Source of the DNA: Lachnospiraceae bacterium
Lineage (GTDB): Bacteria > Bacillota > Clostridia > Lachnospirales > Lachnospiraceae
Length of the DNA stretch: 64,000 bases
Reading direction: 5' to 3'
NCBI GenBank assembly: GCA_024403615.1
Contig: JAKSRM010000008.1
Coordinates: forward strand, 273 to 64,272
Part shown: piece by piece, positions 1 to 64,000 of the stretch
Layout: each line of letters begins with the position of its first letter
Position numbering within the stretch: position 1 is the stretch's first letter
Notes under the pieces: model-generated
The model's input: only the letters and a program-made list of their open reading frames with translations
What the model was told of the DNA's origin: nothing
The model's database searches: none
Position numbers and translations under genes: made by a program

Positions 1-2
1 TG

Positions 3-1079
3 AAATACGAGCGTCCAAAATACCTTGATCCTAGCATCAAGACTTACTTCAGAAAGAGTGCATTCAGCAAAGCTGGTGGCTTTACCGTTCCAAATATTAC
101 TGACCGTCCGATTTCTATCCGAGAGAACTTCCGCCGTGCAATGATGCATGAGAATCCTGCATGGGTTCCAAACTCAACCACAGACTTTAACTTTGCAATG
201 CTTACGGTAGTTACCGGTATGCCAGAAGCTGACTGGACATGGACCGAGCGTACCGAATACAAAGACTGGTTCGGCGTTGAATGGATGTATGTTCCGGAAG
301 CTGGCGGCCCTATGTTAAAGCCAAACACCCAGTTCCTGGATGACATTACCGATTGGAAAGAAAAAGTTAAATTCCCGAACCTGGATGAATACGATATTGA
401 AGGTTGCTGCAAGAAATGGTTAGAGACCTGTGATCCAGAAAAAGTTTACCATGTAAATATTGGCCAAGGTTGCACCGAACGTTTAGTAGCTCTTCGTGGT
501 GGTTATACCGATGCTATGTGTGACATGGCTCTGGAACCAGAAGCAGTTCGTGAATTCTTAGAAGCTTTCGTCGATTGGGAAATTCAGCTGATTGATAAGC
601 TTTGCGAATATCTGCCATTAGAATATGTAACTTATCATGATGACTGGGGAACAGAAAGAGATTCCTTCTTCAGCGAAGCGATGATGGATGCTATGGTATA
701 TCCTCCAACAAAGAGACTCTTCGACCATATCCGTTCCAAAGGCGTTTTCATCGAGCTTCATAGCTGCGGATGCATCAAACGTTTCGTTCCTTATATGATC
801 GACCTTGGCGTAAGTATGATGCAGATTCAGGCTCGTGCGAATGATTTCAAAGCTTACAAAGCTCAGTACGGCGACAAGATTGGTATCGAAGTTGGTGTAA
901 TGCCTACTCCTGGTATGACAAAAGACGAAGCTGTTGCTCGCATTCATGAAATCGTTGATGACTTCTCTGCTGGCGGCGGAATGATTTCTTCCTTCATGAG
1001 CCCAGACCCAGAACTGCTTTGGGATGGCACCATGGAACTGTACTACTACAGCCGCGAGAAATACGAAGGCGAAGCTTAA
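3..1079 (+). CDS. URO-D/MtaA-family corrinoid methyltransferase-like protein, 5'-truncated by the window edge
   Basis: The frame is open from nt 3, with no stop before the ATG at 141. Residues encoded before 141 (..ISIRENFRRAMMHENPAWVP) align with the N-terminal 'KENY..RGE.PEWIP' segment of the neighbouring paralogues, so the true start lies upstream of the window. The C-terminal half has family-like 'DDWGTE', 'ELHSCGC' and 'SAGGGM' segments. Confidence 0.75.
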   Translation, partial: KYERPKYLDPSIKTYFRKSAFSKAGGFTVPNITDRPISIRENFRRAMMHENPAWVPNSTTDFNFAMLTVVTGMPEADWTWTERTEYKDWFGVEWMYVPEAGGPMLKPNTQFLDDITDWKEKVKFPNLDEYDIEGCCKKWLETCDPEKVYHVNIGQGCTERLVALRGGYTDAMCDMALEPEAVREFLEAFVDWEIQLIDKLCEYLPLEYVTYHDDWGTERDSFFSEAMMDAMVYPPTKRLFDHIRSKGVFIELHSCGCIKRFVPYMIDLGVSMMQIQARANDFKAYKAQYGDKIGIEVGVMPTPGMTKDEAVARIHEIVDDFSAGGGMISSFMSPDPELLWDGTMELYYYSREKYEGEA

Positions 1080-1113
1080 AACAATTACTTCTTATAAAGA
1101 AACTGTATAAAAC

Positions 1114-1148
1114 AAAAAGGCGCTTGGAAATCCAAGCGCCTCTTTATT
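1114..1148. terminator. Bidirectional rho-independent terminator between convergent genes
   Basis: Perfect 9-bp GC-rich stem ggcgcttgg / ccaagcgcc (1119-1127 / 1132-1140) with loop aaat. It is flanked by an A-run upstream and tctttatt downstream. Confidence 0.75.
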
Positions 1149-1164
1149 ATCGAATGATATGAAA

Positions 1165-2193
1165 TTATTTTTTGTAGAATTCGCGTGATACTTCATGCAT
1201 AACTTCGTTAACCATATCTCTCTTCCAGATAGCTTTCTGATCGTTCGGATCTGGAATGATGAAGGAAGCCATGAAGCAGAAACCGCCGCCTGGTGCGTAG
1301 GTATTCGCTACGTCCCAAACGATTTCCCGGATCTGCTCTTCGTTTAAGTCCGCCTGGAAGGTGGAAGAAGAGTTAATGCAGCCTGCCATTACGAACTTGC
1401 TACCATATTTTTCTTTAATAGCTACTAAGTCGTTGCAGTTCTGAGCTGGGTTCCATACGTTAACGCCAAGCACGTTAACCATATCGTCTACGAAGCATTC
1501 ACATTTACCACAGTTATGGAAGCTTACGAACATATCTCTGTCATGAGCGATGTCGGATAATCTCTTATAATGTGGAAGTAAGAATTTTTCGTACATTTCT
1601 ACAGAAATGAAAGGATTTCCCCATGCAGCAGTATCGTCTACTAAAGACATGATATCTGGCTGATAGTAATCGATCGAACGATTAACAACGTCTACGTAGA
1701 AATCGCTTAAGTACTGGAATAATTCTTCGCATTCTTCTGGTTCTTCATATAATGCGCAAAGACCTTCTGTGAAGCCCATGAATGCCATTAAATGCTGGAA
1801 GTAACCGGTTCCTGCTACACCATACTGTACAGCCTGTTTGGAACGGTCGATATTTGCTTTCTCTAAATCTTTCTTTGCTAACTGTTCGAAATCGATTTCG
1901 TCAAGATTTGGAGCTTTGATGACGTCACGCCATTTTGTGATGTCGTCAAGAATGAAGTCCCATGTCTTAGGAATCATAGCGCCACCAGCTTCTTTGCTGG
2001 TTACATGCTCAACGCCCCAGATGTCCTTATGATCGCCGTTTGGATCCATAGCTTTCATTAAGAAAGATGGTGATGCGCCAGCGGTTGCTCTTTCCCATTT
2101 GTAGGAAGGATCTGCTGCCATGTGTGGAATCCACTCAGGAACTTCGCCACGTAAACACATAAAATAGTTTTCTTTTTCTGTTAACTGTGCCAT
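1165..2193 (-). CDS. URO-D-family corrinoid methyltransferase, paralogue 1 of 6 (putative substrate:corrinoid MT-I)
   Basis: 342 aa. Full-length similarity to the other five paralogues, with shared motifs IPKTWDFILDDITKW, MAFMGFTEGLCAL, DDTAAWGNPF, HNCGKCE and APGGGF. SD AAGGAGAG lies upstream of the ATG. Confidence 0.85.
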   Translation of the reverse strand: MAQLTEKENYFMCLRGEVPEWIPHMAADPSYKWERATAGASPSFLMKAMDPNGDHKDIWGVEHVTSKEAGGAMIPKTWDFILDDITKWRDVIKAPNLDEIDFEQLAKKDLEKANIDRSKQAVQYGVAGTGYFQHLMAFMGFTEGLCALYEEPEECEELFQYLSDFYVDVVNRSIDYYQPDIMSLVDDTAAWGNPFISVEMYEKFLLPHYKRLSDIAHDRDMFVSFHNCGKCECFVDDMVNVLGVNVWNPAQNCNDLVAIKEKYGSKFVMAGCINSSSTFQADLNEEQIREIVWDVANTYAPGGGFCFMASFIIPDPNDQKAIWKRDMVNEVMHEVSREFYKK

Positions 2194-2216
2194 TGTTAAC
2201 TCTCCTTGTATTTTTA

Positions 2217-3242
2217 TTATTTTTTGTAGAATTCTTTACTGATTTCAAACATTACTTTGTTGATAGTATCTTTCTTCCACTGCATGTATTTGTCCGTCTT
2301 ATCGTCGATCAGTAAGAATACCTGGAAGAAGAAGCCGCCGCCTGGAGCATATTTGTTAGCTACATCCCAAAGAATGTCGCGAATCTTTTCTTCTGTTAAA
2401 TCGTCTGCTACGAAAGTTGAAGAACCATTGATACATCCGGAAAGAATCAGTCTGTTACCGAATTTTGCTTTGATACCAGCAAGGTCGTTGCAGTTCTGTG
2501 CAGGGTCCCATGCATTGATACCAACGGTGTTAACCATATCATCTAAGAAGATTTCGCATTTACCACAGTTGTGGTAAGTAATCGGAAGATCTCTTTCCTT
2601 AGCGTAATCGGTAAGTCTTGCGTAACGAGGTACGAAGAATTTCTGGAACATATTCAGGGATACGAAAGGATTTCCCCAAGCTGCTGTATCATCACCGATA
2701 GACATTACGTCTGGTTTGTATAAATCAATAGTTTTTTCAATAACCTGGCAGTAGAAATCTGTTAAGTAATCGAACAATGCTTCGCATTCTTCTGGTTCTT
2801 CCGAAAGAGCGCAAAGGCCTTCGGTGAATCCCATAAATGCCATTAAGTTCTGGAAGATTCCGCCGCCGCCAGCGCCATAGGTAACTGCCTGATTCTCGCG
2901 GTCTACTGGCATTCTTTCCATATCTTTTTTAGCCATCATTTCCCAGTCAATGCCTTCCAGTGATGGAGCTTTAATAACATCATGCCATTTTGTGATGTCG
3001 TCAAGAATGAAGTCCCATGTCTTAGGAATCATTCCACCTGCTGCTTCTTTGCTGGTAATGTACTCAACGCCCCAAATATCTCTGTGGTCGCCGTTTGGAT
3101 CCATAGCTCTCATCATAAAGGATGGTGATGCTCCACCAGTAGGTCCTTTGATTGCTGGGTCCATAGTAATAACTGGAATCCATTCTGGCTGTTCGCCTCT
3201 AATACAACGTAAATAGTTCTCTTTTTCTGTTAACTGTGCCAT
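2217..3242 (-). CDS. URO-D-family corrinoid methyltransferase, paralogue 2 of 6
   Basis: 341 aa with the same motif set as paralogue 1. Its stop is only 23 nt from the paralogue 1 start, so the two are probably co-transcribed. Confidence 0.85.
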   Translation of the reverse strand: MAQLTEKENYLRCIRGEQPEWIPVITMDPAIKGPTGGASPSFMMRAMDPNGDHRDIWGVEYITSKEAAGGMIPKTWDFILDDITKWHDVIKAPSLEGIDWEMMAKKDMERMPVDRENQAVTYGAGGGGIFQNLMAFMGFTEGLCALSEEPEECEALFDYLTDFYCQVIEKTIDLYKPDVMSIGDDTAAWGNPFVSLNMFQKFFVPRYARLTDYAKERDLPITYHNCGKCEIFLDDMVNTVGINAWDPAQNCNDLAGIKAKFGNRLILSGCINGSSTFVADDLTEEKIRDILWDVANKYAPGGGFFFQVFLLIDDKTDKYMQWKKDTINKVMFEISKEFYKK

Positions 3243-3320
3243 AGTTTTTCTCCCTTCCTAATTTTAGGTATGAAATATCTTTGTCCTATGGATAAAATGT
3301 TATCACATGGGCTATTAGAT

Positions 3321-3358
3321 GTAAATAAAAAAGGCCTCCGGGAATTCCCGAAGGCCTC
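3321..3358 (-). terminator. Rho-independent terminator downstream of paralogue 3
   Basis: On the minus strand: aggccttcggg-aatt-cccggaggcct (10 of 11 bp paired) followed by tttttatttac. Confidence 0.7.
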
Positions 3359-3380
3359 ATTTCATAAGATCTGATTCGAA

Positions 3381-4406
3381 TTATTTCTTGTAGAACTCGT
3401 GTCCGATTTCACGCATAGCTTTGTTAACAGTGTTCTTTCTCCAGATATCGAATTCGTTTGTTTCATCAGGAATGATGAAGTGGCTCTGGAAGAAGAATCC
3501 GCCGCCTGGAGCGTACTTATTAGCTACGTCCCAAAGAATGTCGTAAATCTTCTCTTCTGTTAAGTCTTTAACTTCGAATGTTGTAGAACCGTTGATACAT
3601 CCGGACATGATCAGGTTGTTGCCGAATTTCTTCTTCAGTGCTAACAGGTCATTGCAGTCCTGAGCTGGGTCCCAAACCTTAACACCAACAATATTAACCA
3701 TATCGTCCATGAAGCTTTCGCATTTACCGCAGTTATGATAAGTAACGAAAAGACCTCTGTCTTTTGCATACTGTGTAAATCTAGCATAACGTGGAACGAA
3801 GAACTGCTGGAACATTGGAAGAGAAACGAAAGGATTTCCCCATGCAGCTGTATCATCAACGAGCATGATTGCGTCTGGCTGATACAGATCAATGGTATGA
3901 TCCATGATCTCGCAGTAGAAGTCTGTGATGTAATCGAACAGTGCTTCGCACTCTTCTGGTTCATCAAATAATGCGCAAAGGCCTTCGGTAAATCCCATGA
4001 ATGCCATTAAAGCCTGGAATAATCCAGAACCGCCAGTAGCGTAAGTAACGATCTGGTTCTCACGGTCTGGTTTGAACATTTCAAGGTCTTTCTTTGCCAT
4101 CTGTTCCCAATCAATGCCTTCCAGTGATGGAGCTTTGATTACGTCATGCCATTTTGTGATGTCGTCAAGAATGAAGTCCCATGTCTTAGGAATCATTCCG
4201 CCAGCAGCTTCTTTGCTTGTGATGTATTCAACACCCCAAATGTCCTTGTGGTCTCCGCCTGGGAACATGTGTTTCATTAAGAAAGATGGAGATGCAGAAG
4301 TTGTAGGTCCTTTAATTGCACGATCCATCGTGATATGTGGAATCCATTCTGGCTGTTCGCCACGGACTGCCATCATATAATTTTCGCGTTCTGTTAACTG
4401 TGCCAT
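3381..4406 (-). CDS. URO-D-family corrinoid methyltransferase, paralogue 3 of 6
   Basis: 341 aa with the same motif set; closest by eye to paralogues 2 and 4. Confidence 0.85.
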   Translation of the reverse strand: MAQLTERENYMMAVRGEQPEWIPHITMDRAIKGPTTSASPSFLMKHMFPGGDHKDIWGVEYITSKEAAGGMIPKTWDFILDDITKWHDVIKAPSLEGIDWEQMAKKDLEMFKPDRENQIVTYATGGSGLFQALMAFMGFTEGLCALFDEPEECEALFDYITDFYCEIMDHTIDLYQPDAIMLVDDTAAWGNPFVSLPMFQQFFVPRYARFTQYAKDRGLFVTYHNCGKCESFMDDMVNIVGVKVWDPAQDCNDLLALKKKFGNNLIMSGCINGSTTFEVKDLTEEKIYDILWDVANKYAPGGGFFFQSHFIIPDETNEFDIWRKNTVNKAMREIGHEFYKK

Positions 4407-4421
4407 AGTTTTTTCTCCTAA

Positions 4422-5450
4422 TTAGTTCTTTTTGTAGAATTCTTTACTGATTTCATCCATAACGTTGAATACAGTATCTCTTCTCCAGATATCATATTTA
4501 TTTGTTTCATCAGGAATGATGAAGCTTGCCTGGAAGAAGAAGCCGCCGCCTGGAGCGTATTTGTTAGCTACATCCCAAAGGATGTCACGGATTCTGTCTT
4601 CTGTTAAGTCGTCAGCTACGAATGTAGAAGAACCGTTGATACATCCGGACATGATCAGTCTGTTGCCATATTTGTTCTTAAGTGCTAACAGGTCGTTGCA
4701 GTCCTGAGCTGGGTCCCATACAGTAATGCCAACTTTTTCAATCATATCTGGCATGAAGCTTTCGCATTTACCGCAGTTATGATAAGTAACGAAAAGACCT
4801 CTGTCTTTTGCAAACTGTGTAAATCTGCTGTAACGAGGAACGAAATATCTCTGGAACATTGGAAGAGATACGAAAGGATTTCCCCATGCAGCGGTATCGT
4901 CTGTTAACTGGATTGCATCTGGTTTGTAGTAATCAATGCAGTTTTCCATGATTGTGCAGTAGAAGTCTGTAAAGTAATCGAATAATGCTTCGCACTCTTC
5001 TGGTTCTTCGGATAATGCGCAAAGGCCTTCAGTGAATCCCATGAATGCCATCAATGCCTGGAAAATACCTGTGCCGCCAGTCATGTAAACAACAACTTTG
5101 TTCTCACGGTCAACCTTGAACATTTCAAGATCTTTCTTTGCCATCTGTTCCCAATCAATGCCTTCCAGTGATGGAGCTTTGATTACATCGTGCCATTTTG
5201 TGATGTCGTCTAATAAGAAGTCCCATGTCTTAGGAATCATAGCGCCGCCAGCTTCTGCACTGGTTACATATTCAACACCCCAAATGTCCTTGTTGTCTCC
5301 GCCAGGTCTCATCTGTCCCATTAAGAAGGATGGGGATGCCATGCAGGTAGGGCCCTTGCCGCTACGGTCCATACGGATTACTGGAATCCATTCTGGCTGC
5401 TCGCCGCGAACTGCCATTAAGTAGTTTTCACGTTCTGTTAACTGTGCCAT
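4422..5450 (-). CDS. URO-D-family corrinoid methyltransferase, paralogue 4 of 6
   Basis: 342 aa with the same motif set. It lies 15 nt upstream of paralogue 3, so the two probably form an operon. Confidence 0.85.
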   Translation of the reverse strand: MAQLTERENYLMAVRGEQPEWIPVIRMDRSGKGPTCMASPSFLMGQMRPGGDNKDIWGVEYVTSAEAGGAMIPKTWDFLLDDITKWHDVIKAPSLEGIDWEQMAKKDLEMFKVDRENKVVVYMTGGTGIFQALMAFMGFTEGLCALSEEPEECEALFDYFTDFYCTIMENCIDYYKPDAIQLTDDTAAWGNPFVSLPMFQRYFVPRYSRFTQFAKDRGLFVTYHNCGKCESFMPDMIEKVGITVWDPAQDCNDLLALKNKYGNRLIMSGCINGSSTFVADDLTEDRIRDILWDVANKYAPGGGFFFQASFIIPDETNKYDIWRRDTVFNVMDEISKEFYKKN

Positions 5451-5492
5451 TGTTATATCTCCTTATGATTATTTATTTTTATACGATGCCCG

Positions 5493-5518
5493 CAAGGCTG
5501 TCATAAAAGACAGCCTTG
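5493..5518 (-). terminator. Stem-loop between paralogues 5 and 4 (possible terminator or processing hairpin without a U-tract)
   Basis: Perfect 10-bp stem caaggctgtc / gacagccttg with a 6-nt loop. No T-run follows on the minus strand, so function is uncertain. Confidence 0.35.
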
Positions 5519-5536
5519 AAAATATCATATTAAGTA

Positions 5537-6553
5537 CTATTTGTAGAATTCGTGGCTGATTTCTTCCATAACTTTGTTTACAGTATCTCTCTTCCAGATA
5601 GCGTGCTGATCGGTAGGATCTGGAATGATGAAGTGACACTGGAATGCGAAACCGCCGCCTGGTGCATATTTATTAGCAACATCCCAGCAGATCTCACGGA
5701 TCTGGTCTTCTGTGATGTTAGGGTCTTCGAAAGTCTGGGAAGAGTTAATGCATCCGGTAAGAACTAACTTGTTACCGAATTTCTTCTTGATTGCTTCCAG
5801 GTCGTTGCAGTTCTGAGCTGGGTTCCAGCCGCTGATACCAACAACGTTTACCATGTCATCCATGAAGATTTCGCATTTTCCGCAGTTATGAAGAGTTACA
5901 GGGATGTCTCTGTCATGAGCATAGTCTGCCATTCTCTTATAACGAGGAATGAAATAGTGCTGCATCATCTCTAATGATACGAAAGGATTTCCCCATGCTG
6001 CTGTATCATCTGTGATTCCCATGATGTCTGGTTTGTAAAGGTCGATAGTTTTTTCGATAACTTCACAATAGAAATCGCATAAGTAATCAAACAGAGCGTC
6101 GCACTCTTCTGGTTCTTCATATAAAGCGCAAAGGCCTTCGGTGAAGCCCATGAATGCCATTAAGTGCTGGAAGTATCCAGTTCCGCCTACACCGTAGGAA
6201 CCAGCCTGGTTTACATAGTCACGATGAGCAAGGTCTTTCTTTGCCATCTGTTCCCAGTCAAATCCGCTGATATCAGGAGCTTTGATTACATCATGCCATT
6301 TTGTAATGTCGTCAAGCAGGAAGTCCCATGTTCTAGGAAGCATTCCGCCTGCTGCTTCTTCACTTGTGATGTACTGAACACCAAAGATGTCCTTGTGGTC
6401 TCCATCTGGATAATAATGTTTTCTTAACCATGATACGGAAGCGTTTCCTGAAGGTCCTTTTCTTGTAGCATCCATGCTAATATGTGGGATCCATTCTGGC
6501 TGCTCGCCTCTTAAAGCCATTAAATAATTTTCTCTTTCAGTTAACTGTGCCAT
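5537..6553 (-). CDS. URO-D-family corrinoid methyltransferase, paralogue 5 of 6
   Basis: 338 aa. Motifs LPRTWDFLLDDITKW, MAFMGFTEGLCAL, DDTAAWGNPF, HNCGKCE and APGGGF. Confidence 0.85.
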   Translation of the reverse strand: MAQLTERENYLMALRGEQPEWIPHISMDATRKGPSGNASVSWLRKHYYPDGDHKDIFGVQYITSEEAAGGMLPRTWDFLLDDITKWHDVIKAPDISGFDWEQMAKKDLAHRDYVNQAGSYGVGGTGYFQHLMAFMGFTEGLCALYEEPEECDALFDYLCDFYCEVIEKTIDLYKPDIMGITDDTAAWGNPFVSLEMMQHYFIPRYKRMADYAHDRDIPVTLHNCGKCEIFMDDMVNVVGISGWNPAQNCNDLEAIKKKFGNKLVLTGCINSSQTFEDPNITEDQIREICWDVANKYAPGGGFAFQCHFIIPDPTDQHAIWKRDTVNKVMEEISHEFYK

Positions 6554-6594
6554 AGATATTTCTCCTTACCTATTTATAATTTTGCTAGCGTGCT

Positions 6595-6603
6595 ATTTTA
6601 TCA
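6595..6603 (-). promoter_or_regulatory. Candidate extended -10 element (TGATAAAAT) for paralogue 5
   Basis: Minus-strand TGATAAAAT lies about 42 nt upstream of the ATG at 6553. The identical 12-mer atatgataaaat recurs upstream of paralogue 6. Confidence 0.3.
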
Positions 6604-6821
6604 TATTTTAGTCAAGATATGAAATGCCCTACTCTCACATTCATAATATATTACCAAAAGAATCGTCGTGAAGACATTTCTTTGGAAAAATCAACACGAT
6701 TCCCATTTTTGTTGACTCCCAAAGCCTTCTTTTTGTATTTAAAAGATACCGATTTAGTGAAATCCATCCGTTATAATAGATATGACATAATAAATAAGAA
6801 GTATTTTGATTGGAGAACGTA

Positions 6822-7637
6822 ATGATTATTATTGGGGAAAAAATCAACGGGGCGATTCCGTCTATTAAAGATGCCATCTTAAACAAGAATGAAGAATTAA
6901 TCAAAGAGCGCACCATCCTTCAGGATGAAGCCGGTGCACATTTCTTAGATTGCGCTCCAAGTACATCTACTGACATTGAATACGATACCATGGTTTGGCT
7001 GATCCAGTTAATGCAGGGCGTATCCGAAAAGCCTCTTTGCATCGATAGTCCGAATGCCTCCTTACTGGCCAGAATTTTAGAAGAAGGCTGGGTAAATAAA
7101 CCAGGTATGGTAAATTCCGTAAATGAAGAAAGCAACAAGTGTGAAATCATTTTCCCACTAATTGCCCATACGGATTGGAACGTGGTAGCTCTTACTTGTG
7201 ATGCCGATGGCATTCCAATGGAAGCATCCAAAAAAATCGATATTGCGAAACGAATGATTGATAAAGCAGTCAAGTACGGCGTGGATTTGAAAAATCTGCA
7301 CATTGATCCTTGCGTTATGGCCCTTGCTGCTATGGCAGATTCCATGAACAACTTCATCGAATGTATTGAAGGAATTCACGAATATGCACCAGAAGTAAAA
7401 GTAACCGGCGCCATCTCGAATATTTCCTTTGATATGCCAGCGAGAAAATATGTAAACAATACTTGTATTGCTCTTGCGATGAAGGCCGGATTAGATAGCG
7501 CGATTCTGGATCCTACCAACGTCGATATGATGAGTACCATTTATGCTTGCGAAGCATTAAAAGGAACCGATAAAAATGGAAGAAAATATAACCGGGCTTA
7601 CCGCCAGGGAAAACTTGGAATAACACCGAAAAAATAA
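6822..7637 (+). CDS. Pterin-binding methyltransferase (methyl-corrinoid:tetrahydrofolate methyltransferase, MT-II-like)
   Basis: The N-terminus 'MIIIGEKINGAI' is typical of MeTr/AcsE/MetH pterin-binding (DHPS-like) domains. I prefer the ATG at 6822 with a GGAG 6 nt upstream over the TTG at 6810 in the ORF track. Confidence 0.8.
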   Translation: MIIIGEKINGAIPSIKDAILNKNEELIKERTILQDEAGAHFLDCAPSTSTDIEYDTMVWLIQLMQGVSEKPLCIDSPNASLLARILEEGWVNKPGMVNSVNEESNKCEIIFPLIAHTDWNVVALTCDADGIPMEASKKIDIAKRMIDKAVKYGVDLKNLHIDPCVMALAAMADSMNNFIECIEGIHEYAPEVKVTGAISNISFDMPARKYVNNTCIALAMKAGLDSAILDPTNVDMMSTIYACEALKGTDKNGRKYNRAYRQGKLGITPKK

Positions 7638-7662
7638 AGTACTATGTATTGGAGGGATAATA

Positions 7663-8301
7663 ATGTTTGATTTTGAAGAACTGAAAAATGTAATGGCAGA
7701 TCTGGACGAAGACCGGATGAAAGAAATCTTAGACGATGTAATGCAAGACGGCGGAAGCGAAGCGAAGAAAGCTTTGGAAGCTTGCCAGCAAGGCATGGAC
7801 ATCGTTGGAAAACGTTTTGAAAGTGGCGAATATTTCGTAGGCGATTTAATTTACGCTGGTGAAATTATGACCGATGCTGTTGAAATCATGAAAGAGGCTT
7901 TAGCAGGAGAAGCTGGAGAAGGTGGAGAAAAGACAAAAATGATTCTTTGCACCGTAAAAGACGACCTTCATGATATCGGAAAAAATATCGTAAAAGCAAT
8001 GCTGGAAGCAAACGGCTTTGAAGTACTGGATCTGGGAATCGATGTTCCTGCAGAGAAGGTTGTTGAAACTGTTAAAGCAGAAAACATCAAAATCGTTGCT
8101 CTTTCCGGTGTTTTAACTCTTGCTTTGAATTCTATGAAAGATACCGTTGACGCTCTGAAAGCAGCTGGCTTAACCGATGTAAAGGTTATCGTTGGTGGAG
8201 CTCCTGTATCCGAAAATTCTATCGCAATTACTGGTGCCGATGAATGGGCTTATTCTCCTCAGAAGACCGTTGATACATGTAAGGCATGGGCTAACAAATA
8301 G
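7663..8301 (+). CDS. Corrinoid (B12-binding) protein
   Basis: 212 aa with an N-terminal helical cap plus a Rossmann B12 domain. It has the DxHxxG motif 'DLHDIG' and a downstream 'VIVGGAP'. SD GGAGGG lies upstream. Confidence 0.9.
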   Translation: MFDFEELKNVMADLDEDRMKEILDDVMQDGGSEAKKALEACQQGMDIVGKRFESGEYFVGDLIYAGEIMTDAVEIMKEALAGEAGEGGEKTKMILCTVKDDLHDIGKNIVKAMLEANGFEVLDLGIDVPAEKVVETVKAENIKIVALSGVLTLALNSMKDTVDALKAAGLTDVKVIVGGAPVSENSIAITGADEWAYSPQKTVDTCKAWANK

Positions 8302-8316
8302 CAGAAAGCAGGCATT

Positions 8317-9489
8317 ATGAATAAAAAAGAATTACAGAAAGAAAGAATTGCGTTGTTCCGTGATGCTGCAAATTTTAAACATGTAGACCGCATCCCTCAC
8401 TTAGGCTGCGTCGTTACATGGAAAATCTTAGATGCTGGCTACACTTTAAGTGAAGCCATGACCAACTTCGACGTACTGGAAAAAAGCGTTCGTTATTTCC
8501 TGGATAAATATCCGGTAGATGCTATGCTGGATATTGGTATCCGAAATCAGTTCAATGTAACAGAAGCTTTCGGAACTCCAGGTTACTACTATTACAATGA
8601 CGAAGTAGTCGGTATTCATGACCATGCATACTGCACCGTCGATACCTTAATGGATTTCTTAAACGATCCAGACAGATATACCTGGGAAAAAATTCTTCCG
8701 GAAAAATACGGAGAGGATTGGAAAAAGAAAGACCTGGCAACTTGGAAGAAAACTTTCAGCGAATATATGAAATATACAAAATTCGTATTGAAGATGGCTT
8801 CTGTTACCGGGAAAGAATATGGTCTGCCTAGTATGGCTCCAAACAATCCAATGAAAGGTTCCATCCAATTCGCTATTGAAGAATTAGAAGCAAACCTTTT
8901 AGGAATCAAGGGCTTATCTCTTGCTCTTCGGAGAAATGCCGATCAGTTGGAAACCTTTGTAAGAGGATGGGACGAACAGCATATTGATCCGATTATTGAA
9001 GAAATCAAAAAGTCCAATGGACCAAGCGAGAAATATTGCTTCGATGCCTCCATTATGATGTTGGCTCACAATCTGTTACGGCCAGAACAGTTTGAGCGGT
9101 TCTATTGGCCAAGCTTGAAAAAACTTTTAGATGCATACGCAGACAAGAAGATGAACGTTCGTATTTTCGCAGAAGGTTCTATCCTGCGTTACGCAGATTA
9201 CTTTAAGGATTATCCAAAGGGAGTTCTTACGTTCCATATCGAAAAAGATGATCCGTTCGAGTTCCGTCAGGCATTCCCGAATGCATGTATCATGGGTGGT
9301 ATGACCACCGACATGTTATATATGTCTTCTCCGGAAGAGTGTGTAGATTATACGAAGAAGCTTTGTGATGAACTTGGAAAAGATGGCGGTTTCATTTTCA
9401 GTGAAAACAAGATGCTGTCCTACAAGAATGATGCAAAGAGCGAGAACCTTCTTGCCGTTTGCGAATTCTTGAATTCCTACAAAATGTGA
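8317..9489 (+). CDS. Divergent URO-D-family methyltransferase-like protein (390 aa)
   Basis: Overall URO-D-like layout: 'ERIALFRDAANFKHVDRIPHL' at the N-terminus and 'KDGGFIFS' near the C-terminus. It is co-directional with, and 15 nt downstream of, the corrinoid protein. It lacks the HxCG segment present in the six paralogues. Confidence 0.65.
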   Translation: MNKKELQKERIALFRDAANFKHVDRIPHLGCVVTWKILDAGYTLSEAMTNFDVLEKSVRYFLDKYPVDAMLDIGIRNQFNVTEAFGTPGYYYYNDEVVGIHDHAYCTVDTLMDFLNDPDRYTWEKILPEKYGEDWKKKDLATWKKTFSEYMKYTKFVLKMASVTGKEYGLPSMAPNNPMKGSIQFAIEELEANLLGIKGLSLALRRNADQLETFVRGWDEQHIDPIIEEIKKSNGPSEKYCFDASIMMLAHNLLRPEQFERFYWPSLKKLLDAYADKKMNVRIFAEGSILRYADYFKDYPKGVLTFHIEKDDPFEFRQAFPNACIMGGMTTDMLYMSSPEECVDYTKKLCDELGKDGGFIFSENKMLSYKNDAKSENLLAVCEFLNSYKM

Positions 9490-9505
9490 TGAATAGGAGA
9501 ATATT

Positions 9506-9631
9506 ATGAATAAATACTTATCATATCCGGAAGGCTATAATAAACTGGTTCACGATATGTTACCGTTTTATTTAAGACCGGCCAAAAAAATGCTGATGCG
9601 GCTTTTACTGGTTATTTTACGAGATGGTTGA
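9506..9631 (+). CDS. Small ORF (41 aa), unannotated in the ORF track
   Basis: ATG at 9506 is preceded by AGGAG. It translates to MNKYLSYPEGYNKLVHDMLPFYLRPAKKMLMRLLLVILRDG. Its stop is 13 nt before the next gene's ATG, which has its own AGGAG. Confidence 0.35.
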   Translation: MNKYLSYPEGYNKLVHDMLPFYLRPAKKMLMRLLLVILRDG

Positions 9632-9644
9632 TTAGGAGAAAGAC

Positions 9645-10118
9645 ATGGAAGGATTTACTGTTGGATTAGCATTACTCGACTTTGTACCGGTAATTGCTTT
9701 CGGACTTGCAATGCTGTTTTTAGCATTAAAATTTAAAAGTGCATTGTTTATCATCGGCGCAATACTTGTTTTATTAGGTGGCGTGTTCAAAGCTTCCTGG
9801 AAACTGATTTTAGGAACCAGCAAAAAAGATGTGAAATGGATGAACAAAATGATGTGGCCTTGCATGGGCGTAGGTTTTGTTCTAATGATTGTTGGTGTAA
9901 TTGTAGGCCTGAAGAACATTAATTGGGCTGCAGTTGGAAGTGCCATTGTTAGCTTCCCGGCAATTATTTTCTTTATCATCTGGATTGTGGTTTTAGTTTT
10001 AATGACGGTATTTAAAAAGACAAAATTCCGTAAAGACAATGCAAAGGATAACTGGATTGCAGAAATCATGAACTCCATTGGAATGATCAGTCTCATGATT
10101 GCAATATTGGTTGCCTGA
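9645..10118 (+). CDS. Small integral membrane protein (about 5 TM), unknown function
   Basis: 157 aa, strongly hydrophobic with several predicted helices. I recognise no family. Confidence 0.6.
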   Translation: MEGFTVGLALLDFVPVIAFGLAMLFLALKFKSALFIIGAILVLLGGVFKASWKLILGTSKKDVKWMNKMMWPCMGVGFVLMIVGVIVGLKNINWAAVGSAIVSFPAIIFFIIWIVVLVLMTVFKKTKFRKDNAKDNWIAEIMNSIGMISLMIAILVA

Positions 10119-10140
10119 ATTCTTTAAAAAACAATATCCA

Positions 10141-10170
10141 AAAAGGCCTACGAAACGTAGGCCTTTTTAT
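10141..10170. terminator. Bidirectional rho-independent terminator
   Basis: aggcctacg-aaa-cgtaggcct perfect stem, flanked by aaaa upstream and tttttatt downstream. It sits between convergent genes. Confidence 0.75.
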
Positions 10171-10225
10171 TATGCGATGAAGGAATTTCATCGTGTTTTC
10201 TGAAATTAAGCTTTCGTAAAAACTT

Positions 10226-11257
10226 TTATTTCTGGTAGAAAGTTTCTGCACATTCTGCGATATATTTGTTTACCGTATCTCTCTTCCAGATAGCTTCTTG
10301 ATCGTTTGGATCTGGAATGATGAAAGTTACTAAGAATGCAAATCCGCCGCCTGGTGCATAGTTGTTTGCAACGTCCCAAACGATGTCATGAATCTGATCT
10401 TCTGTCAGGTCGCCCATGAAGGTCTGAGAAGAGTTGATGCAGCCGGTAAGAACCAGTTTGCTACCGAATTTCGCTTTGATTGCTGCTAAGTCGTTGCAGT
10501 TCTGAGCTGGGTTCCATCCGTTAACACCGATTTCATTTACCATATCGTCCATGAAGATTTCGCATTTTCCGCAATCATGGAAAGTAATAGGAATATTTCT
10601 TTCTTTTGCCAGAGAAGCCATTCTCTTGTAATGAGGCAAGAAGAATTCACGATACATATCCAGAGATACGAAAGGATTGCCCCATGCTGCATTATCATCG
10701 CCCATCTGCAGGATGTCTGGTTTGTAGTAATCGATGGTCTTTACTGCGATGTCATAATAAAAGTCACTTAAGTACTGAAGAAGTTCTTTACATTCTTCTG
10801 GCTCATCAAACAGAGCGCAAAGGCCTTCGGTAAATCCCATGAATGCCATCAGATCAAGGAAGAATCCGCTGTGGCAGCCATACTCTAATGCTGTCTCGTT
10901 GCGGTTGATTTTTGCCATTTCCAGATCTTTCTTTGCCATCATTTCCCAGTCAACACCGGAGAAATCTGGAGCTTTAATAACGTCTCTCCATTTTGTAACG
11001 TCGTCTAAAAGGAAGTCCCATGTTTTTGGAAGCATGCCGCCAGCTGCTTCTTTGCTGGTAACATATTCAACGCCCCAAATATCTTTGTGGTCGCCTTTTG
11101 GATCAAACTGTCCATTTAAAATAGACGGTGAAGCGCCTGCGCTTGGACGCATTCTTCCGCTATCGGAATTGTCTGCTAATACGATGTGTGGAATCCACTC
11201 TGGAACTTCGCCAGCCAGACATCTTAAATAGTTTTCTTTTTCTGTTAAACGTGCCAT
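10226..11257 (-). CDS. URO-D-family corrinoid methyltransferase, paralogue 6 of 6 (detached copy)
   Basis: 343 aa. Motifs LPKTWDFLLDDVTKW, MAFMGFTEGLCAL, DDNAAWGNPF, HDCGKCE and APGGGF. SD GGAGGTAGG lies upstream. Confidence 0.85.
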   Translation of the reverse strand: MARLTEKENYLRCLAGEVPEWIPHIVLADNSDSGRMRPSAGASPSILNGQFDPKGDHKDIWGVEYVTSKEAAGGMLPKTWDFLLDDVTKWRDVIKAPDFSGVDWEMMAKKDLEMAKINRNETALEYGCHSGFFLDLMAFMGFTEGLCALFDEPEECKELLQYLSDFYYDIAVKTIDYYKPDILQMGDDNAAWGNPFVSLDMYREFFLPHYKRMASLAKERNIPITFHDCGKCEIFMDDMVNEIGVNGWNPAQNCNDLAAIKAKFGSKLVLTGCINSSQTFMGDLTEDQIHDIVWDVANNYAPGGGFAFLVTFIIPDPNDQEAIWKRDTVNKYIAECAETFYQK

Positions 11258-11314
11258 ATACCTACCTCCTAAATTTATAACATGACTTGTTCTGCCATGA
11301 TGTTTCTTGGATAT

Positions 11315-11323
11315 ATTTTATCA
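11315..11323 (-). promoter_or_regulatory. Candidate extended -10 element (TGATAAAAT) for paralogue 6
   Basis: The same minus-strand atatgataaaat 12-mer as upstream of paralogue 5, about 58 nt upstream of the ATG at 11257. Confidence 0.3.
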
Positions 11324-11464
11324 TATCGGACGAAAGAATTCTAAAGAAATGCGCGATTTCTCACTTTCAGAGCACTATTTTGCGCTTTTTTCATCATTTA
11401 GGTCACTGAAAACGAATTTTCGCGCATGCAAGTACTCTCAAATCGCGTTTTCGCGCATTTTTGT

Positions 11465-13213
11465 TCATTCCGCCTCTACTGATATAAATGCAAATTGATT
11501 CACATCAAAAAGTCCCATATCCGTCAAGCGGATTTCCGGAATAACTGCCAGAGACATGAACGTCAGCGTCATCACCGGCTCGACGTCTTCGTTGATTCCT
11601 AATACTTCGTGCGCCGTTTTGTGAATTTGAGTCAATCTTTCATTTACCCATTCTCCACTCTGATCGCTCATCAAACCAGCGATTGGTAACGGCATGGACT
11701 CAATTACTTGTCCATCTTTCACCAGAACAGCGCCGCCTTCTTGCTTCTGCAACGCGTTAACTGCCGCTTCCATTTCTTCATCCGATACGCCTACAACAAT
11801 AATATTATGGGAGTCGTGAGCAATGGTAACTGCAATAGCGCCAGCCTGGATTCCATATCCATTCAGGAAACCGCAAGCCACATTTCCCGTCCCCTTATGG
11901 CGCTCCACTACGGCAAATTTTGCCACATCAATATCTGCTGTTTTTATAAATTCTCCAGCTTCGTCCAGTTTTACAGTTTCCACTTTCTTTTCCGTAACAA
12001 CGCCGCCAGGCAAAATTTTGACGGTATTTACCCGGTTGGATTTCAGATGCATTTTCAGCTTCTCTGCCGAGAAATCTTTCATCCTTACGCTGTTTTTCAC
12101 AACGTCGATTGGATACTTTTCGATTTCTGGAAGATAGGTTCCGTTTTCTGCAACCAGTTCTCCTGCGATAAATACTTTTCTGATTTCAAAATTCTTCAGG
12201 TCTTTTAAGAAAACCAAATCCGCCCGTTTTCCCGGAGCAATAGCGCCTCGATCTTTCAGTCCGAAGCATTCCGCTGCATTTACCGTCGCCATGCGAAGTG
12301 CCGTAATGGCATCCAATCCCTCTTCCACGCAGATTCTTAAATGATTGTCTAAATGGCCTTCGTTTAACATGGTCTTTGGCTGACGGTCATCGGAGCAAAG
12401 CACGAACCTTCCCGCGTTTTCTTTCGTCACCGCTTTCAGATTGTCCCGGAGATTATGGCAAGCAGAGCCTTCCCGGAGCATTACATACATTCCGCTGGCG
12501 ATTCGCTCATTAATTTCCTCTATGGTTGCGCATTCATGATCCGCTGCGATTCCGCAACTTGCATATGCGTTCAAGTCCATACCTGCAACTCCGGCAGCAT
12601 GGCCATCAATTACCTTTCCTGCCTTTTTCGCTGCAACCAGCTTATTGATTGCGGCTTCGTTATTTCCGATAACGCCGACGAAATCCATAAATTCGCCTAA
12701 GCCTAAAACAGCGTCGTTTTTCAAAGGCTCTTCCATCTGCTCCGCGTCAATGTTGGCGCCAGAAGTTTCAAAAGGTGTCGATGGTACACAAGACGGAAGC
12801 ATATATTGAATGTCCAGCTTTGTCCGTTTTCCTGCCTCCAGCATATAGTCCAATCCCCGAAGGCCGCATACATTGACGATTTCATGAGGGTCTGCGATGA
12901 TGGTGGTTCCACCATGAGGGACAACCATCCGGCCCAATTCTTCCGGTGAAACATAGGAAGATTCAATATGAATATGGCTGTCAATAAAGCCTGGAGCAAC
13001 GAAGGATCCCGCAGCGTCCATAACTGCCGCGTCCTTATTTACTGGTAAGGACCCATAAGCGCCAACACCAGCAATCTTTCCTTCTGTTATGGCAATATCG
13101 CCCTGTATTACATTTCCGCCGTATACGTTTACGACCTTTCCATTTTTTATAATTAAATCCGCAGCCTTTCTTCCTGCTGCCACATCAATGATTTTCATCA
13201 TTTGTTCTTTCAT
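11465..13213 (-). CDS. ade: Adenine deaminase
   Basis: 582 aa. Amidohydrolase metal motif 'FIDSHIHIESS', with length and N-terminal beta-barrel segment typical of Ade. Confidence 0.88.
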   Translation of the reverse strand: MKEQMMKIIDVAAGRKAADLIIKNGKVVNVYGGNVIQGDIAITEGKIAGVGAYGSLPVNKDAAVMDAAGSFVAPGFIDSHIHIESSYVSPEELGRMVVPHGGTTIIADPHEIVNVCGLRGLDYMLEAGKRTKLDIQYMLPSCVPSTPFETSGANIDAEQMEEPLKNDAVLGLGEFMDFVGVIGNNEAAINKLVAAKKAGKVIDGHAAGVAGMDLNAYASCGIAADHECATIEEINERIASGMYVMLREGSACHNLRDNLKAVTKENAGRFVLCSDDRQPKTMLNEGHLDNHLRICVEEGLDAITALRMATVNAAECFGLKDRGAIAPGKRADLVFLKDLKNFEIRKVFIAGELVAENGTYLPEIEKYPIDVVKNSVRMKDFSAEKLKMHLKSNRVNTVKILPGGVVTEKKVETVKLDEAGEFIKTADIDVAKFAVVERHKGTGNVACGFLNGYGIQAGAIAVTIAHDSHNIIVVGVSDEEMEAAVNALQKQEGGAVLVKDGQVIESMPLPIAGLMSDQSGEWVNERLTQIHKTAHEVLGINEDVEPVMTLTFMSLAVIPEIRLTDMGLFDVNQFAFISVEAE

Positions 13214-13234
13214 CCGTGTGCTCTCTTCCTTCGG

Positions 13235-14326
13235 TTATTTTTTCTTTATCAAATTTCCCAGACTATCCAAAGTCTTCATGATTTTATTTTTGCGTTTCAC
13301 GTTTTCCGCGGACTTTCCTTTAAATTCCCGGAACTGGGAAATAATGTCACGAGAATTTTTCCACAGATTTTTCTTCAAGTCTGAAATCGTTTTTACATCG
13401 TTTTCTTTTAAGTTCTCGTACAGCTTGTCCACGAACTCTTCCAATTCTTCCGGGCTCATGGTTTCAATAATGTTATTTAAATATCCACTAATCACCTTGC
13501 TGGAGAAGGTTTTTTCCTCTTTATAGATGAAATGTTTTCCCAGAACTTTCCAGGAAAACGGCTGATGCTGCATCAGCGAAACGCTGGAACTTTCAATGGT
13601 CAAATAAGGGAAGCTACCCATCAGCATTCCGATAATGGAAGATTCCGGAACGAAGGCCAGCAATTTTTGTTCAATGTTTTTATATTCTGCGCTCTCGCTC
13701 ATATCGTCGATAAAGCCAGGTCCGTCATGGTTAAACACATATTGGATTCTTTCCTGAATCCGCTCTGGACAATGAATGGCTGCCCATACCGCCAGATTTC
13801 CGCCTTTGGAATGGCCGCCTAAATAAATCTGCTTTTTCGGATATTTTGCAGCGATATTTTCCACATACTCTGTGGCTTCCAACTGGGCTGGAGTTCCATG
13901 AGTAAAGGACATATTTAAATTCTCTTTCCATCCTACTAAGGTATTATCCGTTCCACGAAAAGCGATAAACACGGAATTTTTCGGGAGAAGGAAGGTCATG
14001 GCGCTGAACTGTTTTTCCGTTTCTTCGGAATGGAGTTCCACGTAATTGATGACCTGAATCTTTTTAAAGCGATCATAATTGGAAATAATTTCTGCCAGTT
14101 TCAGCGCATCTTCCCGCATGATTTCCAAACCACAGAACTGGTCTTCTTTCGGTAAGGTTTTCGTTATTTCATAAGCCTCTTTCAGGCTCTGCTTTTTCCC
14201 TTTTGCGCGAGCGTAATTCACATAGGCAAGGCAACAGAAAATCAGCCCGTCGATTGCATTCAATCCGCTCTGCTCGAAGCTAATGTCTCCCCGCCACTCT
14301 AAATAATCGAAAATATTGCCTTCCAT
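13235..14326 (-). CDS. DUF2974 (Mbeg1-like) alpha/beta-hydrolase-fold protein
   Basis: 'FRGTDNTLVGWKEN' and nucleophile-elbow-like 'GHSKGGNLA' are characteristic of this family. Confidence 0.6.
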   Translation of the reverse strand: MEGNIFDYLEWRGDISFEQSGLNAIDGLIFCCLAYVNYARAKGKKQSLKEAYEITKTLPKEDQFCGLEIMREDALKLAEIISNYDRFKKIQVINYVELHSEETEKQFSAMTFLLPKNSVFIAFRGTDNTLVGWKENLNMSFTHGTPAQLEATEYVENIAAKYPKKQIYLGGHSKGGNLAVWAAIHCPERIQERIQYVFNHDGPGFIDDMSESAEYKNIEQKLLAFVPESSIIGMLMGSFPYLTIESSSVSLMQHQPFSWKVLGKHFIYKEEKTFSSKVISGYLNNIIETMSPEELEEFVDKLYENLKENDVKTISDLKKNLWKNSRDIISQFREFKGKSAENVKRKNKIMKTLDSLGNLIKKK

Positions 14327-14335
14327 GATTTTCCT

Positions 14336-15022
14336 TTATTCTCCCAGATATTCTTCCAGCGTAATCTGCTGGTCATAGATTTCCTGAGCCGCTTCCTTAC
14401 CAACATAGCGGATATGCCACGGTTCATAGTCGTAACCCGTAATGTCTTCTTTCCCTTTTGGATAACGTAAAATGAATCCGTACTTTGGAAGAGTTGCATG
14501 AATGACTTTAAAAATTTCGGTCTCTTTCAGCATGTCTTCATTTTCAATCACCCACTGGCCGTTTACTTTTGGAACCAGGTCAATTACCAATCCCGTATGA
14601 TGCTCGCTCGTTCCCGGCTGAGCAACCGTTCTTCGGGCATAGTCTTCGCCATAATCGGCAATGAACTGGTCCATGATTTCCTGCTGTTGTTCCACGCTCC
14701 GATAAGCAGAATCCACTCCAATTTCCACACCTTTTTCCTTCAGCGCTTCCGCCAGTTCTTCAAAAGCTTCTTTCGTCTGTTTTTCTACTTGGTAGGTTCC
14801 ACCGTCAACATTATCAATGTCGCAAAGCTGGATGGTATTGACATAATCTCCGGAAATCAGATTTTCTTTATTTACAAGCACAAGATAGTCGGTTCCTTTT
14901 TCTTCTAGTGATTCTATAGGCACTCCGGATTCTGTTTCTTTTTCCGATTCTGCTCCGCATGCCGCTAATCCAATTACTGCACATAGAGCCAGCATCACAC
15001 CGAAAACCATACTTTTTTTCAT
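14336..15022 (-). CDS. M15B (VanY-type) D-alanyl-D-alanine carboxypeptidase, lipoprotein
   Basis: Lipobox 'GLAACG'. Zn-peptidase motifs 'SEHHTGLVIDL' and 'EPWHIRYVG'. Confidence 0.8.
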   Translation of the reverse strand: MKKSMVFGVMLALCAVIGLAACGAESEKETESGVPIESLEEKGTDYLVLVNKENLISGDYVNTIQLCDIDNVDGGTYQVEKQTKEAFEELAEALKEKGVEIGVDSAYRSVEQQQEIMDQFIADYGEDYARRTVAQPGTSEHHTGLVIDLVPKVNGQWVIENEDMLKETEIFKVIHATLPKYGFILRYPKGKEDITGYDYEPWHIRYVGKEAAQEIYDQQITLEEYLGE

Positions 15023-15222
15023 TCGTCAATTTCCTTTCTGTTGTAATTTTATCATATTCCCGTCCGCAGATTATACATTTTTTCATATATCGCAAAACTT
15101 ATCGACCTTAAGAGCGTCGTAAAGCTTTCGACGGGTACTTTTGCAAAACTTATCGACAGTTCCCATAGGGTGTGCTACTATTCTTTTCAAATTTATGAAA
15201 TGATTGAGAAGTTTTAAATAAA

Positions 15223-15966
15223 ATGCTGAAATTTCTGATTATCTGCCCTATGGTTTTTTTGGCTGGATTTGTGGATGCCATTGCAGGGGGCGGCGGATTG
15301 ATTTCCCTCCCGGCTTACCTGTTTGCCGGCTTACCGGTTCATAACGCCATCGCCACCAACAAGCTCAGTTCCGCCATGGGCACGACGGTTACAACAATAA
15401 AATTTGCAAAAAACGGATACATCAAGCTCCGCCAGATTATTACTTGTGTAATCGCAGCAATGATTGGCTCCGCCATCGGCGCCAGAATTTCCCTGACCGT
15501 GGACGATTATTTGTTCAAGATCATCATGCTGGTTCTGCTGCCATTTATCGCTTTTTATGTACTCCGGAAAAAGACCTTTATCGACCGGGCGCCGTACTCG
15601 GAAACAAAGACCATTCTTTTAAGTACCGCCATCGCTTTCGTTTTAGGTGTATACGACGGATTCTATGGTCCAGGCACAGGAACCTTCCTGATTTTGCTTC
15701 TGACAGCCGTAGCTCATATGGAGTTAACGCGGGCCAACGGAACCGCCAAATCCATTAATTTGGCCACCAATTACGCCTCTTTGGCAGTTTATCTGATTAG
15801 TGGAAAGGTCATCGTCTTAACGGGCCTCATTGCAGGAGTTTTCAATATTGCCGGCAATTATTTGGGAGCAAGATTGTTCGAATCCAAGGGAGCCAAATTT
15901 GTAAAGCCGATTATGCTCATCGTCATTGCAATTTACATCGTGAAATTAATTACAGAAATATTCTAA
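15223..15966 (+). CDS. TauE/SafE family sulfite/anion exporter
   Basis: 247-aa polytopic membrane protein. The N-terminal 'AIAGGGGLISLP' motif and its internal repeat are typical of TauE/SafE. Confidence 0.75.
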   Translation: MLKFLIICPMVFLAGFVDAIAGGGGLISLPAYLFAGLPVHNAIATNKLSSAMGTTVTTIKFAKNGYIKLRQIITCVIAAMIGSAIGARISLTVDDYLFKIIMLVLLPFIAFYVLRKKTFIDRAPYSETKTILLSTAIAFVLGVYDGFYGPGTGTFLILLLTAVAHMELTRANGTAKSINLATNYASLAVYLISGKVIVLTGLIAGVFNIAGNYLGARLFESKGAKFVKPIMLIVIAIYIVKLITEIF

Positions 15967-16029
15967 ATGGAAGTCCTGCTATTCACGAGATGCAATTCCG
16001 AACATACAAAATCTATTTAACGACATACA

Positions 16030-16056
16030 AAAAGCGCCTCAGTTGAGGCGCTTTTC
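16030..16056. terminator. Bidirectional rho-independent terminator
   Basis: Stem agcgcctc / gaggcgct (16033-40 / 16045-52) with loop agtt, flanked by A- and T-runs. It sits between convergent genes. Confidence 0.7.
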
Positions 16057-16060
16057 TCAT

Positions 16061-17152
16061 TTACCATTCCATTTCTGCTAAAGCCGCGTTTTTATAAGCT
16101 GCGTCATCGGTTACTTCTTTTATTACTTTGATTTGATCTGGGAAAACGATTTCTTCGTTCTCATCATTCAACTCTATTTCCATAATTGCCTGATCATCCC
16201 AAAACGGATACACATCAATTTCGAAATATTGTCCTTCCCAAGTCAGGCAATAGCGGTTTTTGCGGATTTGATGCTTTGTCGTATCCGCTTCCATCAGCAA
16301 GGTCAGATATTCTTCCGCAGAAAGCCGTTCTTCTACTTCGATTCGCTTCACATCCGTTACTTTCCGCTTGGTTGTTTTATAATAAATATAATTTCCGTTC
16401 TGTCCTCTTTGGCGAATTCGAACTTCTTCGTTTTCGTCCGCTTTCAGATAAGTCTGGATAATTTCAATTTTCTTGCAGTTTGGAATATTCTCCAGCCAAT
16501 TTAAGTCTGGGTATTCAATCAGGAATTTCCGCTCGATTTCAAAAGGTTCTGGCTCGCCTAAAAAGGTTGATATTTCATCAATGAGAGCCATCATTTTTCC
16601 TTCAAAATCCGTATCGTTATCGATAACCCGAAGGTGTGGATGACCGGTCCATGCAGAAATAATTTTGTCATCCAAAGCTGCCGCTTCTTCCAAAGTTTCC
16701 GTACGAGCTGTATTATTCTCCGTTGTGTAGAATTCCTCTGCGCCCTTCGCCGCGGTCACCAAATGGAAAATCGCATCATAATGATCCCGAAGTCTTACTT
16801 CGTCCGTTTTGATAAACTCCAGAGCCGCCTGAAACTCCTCGTCATTCATATAGGCTTTATTGTCTAAAGCTCCTCGGTCACAGACAATCAGGACTTTTTC
16901 TGCTGGCATAGATTTTGCCGCCGCCTCGAAAACTTTTTCCTTTTCAATCTGCAGTTTCATCTGGCATTTCTGGTAATCGCCATTGGATCCGCAGGTCCAT
17001 GGAGCAACGCCGCCGGAAATTAATTCCGTGGCTGTCTCCGGAACAAAAAGCACCGTATATCCTAACTGGGTAAATGCGTTCTGTATCCAGCTCATAGCGG
17101 TGGATTTTCCGCCGCATGGGCCGCCCGTTATGACAATCTTATTTATTTTCAT
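16061..17152 (-). CDS. P-loop ATPase/kinase (AAA_28-like) fused to a CYTH (triphosphate tunnel metalloenzyme) domain
   Basis: N-terminal Walker A 'GGPCGGKST'. The C-terminal half starts with the CYTH ExExK signature 'EIERKFLI'. Confidence 0.7.
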   Translation of the reverse strand: MKINKIVITGGPCGGKSTAMSWIQNAFTQLGYTVLFVPETATELISGGVAPWTCGSNGDYQKCQMKLQIEKEKVFEAAAKSMPAEKVLIVCDRGALDNKAYMNDEEFQAALEFIKTDEVRLRDHYDAIFHLVTAAKGAEEFYTTENNTARTETLEEAAALDDKIISAWTGHPHLRVIDNDTDFEGKMMALIDEISTFLGEPEPFEIERKFLIEYPDLNWLENIPNCKKIEIIQTYLKADENEEVRIRQRGQNGNYIYYKTTKRKVTDVKRIEVEERLSAEEYLTLLMEADTTKHQIRKNRYCLTWEGQYFEIDVYPFWDDQAIMEIELNDENEEIVFPDQIKVIKEVTDDAAYKNAALAEMEW

Positions 17153-17161
17153 ACGTTCTTT

Positions 17162-18592
17162 TTATACTCCGTTTGGTATTTCTGGTGGAGTCTGACCATT
17201 TCCAAAACCTTCTGGCATGTTCTGTGGGTCAAAGCCTTCCGGCATCTGACCGCCATCTGGTGGCGTTTGTCCGCCGCCGAAACCATCTGGTGGAGTTTGA
17301 CCATTTCCAAAACCTTCTGGTGGCTGCATTCCTCCTGGTCCGCCCATTCCACCATTTTCTGACATACTACCACCATAGATGATTGTCGCCTTTTCGTCAA
17401 TATAGGTTCCATCTTCAGAATCCAGAAGTTCATCGCTCGGAGACTTGCTAGTTCCTGCAATCTGTCCGCCGTTGATACGAATGAATCCGTTGGAGTCAAT
17501 AACGTCTCCCTCGCTTCCCAGACTGGCGAAAATCGTCAGATGTCCACCGTTCATGGTAAAGACAGATACATTGTCTTCGTTAACGTTGATTCCATCGTCC
17601 TGGGAAAAGATATTGATATATCCGCTGTCAATGGTCATGTGCAATTCGCAGTCCAGTCCTTCAAAGGTGGTGCTGGTTATATTTAAGATTCCTGTTCCAG
17701 CTTCTTCGCCGGAAATCCGCATGGACTGGAAGCTATAGAAGGCGCCGTCCATTTTCCAAAGTTTCTTCTGAACAGTACTTCCTTCTTTTTTGTATTTGTT
17801 TTTCAATAGACGAAATACATTGGCACCAGAGAAATTATTCTCCGTTCCATCGGCAATAATTACCTGTACACCTGCGTTGCTCAAATCGGTTTCGTCAGTA
17901 TAGGTTTCCCGGTCTTCCCAGGTATTATCGCATTCATAAACATCATGGAACACGATAGCTGGAGCTACGGTGCAAGTAACATCTGCGCCCTTTAAAATTA
18001 CCGTAACCTTTGCTTCCTCGTTAGCGAAAGTGTCCTCTTCTTCGCCAAAGTCGAACCACAGCTGACCATTAAAAGAGCCTTCTACTATATAGGTTCCCGG
18101 CTCTGTAATATGGATGACCGGATTATTGTAGGCTTCTTCTGCGGAGTGCATCATTTCTGTCGGCAGGTCATTTCCTAAAACCGGCAAAGTGCTGAAAATA
18201 TAGTCTTCCAAACCTTCCGCGGTATATCTGGTTACCCATTCCTGTTCGCCGTCATAATTTTCTTTTGCGAAGTTTTCTGCCGGAATTTCCGGATAATATA
18301 CGATGTCATGGGCGATGTACGCCGCCAAGCCTTCTTCCGGTTCCGTTCCTTCAAACTGTTCCCCTTCAAAGGAAGGATCTACTTTCCAGGTGTAATCGAA
18401 TTCTTTTAATTCGGTTCCATCCAGGCTAGCGCTGGTTCCCTTTAATTGCAATAAATGGGCATCTTGGTAAAGCCCCGCGTCCGTTGCACCGCTTCCGCCC
18501 AACTCTTTCGTTTCATTGTGCAAAGAACCGCAGCCCGATAAAGCTAAGGCTGCGGTCAATCCTATAACAATAGCAGGAATTATTTTTTTCAT
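17162..18592 (-). CDS. Lipoprotein with carbohydrate-binding beta-helix domain (Cthe_2159/PF14262-like) and a Pro/Gly-rich C-terminal repeat tail
   Basis: Lipobox 'ALSGCG'. 'DDGINVN' and 'GDVIDSNG' repeats are typical of the family. The tail is PEGFGNGQTPP-type repeats. Confidence 0.6.
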   Translation of the reverse strand: MKKIIPAIVIGLTAALALSGCGSLHNETKELGGSGATDAGLYQDAHLLQLKGTSASLDGTELKEFDYTWKVDPSFEGEQFEGTEPEEGLAAYIAHDIVYYPEIPAENFAKENYDGEQEWVTRYTAEGLEDYIFSTLPVLGNDLPTEMMHSAEEAYNNPVIHITEPGTYIVEGSFNGQLWFDFGEEEDTFANEEAKVTVILKGADVTCTVAPAIVFHDVYECDNTWEDRETYTDETDLSNAGVQVIIADGTENNFSGANVFRLLKNKYKKEGSTVQKKLWKMDGAFYSFQSMRISGEEAGTGILNITSTTFEGLDCELHMTIDSGYINIFSQDDGINVNEDNVSVFTMNGGHLTIFASLGSEGDVIDSNGFIRINGGQIAGTSKSPSDELLDSEDGTYIDEKATIIYGGSMSENGGMGGPGGMQPPEGFGNGQTPPDGFGGGQTPPDGGQMPEGFDPQNMPEGFGNGQTPPEIPNGV

Positions 18593-18709
18593 GTCCGTCT
18601 CCTCTACAATTTTCTTCCTTGTTTTGAAAACTATAGCTTTGGTTTATGAATTCCTTGTGTGTTGTTTATGTCCTTTTGGTGAAGTTCTTTATAAAAAACT
18701 TCTTTATCC

Positions 18710-19732
18710 TTAAACAGTTACTTTTCCTGCAAGAATGTTGTTGTAATCTTCCAAATTTTTCTTCAAAAGATTTGGAATATCCAGTTCATATGGACATCTG
18801 GTCATGCATTCTCCACATTCCACGCAGTTCGCTGTTTTTTTCATTTCTTCCTGCCAGAACTCGGAAAGCCATCCCTGGCTAGGAGCTCTACGGATCATCT
18901 GGGACATTCTTGCGCAATCGCTGATTCGAATATCCACGGTACAAGGAGCGCAATATCCGCAGCCTCTGCAGAAATCGCCTAAAAGTTCTTTTCGGTCTGC
19001 TTCGATAAGCTGGCTCATTTCTTTGGTATATTCTGGCTCCTCTTTAAAGAAGGACAGCCACTCATCCAGTTCGCTTTCTCTTTGAATTCCCCAGATTGGA
19101 AGGACGTTATACTGGAGCATGAAGGCCATGCATGCTTTAGAATTGGTAAGGAGTCCTCCGGACAGTCCCTTCATTGCGATAAAGCCCATTCCCTTTTCTT
19201 CACATTTTTTTACAAGGGCAATATCTCGGTCCGATGCAAGATAGGAAAATGGGAACTGGAGAGTTTCATACAATCCGCTTTCCACAATTTCTTCTGCAAT
19301 GCCGATTTTATGGGCGGTAATTCCGATATGACGGATTTTTCCAGCTTCTTTTGCCTCCAGCATTGCCTCGTACATTCCCGTACCATCCCCTGGTTTGTAG
19401 CAACGCTCTACACAATGGAACTGATAGAGATCCAAATAATCCGTTTTGAGAAGTTCCAAGGAAGTTGCCAAATCTTTTTTGAATTCTTCCGGAGTGGTTG
19501 CATGAGTTTTTGATGCAATGTACACCTTTTCTCTCATTCCCTCAAAAGCTGCGCCTACCTTTTCTTCGCTGTCGGTATAAGCTCTTGCTGTATCAAAAAA
19601 GGTCATGCCATTTTCATATGCTTTTCTTAACAACATTACCGCATAGTCTTTTGAAACTCTTTGAATCGGCAGTGCACCGAAGGCATTCTGCGGCGTAACG
19701 ATTCCTGTATTTCCCAATGTAAGATTTTTCAT
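18710..19732 (-). CDS. Aldo/keto reductase with a C-terminal 4Fe-4S ferredoxin-type domain
   Basis: I chose the start at 'MKNLTLGNTG' (ATG 19732, SD GGAGGAAAA). The longer ORF to 19918 runs through the tRNA gene. The C-terminus has 'CRGCGYCAPC' and 'CVECGECMTRCP'. Confidence 0.8.
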   Translation of the reverse strand: MKNLTLGNTGIVTPQNAFGALPIQRVSKDYAVMLLRKAYENGMTFFDTARAYTDSEEKVGAAFEGMREKVYIASKTHATTPEEFKKDLATSLELLKTDYLDLYQFHCVERCYKPGDGTGMYEAMLEAKEAGKIRHIGITAHKIGIAEEIVESGLYETLQFPFSYLASDRDIALVKKCEEKGMGFIAMKGLSGGLLTNSKACMAFMLQYNVLPIWGIQRESELDEWLSFFKEEPEYTKEMSQLIEADRKELLGDFCRGCGYCAPCTVDIRISDCARMSQMIRRAPSQGWLSEFWQEEMKKTANCVECGECMTRCPYELDIPNLLKKNLEDYNNILAGKVTV

Positions 19733-19868
19733 TGTTTTCCTCCAAACTTTTTTATCATTATAGAAATTCGCAAAGGGTTTGTCATTATAAATTTGCTTTG
19801 TTCGAATCCCACCTTTGAACTTAAGCAAAACAAAAAACAAGGTCCACCAGACCTTGCTTTTGTTTTGA

Positions 19869-19956
19869 GCGGAGACGGTGGGATTCGAACCCACGTGCCG
19901 GGAACCCGGCAAACGCATTTCGAGTGCGCCCCGTTATGACCACTTCGATACGTCTC
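19869..19956 (-). tRNA. tRNA-Ser (anticodon CGA)
   Basis: 88 nt. Acceptor GGAGACG/CGTCTCC, anticodon stem GCGCA/TGCGT with loop CTCGAAA, long variable arm GCCGGG/CCCGGC, T-arm GTGGG-TTCGAAT-CCCAC and discriminator G. CCA is not encoded. Confidence 0.9.
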
Positions 19957-19966
19957 CATTGGTGCA

Positions 19967-19995
19967 TATTATAGTTGACGGTCTCTTGTTATGCA
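19967..19995 (-). promoter_or_regulatory. Sigma-70-type promoter for tRNA-Ser
   Basis: Minus strand reads TTGCAT, 17 nt, TATAAT. The -10 element ends about 10 nt upstream of the mature tRNA 5' end. Confidence 0.55.
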
Positions 19996-20040
19996 AGCGA
20001 GCTTTTGGTTTTTTCCTTTTATTTATAGTGTCAGTCTCTG

Positions 20041-20340
20041 CTTTCTGCAAAATCATTGAGATATGTACAGTTCCATTTCCGTCTCTTTGCAAGATAGTTG
20101 AGATATGTACGGCTCCATTTTCGTTTCTCTGCGAAATCATTGAGATATGTACGGCTTGATTGCTATTTTTACCAAAAAAATAGAGATATGTACTTGTAAA
20201 CAGACCCATATTTTTAAATATAGTCTGATTTCTTGTACATATCTCAACTATTTCGCTAAATCGTTTCCTATAGGTTGTACATATCTCGATTATTTCGCAA
20301 AATTACTCCCTATAGTCCGTACATATCTCAACTATTTTGT
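20041..20340. repeat. Phased array of seven ~24-bp repeats (core TTGAGATATGTAC): four direct, then three inverted, all at 42-bp spacing
   Basis: Plus-orientation cores are at 20056-68, 20098-110, 20140-52 and 20181-93 (the last reads tAgag). Inverted cores GTACATATCTCAA are at 20235-47, 20277-89 (reads ..tcGa) and 20319-31. The conserved 5' flank is GCRAAATNN. The centre of symmetry is at about 20214 (atattt-tt-aaatat). Confidence 0.9.
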
Positions 20341-20341
20341 T

Positions 20342-21283
20342 TTATTTTCCTGGCGCGGGTGTTGGTGGGAACATGTCGGCATATTTCTTCTTCAGCGCAA
20401 TGAAGTCTGGGTTGGTCCTTAAGTCTGCCAGTTCGCCTTCATTCTGCTGAATGTCGTCAACATGCAGGAATTTTCCGGATACCGTGTCATGAGCTTTGTG
20501 CTCATCTGCTGGATCAAATACAAATTTGAATGCGCCGTTTTCTTCTACTAAAGTTCCATGGAGTCCGCAAAGGTCGCATACAACATCCTTTGTTCCTGGG
20601 TAAATGTAGAATTCGTTGCCCTGGCAATGAGGACATACGCCTGGCTTGCCAGCCCATTTTGCATTTTCAACATCCTTTGCTGCCTCTACCAGATTCCGTG
20701 CGATTTCACGGGTACGCTCTAATTTGTCTTCCTGCATCAGAACGCCTTTGCACCACTGGAATCTTTCGTTATCAATAACTTTCCAAGCTGGGCTCATAGA
20801 AACCATGGCATGGTCTGCTTCTGCTCTCTCGCCCCAATCGGAACCGCCGATTGCGATATAAGAAGTTACCTTAGGGATAAGGAATCTTGGGTCAACTCCA
20901 GGTCCACCAGCTTCTTTGCTAATGTTATCGCCAACGATATTCATAGCCAGGTCATGTCCTGGTCCAACACGGTCCATGATGGTTTTGAATAATCCAGAGC
21001 ATCCAGATTCAAAAATCGGATCTACGAAAAGGATACCGTCTGCTGCCAGAACGTGGTTGTTCCAGAATTCTGCAAAGTCATCTTTTCTTGTGCAGATGTT
21101 TCCTTTACCTGTTACCAATCCTACGGAACATGCGCAGCAACCGGAGCAATGTTCGATGTTCCAATCCAGTAGATGAATGAACTCAACTTCTGCTCCCTGA
21201 TTCTTTGCTTCTTCTAATGCGATACGGCAAATCGTGTCATTGTTTCCGTTTTTGGTTCCTAAAGATACACCTAAAATTTTCAT
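20342..21283 (-). CDS. Flavodoxin-like/NADPH-dependent FMN reductase family protein with a Cys cluster and a C-terminal zinc-ribbon
   Basis: 'MKILGVSLGTKNGNND' is a flavodoxin-like start. 'HCSGCCAC' is a CxxCxxC motif as in iron-sulfur flavoproteins. The C-terminus has 'CPHCQG...CDLCG'. Confidence 0.65.
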   Translation of the reverse strand: MKILGVSLGTKNGNNDTICRIALEEAKNQGAEVEFIHLLDWNIEHCSGCCACSVGLVTGKGNICTRKDDFAEFWNNHVLAADGILFVDPIFESGCSGLFKTIMDRVGPGHDLAMNIVGDNISKEAGGPGVDPRFLIPKVTSYIAIGGSDWGERAEADHAMVSMSPAWKVIDNERFQWCKGVLMQEDKLERTREIARNLVEAAKDVENAKWAGKPGVCPHCQGNEFYIYPGTKDVVCDLCGLHGTLVEENGAFKFVFDPADEHKAHDTVSGKFLHVDDIQQNEGELADLRTNPDFIALKKKYADMFPPTPAPGK

Positions 21284-21401
21284 GAAATACCTCCATTATT
21301 AGCGCAACCAGCTTTCGCTCCGCTGCCACTATGGTTAAAATTAGCTTTTTCAATTCATTTCAATTATATATTGAAACTCGCTTTCGATTCAAACCACAAT
21401 T

Positions 21402-22058
21402 TTACTCAAACTGTTTAATAACTTCCGGTAATTCTTTAAATTCCTTCAGGATGGCATCCGGAGCCTGAGCCTTGCCAAATCCATAGGAAGCATGGATGAA
21501 CGGAATGCCGGCGCCATTAGCAGCTGCCTCGTCCTTTTCGGTATCTCCAATATATACTGCTTTTTTATAGCCGTTTCTTTCCATAACCAGCTGAATGTTT
21601 TTATCCTTTGTCAGTCCGGTGTTGCCCCATTCTTCTAAATCACAGAAGAAATCACCCGTTTTCATAGATACATAGAATGCATTAATGTAACCCGTCTGGC
21701 AATTGCTGACAACGGCCATATCGTAGCCTGCCTCGTGAAGTTTCCGGAAAGTTTCGATGACTTCCGGGAACAGCTTTCCACCATGCTCTGCAATATATTC
21801 TACTTCGAACTCTTCACATTTTTTGAAGACCATTTTTCCAAATTCTTCTTCCACATCTGGGATTACGGCCAGACGAATTTCCTCCATGGTTTTTCCCATA
21901 ACTGCAGTAATATCGGCTGCAGTCAACTTCGGATATTCTGGATAAACTTCTGCCAAAACGATATTCCAGGAGTCTGCAACTTCCTGTCCGGAATTCCAAA
22001 GAGTTCCATCCAAATCAAAAAGTAACATTAAATCTTTTTTATGTTCTGCTTTAATCAT
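21402..22058 (-). CDS. HAD-superfamily hydrolase (phosphoglycolate phosphatase-like)
   Basis: HAD motif I 'LFDLDGTLW' and motif IV 'YIGDTEKDEAAA'. I chose the start at MIKAEHK (ATG 22058) rather than the 31-codon extension. Confidence 0.8.
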   Translation of the reverse strand: MIKAEHKKDLMLLFDLDGTLWNSGQEVADSWNIVLAEVYPEYPKLTAADITAVMGKTMEEIRLAVIPDVEEEFGKMVFKKCEEFEVEYIAEHGGKLFPEVIETFRKLHEAGYDMAVVSNCQTGYINAFYVSMKTGDFFCDLEEWGNTGLTKDKNIQLVMERNGYKKAVYIGDTEKDEAAANGAGIPFIHASYGFGKAQAPDAILKEFKELPEVIKQFE

Positions 22059-22162
22059 AATTTTGTCCTTACGTATTATTTTTTGTTTCCTAAGGAAACA
22101 CTGGTTTGATTTTAATGACATAGAAATAAAAAAACAAGCATTTCTCACGGACTTATAATATA

Positions 22163-22648
22163 ATGATGGTCATGAAAAAAACTACCGTCGTTTTATCTTT
22201 AATATTTGTGGCTTTGCTATGCACCTGCATAGTTCTGTTTCCCTATCGTGACTCCCGCAAATTCATTACTTGTGGCATCGCTCCGTACGAGAAACAGGTC
22301 ATTGAATATGTCCCCCATATTGAGCCTCCACCAACTCAGGACGAAATCGATCATTCCATGAGCGACTATGTGGAAGACCCTCTGACCGTGGAACGGGGTG
22401 CGATTTACTATAACGACCACAAGGAAACTTACTACAGCCAAAATGTTCTGCCGGGAGAGTCCTTGGATATTCCGGGGCGGCATGTGGCCTTCGACGGAAC
22501 CATTCGGGACAAGGACGGTTACATTTGTGTTGCCTGTGATTATGAATTTCTAGGCTATGGGGAAGTGATTGAAACCTCTGCTGGCTGGGGAAAAGTCTAT
22601 GACACGGGCTGTGCCTACGGAACTGTAGATTTATACGTAGATTGGTGA
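22163..22648 (+). CDS. Membrane-anchored 3D-domain (MltA/RlpA-like barrel) protein
   Basis: N-terminal TM anchor. The C-terminus 'GKVYDTGCAYGTVDLYVDW' resembles the 3D domain signature. Confidence 0.5.
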   Translation: MMVMKKTTVVLSLIFVALLCTCIVLFPYRDSRKFITCGIAPYEKQVIEYVPHIEPPPTQDEIDHSMSDYVEDPLTVERGAIYYNDHKETYYSQNVLPGESLDIPGRHVAFDGTIRDKDGYICVACDYEFLGYGEVIETSAGWGKVYDTGCAYGTVDLYVDW

Positions 22649-22696
22649 TTCAACAGAAACTCGTCGATACAAAAATTCAGCATTATTTGGAGATTT

Positions 22697-23632
22697 ATGA
22701 AAATATATATGGCGCCTATGGAAGGCGTAACTGGCTTTATCTTTCGAAATGCATATAACCGCAACTTTCGCGGAATTGATACCTACTACACTCCTTTTGT
22801 TACCGGTATGAAACTTGGGAAAAAGGAGAAAAATGATGTGTGCCCGGAAAACAATCAAGGCATGGACACGGTAGTTCAGATACTTTCCAACCATACGGAT
22901 GATTTTCTTTCTGTAGCGAATATTATCCATGAAGAATATGGCTATGATAAAATCAATCTGAATTTAGGCTGTCCTTCTGCTACGGTTTCCTCCCGCAAGC
23001 GAGGCTCCGGTTTTCTTTCGGTGCCGGATGAGCTAGACCGTTTTTTAGGAGAAATCTACGAGCAGTCTCCGATTCCAATTTCCTTAAAAACCAGAATCGG
23101 TATGCATGATGCCTCTGAATGGGAGCATATTCTTTCCATCTATGAAAAATATCCCGTGGACGAGCTGATTATCCATCCACGGATAAGAGATGCCTTCTAC
23201 GGCGGTCTTCCAAATATGGAAGCCTTCCGTTATGCGTATGAAAACAGCCGCCATACTTTATGCTACAACGGCAACATTCAGACCTTAGCAGACTATGAGC
23301 GAATTGAAAAAGATTTTCCAAAGGTGCCTGCGGTCATGATCGGCCGTGGACTGATTATGAATCCGTTTCTTCCAGAAGAAATTAAAGGAATCTCTTCCGA
23401 TGTTCCAAAACGAACTCGCCTTATGAACTTTGAAAAAGATTTGCAGAATACTTATCTAATGTATAACAAATCCGGTGCCCATCATGTACTGATGAAATTA
23501 AAGGAAGTCTGGAGCTTTTACAGTTACAACTTCGCTGATCCGGATAAAGTCTTTAAGAAAATTAAAAAGACTGGAACCATGGACGACTACCGTTCTGTGC
23601 TCCACGAAGTCTTCCAGATGGAATTGAAATAA
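22697..23632 (+). CDS. tRNA-dihydrouridine synthase family protein
   Basis: The 'MAPMEGVTGFIFRN' N-terminus and 'NLNLGCP' motif are typical of Dus enzymes. Confidence 0.8.
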   Translation: MKIYMAPMEGVTGFIFRNAYNRNFRGIDTYYTPFVTGMKLGKKEKNDVCPENNQGMDTVVQILSNHTDDFLSVANIIHEEYGYDKINLNLGCPSATVSSRKRGSGFLSVPDELDRFLGEIYEQSPIPISLKTRIGMHDASEWEHILSIYEKYPVDELIIHPRIRDAFYGGLPNMEAFRYAYENSRHTLCYNGNIQTLADYERIEKDFPKVPAVMIGRGLIMNPFLPEEIKGISSDVPKRTRLMNFEKDLQNTYLMYNKSGAHHVLMKLKEVWSFYSYNFADPDKVFKKIKKTGTMDDYRSVLHEVFQMELK

Positions 23633-23634
23633 GA

Positions 23635-23664
23635 AAGCGCCCGCAATTTACGGGCGCTTTTTGA
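23635..23664 (+). terminator. Rho-independent terminator after the dus-like gene
   Basis: aagcgcccg-caattta-cgggcgctt followed by a T-run. Confidence 0.75.
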
Positions 23665-23681
23665 TTCTTCAATTTTTCTAC

Positions 23682-24569
23682 TTACAGTCTTGTGAATTTA
23701 TAGCTTGTCTTATACTCGTATTTCTCACCAGCTTTTACAACTGTAGATGGGAACTGTGGGAAGTTTGGAGCGCATGGATAAGCTTCTGGTTCTAATGCTA
23801 AGCCGTTTGGATTTCCGGAGAATACCTGGATAGAAACCTGGTTTGTAGTCAATTCCATCTTCAGTTTATTTTCTTCCGAAACAACAGTAGCCTGTGGAGC
23901 AGCTGCATTGTCTTCGAATACGATGCAGTTATCGAAGCAATGATACATAGACAGTTCAGGATCTTTGTTATCAATCTTCTTTGCCTGACGGAAATCATAA
24001 ACAGTTCCATCTACGCTTAATACGTTACCTGTAGGACAAGTCTTCTCGTCGCCCTCTAAGTATCTGTCTGCGTTCAGCTGAAGAGTCTGGTCTTCGCCCA
24101 ATTTCCAATAAGTATGGTTGGTCAGGTTCAGGATGGTGTCCTGATCGGAAACTGCTTCGTAAAGAGTGGTCAGAGTGTCACCTTCTAAAAGATAGGTAGC
24201 TGTGAAATCTACGTTTCCAGGATAGCCTTCTTCTCCGTCTGGGCTGTGGTAGGTAAATACCAGCTTGTTGTCGGTCTGCTCTTTTAATTCAAACTCTGTT
24301 TTGCAAAGAACGCCATGAAGGTGATTGCCATGATCATTTTCCGGAAGTTTATATTTCTTTCCATTTAATTCAAATTCTGCGTTAAGAATTCTGTTCCCGA
24401 AACGGCCTACGAATGCGCCGTAGAATCCAAAGTTTTTCTCATATTCTTCTAATGTTTCGTGAGTTGCAACGATACTTCTACCGTCAATGGTAATGTCGCG
24501 GATGATGCAGCCTCTGTCCAGAACCTTTACTTCCAGTCCTGCTCCGTTTGAAATTGTATAACAGTTCAT
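23682..24569 (-). CDS. Aldose 1-epimerase family protein
   Basis: 295 aa. The 'GFYGAFVGRFGNRI' and 'NHLHGV' segments are typical of galactose-mutarotase-like proteins. Confidence 0.75.
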   Translation of the reverse strand: MNCYTISNGAGLEVKVLDRGCIIRDITIDGRSIVATHETLEEYEKNFGFYGAFVGRFGNRILNAEFELNGKKYKLPENDHGNHLHGVLCKTEFELKEQTDNKLVFTYHSPDGEEGYPGNVDFTATYLLEGDTLTTLYEAVSDQDTILNLTNHTYWKLGEDQTLQLNADRYLEGDEKTCPTGNVLSVDGTVYDFRQAKKIDNKDPELSMYHCFDNCIVFEDNAAAPQATVVSEENKLKMELTTNQVSIQVFSGNPNGLALEPEAYPCAPNFPQFPSTVVKAGEKYEYKTSYKFTRL

Positions 24570-24644
24570 GATAACCTCCTCTAATTTATGTCCAATAAAA
24601 TTTTAAACAATGATTCGTTGCCGCGCGTATGCTCGCGCATCCTA

Positions 24645-25805
24645 TTACAGATTATTAATGAAGTTCGCTAATCTGCTTAAAGCTTCTTTTAATTCGTTCA
24701 TAGAATATGCGTAGCTGATTCGTAAGAATCCTTCGCCACAGTCGCCGAAAGCGGTTCCCGGAACAACAGCTAATTTTTCCTGCTCCAGCAGCTTCGTTGC
24801 GAACTCGTCGCTGGTCATGCCCAGATGTTTAATGCTTGGGAACACATAGAAAGCGCCGTATGGTTCAAAGCATGGAAGGCCCATGTCTCGTAACGTCTTT
24901 ACCAGGAAACGTCTTCTTTGGTTATAGCTTTCTCGCATCTTTGCAATGTCATCATCGCCATTACGTAAGGCTTCAATGCCTGCGTACTGAGATGTGGTCG
25001 GAGCGCACATAATAGCGAACTGATGCAGCTTCGTAATCTGACCAATGATTTCTGCCGGTCCAGTTACGAAACCCAAACGCCAGCCAGTCATGGCATAGGC
25101 TTTGGAAAAACCATTAATAACCACGGTCCGCTCTCGCATGCCTTCCAGGGATGCAATGGTTACGTGAGGCTTTCCGGTATAGGTAAGCTCGCCATAGATT
25201 TCATCGCTGACAACAAAAATGTCCTTCTCCACGCAGATCTTTGCAATCTTTTCCAGGTCTTCTCTTTCCATAACAGCACCTGTCGGGTTGTTTGGGAAAG
25301 CTAAAATCAGGACTTTCGTCTTGTCGGTAATGGCATCTAACAGTTCTTCCGGAGTCAGACGGAATTCATTTTTCTCCTGCAGAGGAATGGTTACCGGAAC
25401 TGCTCCTGCCAGTCTTGCACAAGGCACATAGCTTACGTAGCAAGGCTCTGGAATAATGACTTCATCCCCTGGGTCACACATAGCTCGTAACGCCATATCG
25501 ATGGCTTCGCTACCACCAACGGTGATCAGAACTTCGCTTTTTGCATCATATGTTAAATTGTGTTTTCGAACGTAATAGTTGGAAACCTCCTGTCGTAATT
25601 CCATAAGGCCCGCATTGGAGGTATAAAAGGTGCGGCCTTTTTCCAGAGAATAAATACCAGCTTCTCTTACATGCCAAGGCGTATCAAAATCTGGTTCGCC
25701 AACGCCAAGGGAGATTGCATCGGGCATTTCTGCAACGACATCAAAGAATTTTCGAATTCCAGATGGCTGCATAGCTCTGGCTGTTTTGGATATAGGATCT
25801 CTCAA
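24645..25805 (-). CDS. Class I/II PLP-dependent aminotransferase (AlaT/AspC-like)
   Basis: 386 aa. The 'NPTGAV' and 'SKAYAMTGWRLG' (PLP lysine) motifs are present. It overlaps the upstream Lrp-type regulator by 4 nt, as in Bacillus alaR-alaT. Confidence 0.85.
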   Translation of the reverse strand: MRDPISKTARAMQPSGIRKFFDVVAEMPDAISLGVGEPDFDTPWHVREAGIYSLEKGRTFYTSNAGLMELRQEVSNYYVRKHNLTYDAKSEVLITVGGSEAIDMALRAMCDPGDEVIIPEPCYVSYVPCARLAGAVPVTIPLQEKNEFRLTPEELLDAITDKTKVLILAFPNNPTGAVMEREDLEKIAKICVEKDIFVVSDEIYGELTYTGKPHVTIASLEGMRERTVVINGFSKAYAMTGWRLGFVTGPAEIIGQITKLHQFAIMCAPTTSQYAGIEALRNGDDDIAKMRESYNQRRRFLVKTLRDMGLPCFEPYGAFYVFPSIKHLGMTSDEFATKLLEQEKLAVVPGTAFGDCGEGFLRISYAYSMNELKEALSRLANFINNL

Positions 25806-26284
25806 AATGACATCTTCTCTCTTTCATCTTTTTTCGGCTGCTCTAAAACTGCGCCGTAGTCTTTGTATCTCTTCATGATAAAGTGGGTAGCGGTTCCGCT
25901 TACGAATTCTACCGGGCTCAGCTTGCTGGATACGAAATTGGCAACCTGACGCATGGTCTTGCCCTCTAAGATAATCAGGAAGTCATAACGACCGGAAATC
26001 AGGTAGCAAGATTTTACTTCATCAAATTTATAGATACGTTCTGCGATGGCATCGAATCCCATTTCACGTCCCGTAGTAACATTTACTTCTATTAATGCGT
26101 CGACTTTTTCTTCGTCGGTGTTGTCCCAGTTAATCAGCGTGTAGTAGCCGCAGATGGTTCCGTCCTGCTCCAGATCCTGGAGCATGTTGGCGACAGCCGC
26201 TTCCTCGGCGCCTAACATTACGGATAACTCCTTCAGGTCGATTCTTGCGTTGTTCTGAATTAATCTTAATAATTCTTCTTTCAT
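25802..26284 (-). CDS. Lrp/AsnC family transcriptional regulator
   Basis: N-terminal wHTH 'LLRLIQNNARIDLKELS' plus a C-terminal RAM-like domain. Start chosen at MKEELL (ATG 26284, SD AAGGAGA). Confidence 0.8.
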   Translation of the reverse strand: MKEELLRLIQNNARIDLKELSVMLGAEEAAVANMLQDLEQDGTICGYYTLINWDNTDEEKVDALIEVNVTTGREMGFDAIAERIYKFDEVKSCYLISGRYDFLIILEGKTMRQVANFVSSKLSPVEFVSGTATHFIMKRYKDYGAVLEQPKKDEREKMSF

Positions 26285-26333
26285 CACTGTCTCCTTTTCT
26301 TTATTTAAAGCCTTTCGGCTGATACTCAAATTT

Positions 26334-26885
26334 TTACCGGTTTGCCAAGTCCTTTGCCTGACGTTCTGGTGGTGTTAAGAACCGTTTCGTTTCCTTATCT
26401 TTCATGACAACGACACGGTCTTTCTTTTTTTGCATAGTTCCGATGATGGTCAGTTGTCCACTATGGTTTCGAATTTTTTCTTCTTCCTCCACAATCAAGA
26501 AGGAACCTTTGGAGGAAGCTTCGTAAGGGTTGATGTCAAATAATTCGCTAATTTCTACAACTTCCTGAAGGATGGGAACGTTTTCAATCCATACCTCACA
26601 GCCGTTAGCGCAGCCTTCTGCTTTCTGCTGTTCACAGGCTTCCCATAAGGCGCCGAAAAGTCCGCCTTCCGTAATTTCTATGACAGCACCATTCTCAACT
26701 TCTCGGTTCTGTTCGTTCATCAGCTCTTCCGCCTTCGGACCAGCTTCCAGAAACTTTTTCAGCCAGAACTTCGGGAATCTTGCTTCTAAAGCCTCCCTGT
26801 TTTCCTCGTATAAGGCTTTCGCCGTTTCATATCCGATTAGTCCTGCAACTGCTATTTTTTTCAAGAAATTCTGTTTCCTTTCCAA
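26334..26885 (-). CDS. Hypothetical protein, PurM/AIR-synthase-related C-terminal-domain-like (short)
   Basis: 'ITEGGLFGALWEACE' and 'ELFDINPYEASSKGSFLIV' resemble the C-terminal domain of AIR-synthase-related proteins. At 183 aa it is about half the usual length. Confidence 0.4.
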   Translation of the reverse strand: MERKQNFLKKIAVAGLIGYETAKALYEENREALEARFPKFWLKKFLEAGPKAEELMNEQNREVENGAVIEITEGGLFGALWEACEQQKAEGCANGCEVWIENVPILQEVVEISELFDINPYEASSKGSFLIVEEEEKIRNHSGQLTIIGTMQKKKDRVVVMKDKETKRFLTPPERQAKDLANR

Positions 26886-26901
26886 CTAACTAATATATAA
26901 G

Positions 26902-26938
26902 AAAAAGCCGACCGTTGCAAGTCTTTGCTACGGCCGGG
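26902..26938 (-). terminator. Rho-independent terminator after the V-ATPase operon
   Basis: Minus strand: cccggccgt-(14-nt loop)-acggtcggc followed by tttttc. One G.U pair. Confidence 0.55.
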
Positions 26939-26960
26939 TAAGTCTTTTCCAATCGTGAAA

Positions 26961-27647
26961 TTACTGAGCTTCTCTGAATTTCGCTTCTGCTTTTTCTTTG
27001 TAATGGTGAGCATCCTCTAACATCATGTCCTTAACTTTCATTAATCGGATCTGAGTGCTTCGTTCATTCTCGTCCAGTTTCATCTGAATGTATTTGATGT
27101 TCTCCTGAGCGGTAGGAATGATGACATGCTCCAAAGCATTTACTCGGCGTCTTGTGTTTTCAATTTCCCGGGCCATGAGCTGGCAGCTTTTTTCAACTTC
27201 CGCCAGACGAAGCATGTCCGTAAACACGCTGGAAATGGACGCGACTGCGCCATCCAAGTCGCTGGATGTAAACGCGTATCCATAAGAATAGATATCATTT
27301 TCGTCTGCCGTTCTGGTTTTGCATTCGAAAATCGGTAGTTCAACGCTCATAACGTTCTTGAAATTAACATTCAAAGCAACGCTCTGGGCAGGTGCGATGA
27401 AAGCAGCATTAACTTCTTCATCTTCCATGCCTGCTTTTGCCAGAACGAAATCTTTATTGGCCGCTGCGATACCTTTTTCTACTTTCTCACGAAGCTCTTT
27501 ATTTTCGCGGATGAGAATCAGGAACTGACGCATCAGTTCATCTCGTTTATCTTTTAATAATTTATGTCCCCGGACTGCGGTAGCTAACTTTTTCTTTTGC
27601 TTCGTCAGCTCCATACGGGTCGGGTTAATCTGTTTCTTTTGAGCCAT
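26961..27647 (-). CDS. ntpD: V-type ATP synthase subunit D
   Basis: 228-aa coiled-coil protein starting 'NPTRMELTKQKKKLATAVRGHKLLKDKRDEL', typical of V/A-type D subunits. Confidence 0.9.
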   Translation of the reverse strand: MAQKKQINPTRMELTKQKKKLATAVRGHKLLKDKRDELMRQFLILIRENKELREKVEKGIAAANKDFVLAKAGMEDEEVNAAFIAPAQSVALNVNFKNVMSVELPIFECKTRTADENDIYSYGYAFTSSDLDGAVASISSVFTDMLRLAEVEKSCQLMAREIENTRRRVNALEHVIIPTAQENIKYIQMKLDENERSTQIRLMKVKDMMLEDAHHYKEKAEAKFREAQ

Positions 27648-27664
27648 TGATTTTCCTCAATAAA

Positions 27665-29035
27665 TTATTTCTCGTAGTATTCATCCAGGAATTCGTCTTT
27701 AATACGTTTCAGTTCGCTTCTTGGAAGGATTCGTAACAGATCCCAGCCAAGTTCCAACGTTTCTTCGATATCCCGGTTGGTATCGAAGCCCTGGGAAACG
27801 TAAAGTTTCTCAAACTCGTCAGAGAACTTCGCATAAATCTTATCCATGTCGCTTAATGCAGCCTCGCCTAATACGACCATCAGCTCCTTCGCTTCTTTTC
27901 CACGGGAATAAGCTGCGAACAACTGGTTCATAGTGTTGGCATGGTCTGCTCTGGTTCTGCCTTCGCCGATTCCTTTATCTTTCAGACGGGAAAGAGATGG
28001 AAGAACATCGATTGGAGGCATAATGCCCTGACGGTATAATTCACGGCTTAAGATAATCTGGCCCTCTGTAATGTAACCGGTAAGGTCAGGGATTGGATGG
28101 GTCTTATCATCTTCTGGCATGGTCAGAATAGGAATCATAGTGATAGAACCATTCTTGCCTTCCTGACGACCAGCTCTTTCATACATAGTAGCTAAGTCGG
28201 TGTACATATAGCCCGGGTAGCCTCGACGTCCCGGAACTTCTTTCTTCGCTGCGCTGACCTCACGAAGGGAGTCTGCGTAGTTGGTAATGTCGGTTAAAAT
28301 AACCAGTACATGCATTTCTTTTTCGAATGCTAAATACTCTGCTGCGGTAAGAGCCATACGAGGAGTAGCCAGACGTTCTACTGCTGGGTCGTTTGCCAGG
28401 TTGATGAACATAACGGTACGATCGATAGCTCCGGTTTCCGTAAATGATTTTGTGAAGAAGTCAGCTTCTTCGAAGGTGATACCCATGGCAGCGAAGACTA
28501 CAGCGAACTGCTCATCGGTTCCGCGAACCTTTGCCTGACGGGCAATCTGTGCTGCTAATTCTGCATGAGGAAGACCACTCATGGAGAAAATAGGAAGCTT
28601 CTGTCCACGAACCAGAGTGTTCAGTCCGTCAATAGCGGAAACACCGGTCTGGATAAACTCCTGAGGATATTTTCTGGCTGCCGGATTCATTGGCAGACCG
28701 TTAATGTCCATTCTCTTTTCTGGAAGAATTTCCGGGCCATCATCGATTGGACGACCTAAACCGTTAAATACTCTTCCCAGCATGTCTTCGGAAACACCAA
28801 GCTCCATGGCTCTTCCCAGGAAACGGACTTTACTATCCTGTGGGTTGATACCGGTAGAGCTTTCGAACAGCTGTACCAGAGCATTGGTTTCATCTATTTC
28901 CAGAACTTTGCATCTTCTCTTTTCGCCACTTGCCAGTTCGATTTCGCCCATTTCATTGTAGGCTACGTTTTCAACGCCCTGAACCAACATCAGAGGACCG
29001 GCGATTTCCTGAATTGTTCTATACTCTTTTGGCAT
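27665..29035 (-). CDS. ntpB: V-type ATP synthase subunit B
   Basis: 456 aa. '[14 protein letters not shown]' and '[18 protein letters not shown]' are typical of the non-catalytic B subunit. Confidence 0.95.
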
Positions 29036-29037
29036 AA

Positions 29038-30804
29038 TTAGTCCTCCTTACCCTTTAAATTCTCAATTTCATGTTTCAGCTCATCTAAAATGTTCTGATA
29101 AGCATCTTCGATACGGTCCATAGTCGTATATTTGTAACGACCAATTTTCTCTCGAACCTGCATGTTCACCAAATCGTTCATGTCTACGCCAGAATTGAGA
29201 GCCTCTAAAGACAAATCATAGTATGCTAAAATCAGCTGCATCATGCGGTACTGTTTAATCAAAGGAGTGTAGGTATCTACTTCGTGGAAGGAATCCTGAT
29301 GGAGGAAGTCCTCACGAATAGAAAGCGCTGCTTCCATCTTCAGACGGTCTGCAGAAGAAAGAGCATCCATACCAACTAACTGTACGATTTCCTGAAGAGC
29401 TGCCTCATCACTTAAGATCTGCATGAAACGGGCTCTGCATTCGGTCCAGTTGCCTTCTACACTCTCATCAAACCATTTGCTCATATCCGTAGCATATAAG
29501 GAATAACTGGTCAGCCAGTTAATTGCTGGGAAGTGTCTCTGGTAAGCCAGGTTGGCATCCAATCCCCAGAATACCTTTACAATACGAAGCGTTGCCTGAG
29601 CAACTGGTTCGGAAATATCACCACCAGGAGGAGAAACTGCTCCGATTACGGAAAGAGCTCCCTCTCTAGGATTTAAACCATTGGAAATAACTCGGCCGGC
29701 TCTTTCATAGAACTGAGCCAGACGGCTTCCTAAGTATGCTGGGTAACCTTCTTCACCAGGCATTTCTTCCAGACGACCAGACATTTCACGAAGAGCCTCT
29801 GCCCATCTGGAGGTGGAGTCTGCCATCAAAGCTACGGAATATCCCATGTCACGGAAGTATTCCGCAATGGTAATACCTACGTAGATGGAAGCTTCACGAG
29901 CTGCAACAGGCATATCCGATGTATTTGCAATTAAGACCGTTCGTTCCATTAAGGAATATCCGCTCTTCGGGTCCTTTAATTCCGGGAACTCATTCAGAAC
30001 GTCGGTCATTTCGTTTCCACGCTCACCACAACCGATGTAAACAACGATATCTGCCTCAGACCATTTTGCCAGCTGATGCTGGGTTACGGTTTTACCAGAA
30101 CCGAAAGGTCCAGGAATCGCAGCAGTACCGCCTTTTGCGATTGGGAATAAAGTATCAATAACACGCTGTCCGGTTACCAGAGGAATGTCTGGAGACAGTT
30201 TCTTTTTATAAGGACGACCTACACGAACTGGCCATTTCTGAAGCATGGCAACTTCGGTCTGTTTTCCCTTCGCGTCTTCAATAACCGCTACGGTTTCTTC
30301 CAAAGTAAATTCGCCGCCATCAATGCGGACGATTTTTCCCTTTACGCCGTTTGGAACCATGATTCTCTGCTCAACAACCGGAGTTTCCTTTACGGTTCCG
30401 ATAATGTCGCCGCCTTCTACTTCGTCACCAACAGCTGCCGTAGGAACAAAAGTCCATTTCTTTTCTCTATCCAGAGCAGGTACTTCTACACCCTTTGTCA
30501 GGCTGTTTCCTGTTAATTCTTTGATCTTAACCAGCGGTCTTTGGATACCGTCAAAAATACTTCCGATCAGTCCAGGTCCTAAGTCAACGCTTAAAGGAGC
30601 GCCTGTAGATTCTACTGGTTCTCCTGGTCCTAAACCTGAGGTTTCCTCATAAACCTGAATGGAAGCTTCGTCACCGTGAATCTCAATAATCTCACCAATC
30701 AGTCGTTGATTACTTACACGGACAACGTCGAACATATTGGCATCTCTCATGCCCTTCGCTACAACCAATGGTCCAGCCACTTTTTTAATTGTACCTATGC
30801 TCAT
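29038..30804 (-). CDS. ntpA: V-type ATP synthase catalytic subunit A
   Basis: 588 aa. Walker A 'GPFGSGKT', with a non-homologous-region insertion typical of A subunits. Confidence 0.95.
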
Positions 30805-30842
30805 AATTTATGTACCAAGCCTTTCTTAATACTTGTGCTTTT

Positions 30843-31160
30843 CTAATCATTAAAAATAATATCCGATCCGACAGCCTGCTCTACCAGACGCTTTACATCC
30901 TTCATGCCCTGACCAGTGTTTCCACGGATGCCAGGAATCGGAATAATGGCCGGAAGATGATGCTCTTTCTCTTTTGCAACTTCCTCCTGCATTTCTGCGT
31001 AAAGGCTTTCGGTGATATAGATTACGCCAAATCCGGTACCAACCATCTCTTTCAAGATGCGTTTTCCGTCTTCCGCGTTCGCTACCGGCCAAACCTCAAG
31101 GCCCAGGGTCGCAAAGCCGTAGATGGAGTCCAAATCTCCGAGAACACCGATTCTATACAT
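30843..31160 (-). CDS. V-type ATP synthase subunit F
   Basis: 105 aa. 'IGVLGDLDSIYGFATLGLEV' is typical of the F subunit (E. hirae NtpG equivalent). Its position is between C and A. Confidence 0.85.
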   Translation of the reverse strand: MYRIGVLGDLDSIYGFATLGLEVWPVANAEDGKRILKEMVGTGFGVIYITESLYAEMQEEVAKEKEHHLPAIIPIPGIRGNTGQGMKDVKRLVEQAVGSDIIFND

Positions 31161-32142
31161 ATGATTCCCTCAACCTTTCTTTTACCTTTTCTTCCGGTAA
31201 CTGATTTATTTTTCCGGAAAGAATAATCTTAACGGATTTAATTTCATTCTCTTTCGCTACAACATAAGCTGCTAACGGCGAAATGGTGAATGGATTATAC
31301 TTCTGCGGCCGAATCATGGTGATGATACGGTTATCACACCAACGATCAAAGGCTGCCGGGCTCTCTTTAATAGCCTCTAAGGCATCTGCATAAGAAGATT
31401 TTTCCAGATAAGCATAAATGGCATCGATGCCTTCGGTAGCGGCTGCCATAAGCGCGCTTACAGAAATGCTATCGCATTCTGCAAAAGCCTTCTGCAGAAA
31501 ATCCATATTCTTTTTCGCTTTACAAGCTCTGATAGCGATATTTATATTCGCTGCTACGCATTTTAATTCCGCATATTCTTTTAAAAGCTCATTGCCGGAT
31601 TCTTTTGCCGCCTGTTTCATTGCAAACAAAGCTGCACGGTCCAAAATTACATCGCACATCTGGGAATCTCCCGTATGGAATAAAACTTCCCTTGCTTGAG
31701 ATGCAGCGCCTGAAATCTGAGATGAAAATCCAGAAAACTCTCCGCTAGCGGCAGCGGCTTTTATTTTTTCAACTGGAAGAGTTCCGCCTTCTAAATAAAT
31801 ATTCGGAACTTCTTTCTGCACATACGCTTCTTTAATTGCGGCCTTAAAATTATGATAATCCTTTGGCAAACGGAAAATATCAAAGGTATGCATTTCCTGC
31901 TCGTTGCACATGCCACGCATGGCTTTCCATAAATTTTCCCGTTCGGTCCGTAAAAGGTTTTCTGCAGTTAAGTCATCGCCAGAACCCCATCCCCGGTCCC
32001 TTAAGAGGCGGAGACATTCTTCATAAGACTCACTCTGCATTAATTTTTGAAGGTCATTATCACTGAGCAGCTTACTCTCTTTTGCGCGGATTTGTGCGAC
32101 CTGCGAAGCAAACAATCCTTCTGGTAACAGTTTTTCGCCCAT
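31153..32142 (-). CDS. ntpC: V-type ATP synthase subunit C (V0 d-like)
   Basis: 329-aa helical protein in the conserved operon position. It overlaps the F start by 8 nt. Confidence 0.8.
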   Translation of the reverse strand: MGEKLLPEGLFASQVAQIRAKESKLLSDNDLQKLMQSESYEECLRLLRDRGWGSGDDLTAENLLRTERENLWKAMRGMCNEQEMHTFDIFRLPKDYHNFKAAIKEAYVQKEVPNIYLEGGTLPVEKIKAAAASGEFSGFSSQISGAASQAREVLFHTGDSQMCDVILDRAALFAMKQAAKESGNELLKEYAELKCVAANINIAIRACKAKKNMDFLQKAFAECDSISVSALMAAATEGIDAIYAYLEKSSYADALEAIKESPAAFDRWCDNRIITMIRPQKYNPFTISPLAAYVVAKENEIKSVKIILSGKINQLPEEKVKERLRESYV

Positions 32143-32177
32143 AAGCCTCGCTCCTTTCTACTAAATAATCACGAAAA

Positions 32178-32753
32178 TTAGCTGAACAGTATTTGCCCGA
32201 TTTTATCTTGTAAGGACTCTCTCTTTGCTAAAAGAAGTCCGTCGAAAGAACAATTCTCGTCAATGTTTCCATATCCCAGAATAAAACCACCAGAAATATC
32301 TACGGTGTCTTTCGACAGCGTTAAATTCTTCTGCTTTGCCAGATTGATAGTTCCCTCTGGAATTCTTGCAAGATCCTTTTCGTTAAACTGAATGATTCCC
32401 GCATCTGTTCCTGCGTACTTTTCAATCATTTTATCGATAATTGCAAAATATTCCGCAGTATCCAGATTTTCCAGATAGTCCAGGGTGGAATCTAAAATGC
32501 CGTCAATAATTCCCTGTTTTGCAACAAGAATCTTTTTCTTTTCCATCTGAGCTGCAACAGACTGAATCTGTTTTGCAGTAGAAGCAACGTCCAGTTTCGA
32601 TTGGGCTGCAATCTCTGTACGTTTTGCTTCCGCATCTTCCTCAGCCTTTTTCAGAATCTTTTCGGCTTCACTATTGGCAGAGTTAATCGTTTCATTGGCA
32701 GTATCGGTGGCTTCTTTATTTATTTGTTCTAAAATTTTCTCAAGTCCACTCAT
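32178..32753 (-). CDS. ntpE: V-type ATP synthase subunit E
   Basis: 191 aa with an N-terminal long charged helix and a C-terminal globular domain, in the conserved operon position. Confidence 0.8.
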   Translation of the reverse strand: MSGLEKILEQINKEATDTANETINSANSEAEKILKKAEEDAEAKRTEIAAQSKLDVASTAKQIQSVAAQMEKKKILVAKQGIIDGILDSTLDYLENLDTAEYFAIIDKMIEKYAGTDAGIIQFNEKDLARIPEGTINLAKQKNLTLSKDTVDISGGFILGYGNIDENCSFDGLLLAKRESLQDKIGQILFS

Positions 32754-32770
32754 GGAACAATACTCCTTAA

Positions 32771-35274
<2,504 letters not shown>

Positions 35275-35295
35275 TCTTTATACCTCCAGTTACAA

Positions 35296-35604
35296 TTAAG
35301 CAAGTTCAGAAATTACCATCTGAATCGCTTCGTTCTTTTTGCTTTCTGCTTTTTGCTTATATTGTTCAATGACACTATCCGCTCTTTGATCTGCAACAGC
35401 GAAAACACTGTCTTTGGTTTTCTCTACTTCTTCTACTGCTGCTTTCGCAATTTTACTTGCCTCGGATACCGCTGCTTCCATCAGCTGAGCTGCATCATAG
35501 TTGGCTTTACGGATAATGTCCTCTTTTTCCGCTTCTGCATTTTTAATAATCTCTTTGGATTTTGTTTCTGCGTCTTTTATTTTTTGTAATGTTTCTTGAG
35601 CCAT
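35296..35604 (-). CDS. V-type ATP synthase small stalk subunit (G/H-like; E. hirae NtpF equivalent)
   Basis: 102-aa single charged helix and first gene of the operon. SD GGAGG lies upstream. Confidence 0.7.
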   Translation of the reverse strand: MAQETLQKIKDAETKSKEIIKNAEAEKEDIIRKANYDAAQLMEAAVSEASKIAKAAVEEVEKTKDSVFAVADQRADSVIEQYKQKAESKKNEAIQMVISELA

Positions 35605-35669
35605 ATCAGCCTCCGTAACTATTTTCGATTGGTTTCAAATTACAACAAAACCAATTCCCCGCAACTGTA

Positions 35670-35698
35670 ATTATAACAGCACACAAAAAGAAATACAA
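35670..35698 (-). promoter_or_regulatory. Sigma-70-type promoter of the V-ATPase operon
   Basis: Minus strand reads TTGTAT (35698-35693), exactly 17 nt, then TATAAT (35675-35670), about 60 nt upstream of the first ATG. Confidence 0.55.
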
Positions 35699-35764
35699 GA
35701 AATTGTATTTTTTTCTGTACAATACACAAATATCATATTCGAAAATTGTGAAAATTTTTTGTAA

Positions 35765-36250
35765 TCAGATTTTTATGCGTTTAATCAGAATGCCGGAAAT
35801 AACGCCGATAGCCAGTCCAGAAAAAACGGCGAACACGACCAACACCGGAAGATAATATACGATTTGCCATGCATCCAGCAGTAACATGGCAATCAGAATC
35901 TGGCCCACATTATGGCTAACAGCGCCTATGATGCTGACCGTTGCTTTGGATAATTTGGTTTTTCTGCTTAAGATGGTCATCAAAAGAATGCTGATGAAAC
36001 CGCCAGCAACCGAATAAAGTAAACTGATTAAATTGCCAAAAAGAAGGAAGGTTAAAACCATTCGTAAGGCGGAAACGACAGCCGCCTCTTTCCATGACAT
36101 TTTATAAAGTAAAAAGAAAATAACAAGATTCGGAAGTCCCACTTTCATTCCCGGAACTCCCCCAAAGAAAGGGATCAGGCTTTCCACATAAGAAAGGCCT
36201 AACGCCACGACGATACAGGCTGCTAAAAGAGTCAGTTTTTTTGTACTCAT
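35765..36250 (-). CDS. Gx transporter family protein (heptaprenyl diphosphate synthase component I-like, PF07456)
   Basis: 161 aa with about 5 TM. 'IPFFGGVPGMKVGLPNLVIFFLLY' matches the family signature. It overlaps the upstream gene by 4 nt. Confidence 0.7.
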   Translation of the reverse strand: MSTKKLTLLAACIVVALGLSYVESLIPFFGGVPGMKVGLPNLVIFFLLYKMSWKEAAVVSALRMVLTFLLFGNLISLLYSVAGGFISILLMTILSRKTKLSKATVSIIGAVSHNVGQILIAMLLLDAWQIVYYLPVLVVFAVFSGLAIGVISGILIKRIKI

Positions 36251-36606
36251 TGCGGACCTCCTGTTACCGTTACAACTAATTTATGGGGCAGGCAAACGAT
36301 GGTTTCTCCGATATCGGATTTCTTTCCCTGCTGCATGCACAGACCGTCTCTGCAGTCTGCTTCTTTTACATATACTTTGCCTTTTTCAATACAAACGATA
36401 TTGTAAGCTCCATCGGAAGTTTGAAAAGTTTCTTCCCGGTCTTCGCTTAAGCTATAAGACGCTACCGTTTTTCCATCAATGGAGACTTCGGCAAAAGCGC
36501 CTCTTTCCCTTGTGGCCTTTAAGACCACAAAAGAAAGAAGCGCGAATACTAAAATTAAACCTATAATAAGAATATCTTTTTTGTAACGTAAGATATACTT
36601 CTTCAC
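36247..36606 (-). CDS. NusG domain II-containing membrane-anchored protein
   Basis: TM anchor, then a beta-rich domain with 'VEIKDGKVYV'-like 'CIEKGKVYVKEADCRDGLCMQQG'. I prefer the GTG start at 36606 so that it does not overlap the rnfB 3' end. The ORF track extends to 36660. Confidence 0.55.
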   Translation of the reverse strand: MKKYILRYKKDILIIGLILVFALLSFVVLKATRERGAFAEVSIDGKTVASYSLSEDREETFQTSDGAYNIVCIEKGKVYVKEADCRDGLCMQQGKKSDIGETIVCLPHKLVVTVTGGPQ

Positions 36607-36616
36607 AATACGACCC

Positions 36617-37402
36617 TTACAGAATGCACTTTCTTGGGCAAACTTCTTTACATGTGCCACAGTCGGTACATTTTTCTGGATTAATTGTTGCCAGGTTGTT
36701 AACTAAGGTGATAGCTTCTTCTGGACATTTTCTGGTGCATAAACCGCAGCCAACACATCCAGCTTTACAAATCTTAGTTACATGAACGCCCTTTTCGTTG
36801 TTCTTACATTTTACAACGATCTTCTTGGAAGCAGGTAAAATACGGATAACGTGCTGTGGGCAAGCTCTAGCGCAAGCGCCGCAACCCTGGCAACGAATGT
36901 CATTAACATGTGCCAGACCGTTAATAATGTTAATTGCCTGTTCCGGACAAGCTACTGCACAGTCGCCATAGCCCAGGCAGCCGAAAGAGCAAGCTCCGTC
37001 GCCTGAGAATAACAGCTTAGCTGCTTTACAGGAAGTCTGTCCTACATAGTGTTCTTTCTTTAAGGTTGAGTCGTTATTTCCAAGACAGCAAACAACTGCA
37101 ATCTTAGGTTCTGCTGCTACAGCTTCACGACCGGTAACCTTAGCTAATGCTTCCAGGGAAGTTTTTCCGCCGGCAGCACATTTATTAATTTCAGTTTCTT
37201 TTCCATCAACGATAGCCTGAGCATATCCATCGCATCCTGGGTAACCGCATCCACCGCAGTTAGCGCCAGGGAGACATTCTCTGACTTTAGTAAAGCTCTC
37301 ATCCACCGGAACTGCAAGGAATTTTGATGCTAATACCAGAAGGATAGCTGCTACTGCGCCAATGGCTGCTAAGATAAGAACCGCTGTTACAATTGGATTC
37401 AT
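36617..37402 (-). CDS. rnfB: Rnf complex subunit B (polyferredoxin)
   Basis: N-terminal TM, 'CGGCGYPGCDGYA' and several CxxCxxCxxxCP 4Fe-4S motifs. Confidence 0.9.
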   Translation of the reverse strand: MNPIVTAVLILAAIGAVAAILLVLASKFLAVPVDESFTKVRECLPGANCGGCGYPGCDGYAQAIVDGKETEINKCAAGGKTSLEALAKVTGREAVAAEPKIAVVCCLGNNDSTLKKEHYVGQTSCKAAKLLFSGDGACSFGCLGYGDCAVACPEQAINIINGLAHVNDIRCQGCGACARACPQHVIRILPASKKIVVKCKNNEKGVHVTKICKAGCVGCGLCTRKCPEEAITLVNNLATINPEKCTDCGTCKEVCPRKCIL

Positions 37403-37414
37403 CGCTTTTCCTCC

Positions 37415-38014
37415 TTATTTGAATAATGCATCGGCAATGCCGGTGAAGCCCATAAATGTCATACTGGTTAAAGCTGCTGCTACCAGAGTAATAGGCAGAC
37501 CTGAGAAGCATTTTGGAGGTTTTGCTCTCTCTAATGCTTTACGAACACCACAGAACAGAATCATAGCAAGACCGAAACCTACACCTGCTGTTAAGCCGTC
37601 GATTACAGACTCTAAGAAGTTGTAAGTGTTGGTAATGTTCAGCAGAGTTACTGCTAATACTGCACAGTTTGTAGTAATCAGAGGCAGGTAAATGCCTAAG
37701 GAATTGTATAACGATTTCAGGAACTTTTTCAGAACAATTTCAACGAACTGTACCAATGCCGCAATGACAAGGATAAAGATGATGGTTGAAAGATATTCGA
37801 TGTGTAACGGAACCATTATGAAGTTGTAGATTAACCAGGTTACTGCGGATGCCAGAGTCATAACGAAAATAACGGCGCCTGACATACCAACGCTGGAATC
37901 AAGTTTCTTTGATACACCAAGGAATGGACAGATAGCAATGAACTGTACCAATACATAGTTCTCGGTGAAGATCATGGAGAATGCAATTAATAAAAGTTTC
38001 GTAGCGCCTGTCAT
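37415..38014 (-). CDS. rnfA: Rnf complex subunit A
   Basis: 199 aa with 6 TM. The 'ENYVLVQFIAICPFLGVS' signature is shared with NqrE/RnfA. Confidence 0.9.
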   Translation of the reverse strand: MTGATKLLLIAFSMIFTENYVLVQFIAICPFLGVSKKLDSSVGMSGAVIFVMTLASAVTWLIYNFIMVPLHIEYLSTIIFILVIAALVQFVEIVLKKFLKSLYNSLGIYLPLITTNCAVLAVTLLNITNTYNFLESVIDGLTAGVGFGLAMILFCGVRKALERAKPPKCFSGLPITLVAAALTSMTFMGFTGIADALFK

Positions 38015-38722
38015 TTATTTCTCCACCTCCGTTTCCTCTTCTTTTTTGATGTCCTGGATACGGTTTTCGCAGCCTAAGTTGCAGTTGCCGCATGCGCCGT
38101 CGCAACCGATTCTAGGATCAAATTTCTTGCCTTTTTTGCCTAAAGCAAAGATCAGAACTGCCATAGCAATACCGAACAGTAAGAATCCGCCAGGAGTCTG
38201 GCCGATGATACCAATCTGATATCCTTCTGGGATAATACGCAGACCGTAAATTGTACCGGAAGCGAAAAGCTCACGAACAACAGCGATTGCGCAAATTACT
38301 ACAGTGTAACCAATGCCCATGCCCAGACCATCCAGGAGACTGTCAACTACGCCATTCTTGGATGCGAACATTTCGGCACGGCCTAATACGATACAGTTAA
38401 CAACGATCAGTGCAAGGAAGATACCTAAGGAGCTGTAAAGATCCGGCAGGAAAGCTTCTGTGATCATTTCAACCAATGTTACGAAGGTTGCAATAACAAC
38501 GATGAAACATGGGATACGGACTTTGTCCGGAATAATTTTTCTTAAAAGGGAGATAACTACGTTTGATCCTACCAGTACGAAGGTTAAAGCAGCACCCATA
38601 CCAAGAGCACCCTGAACGGTTACGGAAATAGCCAGAACGGAGCAGCATCCTAATAAGAGAATCAGAACCGGATTCTCTTTAAAAATACCATTTGTAAAAA
38701 TTTGCCATTTACTCTTTTTCAT
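38015..38722 (-). CDS. rnfE: Rnf complex subunit E
   Basis: 'FKENPVLILLLGCCSVLA' is the RnfE/NqrD signature. A Cys-rich C-terminal tail is present. Confidence 0.9.
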   Translation of the reverse strand: MKKSKWQIFTNGIFKENPVLILLLGCCSVLAISVTVQGALGMGAALTFVLVGSNVVISLLRKIIPDKVRIPCFIVVIATFVTLVEMITEAFLPDLYSSLGIFLALIVVNCIVLGRAEMFASKNGVVDSLLDGLGMGIGYTVVICAIAVVRELFASGTIYGLRIIPEGYQIGIIGQTPGGFLLFGIAMAVLIFALGKKGKKFDPRIGCDGACGNCNLGCENRIQDIKKEEETEVEK

Positions 38723-38735
38723 CTCTTAGCCCCCT

Positions 38736-39275
38736 TTACTTTAATGCTTCAAAGGCTTCAAGTACTGAAGCTACACCTGTTTTAACAGCTGAGCTAGAGT
38801 ATGTAGCGCCGGAAATAGTATCAATATTGTCATCAGATCCGGAAATACCCATGTAGTTTGAAAGGTATTTTTCGTCGCCGGCTTTCGAGCCAACACCGGA
38901 AGTTTCGGTAGAAACGTCTGCCTTAATTCCAACGATAGTTCCGTTTGCATCAAGACCTACAGTTACAACAACGTCTCCGCCGTAGCCTTTATTTGCAGAT
39001 GTGAAAACATAACCGCAGCCATTGTTAGCTTTATAAGCGCTGGTAATGTTGAACTGCTCTGCCTCATAAGGAATCTCTGTGAAAGCATCTGCATCCGGAA
39101 GAACTTCCATACGAGCTTTTTCTGCAGCAATACGGCTGTTTTCTGCAATGATAGGTTCTGTAATGTTGTGGACGAAAGCAAGTAACGCTGCAACAACAGC
39201 TGCAATAATTAAAAGAACCAGAACAGGCTTAATCATGTCCTGAAACAGGCTGTTTTTCTTCTTTTCTTCAGTCAT
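38736..39275 (-). CDS. rnfG: Rnf complex subunit G (FMN-binding)
   Basis: N-terminal TM and the flavinylation motif 'SGATYSS' near the C-terminus. Confidence 0.9.
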   Translation of the reverse strand: MTEEKKKNSLFQDMIKPVLVLLIIAAVVAALLAFVHNITEPIIAENSRIAAEKARMEVLPDADAFTEIPYEAEQFNITSAYKANNGCGYVFTSANKGYGGDVVVTVGLDANGTIVGIKADVSTETSGVGSKAGDEKYLSNYMGISGSDDNIDTISGATYSSSAVKTGVASVLEAFEALK

Positions 39276-40221
39276 TTGCTTTCACCTTCTTTCCTTTTTT
39301 CTCTACGATTGCACCAACAGGTTTTCTTCTGGTCAGGTCATTAATATAAGGAACCAGAATGTTTGCAAGGATGATAGCGAAGGTTACGCCCTCTGTATAG
39401 TTACCAAATACACGGATAACAGCGGTAATGAAACCGATGAAGCATCCGAAAATTACTTTGCCCCAGTTTGTAATTGGGCTGGTTACATAGTCAGTAGCCA
39501 TGAAGAATGCGCCTAAGAAAACGCCGCCAGCGAATACGGAGAGGATTGGCTGTGGACCACCAAAGATCCATGTGAACAGCATTAAAGCTCCGATGTAGCA
39601 AAGAGGGATAATAGGTTTGATAACTTTACGAATAATCAGGTAAATACCACCAGCTAATAATGCTACGCAGCAAGTCTCGCCGATAACACCACCGTGGATA
39701 CCTAATACTAAATCTTTAAAGTTGCTCCAGTCTAAGTTGCCCATTACAGCAAGAGGAGTAGCAGATGTTAAAGCATCTACGGTACCTGCAGGTACGCTGT
39801 AGGTAGTCATTGCTGTAGTGAATGAGAACATCATTACGATACGGCCAACTAATGCTGGGTTCATGAAGTTGCATCCTAATCCACCGAAGATCATCTTACC
39901 AAGGATGATGGCTGCGATAGCACCAACAACTAACATCCAGATTGGCATATCCACAGGAACGTTGAATGCTACCAGAATACCGGTAACTACTGCAGATAAA
40001 TCCATGATGGTAACTTCACGATGAAGAAGTTTTTCAAAAATCAATTCGCCTAAAACGCAGGTGATTACGGAAATAACGGTCAGCAGAAGAGAACGGAATC
40101 CGTATAAGATGATGGAAACGATCAAAGCCGGCATAAGGGCAATGATGACGTCCAGCATAATCTTCTGGGTGGTATTTCCGGAGCGGATATGAGGCGATAC
40201 AGAAACTGTTAAACGATTCAT
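39268..40221 (-). CDS. rnfD: Rnf complex subunit D
   Basis: Polytopic NqrB/RnfD family protein with the flavinylation-type motif 'TSATPL'. Confidence 0.9.
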   Translation of the reverse strand: MNRLTVSVSPHIRSGNTTQKIMLDVIIALMPALIVSIILYGFRSLLLTVISVITCVLGELIFEKLLHREVTIMDLSAVVTGILVAFNVPVDMPIWMLVVGAIAAIILGKMIFGGLGCNFMNPALVGRIVMMFSFTTAMTTYSVPAGTVDALTSATPLAVMGNLDWSNFKDLVLGIHGGVIGETCCVALLAGGIYLIIRKVIKPIIPLCYIGALMLFTWIFGGPQPILSVFAGGVFLGAFFMATDYVTSPITNWGKVIFGCFIGFITAVIRVFGNYTEGVTFAIILANILVPYINDLTRRKPVGAIVEKKGKKVKAND

Positions 40222-41519
40222 CTAGCCTGTGCCTCCTTTACCAATGATTTTGCCAGTTTATGGCTTTCAACCAGGTTTCTCTTAGCAGGGCAAACAAATG
40301 CACAAGAACCACATTCCATACAAAGCATGATGTTGAGTTTATTTAATTCATCAACATCTTTTGCGATGCAGGCATGCTCTAAAGCGGTAGGCTCCAGATT
40401 TAATGGGCAAGCATCAACGCAACGTCCGCAGTGGATACAAGCAGAAGGTTTTGTAATCTTTGCTTCTTTTTCTGTCAGGAACAGAACTGCGTTTGTACTC
40501 TTTAAGATTGGCTGCTCCAGATCAGGAACAGAAATACCCATCATAGGTCCGCCGTAAAGAACCTTGAAAGGATCACCCTTCAGGCCGTTACAAGCTTCTG
40601 CTACATCCATCATGCTGGTTCCGATTGGAACGATCAGGTTCTGAGGTAAGCGAATAGCGCCACCATCAATGGTTACGCATTTGGTTACCAGAGGAAGACC
40701 AGTCATCAAGTATTTTCCAATGAAAGATAAGGTAGTTGCATTAATAACGATACAGCCAACATCGATTGGAAGCTTGCCTGCTGGAACAACACGGTGGGTT
40801 AAATTATAAATAAGAACTTTCTCACCGCCCTGTGGGTAAGAAGCTGGAAGAGACTGAACACTAACGTTCGGCATATCTGCTGTAAGCTCTTGCATGGATT
40901 CGATGGCAAACTTTTTGTTGTCTTCGATACCAATAATAATCTTTGCATTTGGATAGAACCAATGTAATGTATCCAGACCTTTTCCAAGACGGTCAGTTCT
41001 GTCTACCATAGTATGGGTGTCTGCTGTGATATAAGGTTCACATTCAGCACCATTTACAAGGATATAGTCAACCTTCTCTGGGTCAACTTTCAGCTTAGCT
41101 GCAGTTGGGAAGCCTGCGCCACCTAAACCTACACAGCCGCTGGCACGAACCGCTTCAATGAAGGAATCAAAATCAGTTATTACAGGAGGTTTTACCTCGC
41201 TGTATACTTCACCCAATCCATCGCTTTCGATGGTAACAGCTGTAGTAAGGGCACCGCTTGAAAGAAGCATGGTGTCAACAGCCTTAACTTTACCAGAAAT
41301 GGACGCATGAATTGGAGCGGAAACGAATGCTGTCGAATCCCCGATGATTTGTCCGATAGCAACATGATCTCCAACTTTTACTACTGGCGTACAAGGTGCA
41401 CCTATATGCATGGACATAGGAATTGTAACAGTCTTAGGCAGATCCATTCGATTAGGAATATCACCAGCTGTGCGCTTATAGTGCGGTACGTGAATGCTCT
41501 TTAAGTATTTTGCTTTCAC
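40218..41519 (-). CDS. rnfC: Rnf complex subunit C
   Basis: 433 aa. NADH/FMN-binding 'GLGGAGFPT' and two 4Fe-4S motifs, 'CIHCGRCVDACP' and 'CMECGSCAFVCP'. GTG start. Confidence 0.9.
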   Translation of the reverse strand: MKAKYLKSIHVPHYKRTAGDIPNRMDLPKTVTIPMSMHIGAPCTPVVKVGDHVAIGQIIGDSTAFVSAPIHASISGKVKAVDTMLLSSGALTTAVTIESDGLGEVYSEVKPPVITDFDSFIEAVRASGCVGLGGAGFPTAAKLKVDPEKVDYILVNGAECEPYITADTHTMVDRTDRLGKGLDTLHWFYPNAKIIIGIEDNKKFAIESMQELTADMPNVSVQSLPASYPQGGEKVLIYNLTHRVVPAGKLPIDVGCIVINATTLSFIGKYLMTGLPLVTKCVTIDGGAIRLPQNLIVPIGTSMMDVAEACNGLKGDPFKVLYGGPMMGISVPDLEQPILKSTNAVLFLTEKEAKITKPSACIHCGRCVDACPLNLEPTALEHACIAKDVDELNKLNIMLCMECGSCAFVCPAKRNLVESHKLAKSLVKEAQAR

Positions 41520-41656
41520 TTTTCCTTTTCCTTTCTTTATGATACAATCGCTTTTGATTTACGGACCAACTAATAAAAAAGGCTATAGTCGGTCAGCATA
41601 CGATATTTGTCGTTTATTGTAGCATTATCAATATCAGTTTACAAGGATTACCCATC

Positions 41657-42703
41657 GTGAAAACTGAAAAAAATCGTTATAAAATCAAAGAATTTTCGGC
41701 ATTTCTACTAGCCTTGCTGGTTCTGTTTTGCCTGCTCTTTTGTAATAGTTGTGGCAAGTCTTTCCAGAAAACCGTCACCACTTTCGCCTGTGATACGGTG
41801 GTCACCATTACCTATTATGATGAGAAGGACGAAAAGGCGGTGAATGATGCCCTTTCTTACTTGTCCGAACTGGAGCTAGTTTTCTCCCGGACCAATGAAA
41901 ATAGCGAGCTTTACGCGTTAAACGAAGCTCTGCATAAGGACGAATTCTTTGTTGCAGGCAAAGAACTTTTCCAGGCCCTGACCATGGCTTATGAAGCGGC
42001 AGAAGAATCCGATGGAGCTTTCGATTTTACGCTAGGAAATGTTTCAGACCTTTGGGATTTCACAGGAGAGACCCCTCATGTACCAGAGGAGGCTGTTTTA
42101 GCAGAGACCTTAAGCCATACGGGATATGAGAAAATCCATCTGGAAGGAATCTTTGTAACCGATGCAGAAGAATCCAACCCAGGAGGCTATGTGTCCAGTG
42201 AAGATGCTTCTTTATCCATTGATTTAGGCGGTATGGCCAAGGGCTATATGGGACAGAAATTAAAAGACCGTCTGATGGAGGCTGGTGTAGAATCTGCTCT
42301 TCTGAATTTAGGCGGAAACGTCGTTACCATTGGCAAGAAACCAGACGGCTCCGAATTTCAGATTGGCATTTCCAAGCCGGAAAAAGGCAGTTCCGAATAT
42401 GTATCTACGGTAGGGATTGCGAATGAGGCCGCTGTTACTTCCGGAATATACCAGCGCTATTTTGAAGATGGTGGCAAATGGTATCATCACATTCTGGACC
42501 CGAAAACCGGACGTCCGGTAGAGTCCGATGTTGCTTCCGTTACCGTTATCTACAGAGACTCCGGCATGGCGGACATCTTATCCACAACATTGTTCGTTGC
42601 TGGCCCAGATTATACGGAAAACTATGTAAAGAACTGCTCGCAAGACATTACGGTAGTATATGTAATGAAAGACGGCAGCTTAAAAGAATTTTCTAATAAA
42701 TAG
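41657..42703 (+). CDS. apbE: FAD:protein FMN transferase (ApbE), lipoprotein
   Basis: 'LGGMAKGY', 'SGIYQRYF' and 'HHILDPKTG' are ApbE signatures. GTG start with an AAGGA SD. It is divergent from rnfC. Confidence 0.88.
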   Translation: MKTEKNRYKIKEFSAFLLALLVLFCLLFCNSCGKSFQKTVTTFACDTVVTITYYDEKDEKAVNDALSYLSELELVFSRTNENSELYALNEALHKDEFFVAGKELFQALTMAYEAAEESDGAFDFTLGNVSDLWDFTGETPHVPEEAVLAETLSHTGYEKIHLEGIFVTDAEESNPGGYVSSEDASLSIDLGGMAKGYMGQKLKDRLMEAGVESALLNLGGNVVTIGKKPDGSEFQIGISKPEKGSSEYVSTVGIANEAAVTSGIYQRYFEDGGKWYHHILDPKTGRPVESDVASVTVIYRDSGMADILSTTLFVAGPDYTENYVKNCSQDITVVYVMKDGSLKEFSNK

Positions 42704-42719
42704 ATAATTATAAAATCAA

Positions 42720-42749
42720 AAAAGGCGGGACTTTTGTCCCGCCATTTTT
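42720..42749. terminator. Bidirectional rho-independent terminator
   Basis: ggcgggac-tttt-gtcccgcc flanked by an A-run and a T-run, between convergent apbE and the dCMP deaminase gene. Confidence 0.8.
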
Positions 42750-43238
42750 TTACAGATTCAGCTCGATTTTCTTTCCACTATAGTCGTATGGATGATAGTA
42801 GACACCAGCAGAATCCAGCATTCGCTTGGAAGCGATAACGCCTGGCGTATCTGCATACTTGTCATCACCATAAATGATTTCTTTAATGCCCGCCTGGATT
42901 ACAGCTTTCGCACATTCGTTACATGGGAACAGCGTTACATACAGTTTCGAGCCTTCCAGAGAGCCTCCGCGATAATTCAAAATCGCATTCAGCTCGCTGT
43001 GAGTGGTATAAAAATACTTGCTGTGGTCTGGAGTCTCGTCAGTTTTTTCCCATGGGAAATCATCATCCGAGCAGCCTCTCGGCAATCCGTTGTATCCGAT
43101 AGACAGAATCTTGTTGTCCTGGCTGACAATGCATGCGCCAACCTGTGTGGACGGGTCTTTCGAACGCTGGGCAGCTAAGAAAGCTACGCCCATAAAATAT
43201 TCATCCCAGGAAATATAATTTTCTCTTTTATTGCTCAC
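42750..43238 (-). CDS. dCMP deaminase (ComEB-type cytidine/deoxycytidylate deaminase)
   Basis: Zn motifs 'HSELNA' and 'PCNECAKAV'. Confidence 0.88.
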   Translation of the reverse strand: MSNKRENYISWDEYFMGVAFLAAQRSKDPSTQVGACIVSQDNKILSIGYNGLPRGCSDDDFPWEKTDETPDHSKYFYTTHSELNAILNYRGGSLEGSKLYVTLFPCNECAKAVIQAGIKEIIYGDDKYADTPGVIASKRMLDSAGVYYHPYDYSGKKIELNL

Positions 43239-43317
43239 GATATACTCCTTCCCTTCTATTTCACGTTTTAGACAAGGGATGCTCCTATGCTAAAACGCTT
43301 TCTATCAAAACTTCCAA

Positions 43318-43752
43318 TTAGTCTTCCAGTTTGCCGATACGACGGATATGATTCTCGCCGAATGAGAAATCGGTGCTCATGAAAATATCCAGGAATTCGG
43401 TAGCTTTTTCTAAATCAATAACACGTGCGCCCATGCAGATAATGTTTGCATCGTTGTGCTCACGAGTAGCCTGTGCGGAGAATGCATCTCCAACAACTGC
43501 TGCACGGATTCCTTTTACTTTGTTTGCTGCCATGCTCATTCCAATACCGGTTCCACAGATCAGAACGCCTTTTTCTGCTACGCCGTCTGCTACACAGTGG
43601 GAAACAGCTTTTGCAAATTCCGGATAATCGCAAGACTGGTCAGAATCTGTACCAAAGTCTTTTACTTCATATCCTTTTTCTTCCAAATGTTTTTTTAATG
43701 CCTCTTTCATTTCGAATCCGGCATGATCACTGCCAATTGCTATCATTTTCAT
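43318..43752 (-). CDS. rpiB: Ribose-5-phosphate isomerase B
   Basis: 144 aa. 'IAIGSDHAGFEMK' and 'GVLICGTGIGMSMAANK' are RpiB/LacAB signatures. Confidence 0.92.
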   Translation of the reverse strand: MKMIAIGSDHAGFEMKEALKKHLEEKGYEVKDFGTDSDQSCDYPEFAKAVSHCVADGVAEKGVLICGTGIGMSMAANKVKGIRAAVVGDAFSAQATREHNDANIICMGARVIDLEKATEFLDIFMSTDFSFGENHIRRIGKLED

Positions 43753-43800
43753 CCTCCCAGTTTATGTTTAATATCTGCTTGCGCAGTTTTAAGCTCTTTA

Positions 43801-44259
43801 TTATTCTTCCGCGAATTTCAGAACCAGATTGTCTAACAATCCTTTTAAAATTTCCACAACGGTTTCATATTCTTCTAAGGTTCCACCTAAAGGAAGCTTT
43901 AAATCGCCGCTGCTACCTAAGTACTCCTTTAACGTATGTACGTTCATGGCAGAAGAAAACCGGTCATAAGCCACGGTTTTGCTTCCATTATCCATAGCCA
44001 GAATTAAGGTTTTCTCTGAAAAGTCCTCTTCCGTTAAGGCCAGGGCCGCATAAGAAGACAGATCCGCATCATTTTCTTTCGCGATTTCCACTACTTTCTG
44101 GTTTACTGGTTCCGGAAAAAGAACGATATTTCCTCTGGACGCAATATTCAGCCCATCGATGGACGCCGCTCTGATTTTCTTTTTAAACAAAACGGAAGCC
44201 AAAGGACTGAGCCTGGTATTGTCTTCATCTAAAAATATAATTCGGTTAAATCTTGACAT
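43801..44259 (-). CDS. LMW protein phosphatase (YwlE)-like protein lacking catalytic residues
   Basis: Fold-level similarity and conserved tsaC-ywlE-rpiB synteny. The CX5R loop reads 'LDEDNTRLSP' instead of 'CTGNTCRSP', and 'DPFGG' reads 'LPLGG'. Confidence 0.65.
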   Translation of the reverse strand: MSRFNRIIFLDEDNTRLSPLASVLFKKKIRAASIDGLNIASRGNIVLFPEPVNQKVVEIAKENDADLSSYAALALTEEDFSEKTLILAMDNGSKTVAYDRFSSAMNVHTLKEYLGSSGDLKLPLGGTLEEYETVVEILKGLLDNLVLKFAEE

Positions 44260-44333
44260 ATGTACAAATCCCCCATTGATGGTACCTTCTAGCGTCTGTG
44301 CCCTCTGCTTTCCCCCAAAGCTTCAAAAGCACC

Positions 44334-44960
44334 TTACGCTTCATCAATCATCTCCTGCGTAATAACCCCTTCTCTTAAGATCTTTGGACGGTCGCCCGTC
44401 ATATCTACAACAGTGGAAGCAAGTCCTACCTTGCAAGCGCCACCATCAATAATCATATCAATCTTTCCATCTAAGTCTTCGGAAACATCCTCTGCGGTTA
44501 CGGAGCTACGTTTGCCGGACGTATTGGCACTCGGAGCTGCCAAAGGAAGCCCTGCTGCCTCAATAATTTTCAACGTCACATCCAAATCCGGCATACGGAT
44601 TCCGATGGTTTCTCCCCCTGCAGTTACATTGTCCGGAATTCCCGGTTTCTTTTTAAAAATCAGAGTCAGCGCTCCTGGCCAATATTTCTTCATGAGCCGA
44701 CCAGCCTTTTCGGCCATTTCCCCAGATCCGAAATCTGCCAGCAGATTTACCTGGTCAATATTGCTGACAAGGATGCTTAAGGGTTTTCCTTCATCACGGC
44801 CTTTTGCATCAAAAATTTTGGCAACGGCTTTTTCATCACGATAGATGGCACCCAAGCCATAAACCGTATCCGTAGGAAAGGCTACAATGCCCCCGTCCCT
44901 TAAGACGCGGCCTGCAGCAACCAGATTTTCATCGCCTGTGGATAATAGAACTGTTTTCAT
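44334..44960 (-). CDS. tsaC: L-threonylcarbamoyladenylate synthase (YrdC/TsaC type)
   Basis: 208 aa. 'FPTDTVYGLGA' and 'SANTSGK' are YrdC-domain motifs. Confidence 0.88.
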   Translation of the reverse strand: MKTVLLSTGDENLVAAGRVLRDGGIVAFPTDTVYGLGAIYRDEKAVAKIFDAKGRDEGKPLSILVSNIDQVNLLADFGSGEMAEKAGRLMKKYWPGALTLIFKKKPGIPDNVTAGGETIGIRMPDLDVTLKIIEAAGLPLAAPSANTSGKRSSVTAEDVSEDLDGKIDMIIDGGACKVGLASTVVDMTGDRPKILREGVITQEMIDEA

Positions 44961-45064
44961 GGCACCCTCCGTTATTGCAAATTATAACATGATTGTGGTA
45001 TCATAAGACAACATATTTTGCATTATATTTATGAATGTTTTACTAAATTTGGAGGATATAAATT

Positions 45065-45556
45065 ATGAAATGTTCTAATTGTGGCGCCGAATTAGTAGAA
45101 GGCGCAAAATTCTGCGGAAATTGCGGAACTCCTGTTGTAGAAGAAGCTGTCCCTGTAGTGGAAACTGCTCCTGTTCAAGAAGCTACTCCACAGCCAGAAG
45201 TTAAGGCTGCTACCCCTCAGGCTCAGGAATATGTTCAGCAGATGAAAGCTATGGAGCAAACTACTACAGCTGCTCCATCCATCAAAAAGAGTATTTGGTC
45301 CCTTATCTTAGGTATTGCTGGACTTGGCTCTTCTTGGACCGGTTTCCTGGGACCTTTCGGATTAATCGGTATTATTATTTCCATCATCGGTCTTATCATC
45401 GGTGGTAAGGCAAAAAAAGAAAACCCTGGAAACAAGATGGGCAAATCCGGCTGGGTTCTTGCTTTGATCGGCTTGATTTTAAGTGCAATTTTTACAATTA
45501 TTGGCACAATTATCTGGGTAACAGCTTTTAGAGAAGGAGTTGTTTATTTCAAATAG
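45065..45556 (+). CDS. Zinc-ribbon plus DUF4190-like membrane protein
   Basis: N-terminal 'CSNCGAEL..CGNCG', a Pro/Ala/Gln-rich linker and two C-terminal TM helices. Confidence 0.6.
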   Translation: MKCSNCGAELVEGAKFCGNCGTPVVEEAVPVVETAPVQEATPQPEVKAATPQAQEYVQQMKAMEQTTTAAPSIKKSIWSLILGIAGLGSSWTGFLGPFGLIGIIISIIGLIIGGKAKKENPGNKMGKSGWVLALIGLILSAIFTIIGTIIWVTAFREGVVYFK

Positions 45557-45573
45557 AAATTAGCTAAAGTTCT

Positions 45574-45607
45574 GGGGAGCTTTTAAGCTCCCCGTTTTTC
45601 TTTTTTT
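45574..45607 (+). terminator. Rho-independent terminator
   Basis: ggggagc-ttttaa-gctcccc followed by gtttttcttttttt. It abuts the lgt ATG. Confidence 0.8.
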
Positions 45608-46417
45608 ATGTTTGAATTTTTACAAAATGAAGTAACTTTTTATCTGTTATGTGGCCTTCTGGGTCTGGCTGCATCCATCATCGTTGTATGCATTCTGATC
45701 CGGAACCGCAACGTTACCAAATCACGCTTCATTGCGCTTTACATTTGCGCTGCAGCGGGTTTATTTGTTGGCGGCCATTTCTTCTTTTTCCTGGTGGGTC
45801 TTCCAGATTACATCCGAGACGTTGTTCCTACGCTAAAAAGTTTCTATGATTTTGTAATTTCCTTAGGCATGGCCTCTTCCGGTATGGTGTTCTACGGCGG
45901 ACTTTTGTTTGGTCTCTTGTTTATGTATATCTACTGCAGACGTGTAAAACTTCCTGTCCGTCATTATTTCAACATTATGGTTGTAACCTGCCCTCTGTTC
46001 CATTGCTTCGGCCGTATCGGCTGCGCCCTTTCCGGCTGCTGTTACGGAATCGAATATCATGGACCATTGGCCATTCTCTACAACGAATCTTTCGTTACTC
46101 CTGGCGTAAACGAAGACTTAGTAGACTTTCCTCGTTTTCCGGTCCAGCTGTTAGAGGCTCTGTTAGAGCTGATTCTTTTCATCGTTCTTTTACTTATTTA
46201 CTTAAAAAAAGAAGATGCGTTCTCTGTTACAGCAACGTATCTTCTCGTTTATCCTATTATTCGGTTCTTTGATGAATTCTTACGTGGCGACGTTCAAAGG
46301 GGAATCTGGGGTCCGTTCTCTACTTCCCAATGGGTCAGCCTCGTAATATTTATCATTACGCTAATATATCTGATAGTTCAGCGAAATCGCTCAAAGAAAG
46401 CGCTTCGCCACGAATAG
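45608..46417 (+). CDS. lgt: Prolipoprotein diacylglyceryl transferase
   Basis: 269-aa polytopic protein with the 'FGRIGCALSGCCYG' Lgt signature. There is no SD, and the start sits directly after a terminator, so the start is uncertain. Confidence 0.75.
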   Translation: MFEFLQNEVTFYLLCGLLGLAASIIVVCILIRNRNVTKSRFIALYICAAAGLFVGGHFFFFLVGLPDYIRDVVPTLKSFYDFVISLGMASSGMVFYGGLLFGLLFMYIYCRRVKLPVRHYFNIMVVTCPLFHCFGRIGCALSGCCYGIEYHGPLAILYNESFVTPGVNEDLVDFPRFPVQLLEALLELILFIVLLLIYLKKEDAFSVTATYLLVYPIIRFFDEFLRGDVQRGIWGPFSTSQWVSLVIFIITLIYLIVQRNRSKKALRHE

Positions 46418-47225
46418 TTTCGCTTTTTCCCATTTTTACAAGAGCTTCTGCCACCTGTTCTTTAGACCAGTTTAAATTTTGCGCATTTCCCAAGGCGTTT
46501 ACTAACGTTTTTCTTCTCTGGTTGAAGGCCGCACGGATAATGTCAAACATCTTTCCTTCATCCTTTGCCTTTACAGGACGCTCTTCTTCTTTGAAAATAT
46601 CCAGCTTAATTACTGCAGAATCTACATCCGGTTTCGGAATGAAGCAGTTTTTGGAAACGATCATAACTACTTCCGGACGGGAATAAAACTGAACCGCCAG
46701 GCTTAAAGCACCATAGGCCTTACTTCCCGGACCTTCCTGCATCCTTACCGCCACTTCCTTCTGAATCATAACCGTAATGCTGTCGATTTCATGCTGCTTT
46801 TCCAAAAGTTCCATAACAATTGGCGTAGTAATGTAGTACGGAAGGTTGGCAACCACCTTTACTTTCGCTCCACTACCACCACTAACAGAAGCAATCAGTT
46901 CTCCAATATCCACCTTCAGAATATCATCGTTAATCAGCGTGAAATTCTCGTAGTCCTTAAAGTTTTCCTTAAGAATCGGAATCAGCATTTTATCTACCTC
47001 TACGGCGATTACATGCTTCGCTGCCTGAAGCAAATATTCCGTAAGTGCTCCTAAACCAGGACCGATTTCCAGAACAATATCGTCCTCGGTAATTCCAGCT
47101 GCGCTGACAATAGAAGAAAGAACGTTGGCATCAATCAGGAAGTTCTGTCCATATTTCTTCTGGATCGAAAAATCATGGCTTTTGATCAGTTCTAAAGTTT
47201 TATTCGGGTTTCCTAAATTTTCCAT
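46356..47225 (-). CDS. rsmA: 16S rRNA (adenine1518/1519-N6)-dimethyltransferase
   Basis: 'KKYGQNFLID' and SAM motif 'VLEIGPGLGALT'. The 3' end overlaps the lgt 3' end by 62 nt. Confidence 0.92.
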   Translation of the reverse strand: MENLGNPNKTLELIKSHDFSIQKKYGQNFLIDANVLSSIVSAAGITEDDIVLEIGPGLGALTEYLLQAAKHVIAVEVDKMLIPILKENFKDYENFTLINDDILKVDIGELIASVSGGSGAKVKVVANLPYYITTPIVMELLEKQHEIDSITVMIQKEVAVRMQEGPGSKAYGALSLAVQFYSRPEVVMIVSKNCFIPKPDVDSAVIKLDIFKEEERPVKAKDEGKMFDIIRAAFNQRRKTLVNALGNAQNLNWSKEQVAEALVKMGKSETIRGEALSLSDFAELSDILA

Positions 47226-47241
47226 TTATTTTCCTGCTCTT

Positions 47242-48060
47242 TTACAGATGGTACATCCGTTTCGCGTTTTCTTCGGTGATAGCTACAACCTCGTCAAAGC
47301 TGAGGCCCTTAATTTCTGCGATTTTTTCTGCCACATATTTGATATTGGCAGAATTGTTTCTGCTGCCTCTTACCGGCTCCGGAGCCAGGTATGGACAATC
47401 GGTTTCCAAAAGAATCCGGTCCATTGGCATGTATTCTACAATTCGTCTCAATTTGCGGCCATTTTTGTAAGTTAAAACGCCTCCTACGCCAATATAGAAT
47501 CCTAAATCCAGATAGATTTTCGCCATTTCCAGTTCATAAGAGAAGCAATGGATAACGCCTCCACAATCTTTTGCAGATTCGGCTTGGATTACATCCAACG
47601 TATCCGCTGCGCTGTCCCGGCTATGTACCAGAATCGGATAATTTACTTCCTTTGCCAGATTAATCTGACGGGCAAACCATTCCTTCTGGAACGGCTTGTC
47701 GGTATCATCGTAATGATAATCCAGACCAATTTCGCCTACGGCAATGATTTTTGGATTCTTCAAGGCTTCTTTTACGATTTCAAATTCTTTATCGCCGGCA
47801 TAGAAGTCTTTATTGCCACGAATGGAATCGTCTTCGCCGCATTCCATTTTATAAAGTTCTGTCGGATGAAGGCCAGCTGCGCCATAAAGAAAATCATACT
47901 GTTCCGTTAGGCGGATAATGTTCGGAATGGAACTGCAGCGAGCGGCTGCATCTACCACAAAACCGACGCCATTACTTTTAAGACCGGAAAGAATTTCTTC
48001 CCGGTCTTCATTAAAAGCGCTGTCATCGTAATGTGCGTGTGTATCAAAAATCAAACTCAT
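47242..48060 (-). CDS. TatD family metal-dependent hydrolase
   Basis: 'IFDTHAHYDD', 'VGEIGLDYHY' and 'LETDCPYLAP' motifs. Confidence 0.9.
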   Translation of the reverse strand: MSLIFDTHAHYDDSAFNEDREEILSGLKSNGVGFVVDAAARCSSIPNIIRLTEQYDFLYGAAGLHPTELYKMECGEDDSIRGNKDFYAGDKEFEIVKEALKNPKIIAVGEIGLDYHYDDTDKPFQKEWFARQINLAKEVNYPILVHSRDSAADTLDVIQAESAKDCGGVIHCFSYELEMAKIYLDLGFYIGVGGVLTYKNGRKLRRIVEYMPMDRILLETDCPYLAPEPVRGSRNNSANIKYVAEKIAEIKGLSFDEVVAITEENAKRMYHL

Positions 48061-49634
48061 TATTTCTGTAAAGCTTCTACTTTTTCCAGTACCTCGTTCA
48101 TTTTCAGACGAGCGAAGAGGATTTCCGGAGCATCGGTTACTTTGTTGCCTGATGGGTAGAGACCGAATTTATCCATATCTTCAAATTCTCTCTTCTCCGC
48201 GCCAATCTGAGCCAGAATCTTAGCACAGGTGCCAGGAATGAAAGGCTCTGCAAGGCTTGCGCCAATGTTGATAGCTTCAATCAGGTTGTAAAGAACGGTT
48301 GCCAAACGGTCGCTCTTAGCTTCGTCCTTTGCTAATACCCAAGGTTCTGTCTCGTCGATGTATTTGTTGCATCTCTTGAAGAGATCCCAGATTTCCGTCA
48401 TCGCATCTGCTACGTGGAGATCGGTCATCTTCTTAACGGCTTTGTCACGGGTTCCGGTAATTACAGCCTTGAAGTCTGCATCAACATCGCCTTCCACGCC
48501 TTTGTTCTCAACAACGCCGCCGAAGTATTTATTGGACATAGAAACGGTACGGTTTACCAGGTTTCCTAACGTGTTTGCTAAATCAGAATTAATTCTTTCT
48601 ACTAAGAGTTCCCAGGTAATGGTTCCATCATTTTCGAAAGGCATCTCATGAAGTACAAAGTAACGGATTGCATCTACGCCGAACATATTTACCAGATCGT
48701 CTGCGTACATAACGTTACCTTTGGACTTACTCATTTTGCCTTCGCCTAACAGCAGCCATGGATGTCCGAAAACCTGTTTTGGAAGCGGAACGTCCAGCGC
48801 CATCAGCATAATTGGCCAATAAATGGTATGGAATCTTAAAATATCTTTACCAATCAGGTGAAGGTCTGCTGGCCAATATTTCTTATATAAATCGCCATGG
48901 TTTCCGTCTAAATCGAATCCTAAGCCTGTGATGTAGTTGGAAAGAGCATCAATCCATACATAAACGACATGGTCTGGGTCGAAGTCTACTGGAATGCCCC
49001 ATTTGAAAGAGGTACGGGAAACGCAAAGATCCTGAAGACCTGGTTTCAGGAAGTTGTTCATCATCTCGTTCTTACGGGATTCCGGCTGAATGAATTCTGG
49101 ATGAGTTTCAATATGCTCAATCAGACGGTCTGCATATTTGCTCATTTTAAAGAAATAAGCTTCTTCTTTTGCAGGCTGTACTTCACGGCCACAGTCTGGG
49201 CATTTGCCATCAACTAACTGGCTCTCGGTATAGAAGGACTCGCAAGGTTTGCAGTAAAGTCCGTCATAATGACCTTTATAAATATCGCCCTGTTCATAGA
49301 GCTTTTTAAACATTTTCTGAACCTGGAGTTCGTGATCCGGGTCCGTGGTACGAATAAAACGGTCGTAGGAAGTGTCCATCAGGTCCCAGATACGTTTAAC
49401 TTCTGCTGCCATAGCGTCAACATAAGCCTTTGGAGTGATTCCTGCTGCATTTGCTTTGTCTTCGATTTTCTGACCATGCTCATCGGTTCCTGTCTGGAAA
49501 CGTACGTCATAGCCTTCCATAGAACGGAAACGAGCGATAGCATCAGCTAATACTACTTCATAAGTATTTCCGATGTGTGGTTTGCCTGAAGTGTAAGCAA
49601 TTGCGGTTGTAATGTAGTACGGTGTTTTTGCCAT
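48060..49634 (-). CDS. metG: Methionine--tRNA ligase
   Basis: HIGH-type 'GKPHIGN', KMSKS 'KMSKSKGN' and a CxxC knuckle 'CKPCE..CPDCG'. Start chosen at MAKTPYY (ATG 49634, SD GAAGGA). The stop overlaps the tatD-like ATG by 1 nt. Confidence 0.92.
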   Translation of the reverse strand: MAKTPYYITTAIAYTSGKPHIGNTYEVVLADAIARFRSMEGYDVRFQTGTDEHGQKIEDKANAAGITPKAYVDAMAAEVKRIWDLMDTSYDRFIRTTDPDHELQVQKMFKKLYEQGDIYKGHYDGLYCKPCESFYTESQLVDGKCPDCGREVQPAKEEAYFFKMSKYADRLIEHIETHPEFIQPESRKNEMMNNFLKPGLQDLCVSRTSFKWGIPVDFDPDHVVYVWIDALSNYITGLGFDLDGNHGDLYKKYWPADLHLIGKDILRFHTIYWPIMLMALDVPLPKQVFGHPWLLLGEGKMSKSKGNVMYADDLVNMFGVDAIRYFVLHEMPFENDGTITWELLVERINSDLANTLGNLVNRTVSMSNKYFGGVVENKGVEGDVDADFKAVITGTRDKAVKKMTDLHVADAMTEIWDLFKRCNKYIDETEPWVLAKDEAKSDRLATVLYNLIEAINIGASLAEPFIPGTCAKILAQIGAEKREFEDMDKFGLYPSGNKVTDAPEILFARLKMNEVLEKVEALQK

Positions 49635-49826
49635 AATATCCTTCTTTCTATGCCGACAGATGGGCCGGCATCTTTTATTTTTGCTATGGTCTTCTGCCAT
49701 TTGCAAATTCGTTTTATTAACTTGAGTATTTTAACATACTTTTTCTCTGTGTTGTACCTAAAATATTGAATTTTTACCTTATTCATTATAAAATTAGGAT
49801 TCAGTGAGTTAGGGGATTTACCGGCG

Positions 49827-50666
49827 TTGCCGGTTTTCATTTTTATACATCGGATGAAGAGGAAAAATCGCATTAATCCGAAGATTGTTTTGTGTCTTAT
49901 TGCCACAGCGTTTATCGCTTGCGTGGCCATCATTTTGATTATCCAAAATAACAAGAATCATATCTCTTTATCTTCTGTCAGTAAGGATGGCGTAGAAGCC
50001 ATTCAGTTGATGGAAGCTAACCCAATTGCGCCAATTGAAGAAGAAATTTTCCAGTTGCAGCGTCAGGAAATCATCCGAAAATTAATGGAAGACCCGGACC
50101 GGGTTTTTCAGACCTTGGCCGATACCAATACGGTCATTATCGGAGACTCCCGGGTGGTAGGATTTTCTGCCTATAACTGTATGGACGAATCCCGTATTCT
50201 GGCAGGAACTTCCTGGAGCATTATGGAGCTTCCGGCGGTATTTGACACCGTAACAGCCATCAACCCAAGATTTATTGTGGTGGCTTTTGGCGTAAATGAA
50301 ATCGGTCAGCAATTAGGAACACCGGTTTATTTCAACACCGACGAATCCTATGTGGAGGCCTTAGATTACTACTTAGGCCTGCTGCAGGAATGCGCACCGA
50401 ATGCCAGAATTTACTATTCTTCCATTCTGCCAGCTAGCGAAGAAGGTCTGGCAAGTATGGACGGCTTTACGATTATTCCAGAGCGGAACAAAGCCATTAA
50501 AGCCTTCTGCGAGGAAAAAGGCTACGGCTTTATTGATACGGAAGAAATTGCTTACGAACATCAGGAAATGTACCGGGAAGATGGAATCCACTTTACAGCA
50601 GATTTCTATCCTTTATGGGGCGAAGCTATTCTGAACGAGATTATCCGTACGGGAGGTATTGTATGA
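49827..50666 (+). CDS. SGNH/GDSL hydrolase family protein, membrane-anchored (copy 1)
   Basis: TM anchor, block I 'IIGDSRVVGF', and 'GVNE' and 'DGIHF' blocks. Alternative start ATG 49854 (MKRKNR). Confidence 0.7.
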   Translation: MPVFIFIHRMKRKNRINPKIVLCLIATAFIACVAIILIIQNNKNHISLSSVSKDGVEAIQLMEANPIAPIEEEIFQLQRQEIIRKLMEDPDRVFQTLADTNTVIIGDSRVVGFSAYNCMDESRILAGTSWSIMELPAVFDTVTAINPRFIVVAFGVNEIGQQLGTPVYFNTDESYVEALDYYLGLLQECAPNARIYYSSILPASEEGLASMDGFTIIPERNKAIKAFCEEKGYGFIDTEEIAYEHQEMYREDGIHFTADFYPLWGEAILNEIIRTGGIV

Positions 50667-51457
50667 CAAAGTCATCCAAGGACAAACGTATATGGATTAT
50701 CGGTGCCGCTATCGCTTTGGTACTTTGTGTTGTTGCCGTATTTTTTATTCTCCTGCCGAAATCGGCAGAGATTTCCAGCATCGACCTGTCTGGTGCCAAT
50801 TTCATCCAGACCATGGAAGCCGCTCCAATAGAGCCTATTGAAGATGCTATATTCGTAAAACGGAAACAAGCCCTTTTGAATAAGTTCCGGGATCATCCGG
50901 ACCAGATCTGGGCTGCTTTTAATGATATGAATATTGTAATTTCCGGAGACTCCCGAGGCGTTGGTTTTTCTGCTTATGAGTACGTGGATTACAACCATAA
51001 CATTTCTCAGGTCAGCAAAACCATTTACAATATTCCGGAAAATTATGAACTGTTAAAGGCCCTGAATCCCAAAATCATTATTTACACCTATGGCATTAAC
51101 GACCTGGGCTTGTACGGTCATTACGGAGTCGCTCAGTATATCACCGACCTCCAAGGCTTTGTAGACACCACCCGGGAACTGATTCCTGGAGTTGATGTAT
51201 ATATTAATTCCATTCCGCCATGTCTCCCATCGGAATATGAACGTTCTCCAGTATGGGCAGAAATTCCGGCATGGAATGTGGTAATCAAGAAGTATTGTGA
51301 AGAGCACGGAATCCATTATATTGATATTCAGGACTTGTGTGACTCCCACCCAGAAATGTATAATGACGACGGTGTGCATTTCCACGATGAATTCTATCCT
51401 CTTTGGGGCTCGGAAATCATCACACAGATAGTAAACGATCAAATTGATGAAGGCTAA
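50663..51457 (+). CDS. SGNH/GDSL hydrolase family protein, membrane-anchored (copy 2)
   Basis: Paralogue of the preceding gene ('VISGDSRGVGF', 'GINDL', 'DGVHF'). Its ATG overlaps the upstream stop (ATGA). Confidence 0.7.
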   Translation: MTKSSKDKRIWIIGAAIALVLCVVAVFFILLPKSAEISSIDLSGANFIQTMEAAPIEPIEDAIFVKRKQALLNKFRDHPDQIWAAFNDMNIVISGDSRGVGFSAYEYVDYNHNISQVSKTIYNIPENYELLKALNPKIIIYTYGINDLGLYGHYGVAQYITDLQGFVDTTRELIPGVDVYINSIPPCLPSEYERSPVWAEIPAWNVVIKKYCEEHGIHYIDIQDLCDSHPEMYNDDGVHFHDEFYPLWGSEIITQIVNDQIDEG

Positions 51458-51941
51458 AAACTTATTATTCGTAATCATAAGAATCCTTCTGGTGGCAGCT
51501 TTAGTTGGCGCCATTGTTTACTTTATCTTTCTTCAGAAACCGGAGAGCAATGTACCGTTTTCTACAGTAAAAGCAAAAGTGGAAGCTACCATAAAATCGG
51601 AAGGAATGTCCGAAAGCACGTCCCGATTCTTCAAGAAATATTACAACCAGAATGCAGAAGAATATGACGGAGTGCTGCTGTATGCACCAAACTCCAACAT
51701 GGACGCAGACGAAGTACTTCTTGTAAAAACGAAATCTACGGAACAGGCAGAAAGCCTGATGGAAATAATCGAAACCAGACAACAGACCAAAGAGAATACT
51801 TTTGAAGGCTATGCCCCGGAACAGTATGCTCTTTGCCAGAATTATATTCTCGACCAGCAAGGCAGCTACATTTTATTCGTAGTCAGTGCCAATGCGGATG
51901 AGACAGACGCTGCTTTTAAAGCAGCCGTTGCGGGGAACTAA
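51444..51941 (+). CDS. DUF4358 domain-containing protein
   Basis: TM anchor plus 'EVLLVKTKSTEQAESLMEIIETRQQ', a typical DUF4358 segment. This is its usual context next to MBOAT/DHHW genes. Confidence 0.6.
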   Translation: MMKAKNLLFVIIRILLVAALVGAIVYFIFLQKPESNVPFSTVKAKVEATIKSEGMSESTSRFFKKYYNQNAEEYDGVLLYAPNSNMDADEVLLVKTKSTEQAESLMEIIETRQQTKENTFEGYAPEQYALCQNYILDQQGSYILFVVSANADETDAAFKAAVAGN

Positions 51942-51943
51942 GG

Positions 51944-53353
51944 ATGATATTCAGCAGTTTATTTTTCATCTGCGTATTTCTTCCGGTTACGTTAATTCTC
52001 TATTACGTCGTACCGAAGAAATTCAAAAATTTAATATTGCTGATCATGAGCCTCATCTTTTATGCATGGGGCGAGCCGGTTTATATTCTGCTGATGATGT
52101 TCAGCATTGTTTTCAACTACCTTTCCGCCCGCAGCATCGCCTACTACATAGACGAAAACAAAAAGGCTCTGAAAATCATTGCTTTCATTTTTAACATTAT
52201 TATCAACTTAGGGCTCCTTTGCTTCTTTAAGTACTACGGCTTTGCAGTGGAAAATATCAACGGTTTATTCCACACGGCGCTTCAGATAAGAAGCATTGCT
52301 TTGCCGGTAGGTATTTCCTTCTACACCTTCCAGACCTTATCTTACGTCATCGATGTTTATAAAGGAAATGTTCCGGTACAGAAAAACATCATCAACTTCG
52401 GTGCTTACATTTCTATGTTCCCGCAGTTGATTGCTGGACCGATTGTCCGTTACGCAGATATTGAAACCCAGCTGAACAACCGGGAGCTTTCTTTAGATAT
52501 GATTTCCGAAGGCGCTGCTTGGTTTATTATTGGTATGGCCAAGAAGGTTCTCTTAGCCAACAATGTGGGCATGCTCTTCGATACCATATTTGCCACCTCT
52601 CCGGACCGTGCAGTTCTTTCCACATGGATTGGTATTATCGCCTACACCTTCCAGATTTACTTTGACTTTTCCGGTTATTCCGACATGGCCATCGGTCTGG
52701 GCAAGATGTTAGGCTTCGAATTCGTCCAGAACTTCGACTATCCGTACATTTCCAGAAGTGCCACAGAATTCTGGCGCAGATGGCATATTTCTTTAGGAAC
52801 CTGGTTCCGGGAATATGTTTATATTCCATTAGGCGGAAACCGTGTGGGGCCGTTAAAACACATCCGGAACATCATGATCGTATGGCTGCTGACCGGCTTC
52901 TGGCATGGTGCTGCATGGTGCTTTATTTTATGGGGTCTGTACTACGGAATCTTACTGCTGTTGGAAAAATATATCTGGGGCAAAGGCTTAGCCAAACTCC
53001 CGAAATTTATCCAGCATATTTACACAATTATCATATTTATTATCGGCTGGCTGATTTTCACCTCCACCGATTTATCCAGCCTGGGCGGAAACTTCTTGTC
53101 CATGTTTGGTTTGACAGGCAACTCTTTTATCGATGCCTCCACGTTATTCTACCTGAGAAACAACATTATTCTGCTGGTAATCTGCGGAATCTGCTCTACT
53201 CCGGTAGTTACAAAATTGTTTACAAAAATTGCTTCCAGAAAAGGAATCGGCTTCCAGATTATCGGCGTGGTTGTATACGCAGCGATTTTCATTTTATCCA
53301 TCGCTTACCTGGTAAATGCAACCTACAACCCATTCCTGTACTTCCGGTTCTAA
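51944..53353 (+). CDS. MBOAT family O-acyltransferase (AlgI/DltB-like)
   Basis: 469-aa polytopic protein. 'FWRRWHISL' contains the conserved MBOAT His, and 'GISFYTFQ' is also present. Confidence 0.88.
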   Translation: MIFSSLFFICVFLPVTLILYYVVPKKFKNLILLIMSLIFYAWGEPVYILLMMFSIVFNYLSARSIAYYIDENKKALKIIAFIFNIIINLGLLCFFKYYGFAVENINGLFHTALQIRSIALPVGISFYTFQTLSYVIDVYKGNVPVQKNIINFGAYISMFPQLIAGPIVRYADIETQLNNRELSLDMISEGAAWFIIGMAKKVLLANNVGMLFDTIFATSPDRAVLSTWIGIIAYTFQIYFDFSGYSDMAIGLGKMLGFEFVQNFDYPYISRSATEFWRRWHISLGTWFREYVYIPLGGNRVGPLKHIRNIMIVWLLTGFWHGAAWCFILWGLYYGILLLLEKYIWGKGLAKLPKFIQHIYTIIIFIIGWLIFTSTDLSSLGGNFLSMFGLTGNSFIDASTLFYLRNNIILLVICGICSTPVVTKLFTKIASRKGIGFQIIGVVVYAAIFILSIAYLVNATYNPFLYFRF

Positions 53354-53362
53354 GGACGGTTT

Positions 53363-54520
53363 ATGAAAGAACGAATTGCTTCACAAAAAAGAATATTCAA
53401 ATATGTTCTGCTGATTTTTGCAATCGTGATCATTATCGCGGATGCATGTCTTCTTATCATGCATAATAAGTCCTTCAGCGAATCCGAAAACCGTATGCTG
53501 GCTCAAGCTCCGAAACTGACGGTAGATAATTTAATGAGCGGTAAATTCATGACCCAGTCCGACAGCTTCGTAGCAGACCAGTTCCCGCTTCGTGACGATT
53601 GGATTCAGTTAAAGTTAAAGGCAGACCGTCTGTTAGGCCGCCAAACGTCCAACGGTGTGTACTTAGGAAAGGATGGCTATTTGATTGAAGACGCTGCTGC
53701 TCCTTTGGAACCTTCTTACAGCAAAAATTTAGCTGCCATCAGTCTGTTCGCCAACACTTATCCGGAACTGAATATGGTAATGACCGTGGTTCCGAATGCG
53801 GTCAGCATCTGCGACCAGTTGATGCCGGAGAATGCGCCGATTCGTGACCAGATGGAAGACTTAGCTTATATTCAGAAAATTGCGAATATTTCCCTGGATT
53901 TTGTGGATTTGACAGATACGCTGAAGGCCCATAAAGAAGAATATATTTATTACAAGAGCGATCACCATTGGACTAGCTTAGGCGCAAAATATGCCTTTGA
54001 AGAAATGGCACCGGCTCTGGGCATCGACCCGTCGGAGCTCATTACCGATTACGATATTATTACCGTAGCCGATGACTTTACGGGAACCATGGCCTCCAAC
54101 AGTGGCGACTTCTCCGTAAAAGATTCCATCGACATTTATATGGCGAAAGCGGAAGACTTCCAGTATGTGGTCGAATATGTAGACCAACAAAAGAAGAGTG
54201 CAACCATCTACAATAGTTCCGCTCTGGAGCAAAAGAATAAATATGAAGTATTTTTAGGTGGAAACCATCCACAGATTAATATCAAAACTACCAACCTGAA
54301 TGATCGGAACCTGATGATTTTTAAAGATTCTTATGCCAACACCTTCCTTCAGTTCCTGCTTCCATATTATCAGTCTATTACCATTATCGACCCACGGTAT
54401 TACAGTGATGACTGTAGCAAGCTGATCAGCGAAGGCGAGATTACCGACGTTCTCTTCCTGTACAACATGAACACCTATGCGGAAGATAATTCTCTGGCCG
54501 CTGTTCTTTTAGATGAATAA
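53363..54520 (+). CDS. DHHW family protein (AlgX/AlgJ-like SGNH)
   Basis: TM anchor plus the eponymous 'SDHHWTSLGA' motif. Confidence 0.8.
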   Translation: MKERIASQKRIFKYVLLIFAIVIIIADACLLIMHNKSFSESENRMLAQAPKLTVDNLMSGKFMTQSDSFVADQFPLRDDWIQLKLKADRLLGRQTSNGVYLGKDGYLIEDAAAPLEPSYSKNLAAISLFANTYPELNMVMTVVPNAVSICDQLMPENAPIRDQMEDLAYIQKIANISLDFVDLTDTLKAHKEEYIYYKSDHHWTSLGAKYAFEEMAPALGIDPSELITDYDIITVADDFTGTMASNSGDFSVKDSIDIYMAKAEDFQYVVEYVDQQKKSATIYNSSALEQKNKYEVFLGGNHPQINIKTTNLNDRNLMIFKDSYANTFLQFLLPYYQSITIIDPRYYSDDCSKLISEGEITDVLFLYNMNTYAEDNSLAAVLLDE

Positions 54521-54571
54521 AATTGTGGGGTTCCTTTTTCGAATCCGCAGCAAGTAAGCAGAGGTGCTACA

Positions 54572-55069
54572 ATGAATTTTGAAGATGCCATTCAAATTTT
54601 ACAGCAAGAAGGCAGAACCTTCGCAGCCATTCTTCCAGAAGAGAAAACTTTCCCGGTTCCAGATACGGAAAACCCGGGTTCTTATATTACAGTCACTTCC
54701 AACATCTACACTTCCGATAAAAAAGGCATCGCTCCGGTTATGGACCGTATGAAAGAAGACTACCACTTCTTCCAAGGCGCCATCGTAGCCGACCGTGTCA
54801 TCGGAAAAGCTGCTGCCATGCTCTTAATCAGCTCCGGCGCAGCAAAAATCTACGGAGAACTGACCAGTGAGCATTCTTTCGCAGTGTTAGAAGCAGCGAA
54901 GGCCATCAACGCTGGCTTTGAATACTCTGTAGGCAAAGTGGTTCCTTATATTATTAACCGGACTGGTACCGATATGTGCCCAATGGAAAAAACGGTTCTG
55001 AATTTAGACCCGGAAAAAGTAGATTTCGCTTTCGAACCATTAAAGAAAAAGCTGGAAGAGATGACATAG
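54572..55069 (+). CDS. DUF1893 domain-containing protein
   Basis: 165 aa. 'VADRVIGKAAAMLLI' is characteristic of the family. Confidence 0.55.
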   Translation: MNFEDAIQILQQEGRTFAAILPEEKTFPVPDTENPGSYITVTSNIYTSDKKGIAPVMDRMKEDYHFFQGAIVADRVIGKAAAMLLISSGAAKIYGELTSEHSFAVLEAAKAINAGFEYSVGKVVPYIINRTGTDMCPMEKTVLNLDPEKVDFAFEPLKKKLEEMT

Positions 55070-56272
55070 CTATCTTTCCAGCAATTGGAATGTCAAATAT
55101 AAATGAAGTAATTCTTGCGGGTCCGTAAGCTCCGTCTGGCCGATTTCACAGATACGCTTTATTCGGTAAATAATTGTTGCGCGGTGGATGTAAAGATCTT
55201 TTGCAGTCTGCACCGCGTTTTGATTATTAAAAAGATAAACTTTCAAGGTTTTCAGATAATCTGTATTATATTCTTTATCATATTTCTCCAGCCGCAAATA
55301 AATCGGTGAACTCAGTTCATGTTGGTCAAACTCTTCTGTGGCCTTATCCAAAATATAAGATAACGCGAAGTTGCTGAAATAAAAAATTTCCGGAATGGGA
55401 GCTGCCTCTGAAATCTCTGGTAACTCCTCAGTGGAATCTTTCTGCTCCTCGGCAGAATCTTCTGGTTGCTGCGGTGCAGCATCCACCTTCTCTGCCTCCT
55501 TCGTAACGCCAAAGTCTAAAGCAATGCGGGCCTGGCGGTAAAATTTTCTTGTATCATAAACTGATGTGAATCCGTTGCTGACACCAATCCGGTAGTTATT
55601 TTCCTGAAGGAACTGCAGTAGTTTCTGGTAATTCTCTTCCTTAAACTTCCGGTAAAGATTCGTGACGATGACGATGGATTGCTGATACACAAAAGCGATG
55701 ATTTCCGGATATTCGTTAATCAGACTTCTACAAAAAGCTCCCAAAGAGGCCTTCTTTTGACCACTGGCTCTGGCCAGAAGAACTTTAAAGTCTCCCGTGT
55801 TGCTCCATCCTAAGACTTGCTTCAGTTCACTGTCCAAACTTCTGCGGTCTAAGGCACCGGTTTCGATGGACTTCTTTAATAAGCCAGCTAAAACCGCCGT
55901 TGGATTCAGTTCCCCCGATAAGAGTTTTTGTTCCTCTTCCAGATTGTCGTAGAAATCAAAAATCTTATTTACCGCATTTCCCAGTTTAAAAATATCAACA
56001 TCCTTATCTAAAACAAGAATGTCGTTAATCGCTCTGTCGGATGCTGTTTTTTCTGGAAAACCGATGCAGATAAGGGCGCAACCGTCCTCTGCAGATATTT
56101 TTGCAGGAAGGCTCAGGCCTTTACATATGTACAATGTATCGGCCTTCAGCACTTTTTCGTCGGTATAAAATACCGGCCTGGATAATCTTAATTCCTTCGA
56201 TGCTCCTTCCGGGAGCTTGGATAATACCGCGAAATCTAACTTCTCCGCGATAACCGGCAATGAAAGTTTCAT
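55070..56272 (-). CDS. PucR-family transcriptional regulator
   Basis: C-terminal PucR HTH 'TAKDLYIHRATIIYRIKRI'. An acidic insertion 'QQPEDSAEEQKDSTEE' is present. Its stop codon abuts the stop of the convergent gene. Confidence 0.7.
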   Translation of the reverse strand: MKLSLPVIAEKLDFAVLSKLPEGASKELRLSRPVFYTDEKVLKADTLYICKGLSLPAKISAEDGCALICIGFPEKTASDRAINDILVLDKDVDIFKLGNAVNKIFDFYDNLEEEQKLLSGELNPTAVLAGLLKKSIETGALDRRSLDSELKQVLGWSNTGDFKVLLARASGQKKASLGAFCRSLINEYPEIIAFVYQQSIVIVTNLYRKFKEENYQKLLQFLQENNYRIGVSNGFTSVYDTRKFYRQARIALDFGVTKEAEKVDAAPQQPEDSAEEQKDSTEELPEISEAAPIPEIFYFSNFALSYILDKATEEFDQHELSSPIYLRLEKYDKEYNTDYLKTLKVYLFNNQNAVQTAKDLYIHRATIIYRIKRICEIGQTELTDPQELLHLYLTFQLLER

Positions 56273-56287
56273 GGTTCTAGATAATAA

Positions 56288-57166
56288 TTAGTACTCGATT
56301 TCCTCGCCCATTGGGAGTTCCAGTAATTCCGGATTGGCAAGGAGTTTTTCTAACAGCCGGATGGACTTTGCGCAGTAGTAACCGTCTGCAAGACGTTCAT
56401 CTACCGTAAGTCCCAGGTCGACGGTTTCTTTTACGCCAACGGTTCCGTCTTCTTTTACATAAGAAGTCTTCTTGATTTCACCAACGATGCAAAACAGGGA
56501 GCATGTGCCCCAGTTGGTCAGATGATGATATCCGCTGTGGAGGTGTAAAGAACCTAAATTTGATAAAACACAAGATGTGTAGTAAGGGTCTGTTTCAATA
56601 AAGCCTTTCGGGCATTTTCCAATTCGGTCTAAGAAGCAGATGAACTCGCAGAAGGCTCTGGTCAGACGACGAGGCATCTTGCTGACGATGTCCATGCTTT
56701 CCGAAGATTTATCTACCACATCACTTCTGCTGACACTAATCTGCTGGAACAGTTTCTGGTGAATGGTCTGCATGGTATCTTCTGGTTTTGCTTCTACTAA
56801 AGCTAAAGCTTCTTCTCCTTCATCAGAGAACAGCTTCTTAACAACGAAAGAAGCTACAGTTTTGTTACGCTGGTACATCAGTTTATTGGCAACAAAGCGG
56901 TTCAACTTTGGACGAAGAGTTAAGGTCTTCAGAATAGCGGTTACGATAATATGGAATGTGGTATATGGAAAATCTTTTTCTTCTTTATTGAGTTTTTCGA
57001 GATAAGCACGGATTGGAGCCATGTCGATACGCTCTGCAATGTAAGCTTCATTATCACATCGATTTGGATAAAGGATTGGACAGATGACATGCATCGGATC
57101 AATCTTTTTAATTAATTTTCCGTCAAAACGGTCACCAAATTTACGACGTTCTTTTTCTTTGCTCAT
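56288..57166 (-). CDS. 2-oxoacid dehydrogenase acyltransferase (E2) catalytic-domain-like protein
   Basis: CAT/E2-fold-like protein of about 292 aa. The active-site segment reads 'VDERLADG' where E2 enzymes have DHRxxDG. Start chosen at MSKEKE (ATG 57166, SD AGGAGG). Confidence 0.6.
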   Translation of the reverse strand: MSKEKERRKFGDRFDGKLIKKIDPMHVICPILYPNRCDNEAYIAERIDMAPIRAYLEKLNKEEKDFPYTTFHIIVTAILKTLTLRPKLNRFVANKLMYQRNKTVASFVVKKLFSDEGEEALALVEAKPEDTMQTIHQKLFQQISVSRSDVVDKSSESMDIVSKMPRRLTRAFCEFICFLDRIGKCPKGFIETDPYYTSCVLSNLGSLHLHSGYHHLTNWGTCSLFCIVGEIKKTSYVKEDGTVGVKETVDLGLTVDERLADGYYCAKSIRLLEKLLANPELLELPMGEEIEY

Positions 57167-57344
57167 AATATCCTCCTGCGCTTGTCCGTAAAGTTTTTCT
57201 CCCCAGTACTTTCTCATAAAACAAGCCGCTAAATCCTACTCATTATAGTATTCAGCGGCTTCTTTCGCAAGTTCTTATAAATGTACGAAAACTTTCGGAA
57301 CTCGTCTCCAAATATTAATATTTATTCAAACAGACAGTTCGAAA

Positions 57345-59171
57345 TTACTCTTCTACAGTTTCCTCTGCTTCCTCTGCTTCCAGAGCTTTTACAGCCTCTG
57401 CGATTTTCTCTTTCTTGTACTCAGCTGCATCTGGAGCTTCCTTTTCTTCCTCGGAAGCCTGAGCGATTCTTGCCAGTTCTTCTTCCTCAAGAATTCTGTA
57501 TGCAACTTTACCTACTAAGGTGGTTGGAAGAGAATCACGGAATTCAATATCATAAGGCATTGCATATTTTGCAATGTGCTTCTTACAATAAGCCATCAGC
57601 TTCAGCCATGTGTCTTCATTCTTTGGATAGCCTTCCTTCAGAACAACAAAAGCTTTTACTTTCTGCATCTTATAATCATCCGGAACACCGATAACACAGC
57701 TCATATGAACCATCTTGTTGGCATCTAAGATGTTCTCCATCTGTGCTGGATAAATGTTGTAACCGGAGCTAATGATCATTCTCTTGGAACGGCCTTTGAA
57801 GTATACGAAACCTTCATCGTCCATATATCCTAAGTCGCCAGTGTAAACCCAGGTCAGTCCGTCTGCATGTTTTCTTAAGGTTCTTGCCGTTTCTTCCGGA
57901 GCATCCATGTAGCACTTCATAATAGAAGGTCCAGCCAGAAGGATTTCGCCTTCTTCGCCGTATGGAAGTTCTTCTTCGGTATCCGGTTTTACAATCTTAA
58001 TAAAGGTATCTGGGAACGGAACGCCAATACTTCCCTCTTTTGCCATGGCTGGAGGAGTTAAGCAGCATGCGGTAACGGTCTCAGTGGTACCATAACCTTC
58101 ACGAACCTGAATGGTTGCATGATGATCATACAGGAATTTATCAAATTTCTTCTTCAGTTCGATGCTTAAGGAATCGCCGCCAGAGAATACACCCTTTAAG
58201 CAGCTAAGGTCTGCCTTCTCCATGGAAGGAAGACGAAGAAGTGCTTCATAAAGAGTCGGTACGCCAGCGATAAAGTTGCACTGATATTTGGTAATCAGTT
58301 TTGCATAGCTCTGGGCAGTAAATCTAGGAACTAAGATGCAACGTCCGCCGTTGAACAGCATGGAGTGGATGCATACGCCTAAGCCAAAGCCGTGGAAGAT
58401 TGGCATTGCTGCCAGCATCTTATCGCCAGGGCGGAACATTGGGTTTACGCCGGTAATCTGTGCGCCCAATGCGTTAAAGTTCTTATTGGTAAGCTCGATA
58501 CCCTTTGTGGTTCCTGTGGTTCCACCGGAATAAAGGATAACTGCGGTCTCGTCTGCGTCTTTATGTACTTCATAATTCCAGAAGCAGGACTTTCCGATGT
58601 TCATGAAATCGTTCCAACGAACGATTGGAGCATTTTTCGGAATCTTCTGGATTTTACGTCCTTCGGTCAGCATGTAGCCCGCACGAATTGGACGAGAAAG
58701 TTCATCTTTAATGCTGGCAATAACCACGTTCACCAGTTTGGTGTTCTCGCGGATTGCTTCGAATTTGTTGTAGAACTGGTCTAAAGTAATAACAGTAACA
58801 CTGTTGGATTTGTTAATGTAAAATTCAAGCTCTTTCTCAGCGGAGAGAGGATGAACCATATTTGCAACTGCGCCGATGCAGTTGATTGCATAGAATGCGT
58901 AGATAGCCTGAGGGCAGTTTGGAAGAGCGATAGTAACGCGGTCGCCTTCTCTTACGCCTAAGGTTCTTAAAGATTTTGCACAACGCTGTATTTCGGACAG
59001 CATCTTTCTATAAGTCGTCGGTCTTCCCATGAAGTCAAAAGCCGTGTAGTTCGGATATGCTTCTGCAGCTTTCTTTATTCCTTCGTACATAGTGCCTTCG
59101 AAGTAGTCAAGATGGAAAGGCAGTATTCCTAAGTGGTCTTTCCAAGGTGTTTTTGCTGTAATCTGTTCCAT
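57345..59171 (-). CDS. AMP-dependent synthetase/ligase (long-chain acyl-CoA ligase-like) with an acidic C-terminal tail
   Basis: AMP-binding motif 'YSGGTTGTTKG' and 'GDLGYMDDEGF'. There is a C-terminal extension of about 50 aa rich in Glu/Ala/Lys. Confidence 0.85.
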   Translation of the reverse strand: MEQITAKTPWKDHLGILPFHLDYFEGTMYEGIKKAAEAYPNYTAFDFMGRPTTYRKMLSEIQRCAKSLRTLGVREGDRVTIALPNCPQAIYAFYAINCIGAVANMVHPLSAEKELEFYINKSNSVTVITLDQFYNKFEAIRENTKLVNVVIASIKDELSRPIRAGYMLTEGRKIQKIPKNAPIVRWNDFMNIGKSCFWNYEVHKDADETAVILYSGGTTGTTKGIELTNKNFNALGAQITGVNPMFRPGDKMLAAMPIFHGFGLGVCIHSMLFNGGRCILVPRFTAQSYAKLITKYQCNFIAGVPTLYEALLRLPSMEKADLSCLKGVFSGGDSLSIELKKKFDKFLYDHHATIQVREGYGTTETVTACCLTPPAMAKEGSIGVPFPDTFIKIVKPDTEEELPYGEEGEILLAGPSIMKCYMDAPEETARTLRKHADGLTWVYTGDLGYMDDEGFVYFKGRSKRMIISSGYNIYPAQMENILDANKMVHMSCVIGVPDDYKMQKVKAFVVLKEGYPKNEDTWLKLMAYCKKHIAKYAMPYDIEFRDSLPTTLVGKVAYRILEEEELARIAQASEEEKEAPDAAEYKKEKIAEAVKALEAEEAEETVEE

Positions 59172-59261
59172 GACATTTCCTCCTTTTCACGATTTCTAGA
59201 TTATAAACGATTGCATTTTTAATGGCAATAGAAGGGGAAAAACATTATACACTGTGTATAA

Positions 59262-59299
59262 ATACGAATGGGCCTACGGAATTCGTAGGCCCACTCGTA
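59262..59299 (-). terminator. Long stem-loop / probable terminator downstream of the OYE-like gene
   Basis: gggcctacg-gaatt-cgtaggccc, extended by outer atacga/tcgtat arms. AT-rich sequence follows on the minus strand. Confidence 0.55.
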
Positions 59300-59321
59300 T
59301 TTATTACCGATATAAATTAAA

Positions 59322-60560
59322 TCAAGTGTGGAATACTTTTAATTTTCCTTTTTCTGCTCTTGTCTTAACCAGACATTCTGCTGCGAACTTGTTATTTACT
59401 ACGCAGCCAACTGGACTCTGCTGAATTAAGAGCTCTAAGCAAAGGTCACACAGTTTGCAAAAATGGATGTCGTCAATCTTGCCTTCACGAACCTTCTTTG
59501 GCAGATATGGGTCTGCTAAGGACTGACGTCCAAGAGCGATCATATCGCAAACGCCATCGTTGATGCACCACTCGCCATAATCAAGCAGATTGCTTTCTTC
59601 TGGAGTAACTGCGCAAAGACCGTTGTTTCCATCGCCAAATGGTGAGAAGTTGGAACCGATAACTACAGTTTCCGGCTTCAGGGCTTTGCGGAATTCTTTT
59701 GCCCAATACTGATGCAGATATGAGAAATATGGTACATGTTTGTCGCACTGGGTCAGGGAAACGGTGATGCCAGGGCTTCCTGCAGACTGTACAATATAGC
59801 TTGCGCCACGCTCTTCCAAGCCTTTAATAAGAGCGATAGGCTCGGTAAGGTCCATAACAGGAGAATGCGGTCCTTCTGTTCCGAATCCACCAGGGAATCC
59901 TTCCCATGCAGAAATCTTAGAACCAATCAGGAAATTCTCATCTGGGATTTCTTTACGGATGCGCTCCATCAGTTCATATGGGAAACGAGTACGATTCTCC
60001 CAGCTTCCGCCGTATTTCCAATTTCTGTCATTGTGTGGACGAATCATCTGGGATCCTAAATATCCATGGCAGAGCTTCAGGTCGATTCCGTCTGCGCCAC
60101 AGTCGTAAGCGATTTTCGCAGATGTTACGAATTCATCCATGATATGGTCTACATCTTCTTCAGAAAGAAGTTCTCCGCCGTATCCTGGAAGAGGGTTTGG
60201 GGTTACTCTTCTGGAGAATGCTGGTTCCGAAAGTTCTCCAGAGTGTGTCAACTGGAATACAACAACAGACTTTGGATTTGCTGCATGAACCTTATCCATG
60301 AATGCTGTTAATGGTTTCAGGTTCTGAGGCATGATCATCAGCTGATTGTCACGAGCACGGCTCTCTCTGGTAACAGAAATAGCTTCCAGAGTGATCAGTC
60401 CTGCTTCGCCCTGTGCCAGGTCGATGTATCGGTTTGTTGTGTTCTCGGATGGATTACCTGTAGGATCTTCCATATTTGTTTCCATTGCCTGAATGAAAAA
60501 TCTGTTCTGCAATGTTCTAGGGCCAACTTTGATAGGCTCTAATAATTTCTCATATGCCAT
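59322..60560 (-). CDS. NADH:flavin oxidoreductase (Old Yellow Enzyme family) with a C-terminal four-Cys motif
   Basis: OYE-type TIM barrel ('FQLTHSG', 'GADGIDLKLCHGYL'). The C-terminus has 'CKLCDLC-x11-C', resembling the Fe-S linker of enoate/2,4-dienoyl-CoA reductases, but no FAD/NAD domain follows. Confidence 0.75.
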   Translation of the reverse strand: MAYEKLLEPIKVGPRTLQNRFFIQAMETNMEDPTGNPSENTTNRYIDLAQGEAGLITLEAISVTRESRARDNQLMIMPQNLKPLTAFMDKVHAANPKSVVVFQLTHSGELSEPAFSRRVTPNPLPGYGGELLSEEDVDHIMDEFVTSAKIAYDCGADGIDLKLCHGYLGSQMIRPHNDRNWKYGGSWENRTRFPYELMERIRKEIPDENFLIGSKISAWEGFPGGFGTEGPHSPVMDLTEPIALIKGLEERGASYIVQSAGSPGITVSLTQCDKHVPYFSYLHQYWAKEFRKALKPETVVIGSNFSPFGDGNNGLCAVTPEESNLLDYGEWCINDGVCDMIALGRQSLADPYLPKKVREGKIDDIHFCKLCDLCLELLIQQSPVGCVVNNKFAAECLVKTRAEKGKLKVFHT

Positions 60561-60578
60561 AATTGTTCCTCCCGTTTA

Positions 60579-61718
60579 TTATTCTTCAACTTTCATCCAT
60601 TTTTGTTCTTTGTTACTTTCATATATCTTCTCGCAGAGAATCATTTCATGTACGCCATCTGCGAAAGTAGCATAATTATATTCTTTGTCTTTGTTTTCGA
60701 TGCTCTCGTATGCTTCCCGGAAGCCCTGCTTAAAAGCGTCTACAAAGCCTTCCATATGTCCGAACGGATAAGCGATTAACGGCTTGGTATTTGGATGAAC
60801 AGTCATGATGCCCTTCTCCAATACTTCGTTAAAGCTGTCGCGGTTTCCGATGGTCAGGCTGTTTACTGCTGCGCTGTTCCACTCTGCAGATTTCTTATAG
60901 CCACCTACTAACAAATCGATGGCTACCGATTTTCCTGCAATTACCTGAGAGAAGAAAGCACAGCCTTTGGCACCGTTTTCAAAGCGCATCATAACGCTGG
61001 CATTGTCCTCGGTGTCGATTGGAACTGGGTCATATTCCACTTCCTCGGACTGATCTGCGAAGGACAGAACCGTTCCTTTCGGTTTTTTGTGGAATGGATG
61101 AATGGTCTGGAAGTCTGCGCATACTTCCGTAATCTTAAGTCCTGTAACGAACTCTGCCAGATCCATCCAATGAGAACCAATATCCGCAACAGCTCTGGTG
61201 TTTCCGGATACAGCGCTTTCCAATCTCCAGCTGTAGTCGGTATCGAACAGCAGCCAGTCCTGAGTATAGGAGCCTTGAATGGTAAAGATTTCACCCAGTT
61301 CGCCGTCCTTAATGATATTCATCATATGATTGGTCATTGGATAGAATCTGTTGTGGAAATTGATTGCTGCTACCAAGCCAGTTTCTTCTGCCTTCTTCTG
61401 CATCTCTTTGGCCTGTTGGATGGTAACTGCCATCGGTTTTTCCAGAATTACGTTTACGCCATGATCCATGGCATACATTGCAATTTCGTAATGGGTAGCG
61501 TTTGGAGTACAGATGTGAACCACGTCCAGATTCATGGTATCAATCATTTCCTTGTAGTCTTCGAAATAGTTTGGCACGTTAAACTGTTCCGCTACCTCTT
61601 TTGCCATAAAAGTATCGCTGAGTGCAACTACTTCTACGTTTCCTAAACGTCTTACGGTTTCAATATGGACTTTTCCTATAAATCCAACGCCGATGACGCC
61701 TGTACGGTAAACCCTCAT
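60579..61718 (-). CDS. Gfo/Idh/MocA family oxidoreductase
   Basis: N-terminal Rossmann 'GVIGVGFIGKVH' and 'EKPMA' motif. Confidence 0.85.
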   Translation of the reverse strand: MRVYRTGVIGVGFIGKVHIETVRRLGNVEVVALSDTFMAKEVAEQFNVPNYFEDYKEMIDTMNLDVVHICTPNATHYEIAMYAMDHGVNVILEKPMAVTIQQAKEMQKKAEETGLVAAINFHNRFYPMTNHMMNIIKDGELGEIFTIQGSYTQDWLLFDTDYSWRLESAVSGNTRAVADIGSHWMDLAEFVTGLKITEVCADFQTIHPFHKKPKGTVLSFADQSEEVEYDPVPIDTEDNASVMMRFENGAKGCAFFSQVIAGKSVAIDLLVGGYKKSAEWNSAAVNSLTIGNRDSFNEVLEKGIMTVHPNTKPLIAYPFGHMEGFVDAFKQGFREAYESIENKDKEYNYATFADGVHEMILCEKIYESNKEQKWMKVEE

Positions 61719-61736
61719 AAAAACCTCCTATACCTT

Positions 61737-63212
61737 TTATTTGTTCGCTAATAAACTGCAAAATTCTTTATAATGTTCTTCCCAAAGCGGATTTCCGTCT
61801 GGGTAATATTCTTTGATTTCGATGGTGTTTCGAATTAAGTCACGGCCTGCTTCAATATCCGGAATCTCTCCCGATGCCACCATCTGAGTAATAATGTTTC
61901 CAAGAGAAGCTGCATCCTCTGGACCGGCAATCACCTTCCGTCCACAGATATTTGCTGTAAGCTGGCACATCATTTCGCTGTTAATTCCTCCGCCGATCAT
62001 GTTAATGACTTTCAGCGAAGTTCCTGTAAGACGTTCCAGGGTTTCCATGGTCATGCGGTATTTGAAAGCCAGACTTTCGTAAACTGCTGCCACAGTTTCA
62101 CCTATGGTTTGGAAACTCTTTCCGTAAAGTTTGTTGCTGCCTTCACAGACTTTCGAGAACATATTTCCCGGCTCGAAGAACTCTGGTGCATCTACGTCGA
62201 TAAAATGGTCCTGAAGTCCTGCTTCGATGGCCAATTTCTCCAGTTCCCCAAAAGACATCTCTTCGTTTTCCAGATTGTATTCCCGCAACATTTCCTGGAT
62301 AATCCAGGTTCCCATAACATTTTTCAGCAGACGATGGTGCTTGCCTCGATAGCCGCCTTCGTTGGCAACATTGGCCTCAAAGCCTTCTTGCTTAATTACT
62401 GGTCCTTCCGCTTCCATACCAACCAGACACCAGGTTCCGGTGCTGACGATAGCGCTGTCTTCGCCTCCGATGGACGCTAAGAAAGCCGACGCCGTGTCAT
62501 GCTGACATACGGTATATACTGGGAAGCCCTTGGTTCCTACAGTGTCATTAAATTCCAGACTGGTCTTTCCCGTGAGATTTCCCGGCATGGAAAGAGGCGC
62601 TAATATGTTCCGGTCAATTCCATATTTTTCCATGACCAGATCCGACCAATCCATTTTTCCATAGTCAAAAAACTGGGAAACGGAAGCCGTCGTATATTCC
62701 GTCTGTTTCACTCCCGTCAATTCATACAGAAGATAATCCGAAAGGAACAGCATTTTGTCCGCAACACGATACGCATAGTCTGCATTCTCCACCTTTGCCG
62801 CGTGGATATGGTTCAAGGCATTGAACACAGCGTTCTGGTTACCATTTACACTGTAAAGTTCCTGCCGGCTCATGACTTGATAAAAAGCCTCTTCGTTTCG
62901 CGTGGTTCTAGCATCGCGGTAGCAGAAAACTGGTGAAAGAATTTCGCCTTTTTCATCAATCAGCACATGGTCGTTGCAGAAGCTGTCTGCACCAAAACCA
63001 GAAATGTCGTCCCCCGTAAGTTCTACGGCCTTTTTAATTCCTTCTTTCAGGTTCTTGGAAATGGAACGGATGTCCCAATACAAGTTTCCATCTTCCTCCA
63101 AAGGCTGATTCGGAAACTGATGGACCTTCTGAAGCTTCAGTTTGCCGTCTTCAATTTTCGCCAGCAGGAGTTTGCCACTGCTTCCTCCCAGATCAAATGC
63201 CAGATAATTCAT
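61737..63212 (-). CDS. FGGY-family carbohydrate kinase (rhamnulokinase-like)
   Basis: 491 aa. The N-terminal 'LAFDLGGSSGK' ASKHA phosphate-1 motif and overall length are like RhaB. Confidence 0.75.
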   Translation of the reverse strand: MNYLAFDLGGSSGKLLLAKIEDGKLKLQKVHQFPNQPLEEDGNLYWDIRSISKNLKEGIKKAVELTGDDISGFGADSFCNDHVLIDEKGEILSPVFCYRDARTTRNEEAFYQVMSRQELYSVNGNQNAVFNALNHIHAAKVENADYAYRVADKMLFLSDYLLYELTGVKQTEYTTASVSQFFDYGKMDWSDLVMEKYGIDRNILAPLSMPGNLTGKTSLEFNDTVGTKGFPVYTVCQHDTASAFLASIGGEDSAIVSTGTWCLVGMEAEGPVIKQEGFEANVANEGGYRGKHHRLLKNVMGTWIIQEMLREYNLENEEMSFGELEKLAIEAGLQDHFIDVDAPEFFEPGNMFSKVCEGSNKLYGKSFQTIGETVAAVYESLAFKYRMTMETLERLTGTSLKVINMIGGGINSEMMCQLTANICGRKVIAGPEDAASLGNIITQMVASGEIPDIEAGRDLIRNTIEIKEYYPDGNPLWEEHYKEFCSLLANK

Positions 63213-63221
63213 GTTCTCGTC

Positions 63222-63860
63222 CTATTTCAATGTTGGTATAGTGTAATCGCCAACTGCCTCAACGGCTGCTCTGCTTAAGTTGCAGAATGCGTCACATTCG
63301 ATTCTTTCCAGCATGCTGTATGCTTTATAAATGCTGTCGCCGGAGCATACGATACCGTGGTACTGCATAATGGCACCGATCGGTTTCTTTACTGCCAGTT
63401 CCCGATGCTCTTCCCAGTAGTTATAAACACCGATGGATAGGTCTTTGGAATAAGCCTGCTCCCATGGAATTACGCCAACTTTTCCTCTGCCCATGGTCGC
63501 TTCTGTAACGTTCGGGATTTCATGTCCGAAAGCTACAAAAGGCATGCAGTAAAACGGATGAGCGTGGATAACTGCTCCGATTTCATCAAAGTTCTTGAGA
63601 ATCAGCACATGCATCAAAGTTTCTCTGGATAATTTTCCAGTTCCCTCTAAAATATTCTGATCATAATCGATGAGCAGGAAGTCTTCTGGCTTCATGTTGC
63701 AATGTTTTTCCTCGGACATCATCGATGGAGAAAGAAGGATACGATTTTCCGCTACTTTTACGGAGAAGTTTCCGCCGGCTGCGTTGGTCAGACGCTTATC
63801 CCACATCATTTTTGCAACTCTGCACATTTCAACTCGCATATCATAAAATGATAAATCCAT
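63222..63860 (-). CDS. Class II aldolase/adducin-domain protein (fuculose/rhamnulose-phosphate aldolase-like)
   Basis: 212 aa. 'GGNFSV' and metal-binding 'HAHPF' motifs. Confidence 0.8.
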   Translation of the reverse strand: MDLSFYDMRVEMCRVAKMMWDKRLTNAAGGNFSVKVAENRILLSPSMMSEEKHCNMKPEDFLLIDYDQNILEGTGKLSRETLMHVLILKNFDEIGAVIHAHPFYCMPFVAFGHEIPNVTEATMGRGKVGVIPWEQAYSKDLSIGVYNYWEEHRELAVKKPIGAIMQYHGIVCSGDSIYKAYSMLERIECDAFCNLSRAAVEAVGDYTIPTLK

Positions 63861-63917
63861 TGTTTTCCCTTTCTGGGCTTTTTCAGTCCATTGTTTTTAT
63901 TTCATTTTCAGGTCCGA

Positions 63918-64000
63918 TTACAGCTCGTTCATCTGAACCTGACTCTTTAATTCCTCTGCCCGCTCTGGATCAAAGCCTACCGACAATTCGCTTTCTGCAC
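63918..64000 (-). CDS. 3' end of an unidentified minus-strand CDS (continues beyond the window)
   Basis: The frame is open from the window edge to TAA (63920-63918) and encodes ..AESELSVGFDPERAEELKSQVQMNEL*. It is co-directional with the sugar-kinase operon. It is too short to classify. Confidence 0.3.
   Translation of the reverse strand, partial: AESELSVGFDPERAEELKSQVQMNEL

Follow-up and report, generated by a model that had tools for sequence, protein, structure and literature searches.

The window analysed here is a 64,000-nt stretch of DNA, the first part of which (positions 3–11257) carries eight PF01208 (URO-D) genes, one gene for a B12-binding corrinoid protein and one for a pterin-binding methyltransferase, all of them intact. 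The source genome is that of a herbivore-gut Lachnospiraceae. Every ORF of the original prediction was present where it had been placed, and all of the motifs quoted for these ORFs were found (MA(Q/R)LTE(K/R)ENY, TWDF..LDD.TKW, MAFMGFTEGLCAL, AAWGNPF, H(N/D)CGKCE and APGGGF). All eight URO-D genes exceed the PF01208 gathering threshold, and domain searches confirmed each family in the proposed component set of a corrinoid-dependent demethylase, namely a UroD-superfamily methyltransferase, a B12-binding protein and a pterin-binding methyltransferase-II (MT-II). The claim that the window holds exactly one corrinoid protein and one MT-II also stood: a whole-window tblastn gave no second copy of either, and no ninth URO-D gene. 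An activase had been reported missing, and indeed searches of the window turned up neither a cobalamin riboswitch nor a gene for a DUF1638 protein or a RACE/DUF4445-type activase; among the ORFs, about 30 were run through Pfam and the remaining large ones were inspected by eye. An ATP-dependent activase would be encoded outside the window.

Six tandem paralogues and a third URO-D family

The eight URO-D genes represent three very different families. Six of them, all on the minus strand, form an array of paralogues of about 341 aa: paralogue 1 (1165–2193, 342 aa), paralogue 2 (2217–3242, 341 aa), paralogue 3 (3381–4406, 341 aa), paralogue 4 (4422–5450, 342 aa), paralogue 5, the first gene of the array (5537–6553, 338 aa), and paralogue 6 (10226–11257, 343 aa), which is split from the other five by the plus-strand genes described below. 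The proteins are 63–75% identical to paralogue 2 as a reference in an alignment, and about 60–81% identical over all pairs. Paralogue 2 (P0001 by identity) carries the NCBI name ‘veratrol--corrinoid protein metyltransferase’, and paralogue 1, as a member of this HxCG-motif family, is a putative aryl methyl ether:corrinoid methyltransferase-I (MT-I).

Sister species contain 1:1 orthologues of every copy (for paralogue 1, in L001, L002 and L003). Against these orthologues, dN/dS lies between 0.007 and 0.098 at dS values of 0.2–0.9, with individual ranges of 0.019–0.022, 0.007–0.012, 0.08–0.10, 0.03–0.06, 0.02–0.03 and 0.009–0.033 for paralogues 1 to 6, respectively. Between paralogues, dS is 0.6–1.7, and above 1 in all pairs but one. 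This is an ancient tandem array in which every copy has been kept by strong purifying selection. We also see 58 sites that are constant within orthologue groups and different between them, many of which lie just past predicted β-strands and near the HxCG and APGGGF motifs; it is at the barrel face that the copies have diverged.

A strong terminator-like hairpin on the minus strand (3331–3358; 12 pairs, 8 GC, followed by a T-run) sits between paralogues 3 and 2, which are 138 nt apart, and is followed by a promoter-like site (3325–3297), both being pattern matches only. With this hairpin, paralogues 5-4-3 and 2-1 would form separate transcription units. Beyond paralogue 1, a second terminator-like GC hairpin (1118–1141; 10 pairs, 7 GC), found by pattern scan and a consensus match only, sits between the array and a convergent gene for a 359-aa protein.

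This 359-aa protein (3–1079, plus strand; PF01208 at 32.5 bits) represents the third URO-D family, and carries an HSCGC motif. The window begins at the 5′ end of the gene, which is complete except for the start codon, cut off by the window edge. Its product (P0241, locus tag MJ086_04720) is annotated as ‘hypothetical protein’ and is 24–29% identical to the six paralogues. An orthologue of 97.8% identity occurs in L003 and none in L002, and in L034 and L039 a URO-D of similar size adjoins array-family genes.

A five-gene cassette inserted in the array

The genes between paralogues 5 and 6 form a plus-strand cassette (about 6700–10220) of five members. The first encodes MT-II, a methylcorrinoid:tetrahydrofolate methyltransferase of 271 aa (6822–7637), in which the pterin-binding domain PF00809 was found as predicted. 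It scores 301 bits against NF005719 (methyl-THF:corrinoid methyltransferase; cutoff 259) and is 90% identical to its L031 orthologue, also of 271 aa; an ATG start at 6822, preceded by a GGAG ribosome-binding site, is favoured over a TTG at 6810. Next is the corrinoid protein (7663–8301), with a cap and a Rossmann domain (PF02607 and PF02310, both anticipated) and a DLHDIG motif of the His-on type; it holds the sole occurrence of D.H..G...S.L...GG in the window.

The third gene encodes a 390-aa URO-D-superfamily protein (PF01208; 8317–9489) without an HxC motif. It shows no significant BLASTP similarity to the other seven URO-D proteins, to which it is linked only by a profile–profile match of 69% probability over the C-terminal half. 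Alone among the eight, it matches a biochemically characterised MT-I, CdmB (PDB 9rui; E = 2.4e-5 for the single sequence and 4.6e-8 for the profile), and its family keeps 65–93% identity over more than 120 clusters. From these matches, it is a candidate for the cassette's own MT-I, of the CdmB/MtvB/MtoB-like kind.

Two further conserved genes had been missed in the original prediction. A 41-aa micro-protein (9506–9631) comes after the 390-aa homologue, in most cases by 11–25 nt, at 23 of 26 long metagenome loci, and retains 95% amino-acid identity with its L031 counterpart though dS is saturated. A 157-aa protein with about five transmembrane helices by hydropathy profile (9645–10118), which has no Pfam or NCBIfam match, adjoins the 390-aa homologue in 18 of the 26. 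Downstream, a perfect palindromic hairpin with a 13-bp stem (10139–10169) probably terminates transcription in both directions, from the cassette and from paralogue 6. The cassette is self-contained, with its own MT-I candidate, and a route from methyl donor to methyl-Co(III) to methyl-tetrahydrofolate would be complete within its five genes.

The cassette interrupts the spacer that separates paralogue 5 from paralogue 6. Its left junction falls in the divergent intergenic region 6554–6821, on the promoter side of the array, where homology to sister species stops at about 6661–6697 (megablast breakpoints against L003, L002 and L014, and a junction alignment); no Rfam family matched this region. 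The right junction is at about 10222. Positions ~6662–10223 are missing at the corresponding site in all three of these sister species. L014 has an empty site in which paralogues 5 and 6 lie 67 bp apart, and in L002 and L003 the spacer holds different inserts. This spacer is a rearrangement hot spot, so the co-location of array and cassette could be accidental.

Linkage of array and cassette across genomes

The original prediction read the locus as an island with an 8:1:1 stoichiometry that suggests a hub-and-spoke system. The components are there, as described; a single designed unit is not what we see, as array and cassette each occur without the other elsewhere. At 26 genome loci of the array family, no corrinoid protein is encoded within 10 kb, and none was found near the family in L034–L041. 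Conversely, over the 26 long metagenome loci, the 390-aa homologue is accompanied by the corrinoid protein in 12 and MT-II in 10, and in none by the array family. The cassette gene set recurs without the array in L027–L031, and the three sister species have the array with no cassette at this site. Because the linkage is absent from both sets of 26 loci, the 8:1:1 ratio reflects a juxtaposition that is local and specific to the lineage, and a hub-and-spoke design is not conserved. On balance, we consider the region probably a composite: two units, independent of each other, became neighbours in the present lineage.

A true hub-and-spoke, in which all eight URO-D proteins would be MT-I enzymes feeding one corrinoid protein and one MT-II and the island would be selected as one unit, is unlikely. 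It would account for the position of the cassette exactly inside the array, a random landing there being improbable among thousands of intergenic regions, and for the single corrinoid protein and MT-II of the window; in L039, moreover, an array-family gene has a pterin-binding gene and a DUF1638 gene no more than 4 kb away. Against it, however, the arrangement is unique among the loci compared, the insertion site attracts unrelated inserts, and the six paralogues are under strong purifying selection in sister species that have no cassette at the site. The two units are also read from opposite strands, and each has promoter and terminator signals of its own (pattern matches). Finally, sister genomes hold at least eight array-family copies over two or three contigs, with two more copies elsewhere than in the array, so that the window does not reveal the stoichiometry of the genome. 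Under the composite reading, the array enzymes may still draw on the corrinoid protein and MT-II of the cassette in the present genome; for those of relatives, a corrinoid protein would necessarily be encoded elsewhere.

Enzyme type and substrates of the array family

All six paralogues carry an HxCG zinc-type motif, and its H224 and C226 are invariant among 35 family members, including ones as low as 45% identical. An AF2 model of paralogue 2 (pLDDT 92) has the UroD/MtaA fold, with TM scores of 0.60–0.68. The UroD superfamily includes the MT-I enzymes OdmB and VdmB (PMC10418091); these two contain zinc, which CdmB and the Moorella enzyme lack (PMC13222342). Judging by NCBI name, protein size and zinc motif, the array enzymes most likely belong with OdmB and VdmB among the short, zinc-containing, substrate-specific MT-I enzymes. 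Each would demethylate a different aryl methyl ether of plant origin and load the methyl group onto the Co(I) of a corrinoid protein; we infer both the corrinoid dependence and the substrates.

The guess that these substrates are methoxylated aromatics gains independent support from four related species, where a single-copy homologue of about 54–55% identity lies inside polyphenol-catabolism islands. Its neighbours encode a PhlG-type hydrolase, an MFS transporter, a carboxyl/feruloyl-type esterase and a pyrogallol-transhydroxylase-like molybdoenzyme; MatE transporters also occur beside family members, and L038 counts among the phenolic-context loci. Demethylation of plant phenolics is the probable role of the array.

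Genomic linkage, the usual support for corrinoid dependence, is missing for the array family outside the present window. Three results given below also speak against the MT-I reading: the family profile misses CdmB, it reaches MtaA at no better than E = 0.035, and a Gly stands in place of the third zinc ligand. It is quite unlikely, in our view, that the paralogues are corrinoid-free, zinc-dependent enzymes acting directly on phenolics, by MetE-like methyl transfer or phenolic-acid decarboxylation, with the cassette nearby by accident. The lack of a corrinoid protein at every other array locus fits such enzymes, as do a CobW-type metallochaperone GTPase between two URO-D genes in L034–L036 and weak matches to the short methionine-synthase model NF002119; polyphenol islands also need a gallate-type decarboxylase, and no UbiD gene was present in the stretch examined. 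However, we know of no UroD-superfamily member that O-demethylates without a corrinoid, and the HxC motif points to the methyltransferase branch, not HemE. Acetogens, too, have MT-I genes with no corrinoid protein encoded next to them (PMC13222342). The pterin-binding and DUF1638 genes of L039 likewise count against the corrinoid-free reading.

Some Lachnospiraceae, e.g. Parasporobacterium, convert methoxy-aromatics to methanethiol and dimethyl sulfide, and array-family members are present in Parasporobacterium MAGs. The family profile retrieved a single solved structure, that of the MT2 enzyme MtaA (4ay7; E = 0.035), on whose zinc motif ‘HICGN’ the paralogue ‘HNCGK’ falls; CdmB was not detected. 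It is nonetheless very doubtful that the paralogues are MtaA/MtbA/MtsA-like MT2 enzymes passing methyl groups from a methylated corrinoid protein to thiols or sulfide, since their best NCBIfam matches, the MtaA/MtbA/CmuA models, reach just 30–42 bits against cutoffs of 235–600, Gly replaces the third zinc ligand of MtaA (the Cys in ‘APGCG’), the neighbours are phenolic-catabolism genes, not sulfur genes, and MT-I expansions are documented (PMC13222342), whereas a set of six divergent, acceptor-specific MT2 enzymes is without precedent.

In short, the component parts of both units are known kinds of enzyme, and there is no new system here. Nor is it unusual for a genome to hold numerous MT-I paralogues and encode the activase far away: A. 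dehalogenans, as a precedent, has some 20 paralogues of CdmB alongside four activating enzymes (PMC13222342).

Gene content of the window and the six-gene array

The ORF listing and Pfam searches confirmed all the components named in the original prediction. PF01208 scored above threshold for each of the eight URO-D genes, which lie at 3-1079, 1165-6553 (paralogues 1-5 of a six-gene array), 8317-9489 and 10226-11257 (paralogue 6). The one corrinoid protein (7663-8301) matches PF02607 and PF02310 and carries the DLHDIG motif, and the one pterin-binding methyltransferase (6822-7637) matches PF00809 and reaches 301 bits against a cutoff of 259 for NF005719 (methyl-THF:corrinoid methyltransferase). 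The motifs quoted for the ~341-aa family are all present in all six of its proteins, and tblastn over the full window returned no extra URO-D gene, corrinoid protein or MT-II (methylcorrinoid:THF methyltransferase). The observation is therefore correct, and all components are of known kinds. The Pfam and NCBIfam assignments also show that the enzymological frame was right, comprising a UroD-superfamily MT-I (the methyltransferase that loads methyl onto the corrinoid protein), a corrinoid protein and a pterin-binding MT-II. Pseudogenisation can be rejected: none of the eight genes is disrupted, and all evolve under purifying selection.

Two features were absent from the original prediction. The strands are opposed, with the six paralogues on the minus strand and the MT-II, corrinoid protein and 390-aa genes on the plus strand, and the eight "URO-D" genes represent three very different families. 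In our alignment, identity of the six paralogues to the reference paralogue is 63-75%, and across all pairs it is about 60-81%. The 359-aa product of 3-1079 shares 24-29% identity with them. The 390-aa product of 8317-9489 shows no significant BLASTP similarity to the other URO-D proteins, and is related to them by profile-profile comparison only (69% probability, C-terminal half), in which it has 'FAEGS' at the position where the six have 'HNCGK'.

A scan of species-representative genomes found the same array in three sister species (loci L001/L014, L002 and L003) at 91-94% nucleotide identity, and a neighbour-joining tree pairs every one of the six copies with a 1:1 orthologue of its own in those species. 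Orthologue pairs gave dN/dS values of 0.007-0.098 at dS 0.2-0.9, while dS between paralogue pairs is 0.6-1.7 and exceeds 1 in all but one pair. The 1:1 orthology, together with paralogue dS values set against those of orthologues, indicates that the copies arose by duplication long before the species diverged, and the low dN/dS between orthologues indicates that no copy is decaying. In a TIM barrel, the region just after the β-strands forms the catalytic face. We see 58 alignment positions that are fixed inside orthologue groups and show at least three states between groups, many of them just past predicted β-strands and around the HxCG and APGGGF motifs. This is not proof, but it is what substrate-specific paralogues would look like. 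Pattern scans point to at least three transcription units, namely 5-4-3, 2-1 and paralogue 6 apart, with a strong hairpin (3358-3331) between the first two. Paralogue 2 has an identical entry at NCBI, from a 78.5-kb contig of the Lachnospiraceae MAG GCA_024500545.1, where it is named "veratrol--corrinoid protein metyltransferase".

All close relatives trace to gut metagenomes of herbivores and others (horse, sheep, yak, buffalo, rumen). Across herbivore-gut Lachnospiraceae the array family forms tandem arrays of two to six genes, and the sister genomes hold at least eight copies of the family, spread over two or three contigs. In L003, 330 bp separate the orthologue of the 359-aa gene from the contig end.

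Fold, zinc motif and genomic context of the array family

An AF2 model of an array paralogue shows the UroD/MtaA fold. A Foldseek search against the PDB gave superfamily-level matches only (UroD and MtaA, TM 0.60-0.68); CdmB, an MT-I of A. dehalogenans, was not returned from this fold library, which runs up to April 2026. Sequence searches of the PDB gave no match for a single paralogue or for the 359-aa protein, and MtaA was the sole match for the family profile (E = 0.035); similarity to CdmB was found neither for the six paralogues nor for the 359-aa protein in these searches. None of ten distant representatives of the family carries a cluster name. H224-x-C226-G is invariant in the family and C251 is nearly so. 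The HxCG motif aligns with the zinc site of MtaA, in which the third zinc Cys ('APGCG') is replaced by Gly here ('APGGG'), and from the alignment C251 is a possible substitute for it.

Assignment as true HemE can be dismissed, since Pfam matches the C-terminal half only (33-56 bits), no NCBIfam HemE model was matched and HxCG is present. The array proteins are likewise not MtaA/MtbA equivalogs of the MT2 type, with best NCBIfam scores of 30-42 bits against cutoffs of 235-600. The short O-demethylase MT-I enzymes OdmB and VdmB of A. dehalogenans have masses of about 32-36 kDa, compared to ~39 kDa for the array proteins. Judged by its NCBI name, protein size and zinc motif, the array resembles an expanded set of OdmB/VdmB-type enzymes. 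Both of those enzymes are in the UroD superfamily (PMC10418091) and contain zinc (PMC13222342).

The neighbours of array-family genes elsewhere point to a substrate class. A Pfam census of 96 neighbouring genes at 12 related loci counted four PhlG/DAPG-type hydrolases, four carboxylesterase or BD-FAE-type esterases, four MFS and three MatE transporters, three pyrogallol-hydroxytransferase-like molybdoenzymes with Fe-S subunits, and three molybdenum-cofactor synthesis genes. One polyphenol-type island (L016:4112-16893) is kept in four Lachnospiraceae species (also L017, L018 and L020). Its gene order is fumarate-reductase-like flavoprotein, NMO, PhlG/DAPG-type hydrolase, MFS transporter, URO-D (54% identity to the window paralogues), carboxylesterase/BD-FAE, and a pyrogallol-transhydroxylase-like Mo enzyme, with the large subunit followed by the Fe-S subunit. 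Such neighbours are expected for enzymes acting on methoxylated or hydroxylated plant aromatics, for example on a route from syringate or trimethoxybenzoate to gallate, pyrogallol and phloroglucinol. The guess that methoxylated aromatics are the substrates is thus strengthened by the PhlG-type hydrolase, esterase and transhydroxylase-like genes beside array-family relatives, and on the strength of these neighbour families we judge an MT-I role on such compounds to be the most likely function of the six paralogues.

Elsewhere, array-family loci showed no corrinoid protein. Within up to ±10 kb on each side, tblastn found the window's corrinoid protein, MT-II, 390-aa and 157-aa proteins at none of 26 genome loci carrying the array family, and a motif search of the same regions found no B12-binding motif. 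A corrinoid protein is also absent near distant members of the family (L034-L038 and L041). At L039, a pterin-binding gene and a DUF1638 gene lie 4 kb from an array-family gene. The linkage of the six paralogues to a corrinoid protein thus amounts to an opposite-strand arrangement in the window and 0/26 in related loci. At L034:8206-13465 (also L035 and L036) we see a PucR-type regulator, an array-family URO-D (343 aa), a CobW/COG0523-type GTPase, a 151-aa protein and a further URO-D (363 aa). The metallochaperone gene thus lies between those of two enzymes with the HxC motif, a hint of zinc (or cobalt) loading.

The missing linkage to a corrinoid protein, and the single-copy relatives in polyphenol islands or beside the CobW metallochaperone, also give rise to another reading, in which the ~341-aa HxCG family would be a zinc-dependent class of corrinoid-protein-independent anaerobic demethylases or other phenolic-modifying enzymes, and the B12 cassette in the window would be an unrelated insertion. 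We consider this improbable. The six paralogues are most likely putative MT-I-like enzymes for methoxylated plant aromatics, with a corrinoid dependence that we infer.

The inserted cassette and the 8:1:1 arrangement

The 390-aa protein belongs to a widespread family (65-93% identity over more than 120 clusters), and is the sole one of the eight to match a biochemically characterised MT-I. It aligns with CdmB of A. dehalogenans (PDB 9rui) at E = 2.4e-5 as a single sequence and at 4.6e-8 as a family profile, a match that spans its C-terminal ~160 residues only. CdmB has been shown to be zinc-free (PMC13222342). The 390-aa gene belongs to a gene set that recurs in other metagenomes (L027-L031) with varied gene order and surroundings, and that comprises the 390-aa URO-D, a 41-42-aa ORF, the pterin-binding methyltransferase, the corrinoid protein and a 157-aa membrane protein. 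Synonymous sites are saturated between the window and L031, yet all five genes have stayed conserved, and the micro-protein is 95% identical.

Partners were counted over 26 metagenome loci of at least 7 kb, each with a homologue of the 390-aa gene. The 41-aa micro-protein is encoded at 23 of these, mostly 11-25 nt downstream, and the 157-aa membrane protein at 18, on either strand. The corrinoid protein, whose gene is on the same strand as the 390-aa gene in the window, adjoins in 12/26 loci and MT-II is present in 10/26, while a true 341-aa array-family member occurs in 0/26. The micro-protein gene (9506-9631 (+)), missed earlier, directly follows the 390-aa gene in the window; its product, MNKYLSYPEGYNKLVHDMLPFYLRPAKKMLMRLLLVILRDG, has the family motif Y.SYPEGY..L...IPFY.RP.K.M.M.LL.IL.DG and matches no known family. 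The 157-aa protein (9645-10118 (+)) has about five hydrophobic helices and no Pfam or NCBIfam match; it may be a substrate-uptake or anchoring partner. On an improbable reading, the 390-aa, 41-aa and 157-aa proteins would act together at the membrane as a methyltransferase module for a so far unrecognised methyl donor, for which methyl-etherified plant sugars are a speculative candidate. DUF1638 genes stand beside the cassette in L027-L029 (L027:8733-9395 (-)) and by the pterin-binding gene in L039 (13442-14146 (+)). DUF1638 has been tied genetically to B12-dependent methionine synthase function in Phaeobacter (PMC5764234), and may be an accessory or reactivation factor.

The region from ~6662 to 10223 has no counterpart at the same position in the sister species. 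In L014 (5037-5104), just 67 bp with a terminator hairpin lie between paralogues 5 and 6, and the site is otherwise empty; L003 (4887-6582) has a Cthe_2159 carbohydrate-binding gene there, L002 (5308-6206) a C-terminal fragment of a tyrosine decarboxylase, and the window the 3.5-kb cassette. The paralogue 5/6 spacer is a rearrangement hot spot, and the parsimonious account has separate lineages gaining different insertions in the 5/6 spacer of a six-gene array. No convincing target-site duplication or inverted repeat was found at the cassette borders, and a mobile-element origin is rejected, as no integrase or transposase lies beside the cassette in the window. A second Cthe_2159 gene is found at 17162-18592. 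An adenine deaminase gene (11465-13213 (-)) adjoins paralogue 6 in the window and occurs in L014 (95% nucleotide identity); its absence from the corresponding position in L003 again points to a plastic neighbourhood.

These data bear directly on the hub-and-spoke model of the original prediction, in which eight URO-D genes feed one corrinoid protein and one MT-II. As a conserved architecture it finds no support, with a corrinoid protein at 0/26 array loci and the array family at 0/26 loci of the 390-aa gene. Because the linkage is absent elsewhere and the sister genomes hold at least eight copies of the family, 8:1:1 is a property of the window, and not a conserved design or a genome-level stoichiometry. 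Array and cassette together are a lineage-specific juxtaposition; within the window's own genome a hub-and-spoke arrangement may still hold, though with low probability.

The predicted lack of a reductive activase was borne out, with no DUF4445/RACE protein among about 30 Pfam-scanned ORFs; the V-ATPase, Rnf, MetRS and MBOAT ORFs were recognised by eye only. The same coverage of the 64-kb window (Pfam for about 30 ORFs, the remaining large ORFs by eye) revealed neither DUF1638 nor any other B12-related gene, and Rfam searches at gathering and E-value thresholds gave no cobalamin riboswitch or leader, with sub-threshold terminator look-alikes only. By analogy with A. dehalogenans, the activase may be encoded elsewhere, and a distant activase would be normal: that organism encodes four activases alongside about 20 MT-I paralogues, and its CdmC was activated by an activase encoded elsewhere (PMC13222342). 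Going by the sizes and N-terminal sequences of its ORFs, 26961-41447 (-) holds V-type ATPase and Rnf operons, as would suit an anaerobe that couples ferredoxin oxidation to an ion gradient; acetogenesis is not thereby shown, and no Wood-Ljungdahl gene was recognised in the window. The sole above-threshold Rfam match is a tRNA (19870-19957 (-)). As the mechanical ORF 18710-19918 overlaps this tRNA, the start of the aldo/keto-reductase gene must lie further downstream.

Significance and comparison with known systems

In rumen and hindgut, lignin-derived phenolics hold a large pool of one-carbon units in their methoxyl groups, and the genes with which gut Lachnospiraceae harvest these groups are hardly characterised. 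The window and its relatives offer a candidate set of six ancient, individually conserved MT-I-like enzymes, from a family tied to pyrogallol/phloroglucinol-type catabolic islands, and with it a ready-made panel for substrate-specificity work and biocatalysis. A caution also follows, in that hub-and-spoke came from gene counts in one window and comparative genomics turned it into a lineage-specific juxtaposition. The leads are the orphan arrays that an MT-I-like family with a zinc motif forms in herbivore-gut Lachnospiraceae, generally with no adjoining corrinoid protein; the connection of this family to polyphenol islands; and the two conserved companions of a CdmB-like methyltransferase, the 41-aa micro-protein and the 157-aa membrane protein.

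Among known systems, the methanogen MT2 enzymes MtaA and MtbA share with the array enzymes the UroD fold and an HxC motif that aligns to the MtaA zinc site, but the array scores far under the equivalog cutoffs and lacks the third zinc cysteine. A Lachnospiraceae bacterium would not be expected to use coenzyme M. Type I mlp clusters combine several MtaA-like proteins with a corrinoid protein and a RACE activase (PMC10418091), and so resemble the window in having several UroD-superfamily methyltransferase homologues beside one corrinoid protein; the window genes differ in being much farther from MtaA, in the presence of a pterin-binding MT-II and in that no activase was found. In the gut acetogens Eubacterium callanderi, E. 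limosum and Blautia producta (Glm), dietary methoxy-aromatics are demethylated by an MT-I, a corrinoid protein, an MT-II and an activating enzyme (PMC12915777; bioRxiv 10.1101/357640). There, a locus holds a single MT-I (in one case two) together with a corrinoid protein of its own (PMC12915777), whereas the array has six MT-I-like genes that are normally unlinked to any corrinoid protein.

The OdmABCD/Vdm systems of A. dehalogenans (OdmB O87604, VdmB Q6W001) pair a UroD MT-I with a DxHxxG corrinoid protein and a pterin-binding MT-II to THF, as seen here. The NCBI name of the array paralogues derives from VdmB, and the zinc of OdmB and VdmB (PMC13222342) is matched by the HxCG zinc-type motif kept by all six. 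In contrast to these systems, the array consists of six tandem copies, its genes form no operon with a corrinoid protein, MT-II or activase in the window or in relatives, and no activase was found in the window.

The cassette is closest to MtvABC (Moorella), MtoABCD (Methermicoccus) and CdmBCA (A. dehalogenans), which likewise comprise a long zinc-free MT-I, a corrinoid protein and an MT-II to pterin. The 390-aa protein resembles CdmB in having no HxC motif, and its gene is clustered with those for the corrinoid protein and MT-II as in cdmBCA, although the protein is shorter than the MT-I enzymes of these systems (390 aa against about 430 aa). We know of no partners of the 41-aa or 157-aa type in these three systems, to whose components the cassette adds the micro-protein (23/26 loci) and usually the membrane protein.

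Follow-up and report, generated by a model that had tools for sequence, protein, structure and literature searches.

We identified a structured repeat array in a 64-kb window (the whole 64,000-nucleotide stretch of DNA analysed) as a member of a small, previously undescribed family of non-coding elements of ~300 bp (250-350 bp), confined to a genus-level clade of uncultured gut Lachnospiraceae. The sequence of its repeats indicates putative phased protein-binding sites, and we tentatively interpret the array, at a little under an even chance, as a non-autonomous, foldback-like dispersed element built from putative sites of the transposase or recombinase type.

Between positions 20044 and 20341 of the window, four direct and three inverted copies of a ~25-bp site with the invariant core GAGATATGTAC form two arms, and all seven units point toward a 41-bp AT-rich palindromic centre. 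The left-arm cores read TTGAGATATGTAC with ends at 20068, 20110 and 20152, and TAGAGATATGTAC with its end at 20193; the reverse-complement cores of the right arm start at 20235, 20277 (a TCGAG variant) and 20319. From one start to the next, units lie 42, 42 and 41 bp apart in the left arm and 42 bp apart at both steps of the right arm, a period of four helical turns; the arms themselves are also 42 bp apart. This arrangement and its phasing, including the single 41-bp step, had been reported in a first-pass annotation of the region and were confirmed by reading of the sequence, by a repeat finder and by Tandem Repeats Finder, which independently detected a period of 42 in both arms. The features of the locus are as follows:

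19869..19957, minus strand: tRNA-Ser(CGA), a neighbour outside the element
19968..19996, minus strand: putative tRNA-Ser promoter, TTGCAT-17-TATAAT, found by eye (TATAAT at 19968-19973)
20026..20341, no strand: segment present in the window and in L037 and absent from L036, from BLAST, reading and the L037 alignment
20046..20068, plus strand: unit 1, left arm, TGCAAAATCATTGAGATATGTAC
20088..20110, plus strand: unit 2, left arm, TGCAAGATAGTTGAGATATGTAC
20130..20152, plus strand: unit 3, left arm, TGCGAAATCATTGAGATATGTAC
20171..20193, plus strand: unit 4, innermost left, ACCAAAAAAATAGAGATATGTAC, core intact
20173..20245, minus strand: terminator-like structure on the flavoprotein-sense strand, from the fold, with a putative function
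20194..20234, no strand: 41-bp centre, an imperfect palindrome, TAAACAGAC-CCATATTTTTAAATATA-GTCTGATTT
20235..20257, minus strand: unit 5, innermost right, minus-strand reading AGCGAAATAGTTGAGATATGTAC
20277..20299, minus strand: unit 6, right arm, TGCGAAATAATCGAGATATGTAC
20319..20341, minus strand: unit 7, outermost right, AACAAAATAGTTGAGATATGTAC, abutting the flavoprotein stop codon
20342..21283, minus strand: FMN_red/flavodoxin-family flavoprotein gene, whose stop codon touches unit 7

Searching for the 13-mer core with up to two mismatches returned nine matches in the 64-kb window against 1.4 expected, a count reached in none of 100 shuffles, and seven of the nine lie inside the array; a scan of the window with the unit profile found no site beyond it. 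The central palindrome atattt-tt-aaatat was located at 20208-20221 as initially described, nested in a larger imperfect palindrome (CAGAC..GTCTG, ~20198-20230). Also upheld was the observation that spacers are similar within each arm and dissimilar between arms. The array contains no real ORF: since 42 bp corresponds to 14 codons, ORFs crossing it merely translate the repeat, as already described; gene callers call none in the array, and a Pfam search of the ORFs spanning it matched no family. The concern that the array might be an assembly artefact was not borne out. An independent Logan assembly (L037, SRR19135262) contains the 4+3 array too, differing by two substitutions over 316 bp (99% identity), one of which has mutated GTAC to GTTC in unit 6; having been assembled separately with the same array, it shows that the array is therefore no artefact.

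When 185,579 species-representative genomes were searched under a strict pattern of two cores 40-44 bp apart, three loci sharing this architecture emerged in two related Lachnospiraceae metagenome-assembled genomes (MAGs), contrary to the possibility that the motif is unique to the window:

L002 (JAZRXA): 4+4 units, downstream of tuf
L003 (JAZUGA): 3+3 units, between two esterase genes
L004 (JAZUGA): 4+5 units, between convergent genes

All three are convergent, with a 42-bp phase in each arm and GTAC ends facing a short centre. Together with the window, this gives four loci in three genomes, with one or two copies detected per genome. The common site is asymmetric and ~25 bp long, consisting of YTGCR, an A-tract, about four variable bases, the invariant core and RG, and the unit consensus can be written YTGCR-A-tract-NN-YGAGATATGTAC-RG. 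The outer units of L002 and L004 fade out, leaving no sharp end. The three array-bearing genomes are close relatives, linked by two protein clusters: a JAZRXA contig falls in the 90% cluster of the window's flavoprotein, and the L003 carboxylesterase clusters with a protein of the MAG that holds the window's flavoprotein (MCQ2530085, MCQ2530560).

Comparison of the four arrays points to constraint on the site. Between adjacent units, core positions differ in 33 of 242 comparisons (14%) versus 167 of 374 (45%) for spacer positions (Fisher P = 2e-16, in a test that is partly circular because the core was defined by its conservation), with flanks at 31%; furthermore, cores are identical across loci where spacers barely align. 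The elements are also polar. At ~28 of 41 positions in a by-eye alignment, the window's 41-bp centre agrees with that of L002 read as its reverse complement, and left-arm spacers of the window resemble right-arm spacers of L002, and right-arm spacers its left-arm ones (17/30 each, P = 0.002), same-side pairs being dissimilar. Sharing the centre and arm-specific spacers in inverted orientation, the two loci indicate that the element was copied in its entirety, as one unit. Finally, measured across the centre from GTAC to GTAC, the arms of the four arrays are separated by 42, 42, 31 and 21 bp, close to 4, 4, 3 and 2 turns of 10.5 bp, which is suggestive of a helical phase preserved between the arms (by rough estimate, P = 0.02-0.04 on few loci). 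With only four independent arrays, the phase statistics are thin, and the claim is a lead rather than a result. Taken together, core constraint, polarity, phase and an RNA fold that appears unselected (see below) suggest sequence-specific recognition of double-stranded DNA by a multi-site protein on one face of the helix. The first-pass view of the repeats as phased protein-binding sites thereby gains support from the 42-bp period in every arm of three further arrays, the near-whole-turn distances between arms, and the conserved cores.

Presence of the array varies among relatives. In L036, which carries the same flavoprotein gene (97% nucleotide identity), 78 bp with a canonical intrinsic terminator separate the stop codon from the tRNA-Ser promoter; in the window 316 bp (20026-20341) stand in their place, and identity resumes at 20025. 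The sister species (L050, JAZRXA) possesses the flavoprotein gene, which encodes the same protein as a gene ~80% identical in nucleotides to that of the window, followed by a terminator and tRNA-Ser, with no array. Similarly, at the L003 locus a relative (L056) has an unrelated 155-nt spacer and no array. More distant flavoprotein homologues (82-86% amino acid identity) lie in other synteny and other members of the flavoprotein 90% cluster in paralogous contexts, in both cases with no array. Because presence and absence differ among relatives, arrays are gained and lost over times that run from within a species to within a genus, and the arrival at this locus is recent. As the whole intergenic stretch differs in each comparison, it is impossible to make out termini or a target duplication; at the borders with L036 neither a target-site duplication nor TGT/ACA termini were found, the 78 bp being replaced rather than interrupted.

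The array does lie next to tRNA-Ser, as originally described, with the correction that it faces the 5' (promoter) end of the gene, the putative promoter lying between the two. This promoter had been missed by a promoter scan because its -35 element matches at only three of six positions, and it falls outside the inserted segment, within a block (19869-20025) 99.4% identical to L036. No tRNA gene was found near L002, L003 or L004, and the tRNA link is incidental. Genes of the 64-kb window were also examined by scanning 65 of 67 non-overlapping ORFs of at least 90 aa. All were housekeeping genes, including Rnf, V-ATPase, MetRS, a methyltransferase cluster, one Lrp/AsnC and one PucR regulator; as the first-pass annotation had stated, no transposase, Par or Rep gene was present among these ORFs, nor were tnsABC genes. 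Two local functions were rejected: a promoter in the centre (a weak TAAACA-16-TATAGT match), which is not conserved in L002, and a replication fork trap, given that GC skew has no switch at the array and that one genome carries two arrays.

Searches outside this clade revealed no further members. Neither the full array nor a two-unit piece found anything by BLAST in 72,556 plasmids (PLSDB) and 50,697 phages (INPHARED) beyond matches with E of at least 2. In IMG/VR, array and convergent patterns gave no match, and a single-site scan gave 12 single matches, about the number expected by chance on a rough estimate. A two-core scan of metagenomes yielded 17 loci, all of which were rejected as unrelated tandem repeats (period 20-22 or 40-44 bp, several apparently eukaryotic), with ~20 chance matches roughly expected for this pattern. 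Three look-alikes, two from Treponema with 22/44-bp palindromic units at contig ends (L001, L005) and one with three direct units bearing an internal palindrome (L006), were not counted as family because only an 11-mer is held in common. A 1412-aa concatenated query of spurious ORFs, used to seek further arrays, found no match, and the core sequence occurred in the searchable literature only in unrelated primers. A CRISPR array was dismissed on the basis of the two orientations, mutually similar 17-19-bp spacers, and no cas genes. REP, BIME and REPIN sequences resemble the array in being intergenic, clustered and variable between strains, with inverted pairs that form hairpins. REPs are ~35-bp palindromes of alternating orientation, present in hundreds of copies and associated with a RAYT gene. 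Here the units are asymmetric and oriented block-wise, one copy occurs in 64 kb, and no RAYT was seen.

Closer examination of the centre revealed a terminator-like structure on the flavoprotein-sense strand, into which the flavoprotein transcript would run. The cores of units 5 and 4 pair in an 11-bp stem, inside which the central palindrome contributes a second stem (-24.2 kcal/mol, z = -5.2), and UAUUUUUUU, a U7 tract, comes next. The flank of unit 4 is replaced by an A7 run, a U-tract on the opposite strand, and it is this odd flank (CCAAAAAAATAG) that creates the stem-then-U7 arrangement. Hairpin and U7 are located where relatives have their terminator, and on the strength of the predicted fold they probably now terminate the flavoprotein transcript. 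A terminator-like centre is not a general property of the family: L003 and L004 have separate canonical terminators beside the array, and at L002 the tuf terminator lies upstream. These features bear on the reading of the array as an RNA-level element, a long interrupted hairpin in the flavoprotein 3' UTR serving as terminator, RNA stabiliser or RNase III substrate, which we regard as having only a slight probability. Either strand folds to about -100 kcal/mol (z = -9 and -12), the central hairpin and U7 fall exactly at the terminator position of relatives, and the symmetry of A-tract, stem and T-tract is like that of bidirectional terminators. However, a strong fold is a trivial result of inverted repeats, and pairing is not kept: the L003 arms differ (GAGATATGTAC versus GAGTTGTGTAC), flank differences are uncompensated, and the spacers of the two arms are not complementary. 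What is conserved is sequence identity and not structure, and the separate terminators at the other loci also argue against an RNA role. Rfam 15 returned no match for L002-L004 or L037, and in the window only chance miRNA-like matches far below threshold, due to the hairpin.

Among readings at the DNA level, the main rival to the dispersed element is a host cis-element, in which the array would offer phased docking sites to a chromosomal protein peculiar to the clade, one that oligomerises or wraps DNA, in a partition-, condensation- or Lrp-like nucleoprotein complex selected at few places per chromosome. We consider this unlikely, although much of the site constraint is compatible with it: cores remain intact while spacers drift within each array, the 42-bp period is exact, the distance between arms changes by approximately whole turns, and copy number is low. 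Genomic setting fits as well. The window contains metG-tatD-ksgA and has one-sided GC skew, and L002 follows tuf; both neighbourhoods are typically origin-proximal in Firmicutes. Against these stand a position conserved neither within the species (L036) nor in the sister species (L050), asymmetric sites and unlike arms in a polar element found in either orientation, no partner gene nearby, and no parS in the window. There is also a precedent in the F plasmid centromere sopC, whose 12 direct repeats of 43 bp each hold one site for a single protein, SopB, an example of a centromere built from single-site units of about four turns (PMC3177203). The array differs from sopC, parC and tubC, which lie next to par genes on plasmids with palindromic or contiguous sites and all units direct, in having no par genes, a chromosomal housekeeping context and opposed arms. 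Block layouts comparable to that of the array occur in iteron origins and, as two iteron blocks, in R1 parC and pBtoxis tubC. Its sites of ~23-25 bp, in two blocks around an AT-rich palindrome, could accordingly be read as a plasmid or phage origin or partition relic, with iterons flanking an AT-rich centre left behind in the chromosome. We find this very improbable, since none of the four loci has a Rep or Par gene, their neighbours are housekeeping genes, PLSDB, INPHARED and IMG/VR hold no match, two copies sit among housekeeping genes in one MAG, and a 42-bp period is twice that usual for iterons; of the traits of an iteron origin, only the AT-rich centre fits, with no rep gene. The plasmid-centromere analogy drawn in the first-pass annotation likewise finds no support, in the light of the missing par genes, the empty plasmid and phage searches, and a position that is not conserved.

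A degenerate mini Tn7-like element, in which left and right arrays of TnsB sites would have fused after loss of the cargo, is quite unlikely in our assessment. The 4+3 sites are laid out as in such ends, sharing one direction inside each arm and opposed from arm to arm, and many Tn7-like elements home beside tRNA genes, which fits the tRNA adjacency of the array. Compared against real Tn7 end sequences, the outer half-site resembles the TnsB site in the same polarity, with ACAAAATAGTTG common to the TnsB site and unit 7. This similarity is weak and was chosen post hoc, the comparison of the motifs giving P = 0.017 by column shuffles; only the outer half matches, and the inner half-site differs. 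Moreover, no 5'-TGT..ACA-3' terminus is present at the right border, with unit 7 directly against the stop codon; the left border has a TGT 17 bp outside unit 1, and there is no 5-bp duplication. A variable unit number (3-5) with even 42-bp spacing is unlike Tn7 ends, and the other copies are not at tRNA genes, nor does the window hold tnsABC. With neither TGT/ACA termini nor a 5-bp duplication, with fading outer units and no transposition gene, the array was therefore not filed as Tn7-like. At best, it works like multi-site transposon ends. Such ends, those of the DDE transposons Tn7, Tn5053-Tn402, Tn552, Mu and IS21, share with it several asymmetric sites of ~20-25 bp, an intergenic location and two unlike ends; the array departs from them in lacking transposition genes between or near the arms, in its strictly even 42-bp spacing and variable unit number, in having no readable TG/CA termini or target duplication, and in within-arm spacers that are tandem duplicates.

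The reading of the array as a gene-less dispersed element draws on the recurrence of one architecture at L002, L003 and L004 in different, unrelated contexts within one clade, and on its presence or absence among relatives (L036 and L050, and L056 at the L003 locus). Core constraint, copying as a polar unit and the helical phase between arms agree with it, as does the terminator-like centre with its hairpin and U7 on the flavoprotein strand. The array also resembles a MITE in being small (~300 bp), non-coding, equipped with inverted repeats and dispersed over several loci. Foldback (FB) elements, which have long inverted arms of tandem sub-repeats in numbers varying between copies and arms and a middle that is short or absent, are eukaryotic, kilobase-scale and mobilised by MULE-type transposases. 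By analogy, they would be the nearest counterpart in arm construction, unlike the array in that its arms are not complementary outside the site. We know of no bacterial Foldback counterpart, and a literature search found none. Among bacterial repeats, BOX and SPRITE appear nearest in behaviour, being small, non-coding, intergenic repeats downstream of genes that form hairpins if transcribed. BOX occurs in more than 100 copies per genome; for the array one or two copies per genome were detected, with an invariant 25-bp site. BOX modules lie in a single orientation between distinct A and C ends with terminal inverted repeats, as opposed to the two opposed arms of the array. Pneumococcal BOX elements (A-Bn-C) offer a precedent for modular, MITE-like repeats, with a tandem inner module of ~45 bp in variable number, and SPRITE one for terminator-like repeats, which may also function as terminators, enriched downstream of genes and rarer than BOX (PMC3049150). 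The layout also matches the ends of Tn7, Tn5090, Tn5053 and Tn552, which carry arrays of ~20-bp sites that are direct within an end and inverted between ends (PMC8649781). Several observations weigh on the other side. No cognate transposase or recombinase was found in the 64-kb window; no sharp termini, terminal TG/CA or target-site duplication are readable; and the events are whole-intergenic replacements, which ordinary recombination between strains can also produce. Copy number is low, with one or two per genome and only three loci in the 185,579 genomes under the strict two-core pattern, and independent arrays number only four. In addition, conservation of cores in situ after local duplication is expected of a functional host site, not of a dead MITE. 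For the initial proposal of a MITE-like, cargo-less pair of transposon ends, then, the site layout, the absence from relatives and the copies elsewhere are in agreement; the further suggestion of an end-to-end junction is unlikely because a Tn7-TnsB-like orientation would put the termini at the outer borders and not at the centre.

On this interpretation as a dispersed element, each copy would comprise two distinct arms (A and B) of 3-5 tandem 42-bp units pointing at a short centre, with sites bound by a single sequence-specific protein supplied in trans; the likeliest candidate is a transposase or recombinase using several sites per end, following the logic of Mu, Tn7, Tn5053, Tn552 and IS21. 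Lying on one face of the helix, these sites would allow both arms to be gathered into one nucleoprotein complex, and arms might lengthen or shorten by slippage or by unequal exchange between 42-bp units. At the window locus, the element would have displaced the intrinsic terminator of the flavoprotein gene, just upstream of the tRNA-Ser promoter, with the innermost hairpin and U7 as the probable replacement terminator of the flavoprotein transcript.

More broadly, and with a good deal of doubt, it is conceivable that the arrays are the cis-part of an undescribed Lachnospiraceae system, either a prokaryotic family of foldback-type transposons or a clade-specific chromosomal nucleoprotein element. 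In the former, movement may be driven by a transposase or recombinase of the multi-site type, as yet unconnected with the arrays. In the latter, a protein oligomer may bridge the two phased, opposed arrays across the AT-rich centre, and this could serve to melt, pair or loop DNA, or to provide a decoy or an immunity site for a transposon. If the sites belong to a transposase or recombinase, the family would constitute a bacterial counterpart of foldback elements and a compact natural substrate, with two multi-site ends and no cargo, that could lead to a new transposition system of abundant gut Firmicutes. Should a host protein bind them instead, they would represent a novel type of cis-element on the chromosome, with rules of helical phase that are unusually clean. 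The array also provides a strain-level marker in an uncultured clade. Under either reading, the window locus would illustrate how a selfish or structural repeat can replace the terminator of a gene while supplying a substitute hairpin.

Other short repeats occur on further contigs:

L001, 7560-7770, Treponema MAG JAIRYV01: tandem array
L005, 3876-3996, Treponema MAG JAIRYV01: tandem array
L006, 1970-2095, unclassified bacterium: three direct 42-bp units
L039, 5020-5085: short direct repeat (GTATTACGCGGTATT..) with a period of about 24 bp

Both Treponema arrays are composed of 22-bp, GTAC-centred near-palindromes in which GAGATATGTACATCTC and AGAGTTGTACGACTCT alternate, and both extend into contig ends, indicating that these arrays are either multi-copy or long. 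One of their unit variants is similar to a core variant (GAGTTGTGTAC) of L003, a family array in JAZUGA, although this likeness is probably due to chance. Within L006, which is flanked by genes for a thioesterase and a Fic protein, every unit carries an internal palindrome (GGGTACAT..ATGTACCC) surrounding the 11-mer of the array family; L006 may be distantly related to that family. The L039 repeat lies downstream of a flavoprotein homologue with 83% identity and is distinct from the array.

Other small hairpin elements were also found to share the intergenic stretches of the family array L002 (JAZRXA) and of the locus equivalent to L003 in L056, a relative lacking the array there:

L002, 2254-2349: hairpin element whose terminal inverted repeat is 15 bp long (ATAAGGTTCAAACGG..CCGTTTGAACCTTAT), in the stretch separating the array from the tuf terminator
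L056, about 4075-4165: hairpin element (ACTAAAATTTCCCA..TGGGAAGTTTTAGT), at the position occupied by the array in L003

Further, the DNA immediately 3' of tRNA-Ser(CGA) differs between the window and each relative compared (L036, whose flavoprotein gene is 97% identical, and the sister species JAZRXA):

Window, 19833-19869: terminator and an aldo/keto reductase
L036, 2160-2531: unrelated gene
L050 (JAZRXA), 3620-4680: IS3-like HTH_Tnp_1 ORFs directly after the tRNA

From these sequence comparisons, the 3' side of the tRNA resembles a typical tRNA-linked insertion hotspot and is unconnected with the array.

For some Lrp-like proteins, the bound sites lie approximately four helical turns apart. 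The window encodes one member of this family, 5.5 kb away from the array:

Window, 25802-26329: Lrp/AsnC-family regulator gene

This gene adjoins an aminotransferase gene, the usual placement for local regulators, and nothing ties it to the array.

On a larger scale, GC skew is negative over nearly the whole window, the majority of genes lie on the minus strand, and metG-tatD-ksgA (46356-49706) are arranged as is typical of Firmicutes DNA close to the origin. Taken together, these features place the window on one replichore, possibly near oriC; a search of the 64 kb identified no parS site.

The start of the window (141-11257) comprises approximately seven ORFs of similar size (312-390 aa), five of which were confirmed by Pfam as URO-D-like (MtaA-type). 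Two further proteins are encoded among them:

Window, 6810-7637: pterin-binding protein
Window, 7663-8301: corrinoid (B12-binding) protein

Judged by its predicted gene content, this region appears to represent an expanded methyltransferase/O-demethylase cluster.
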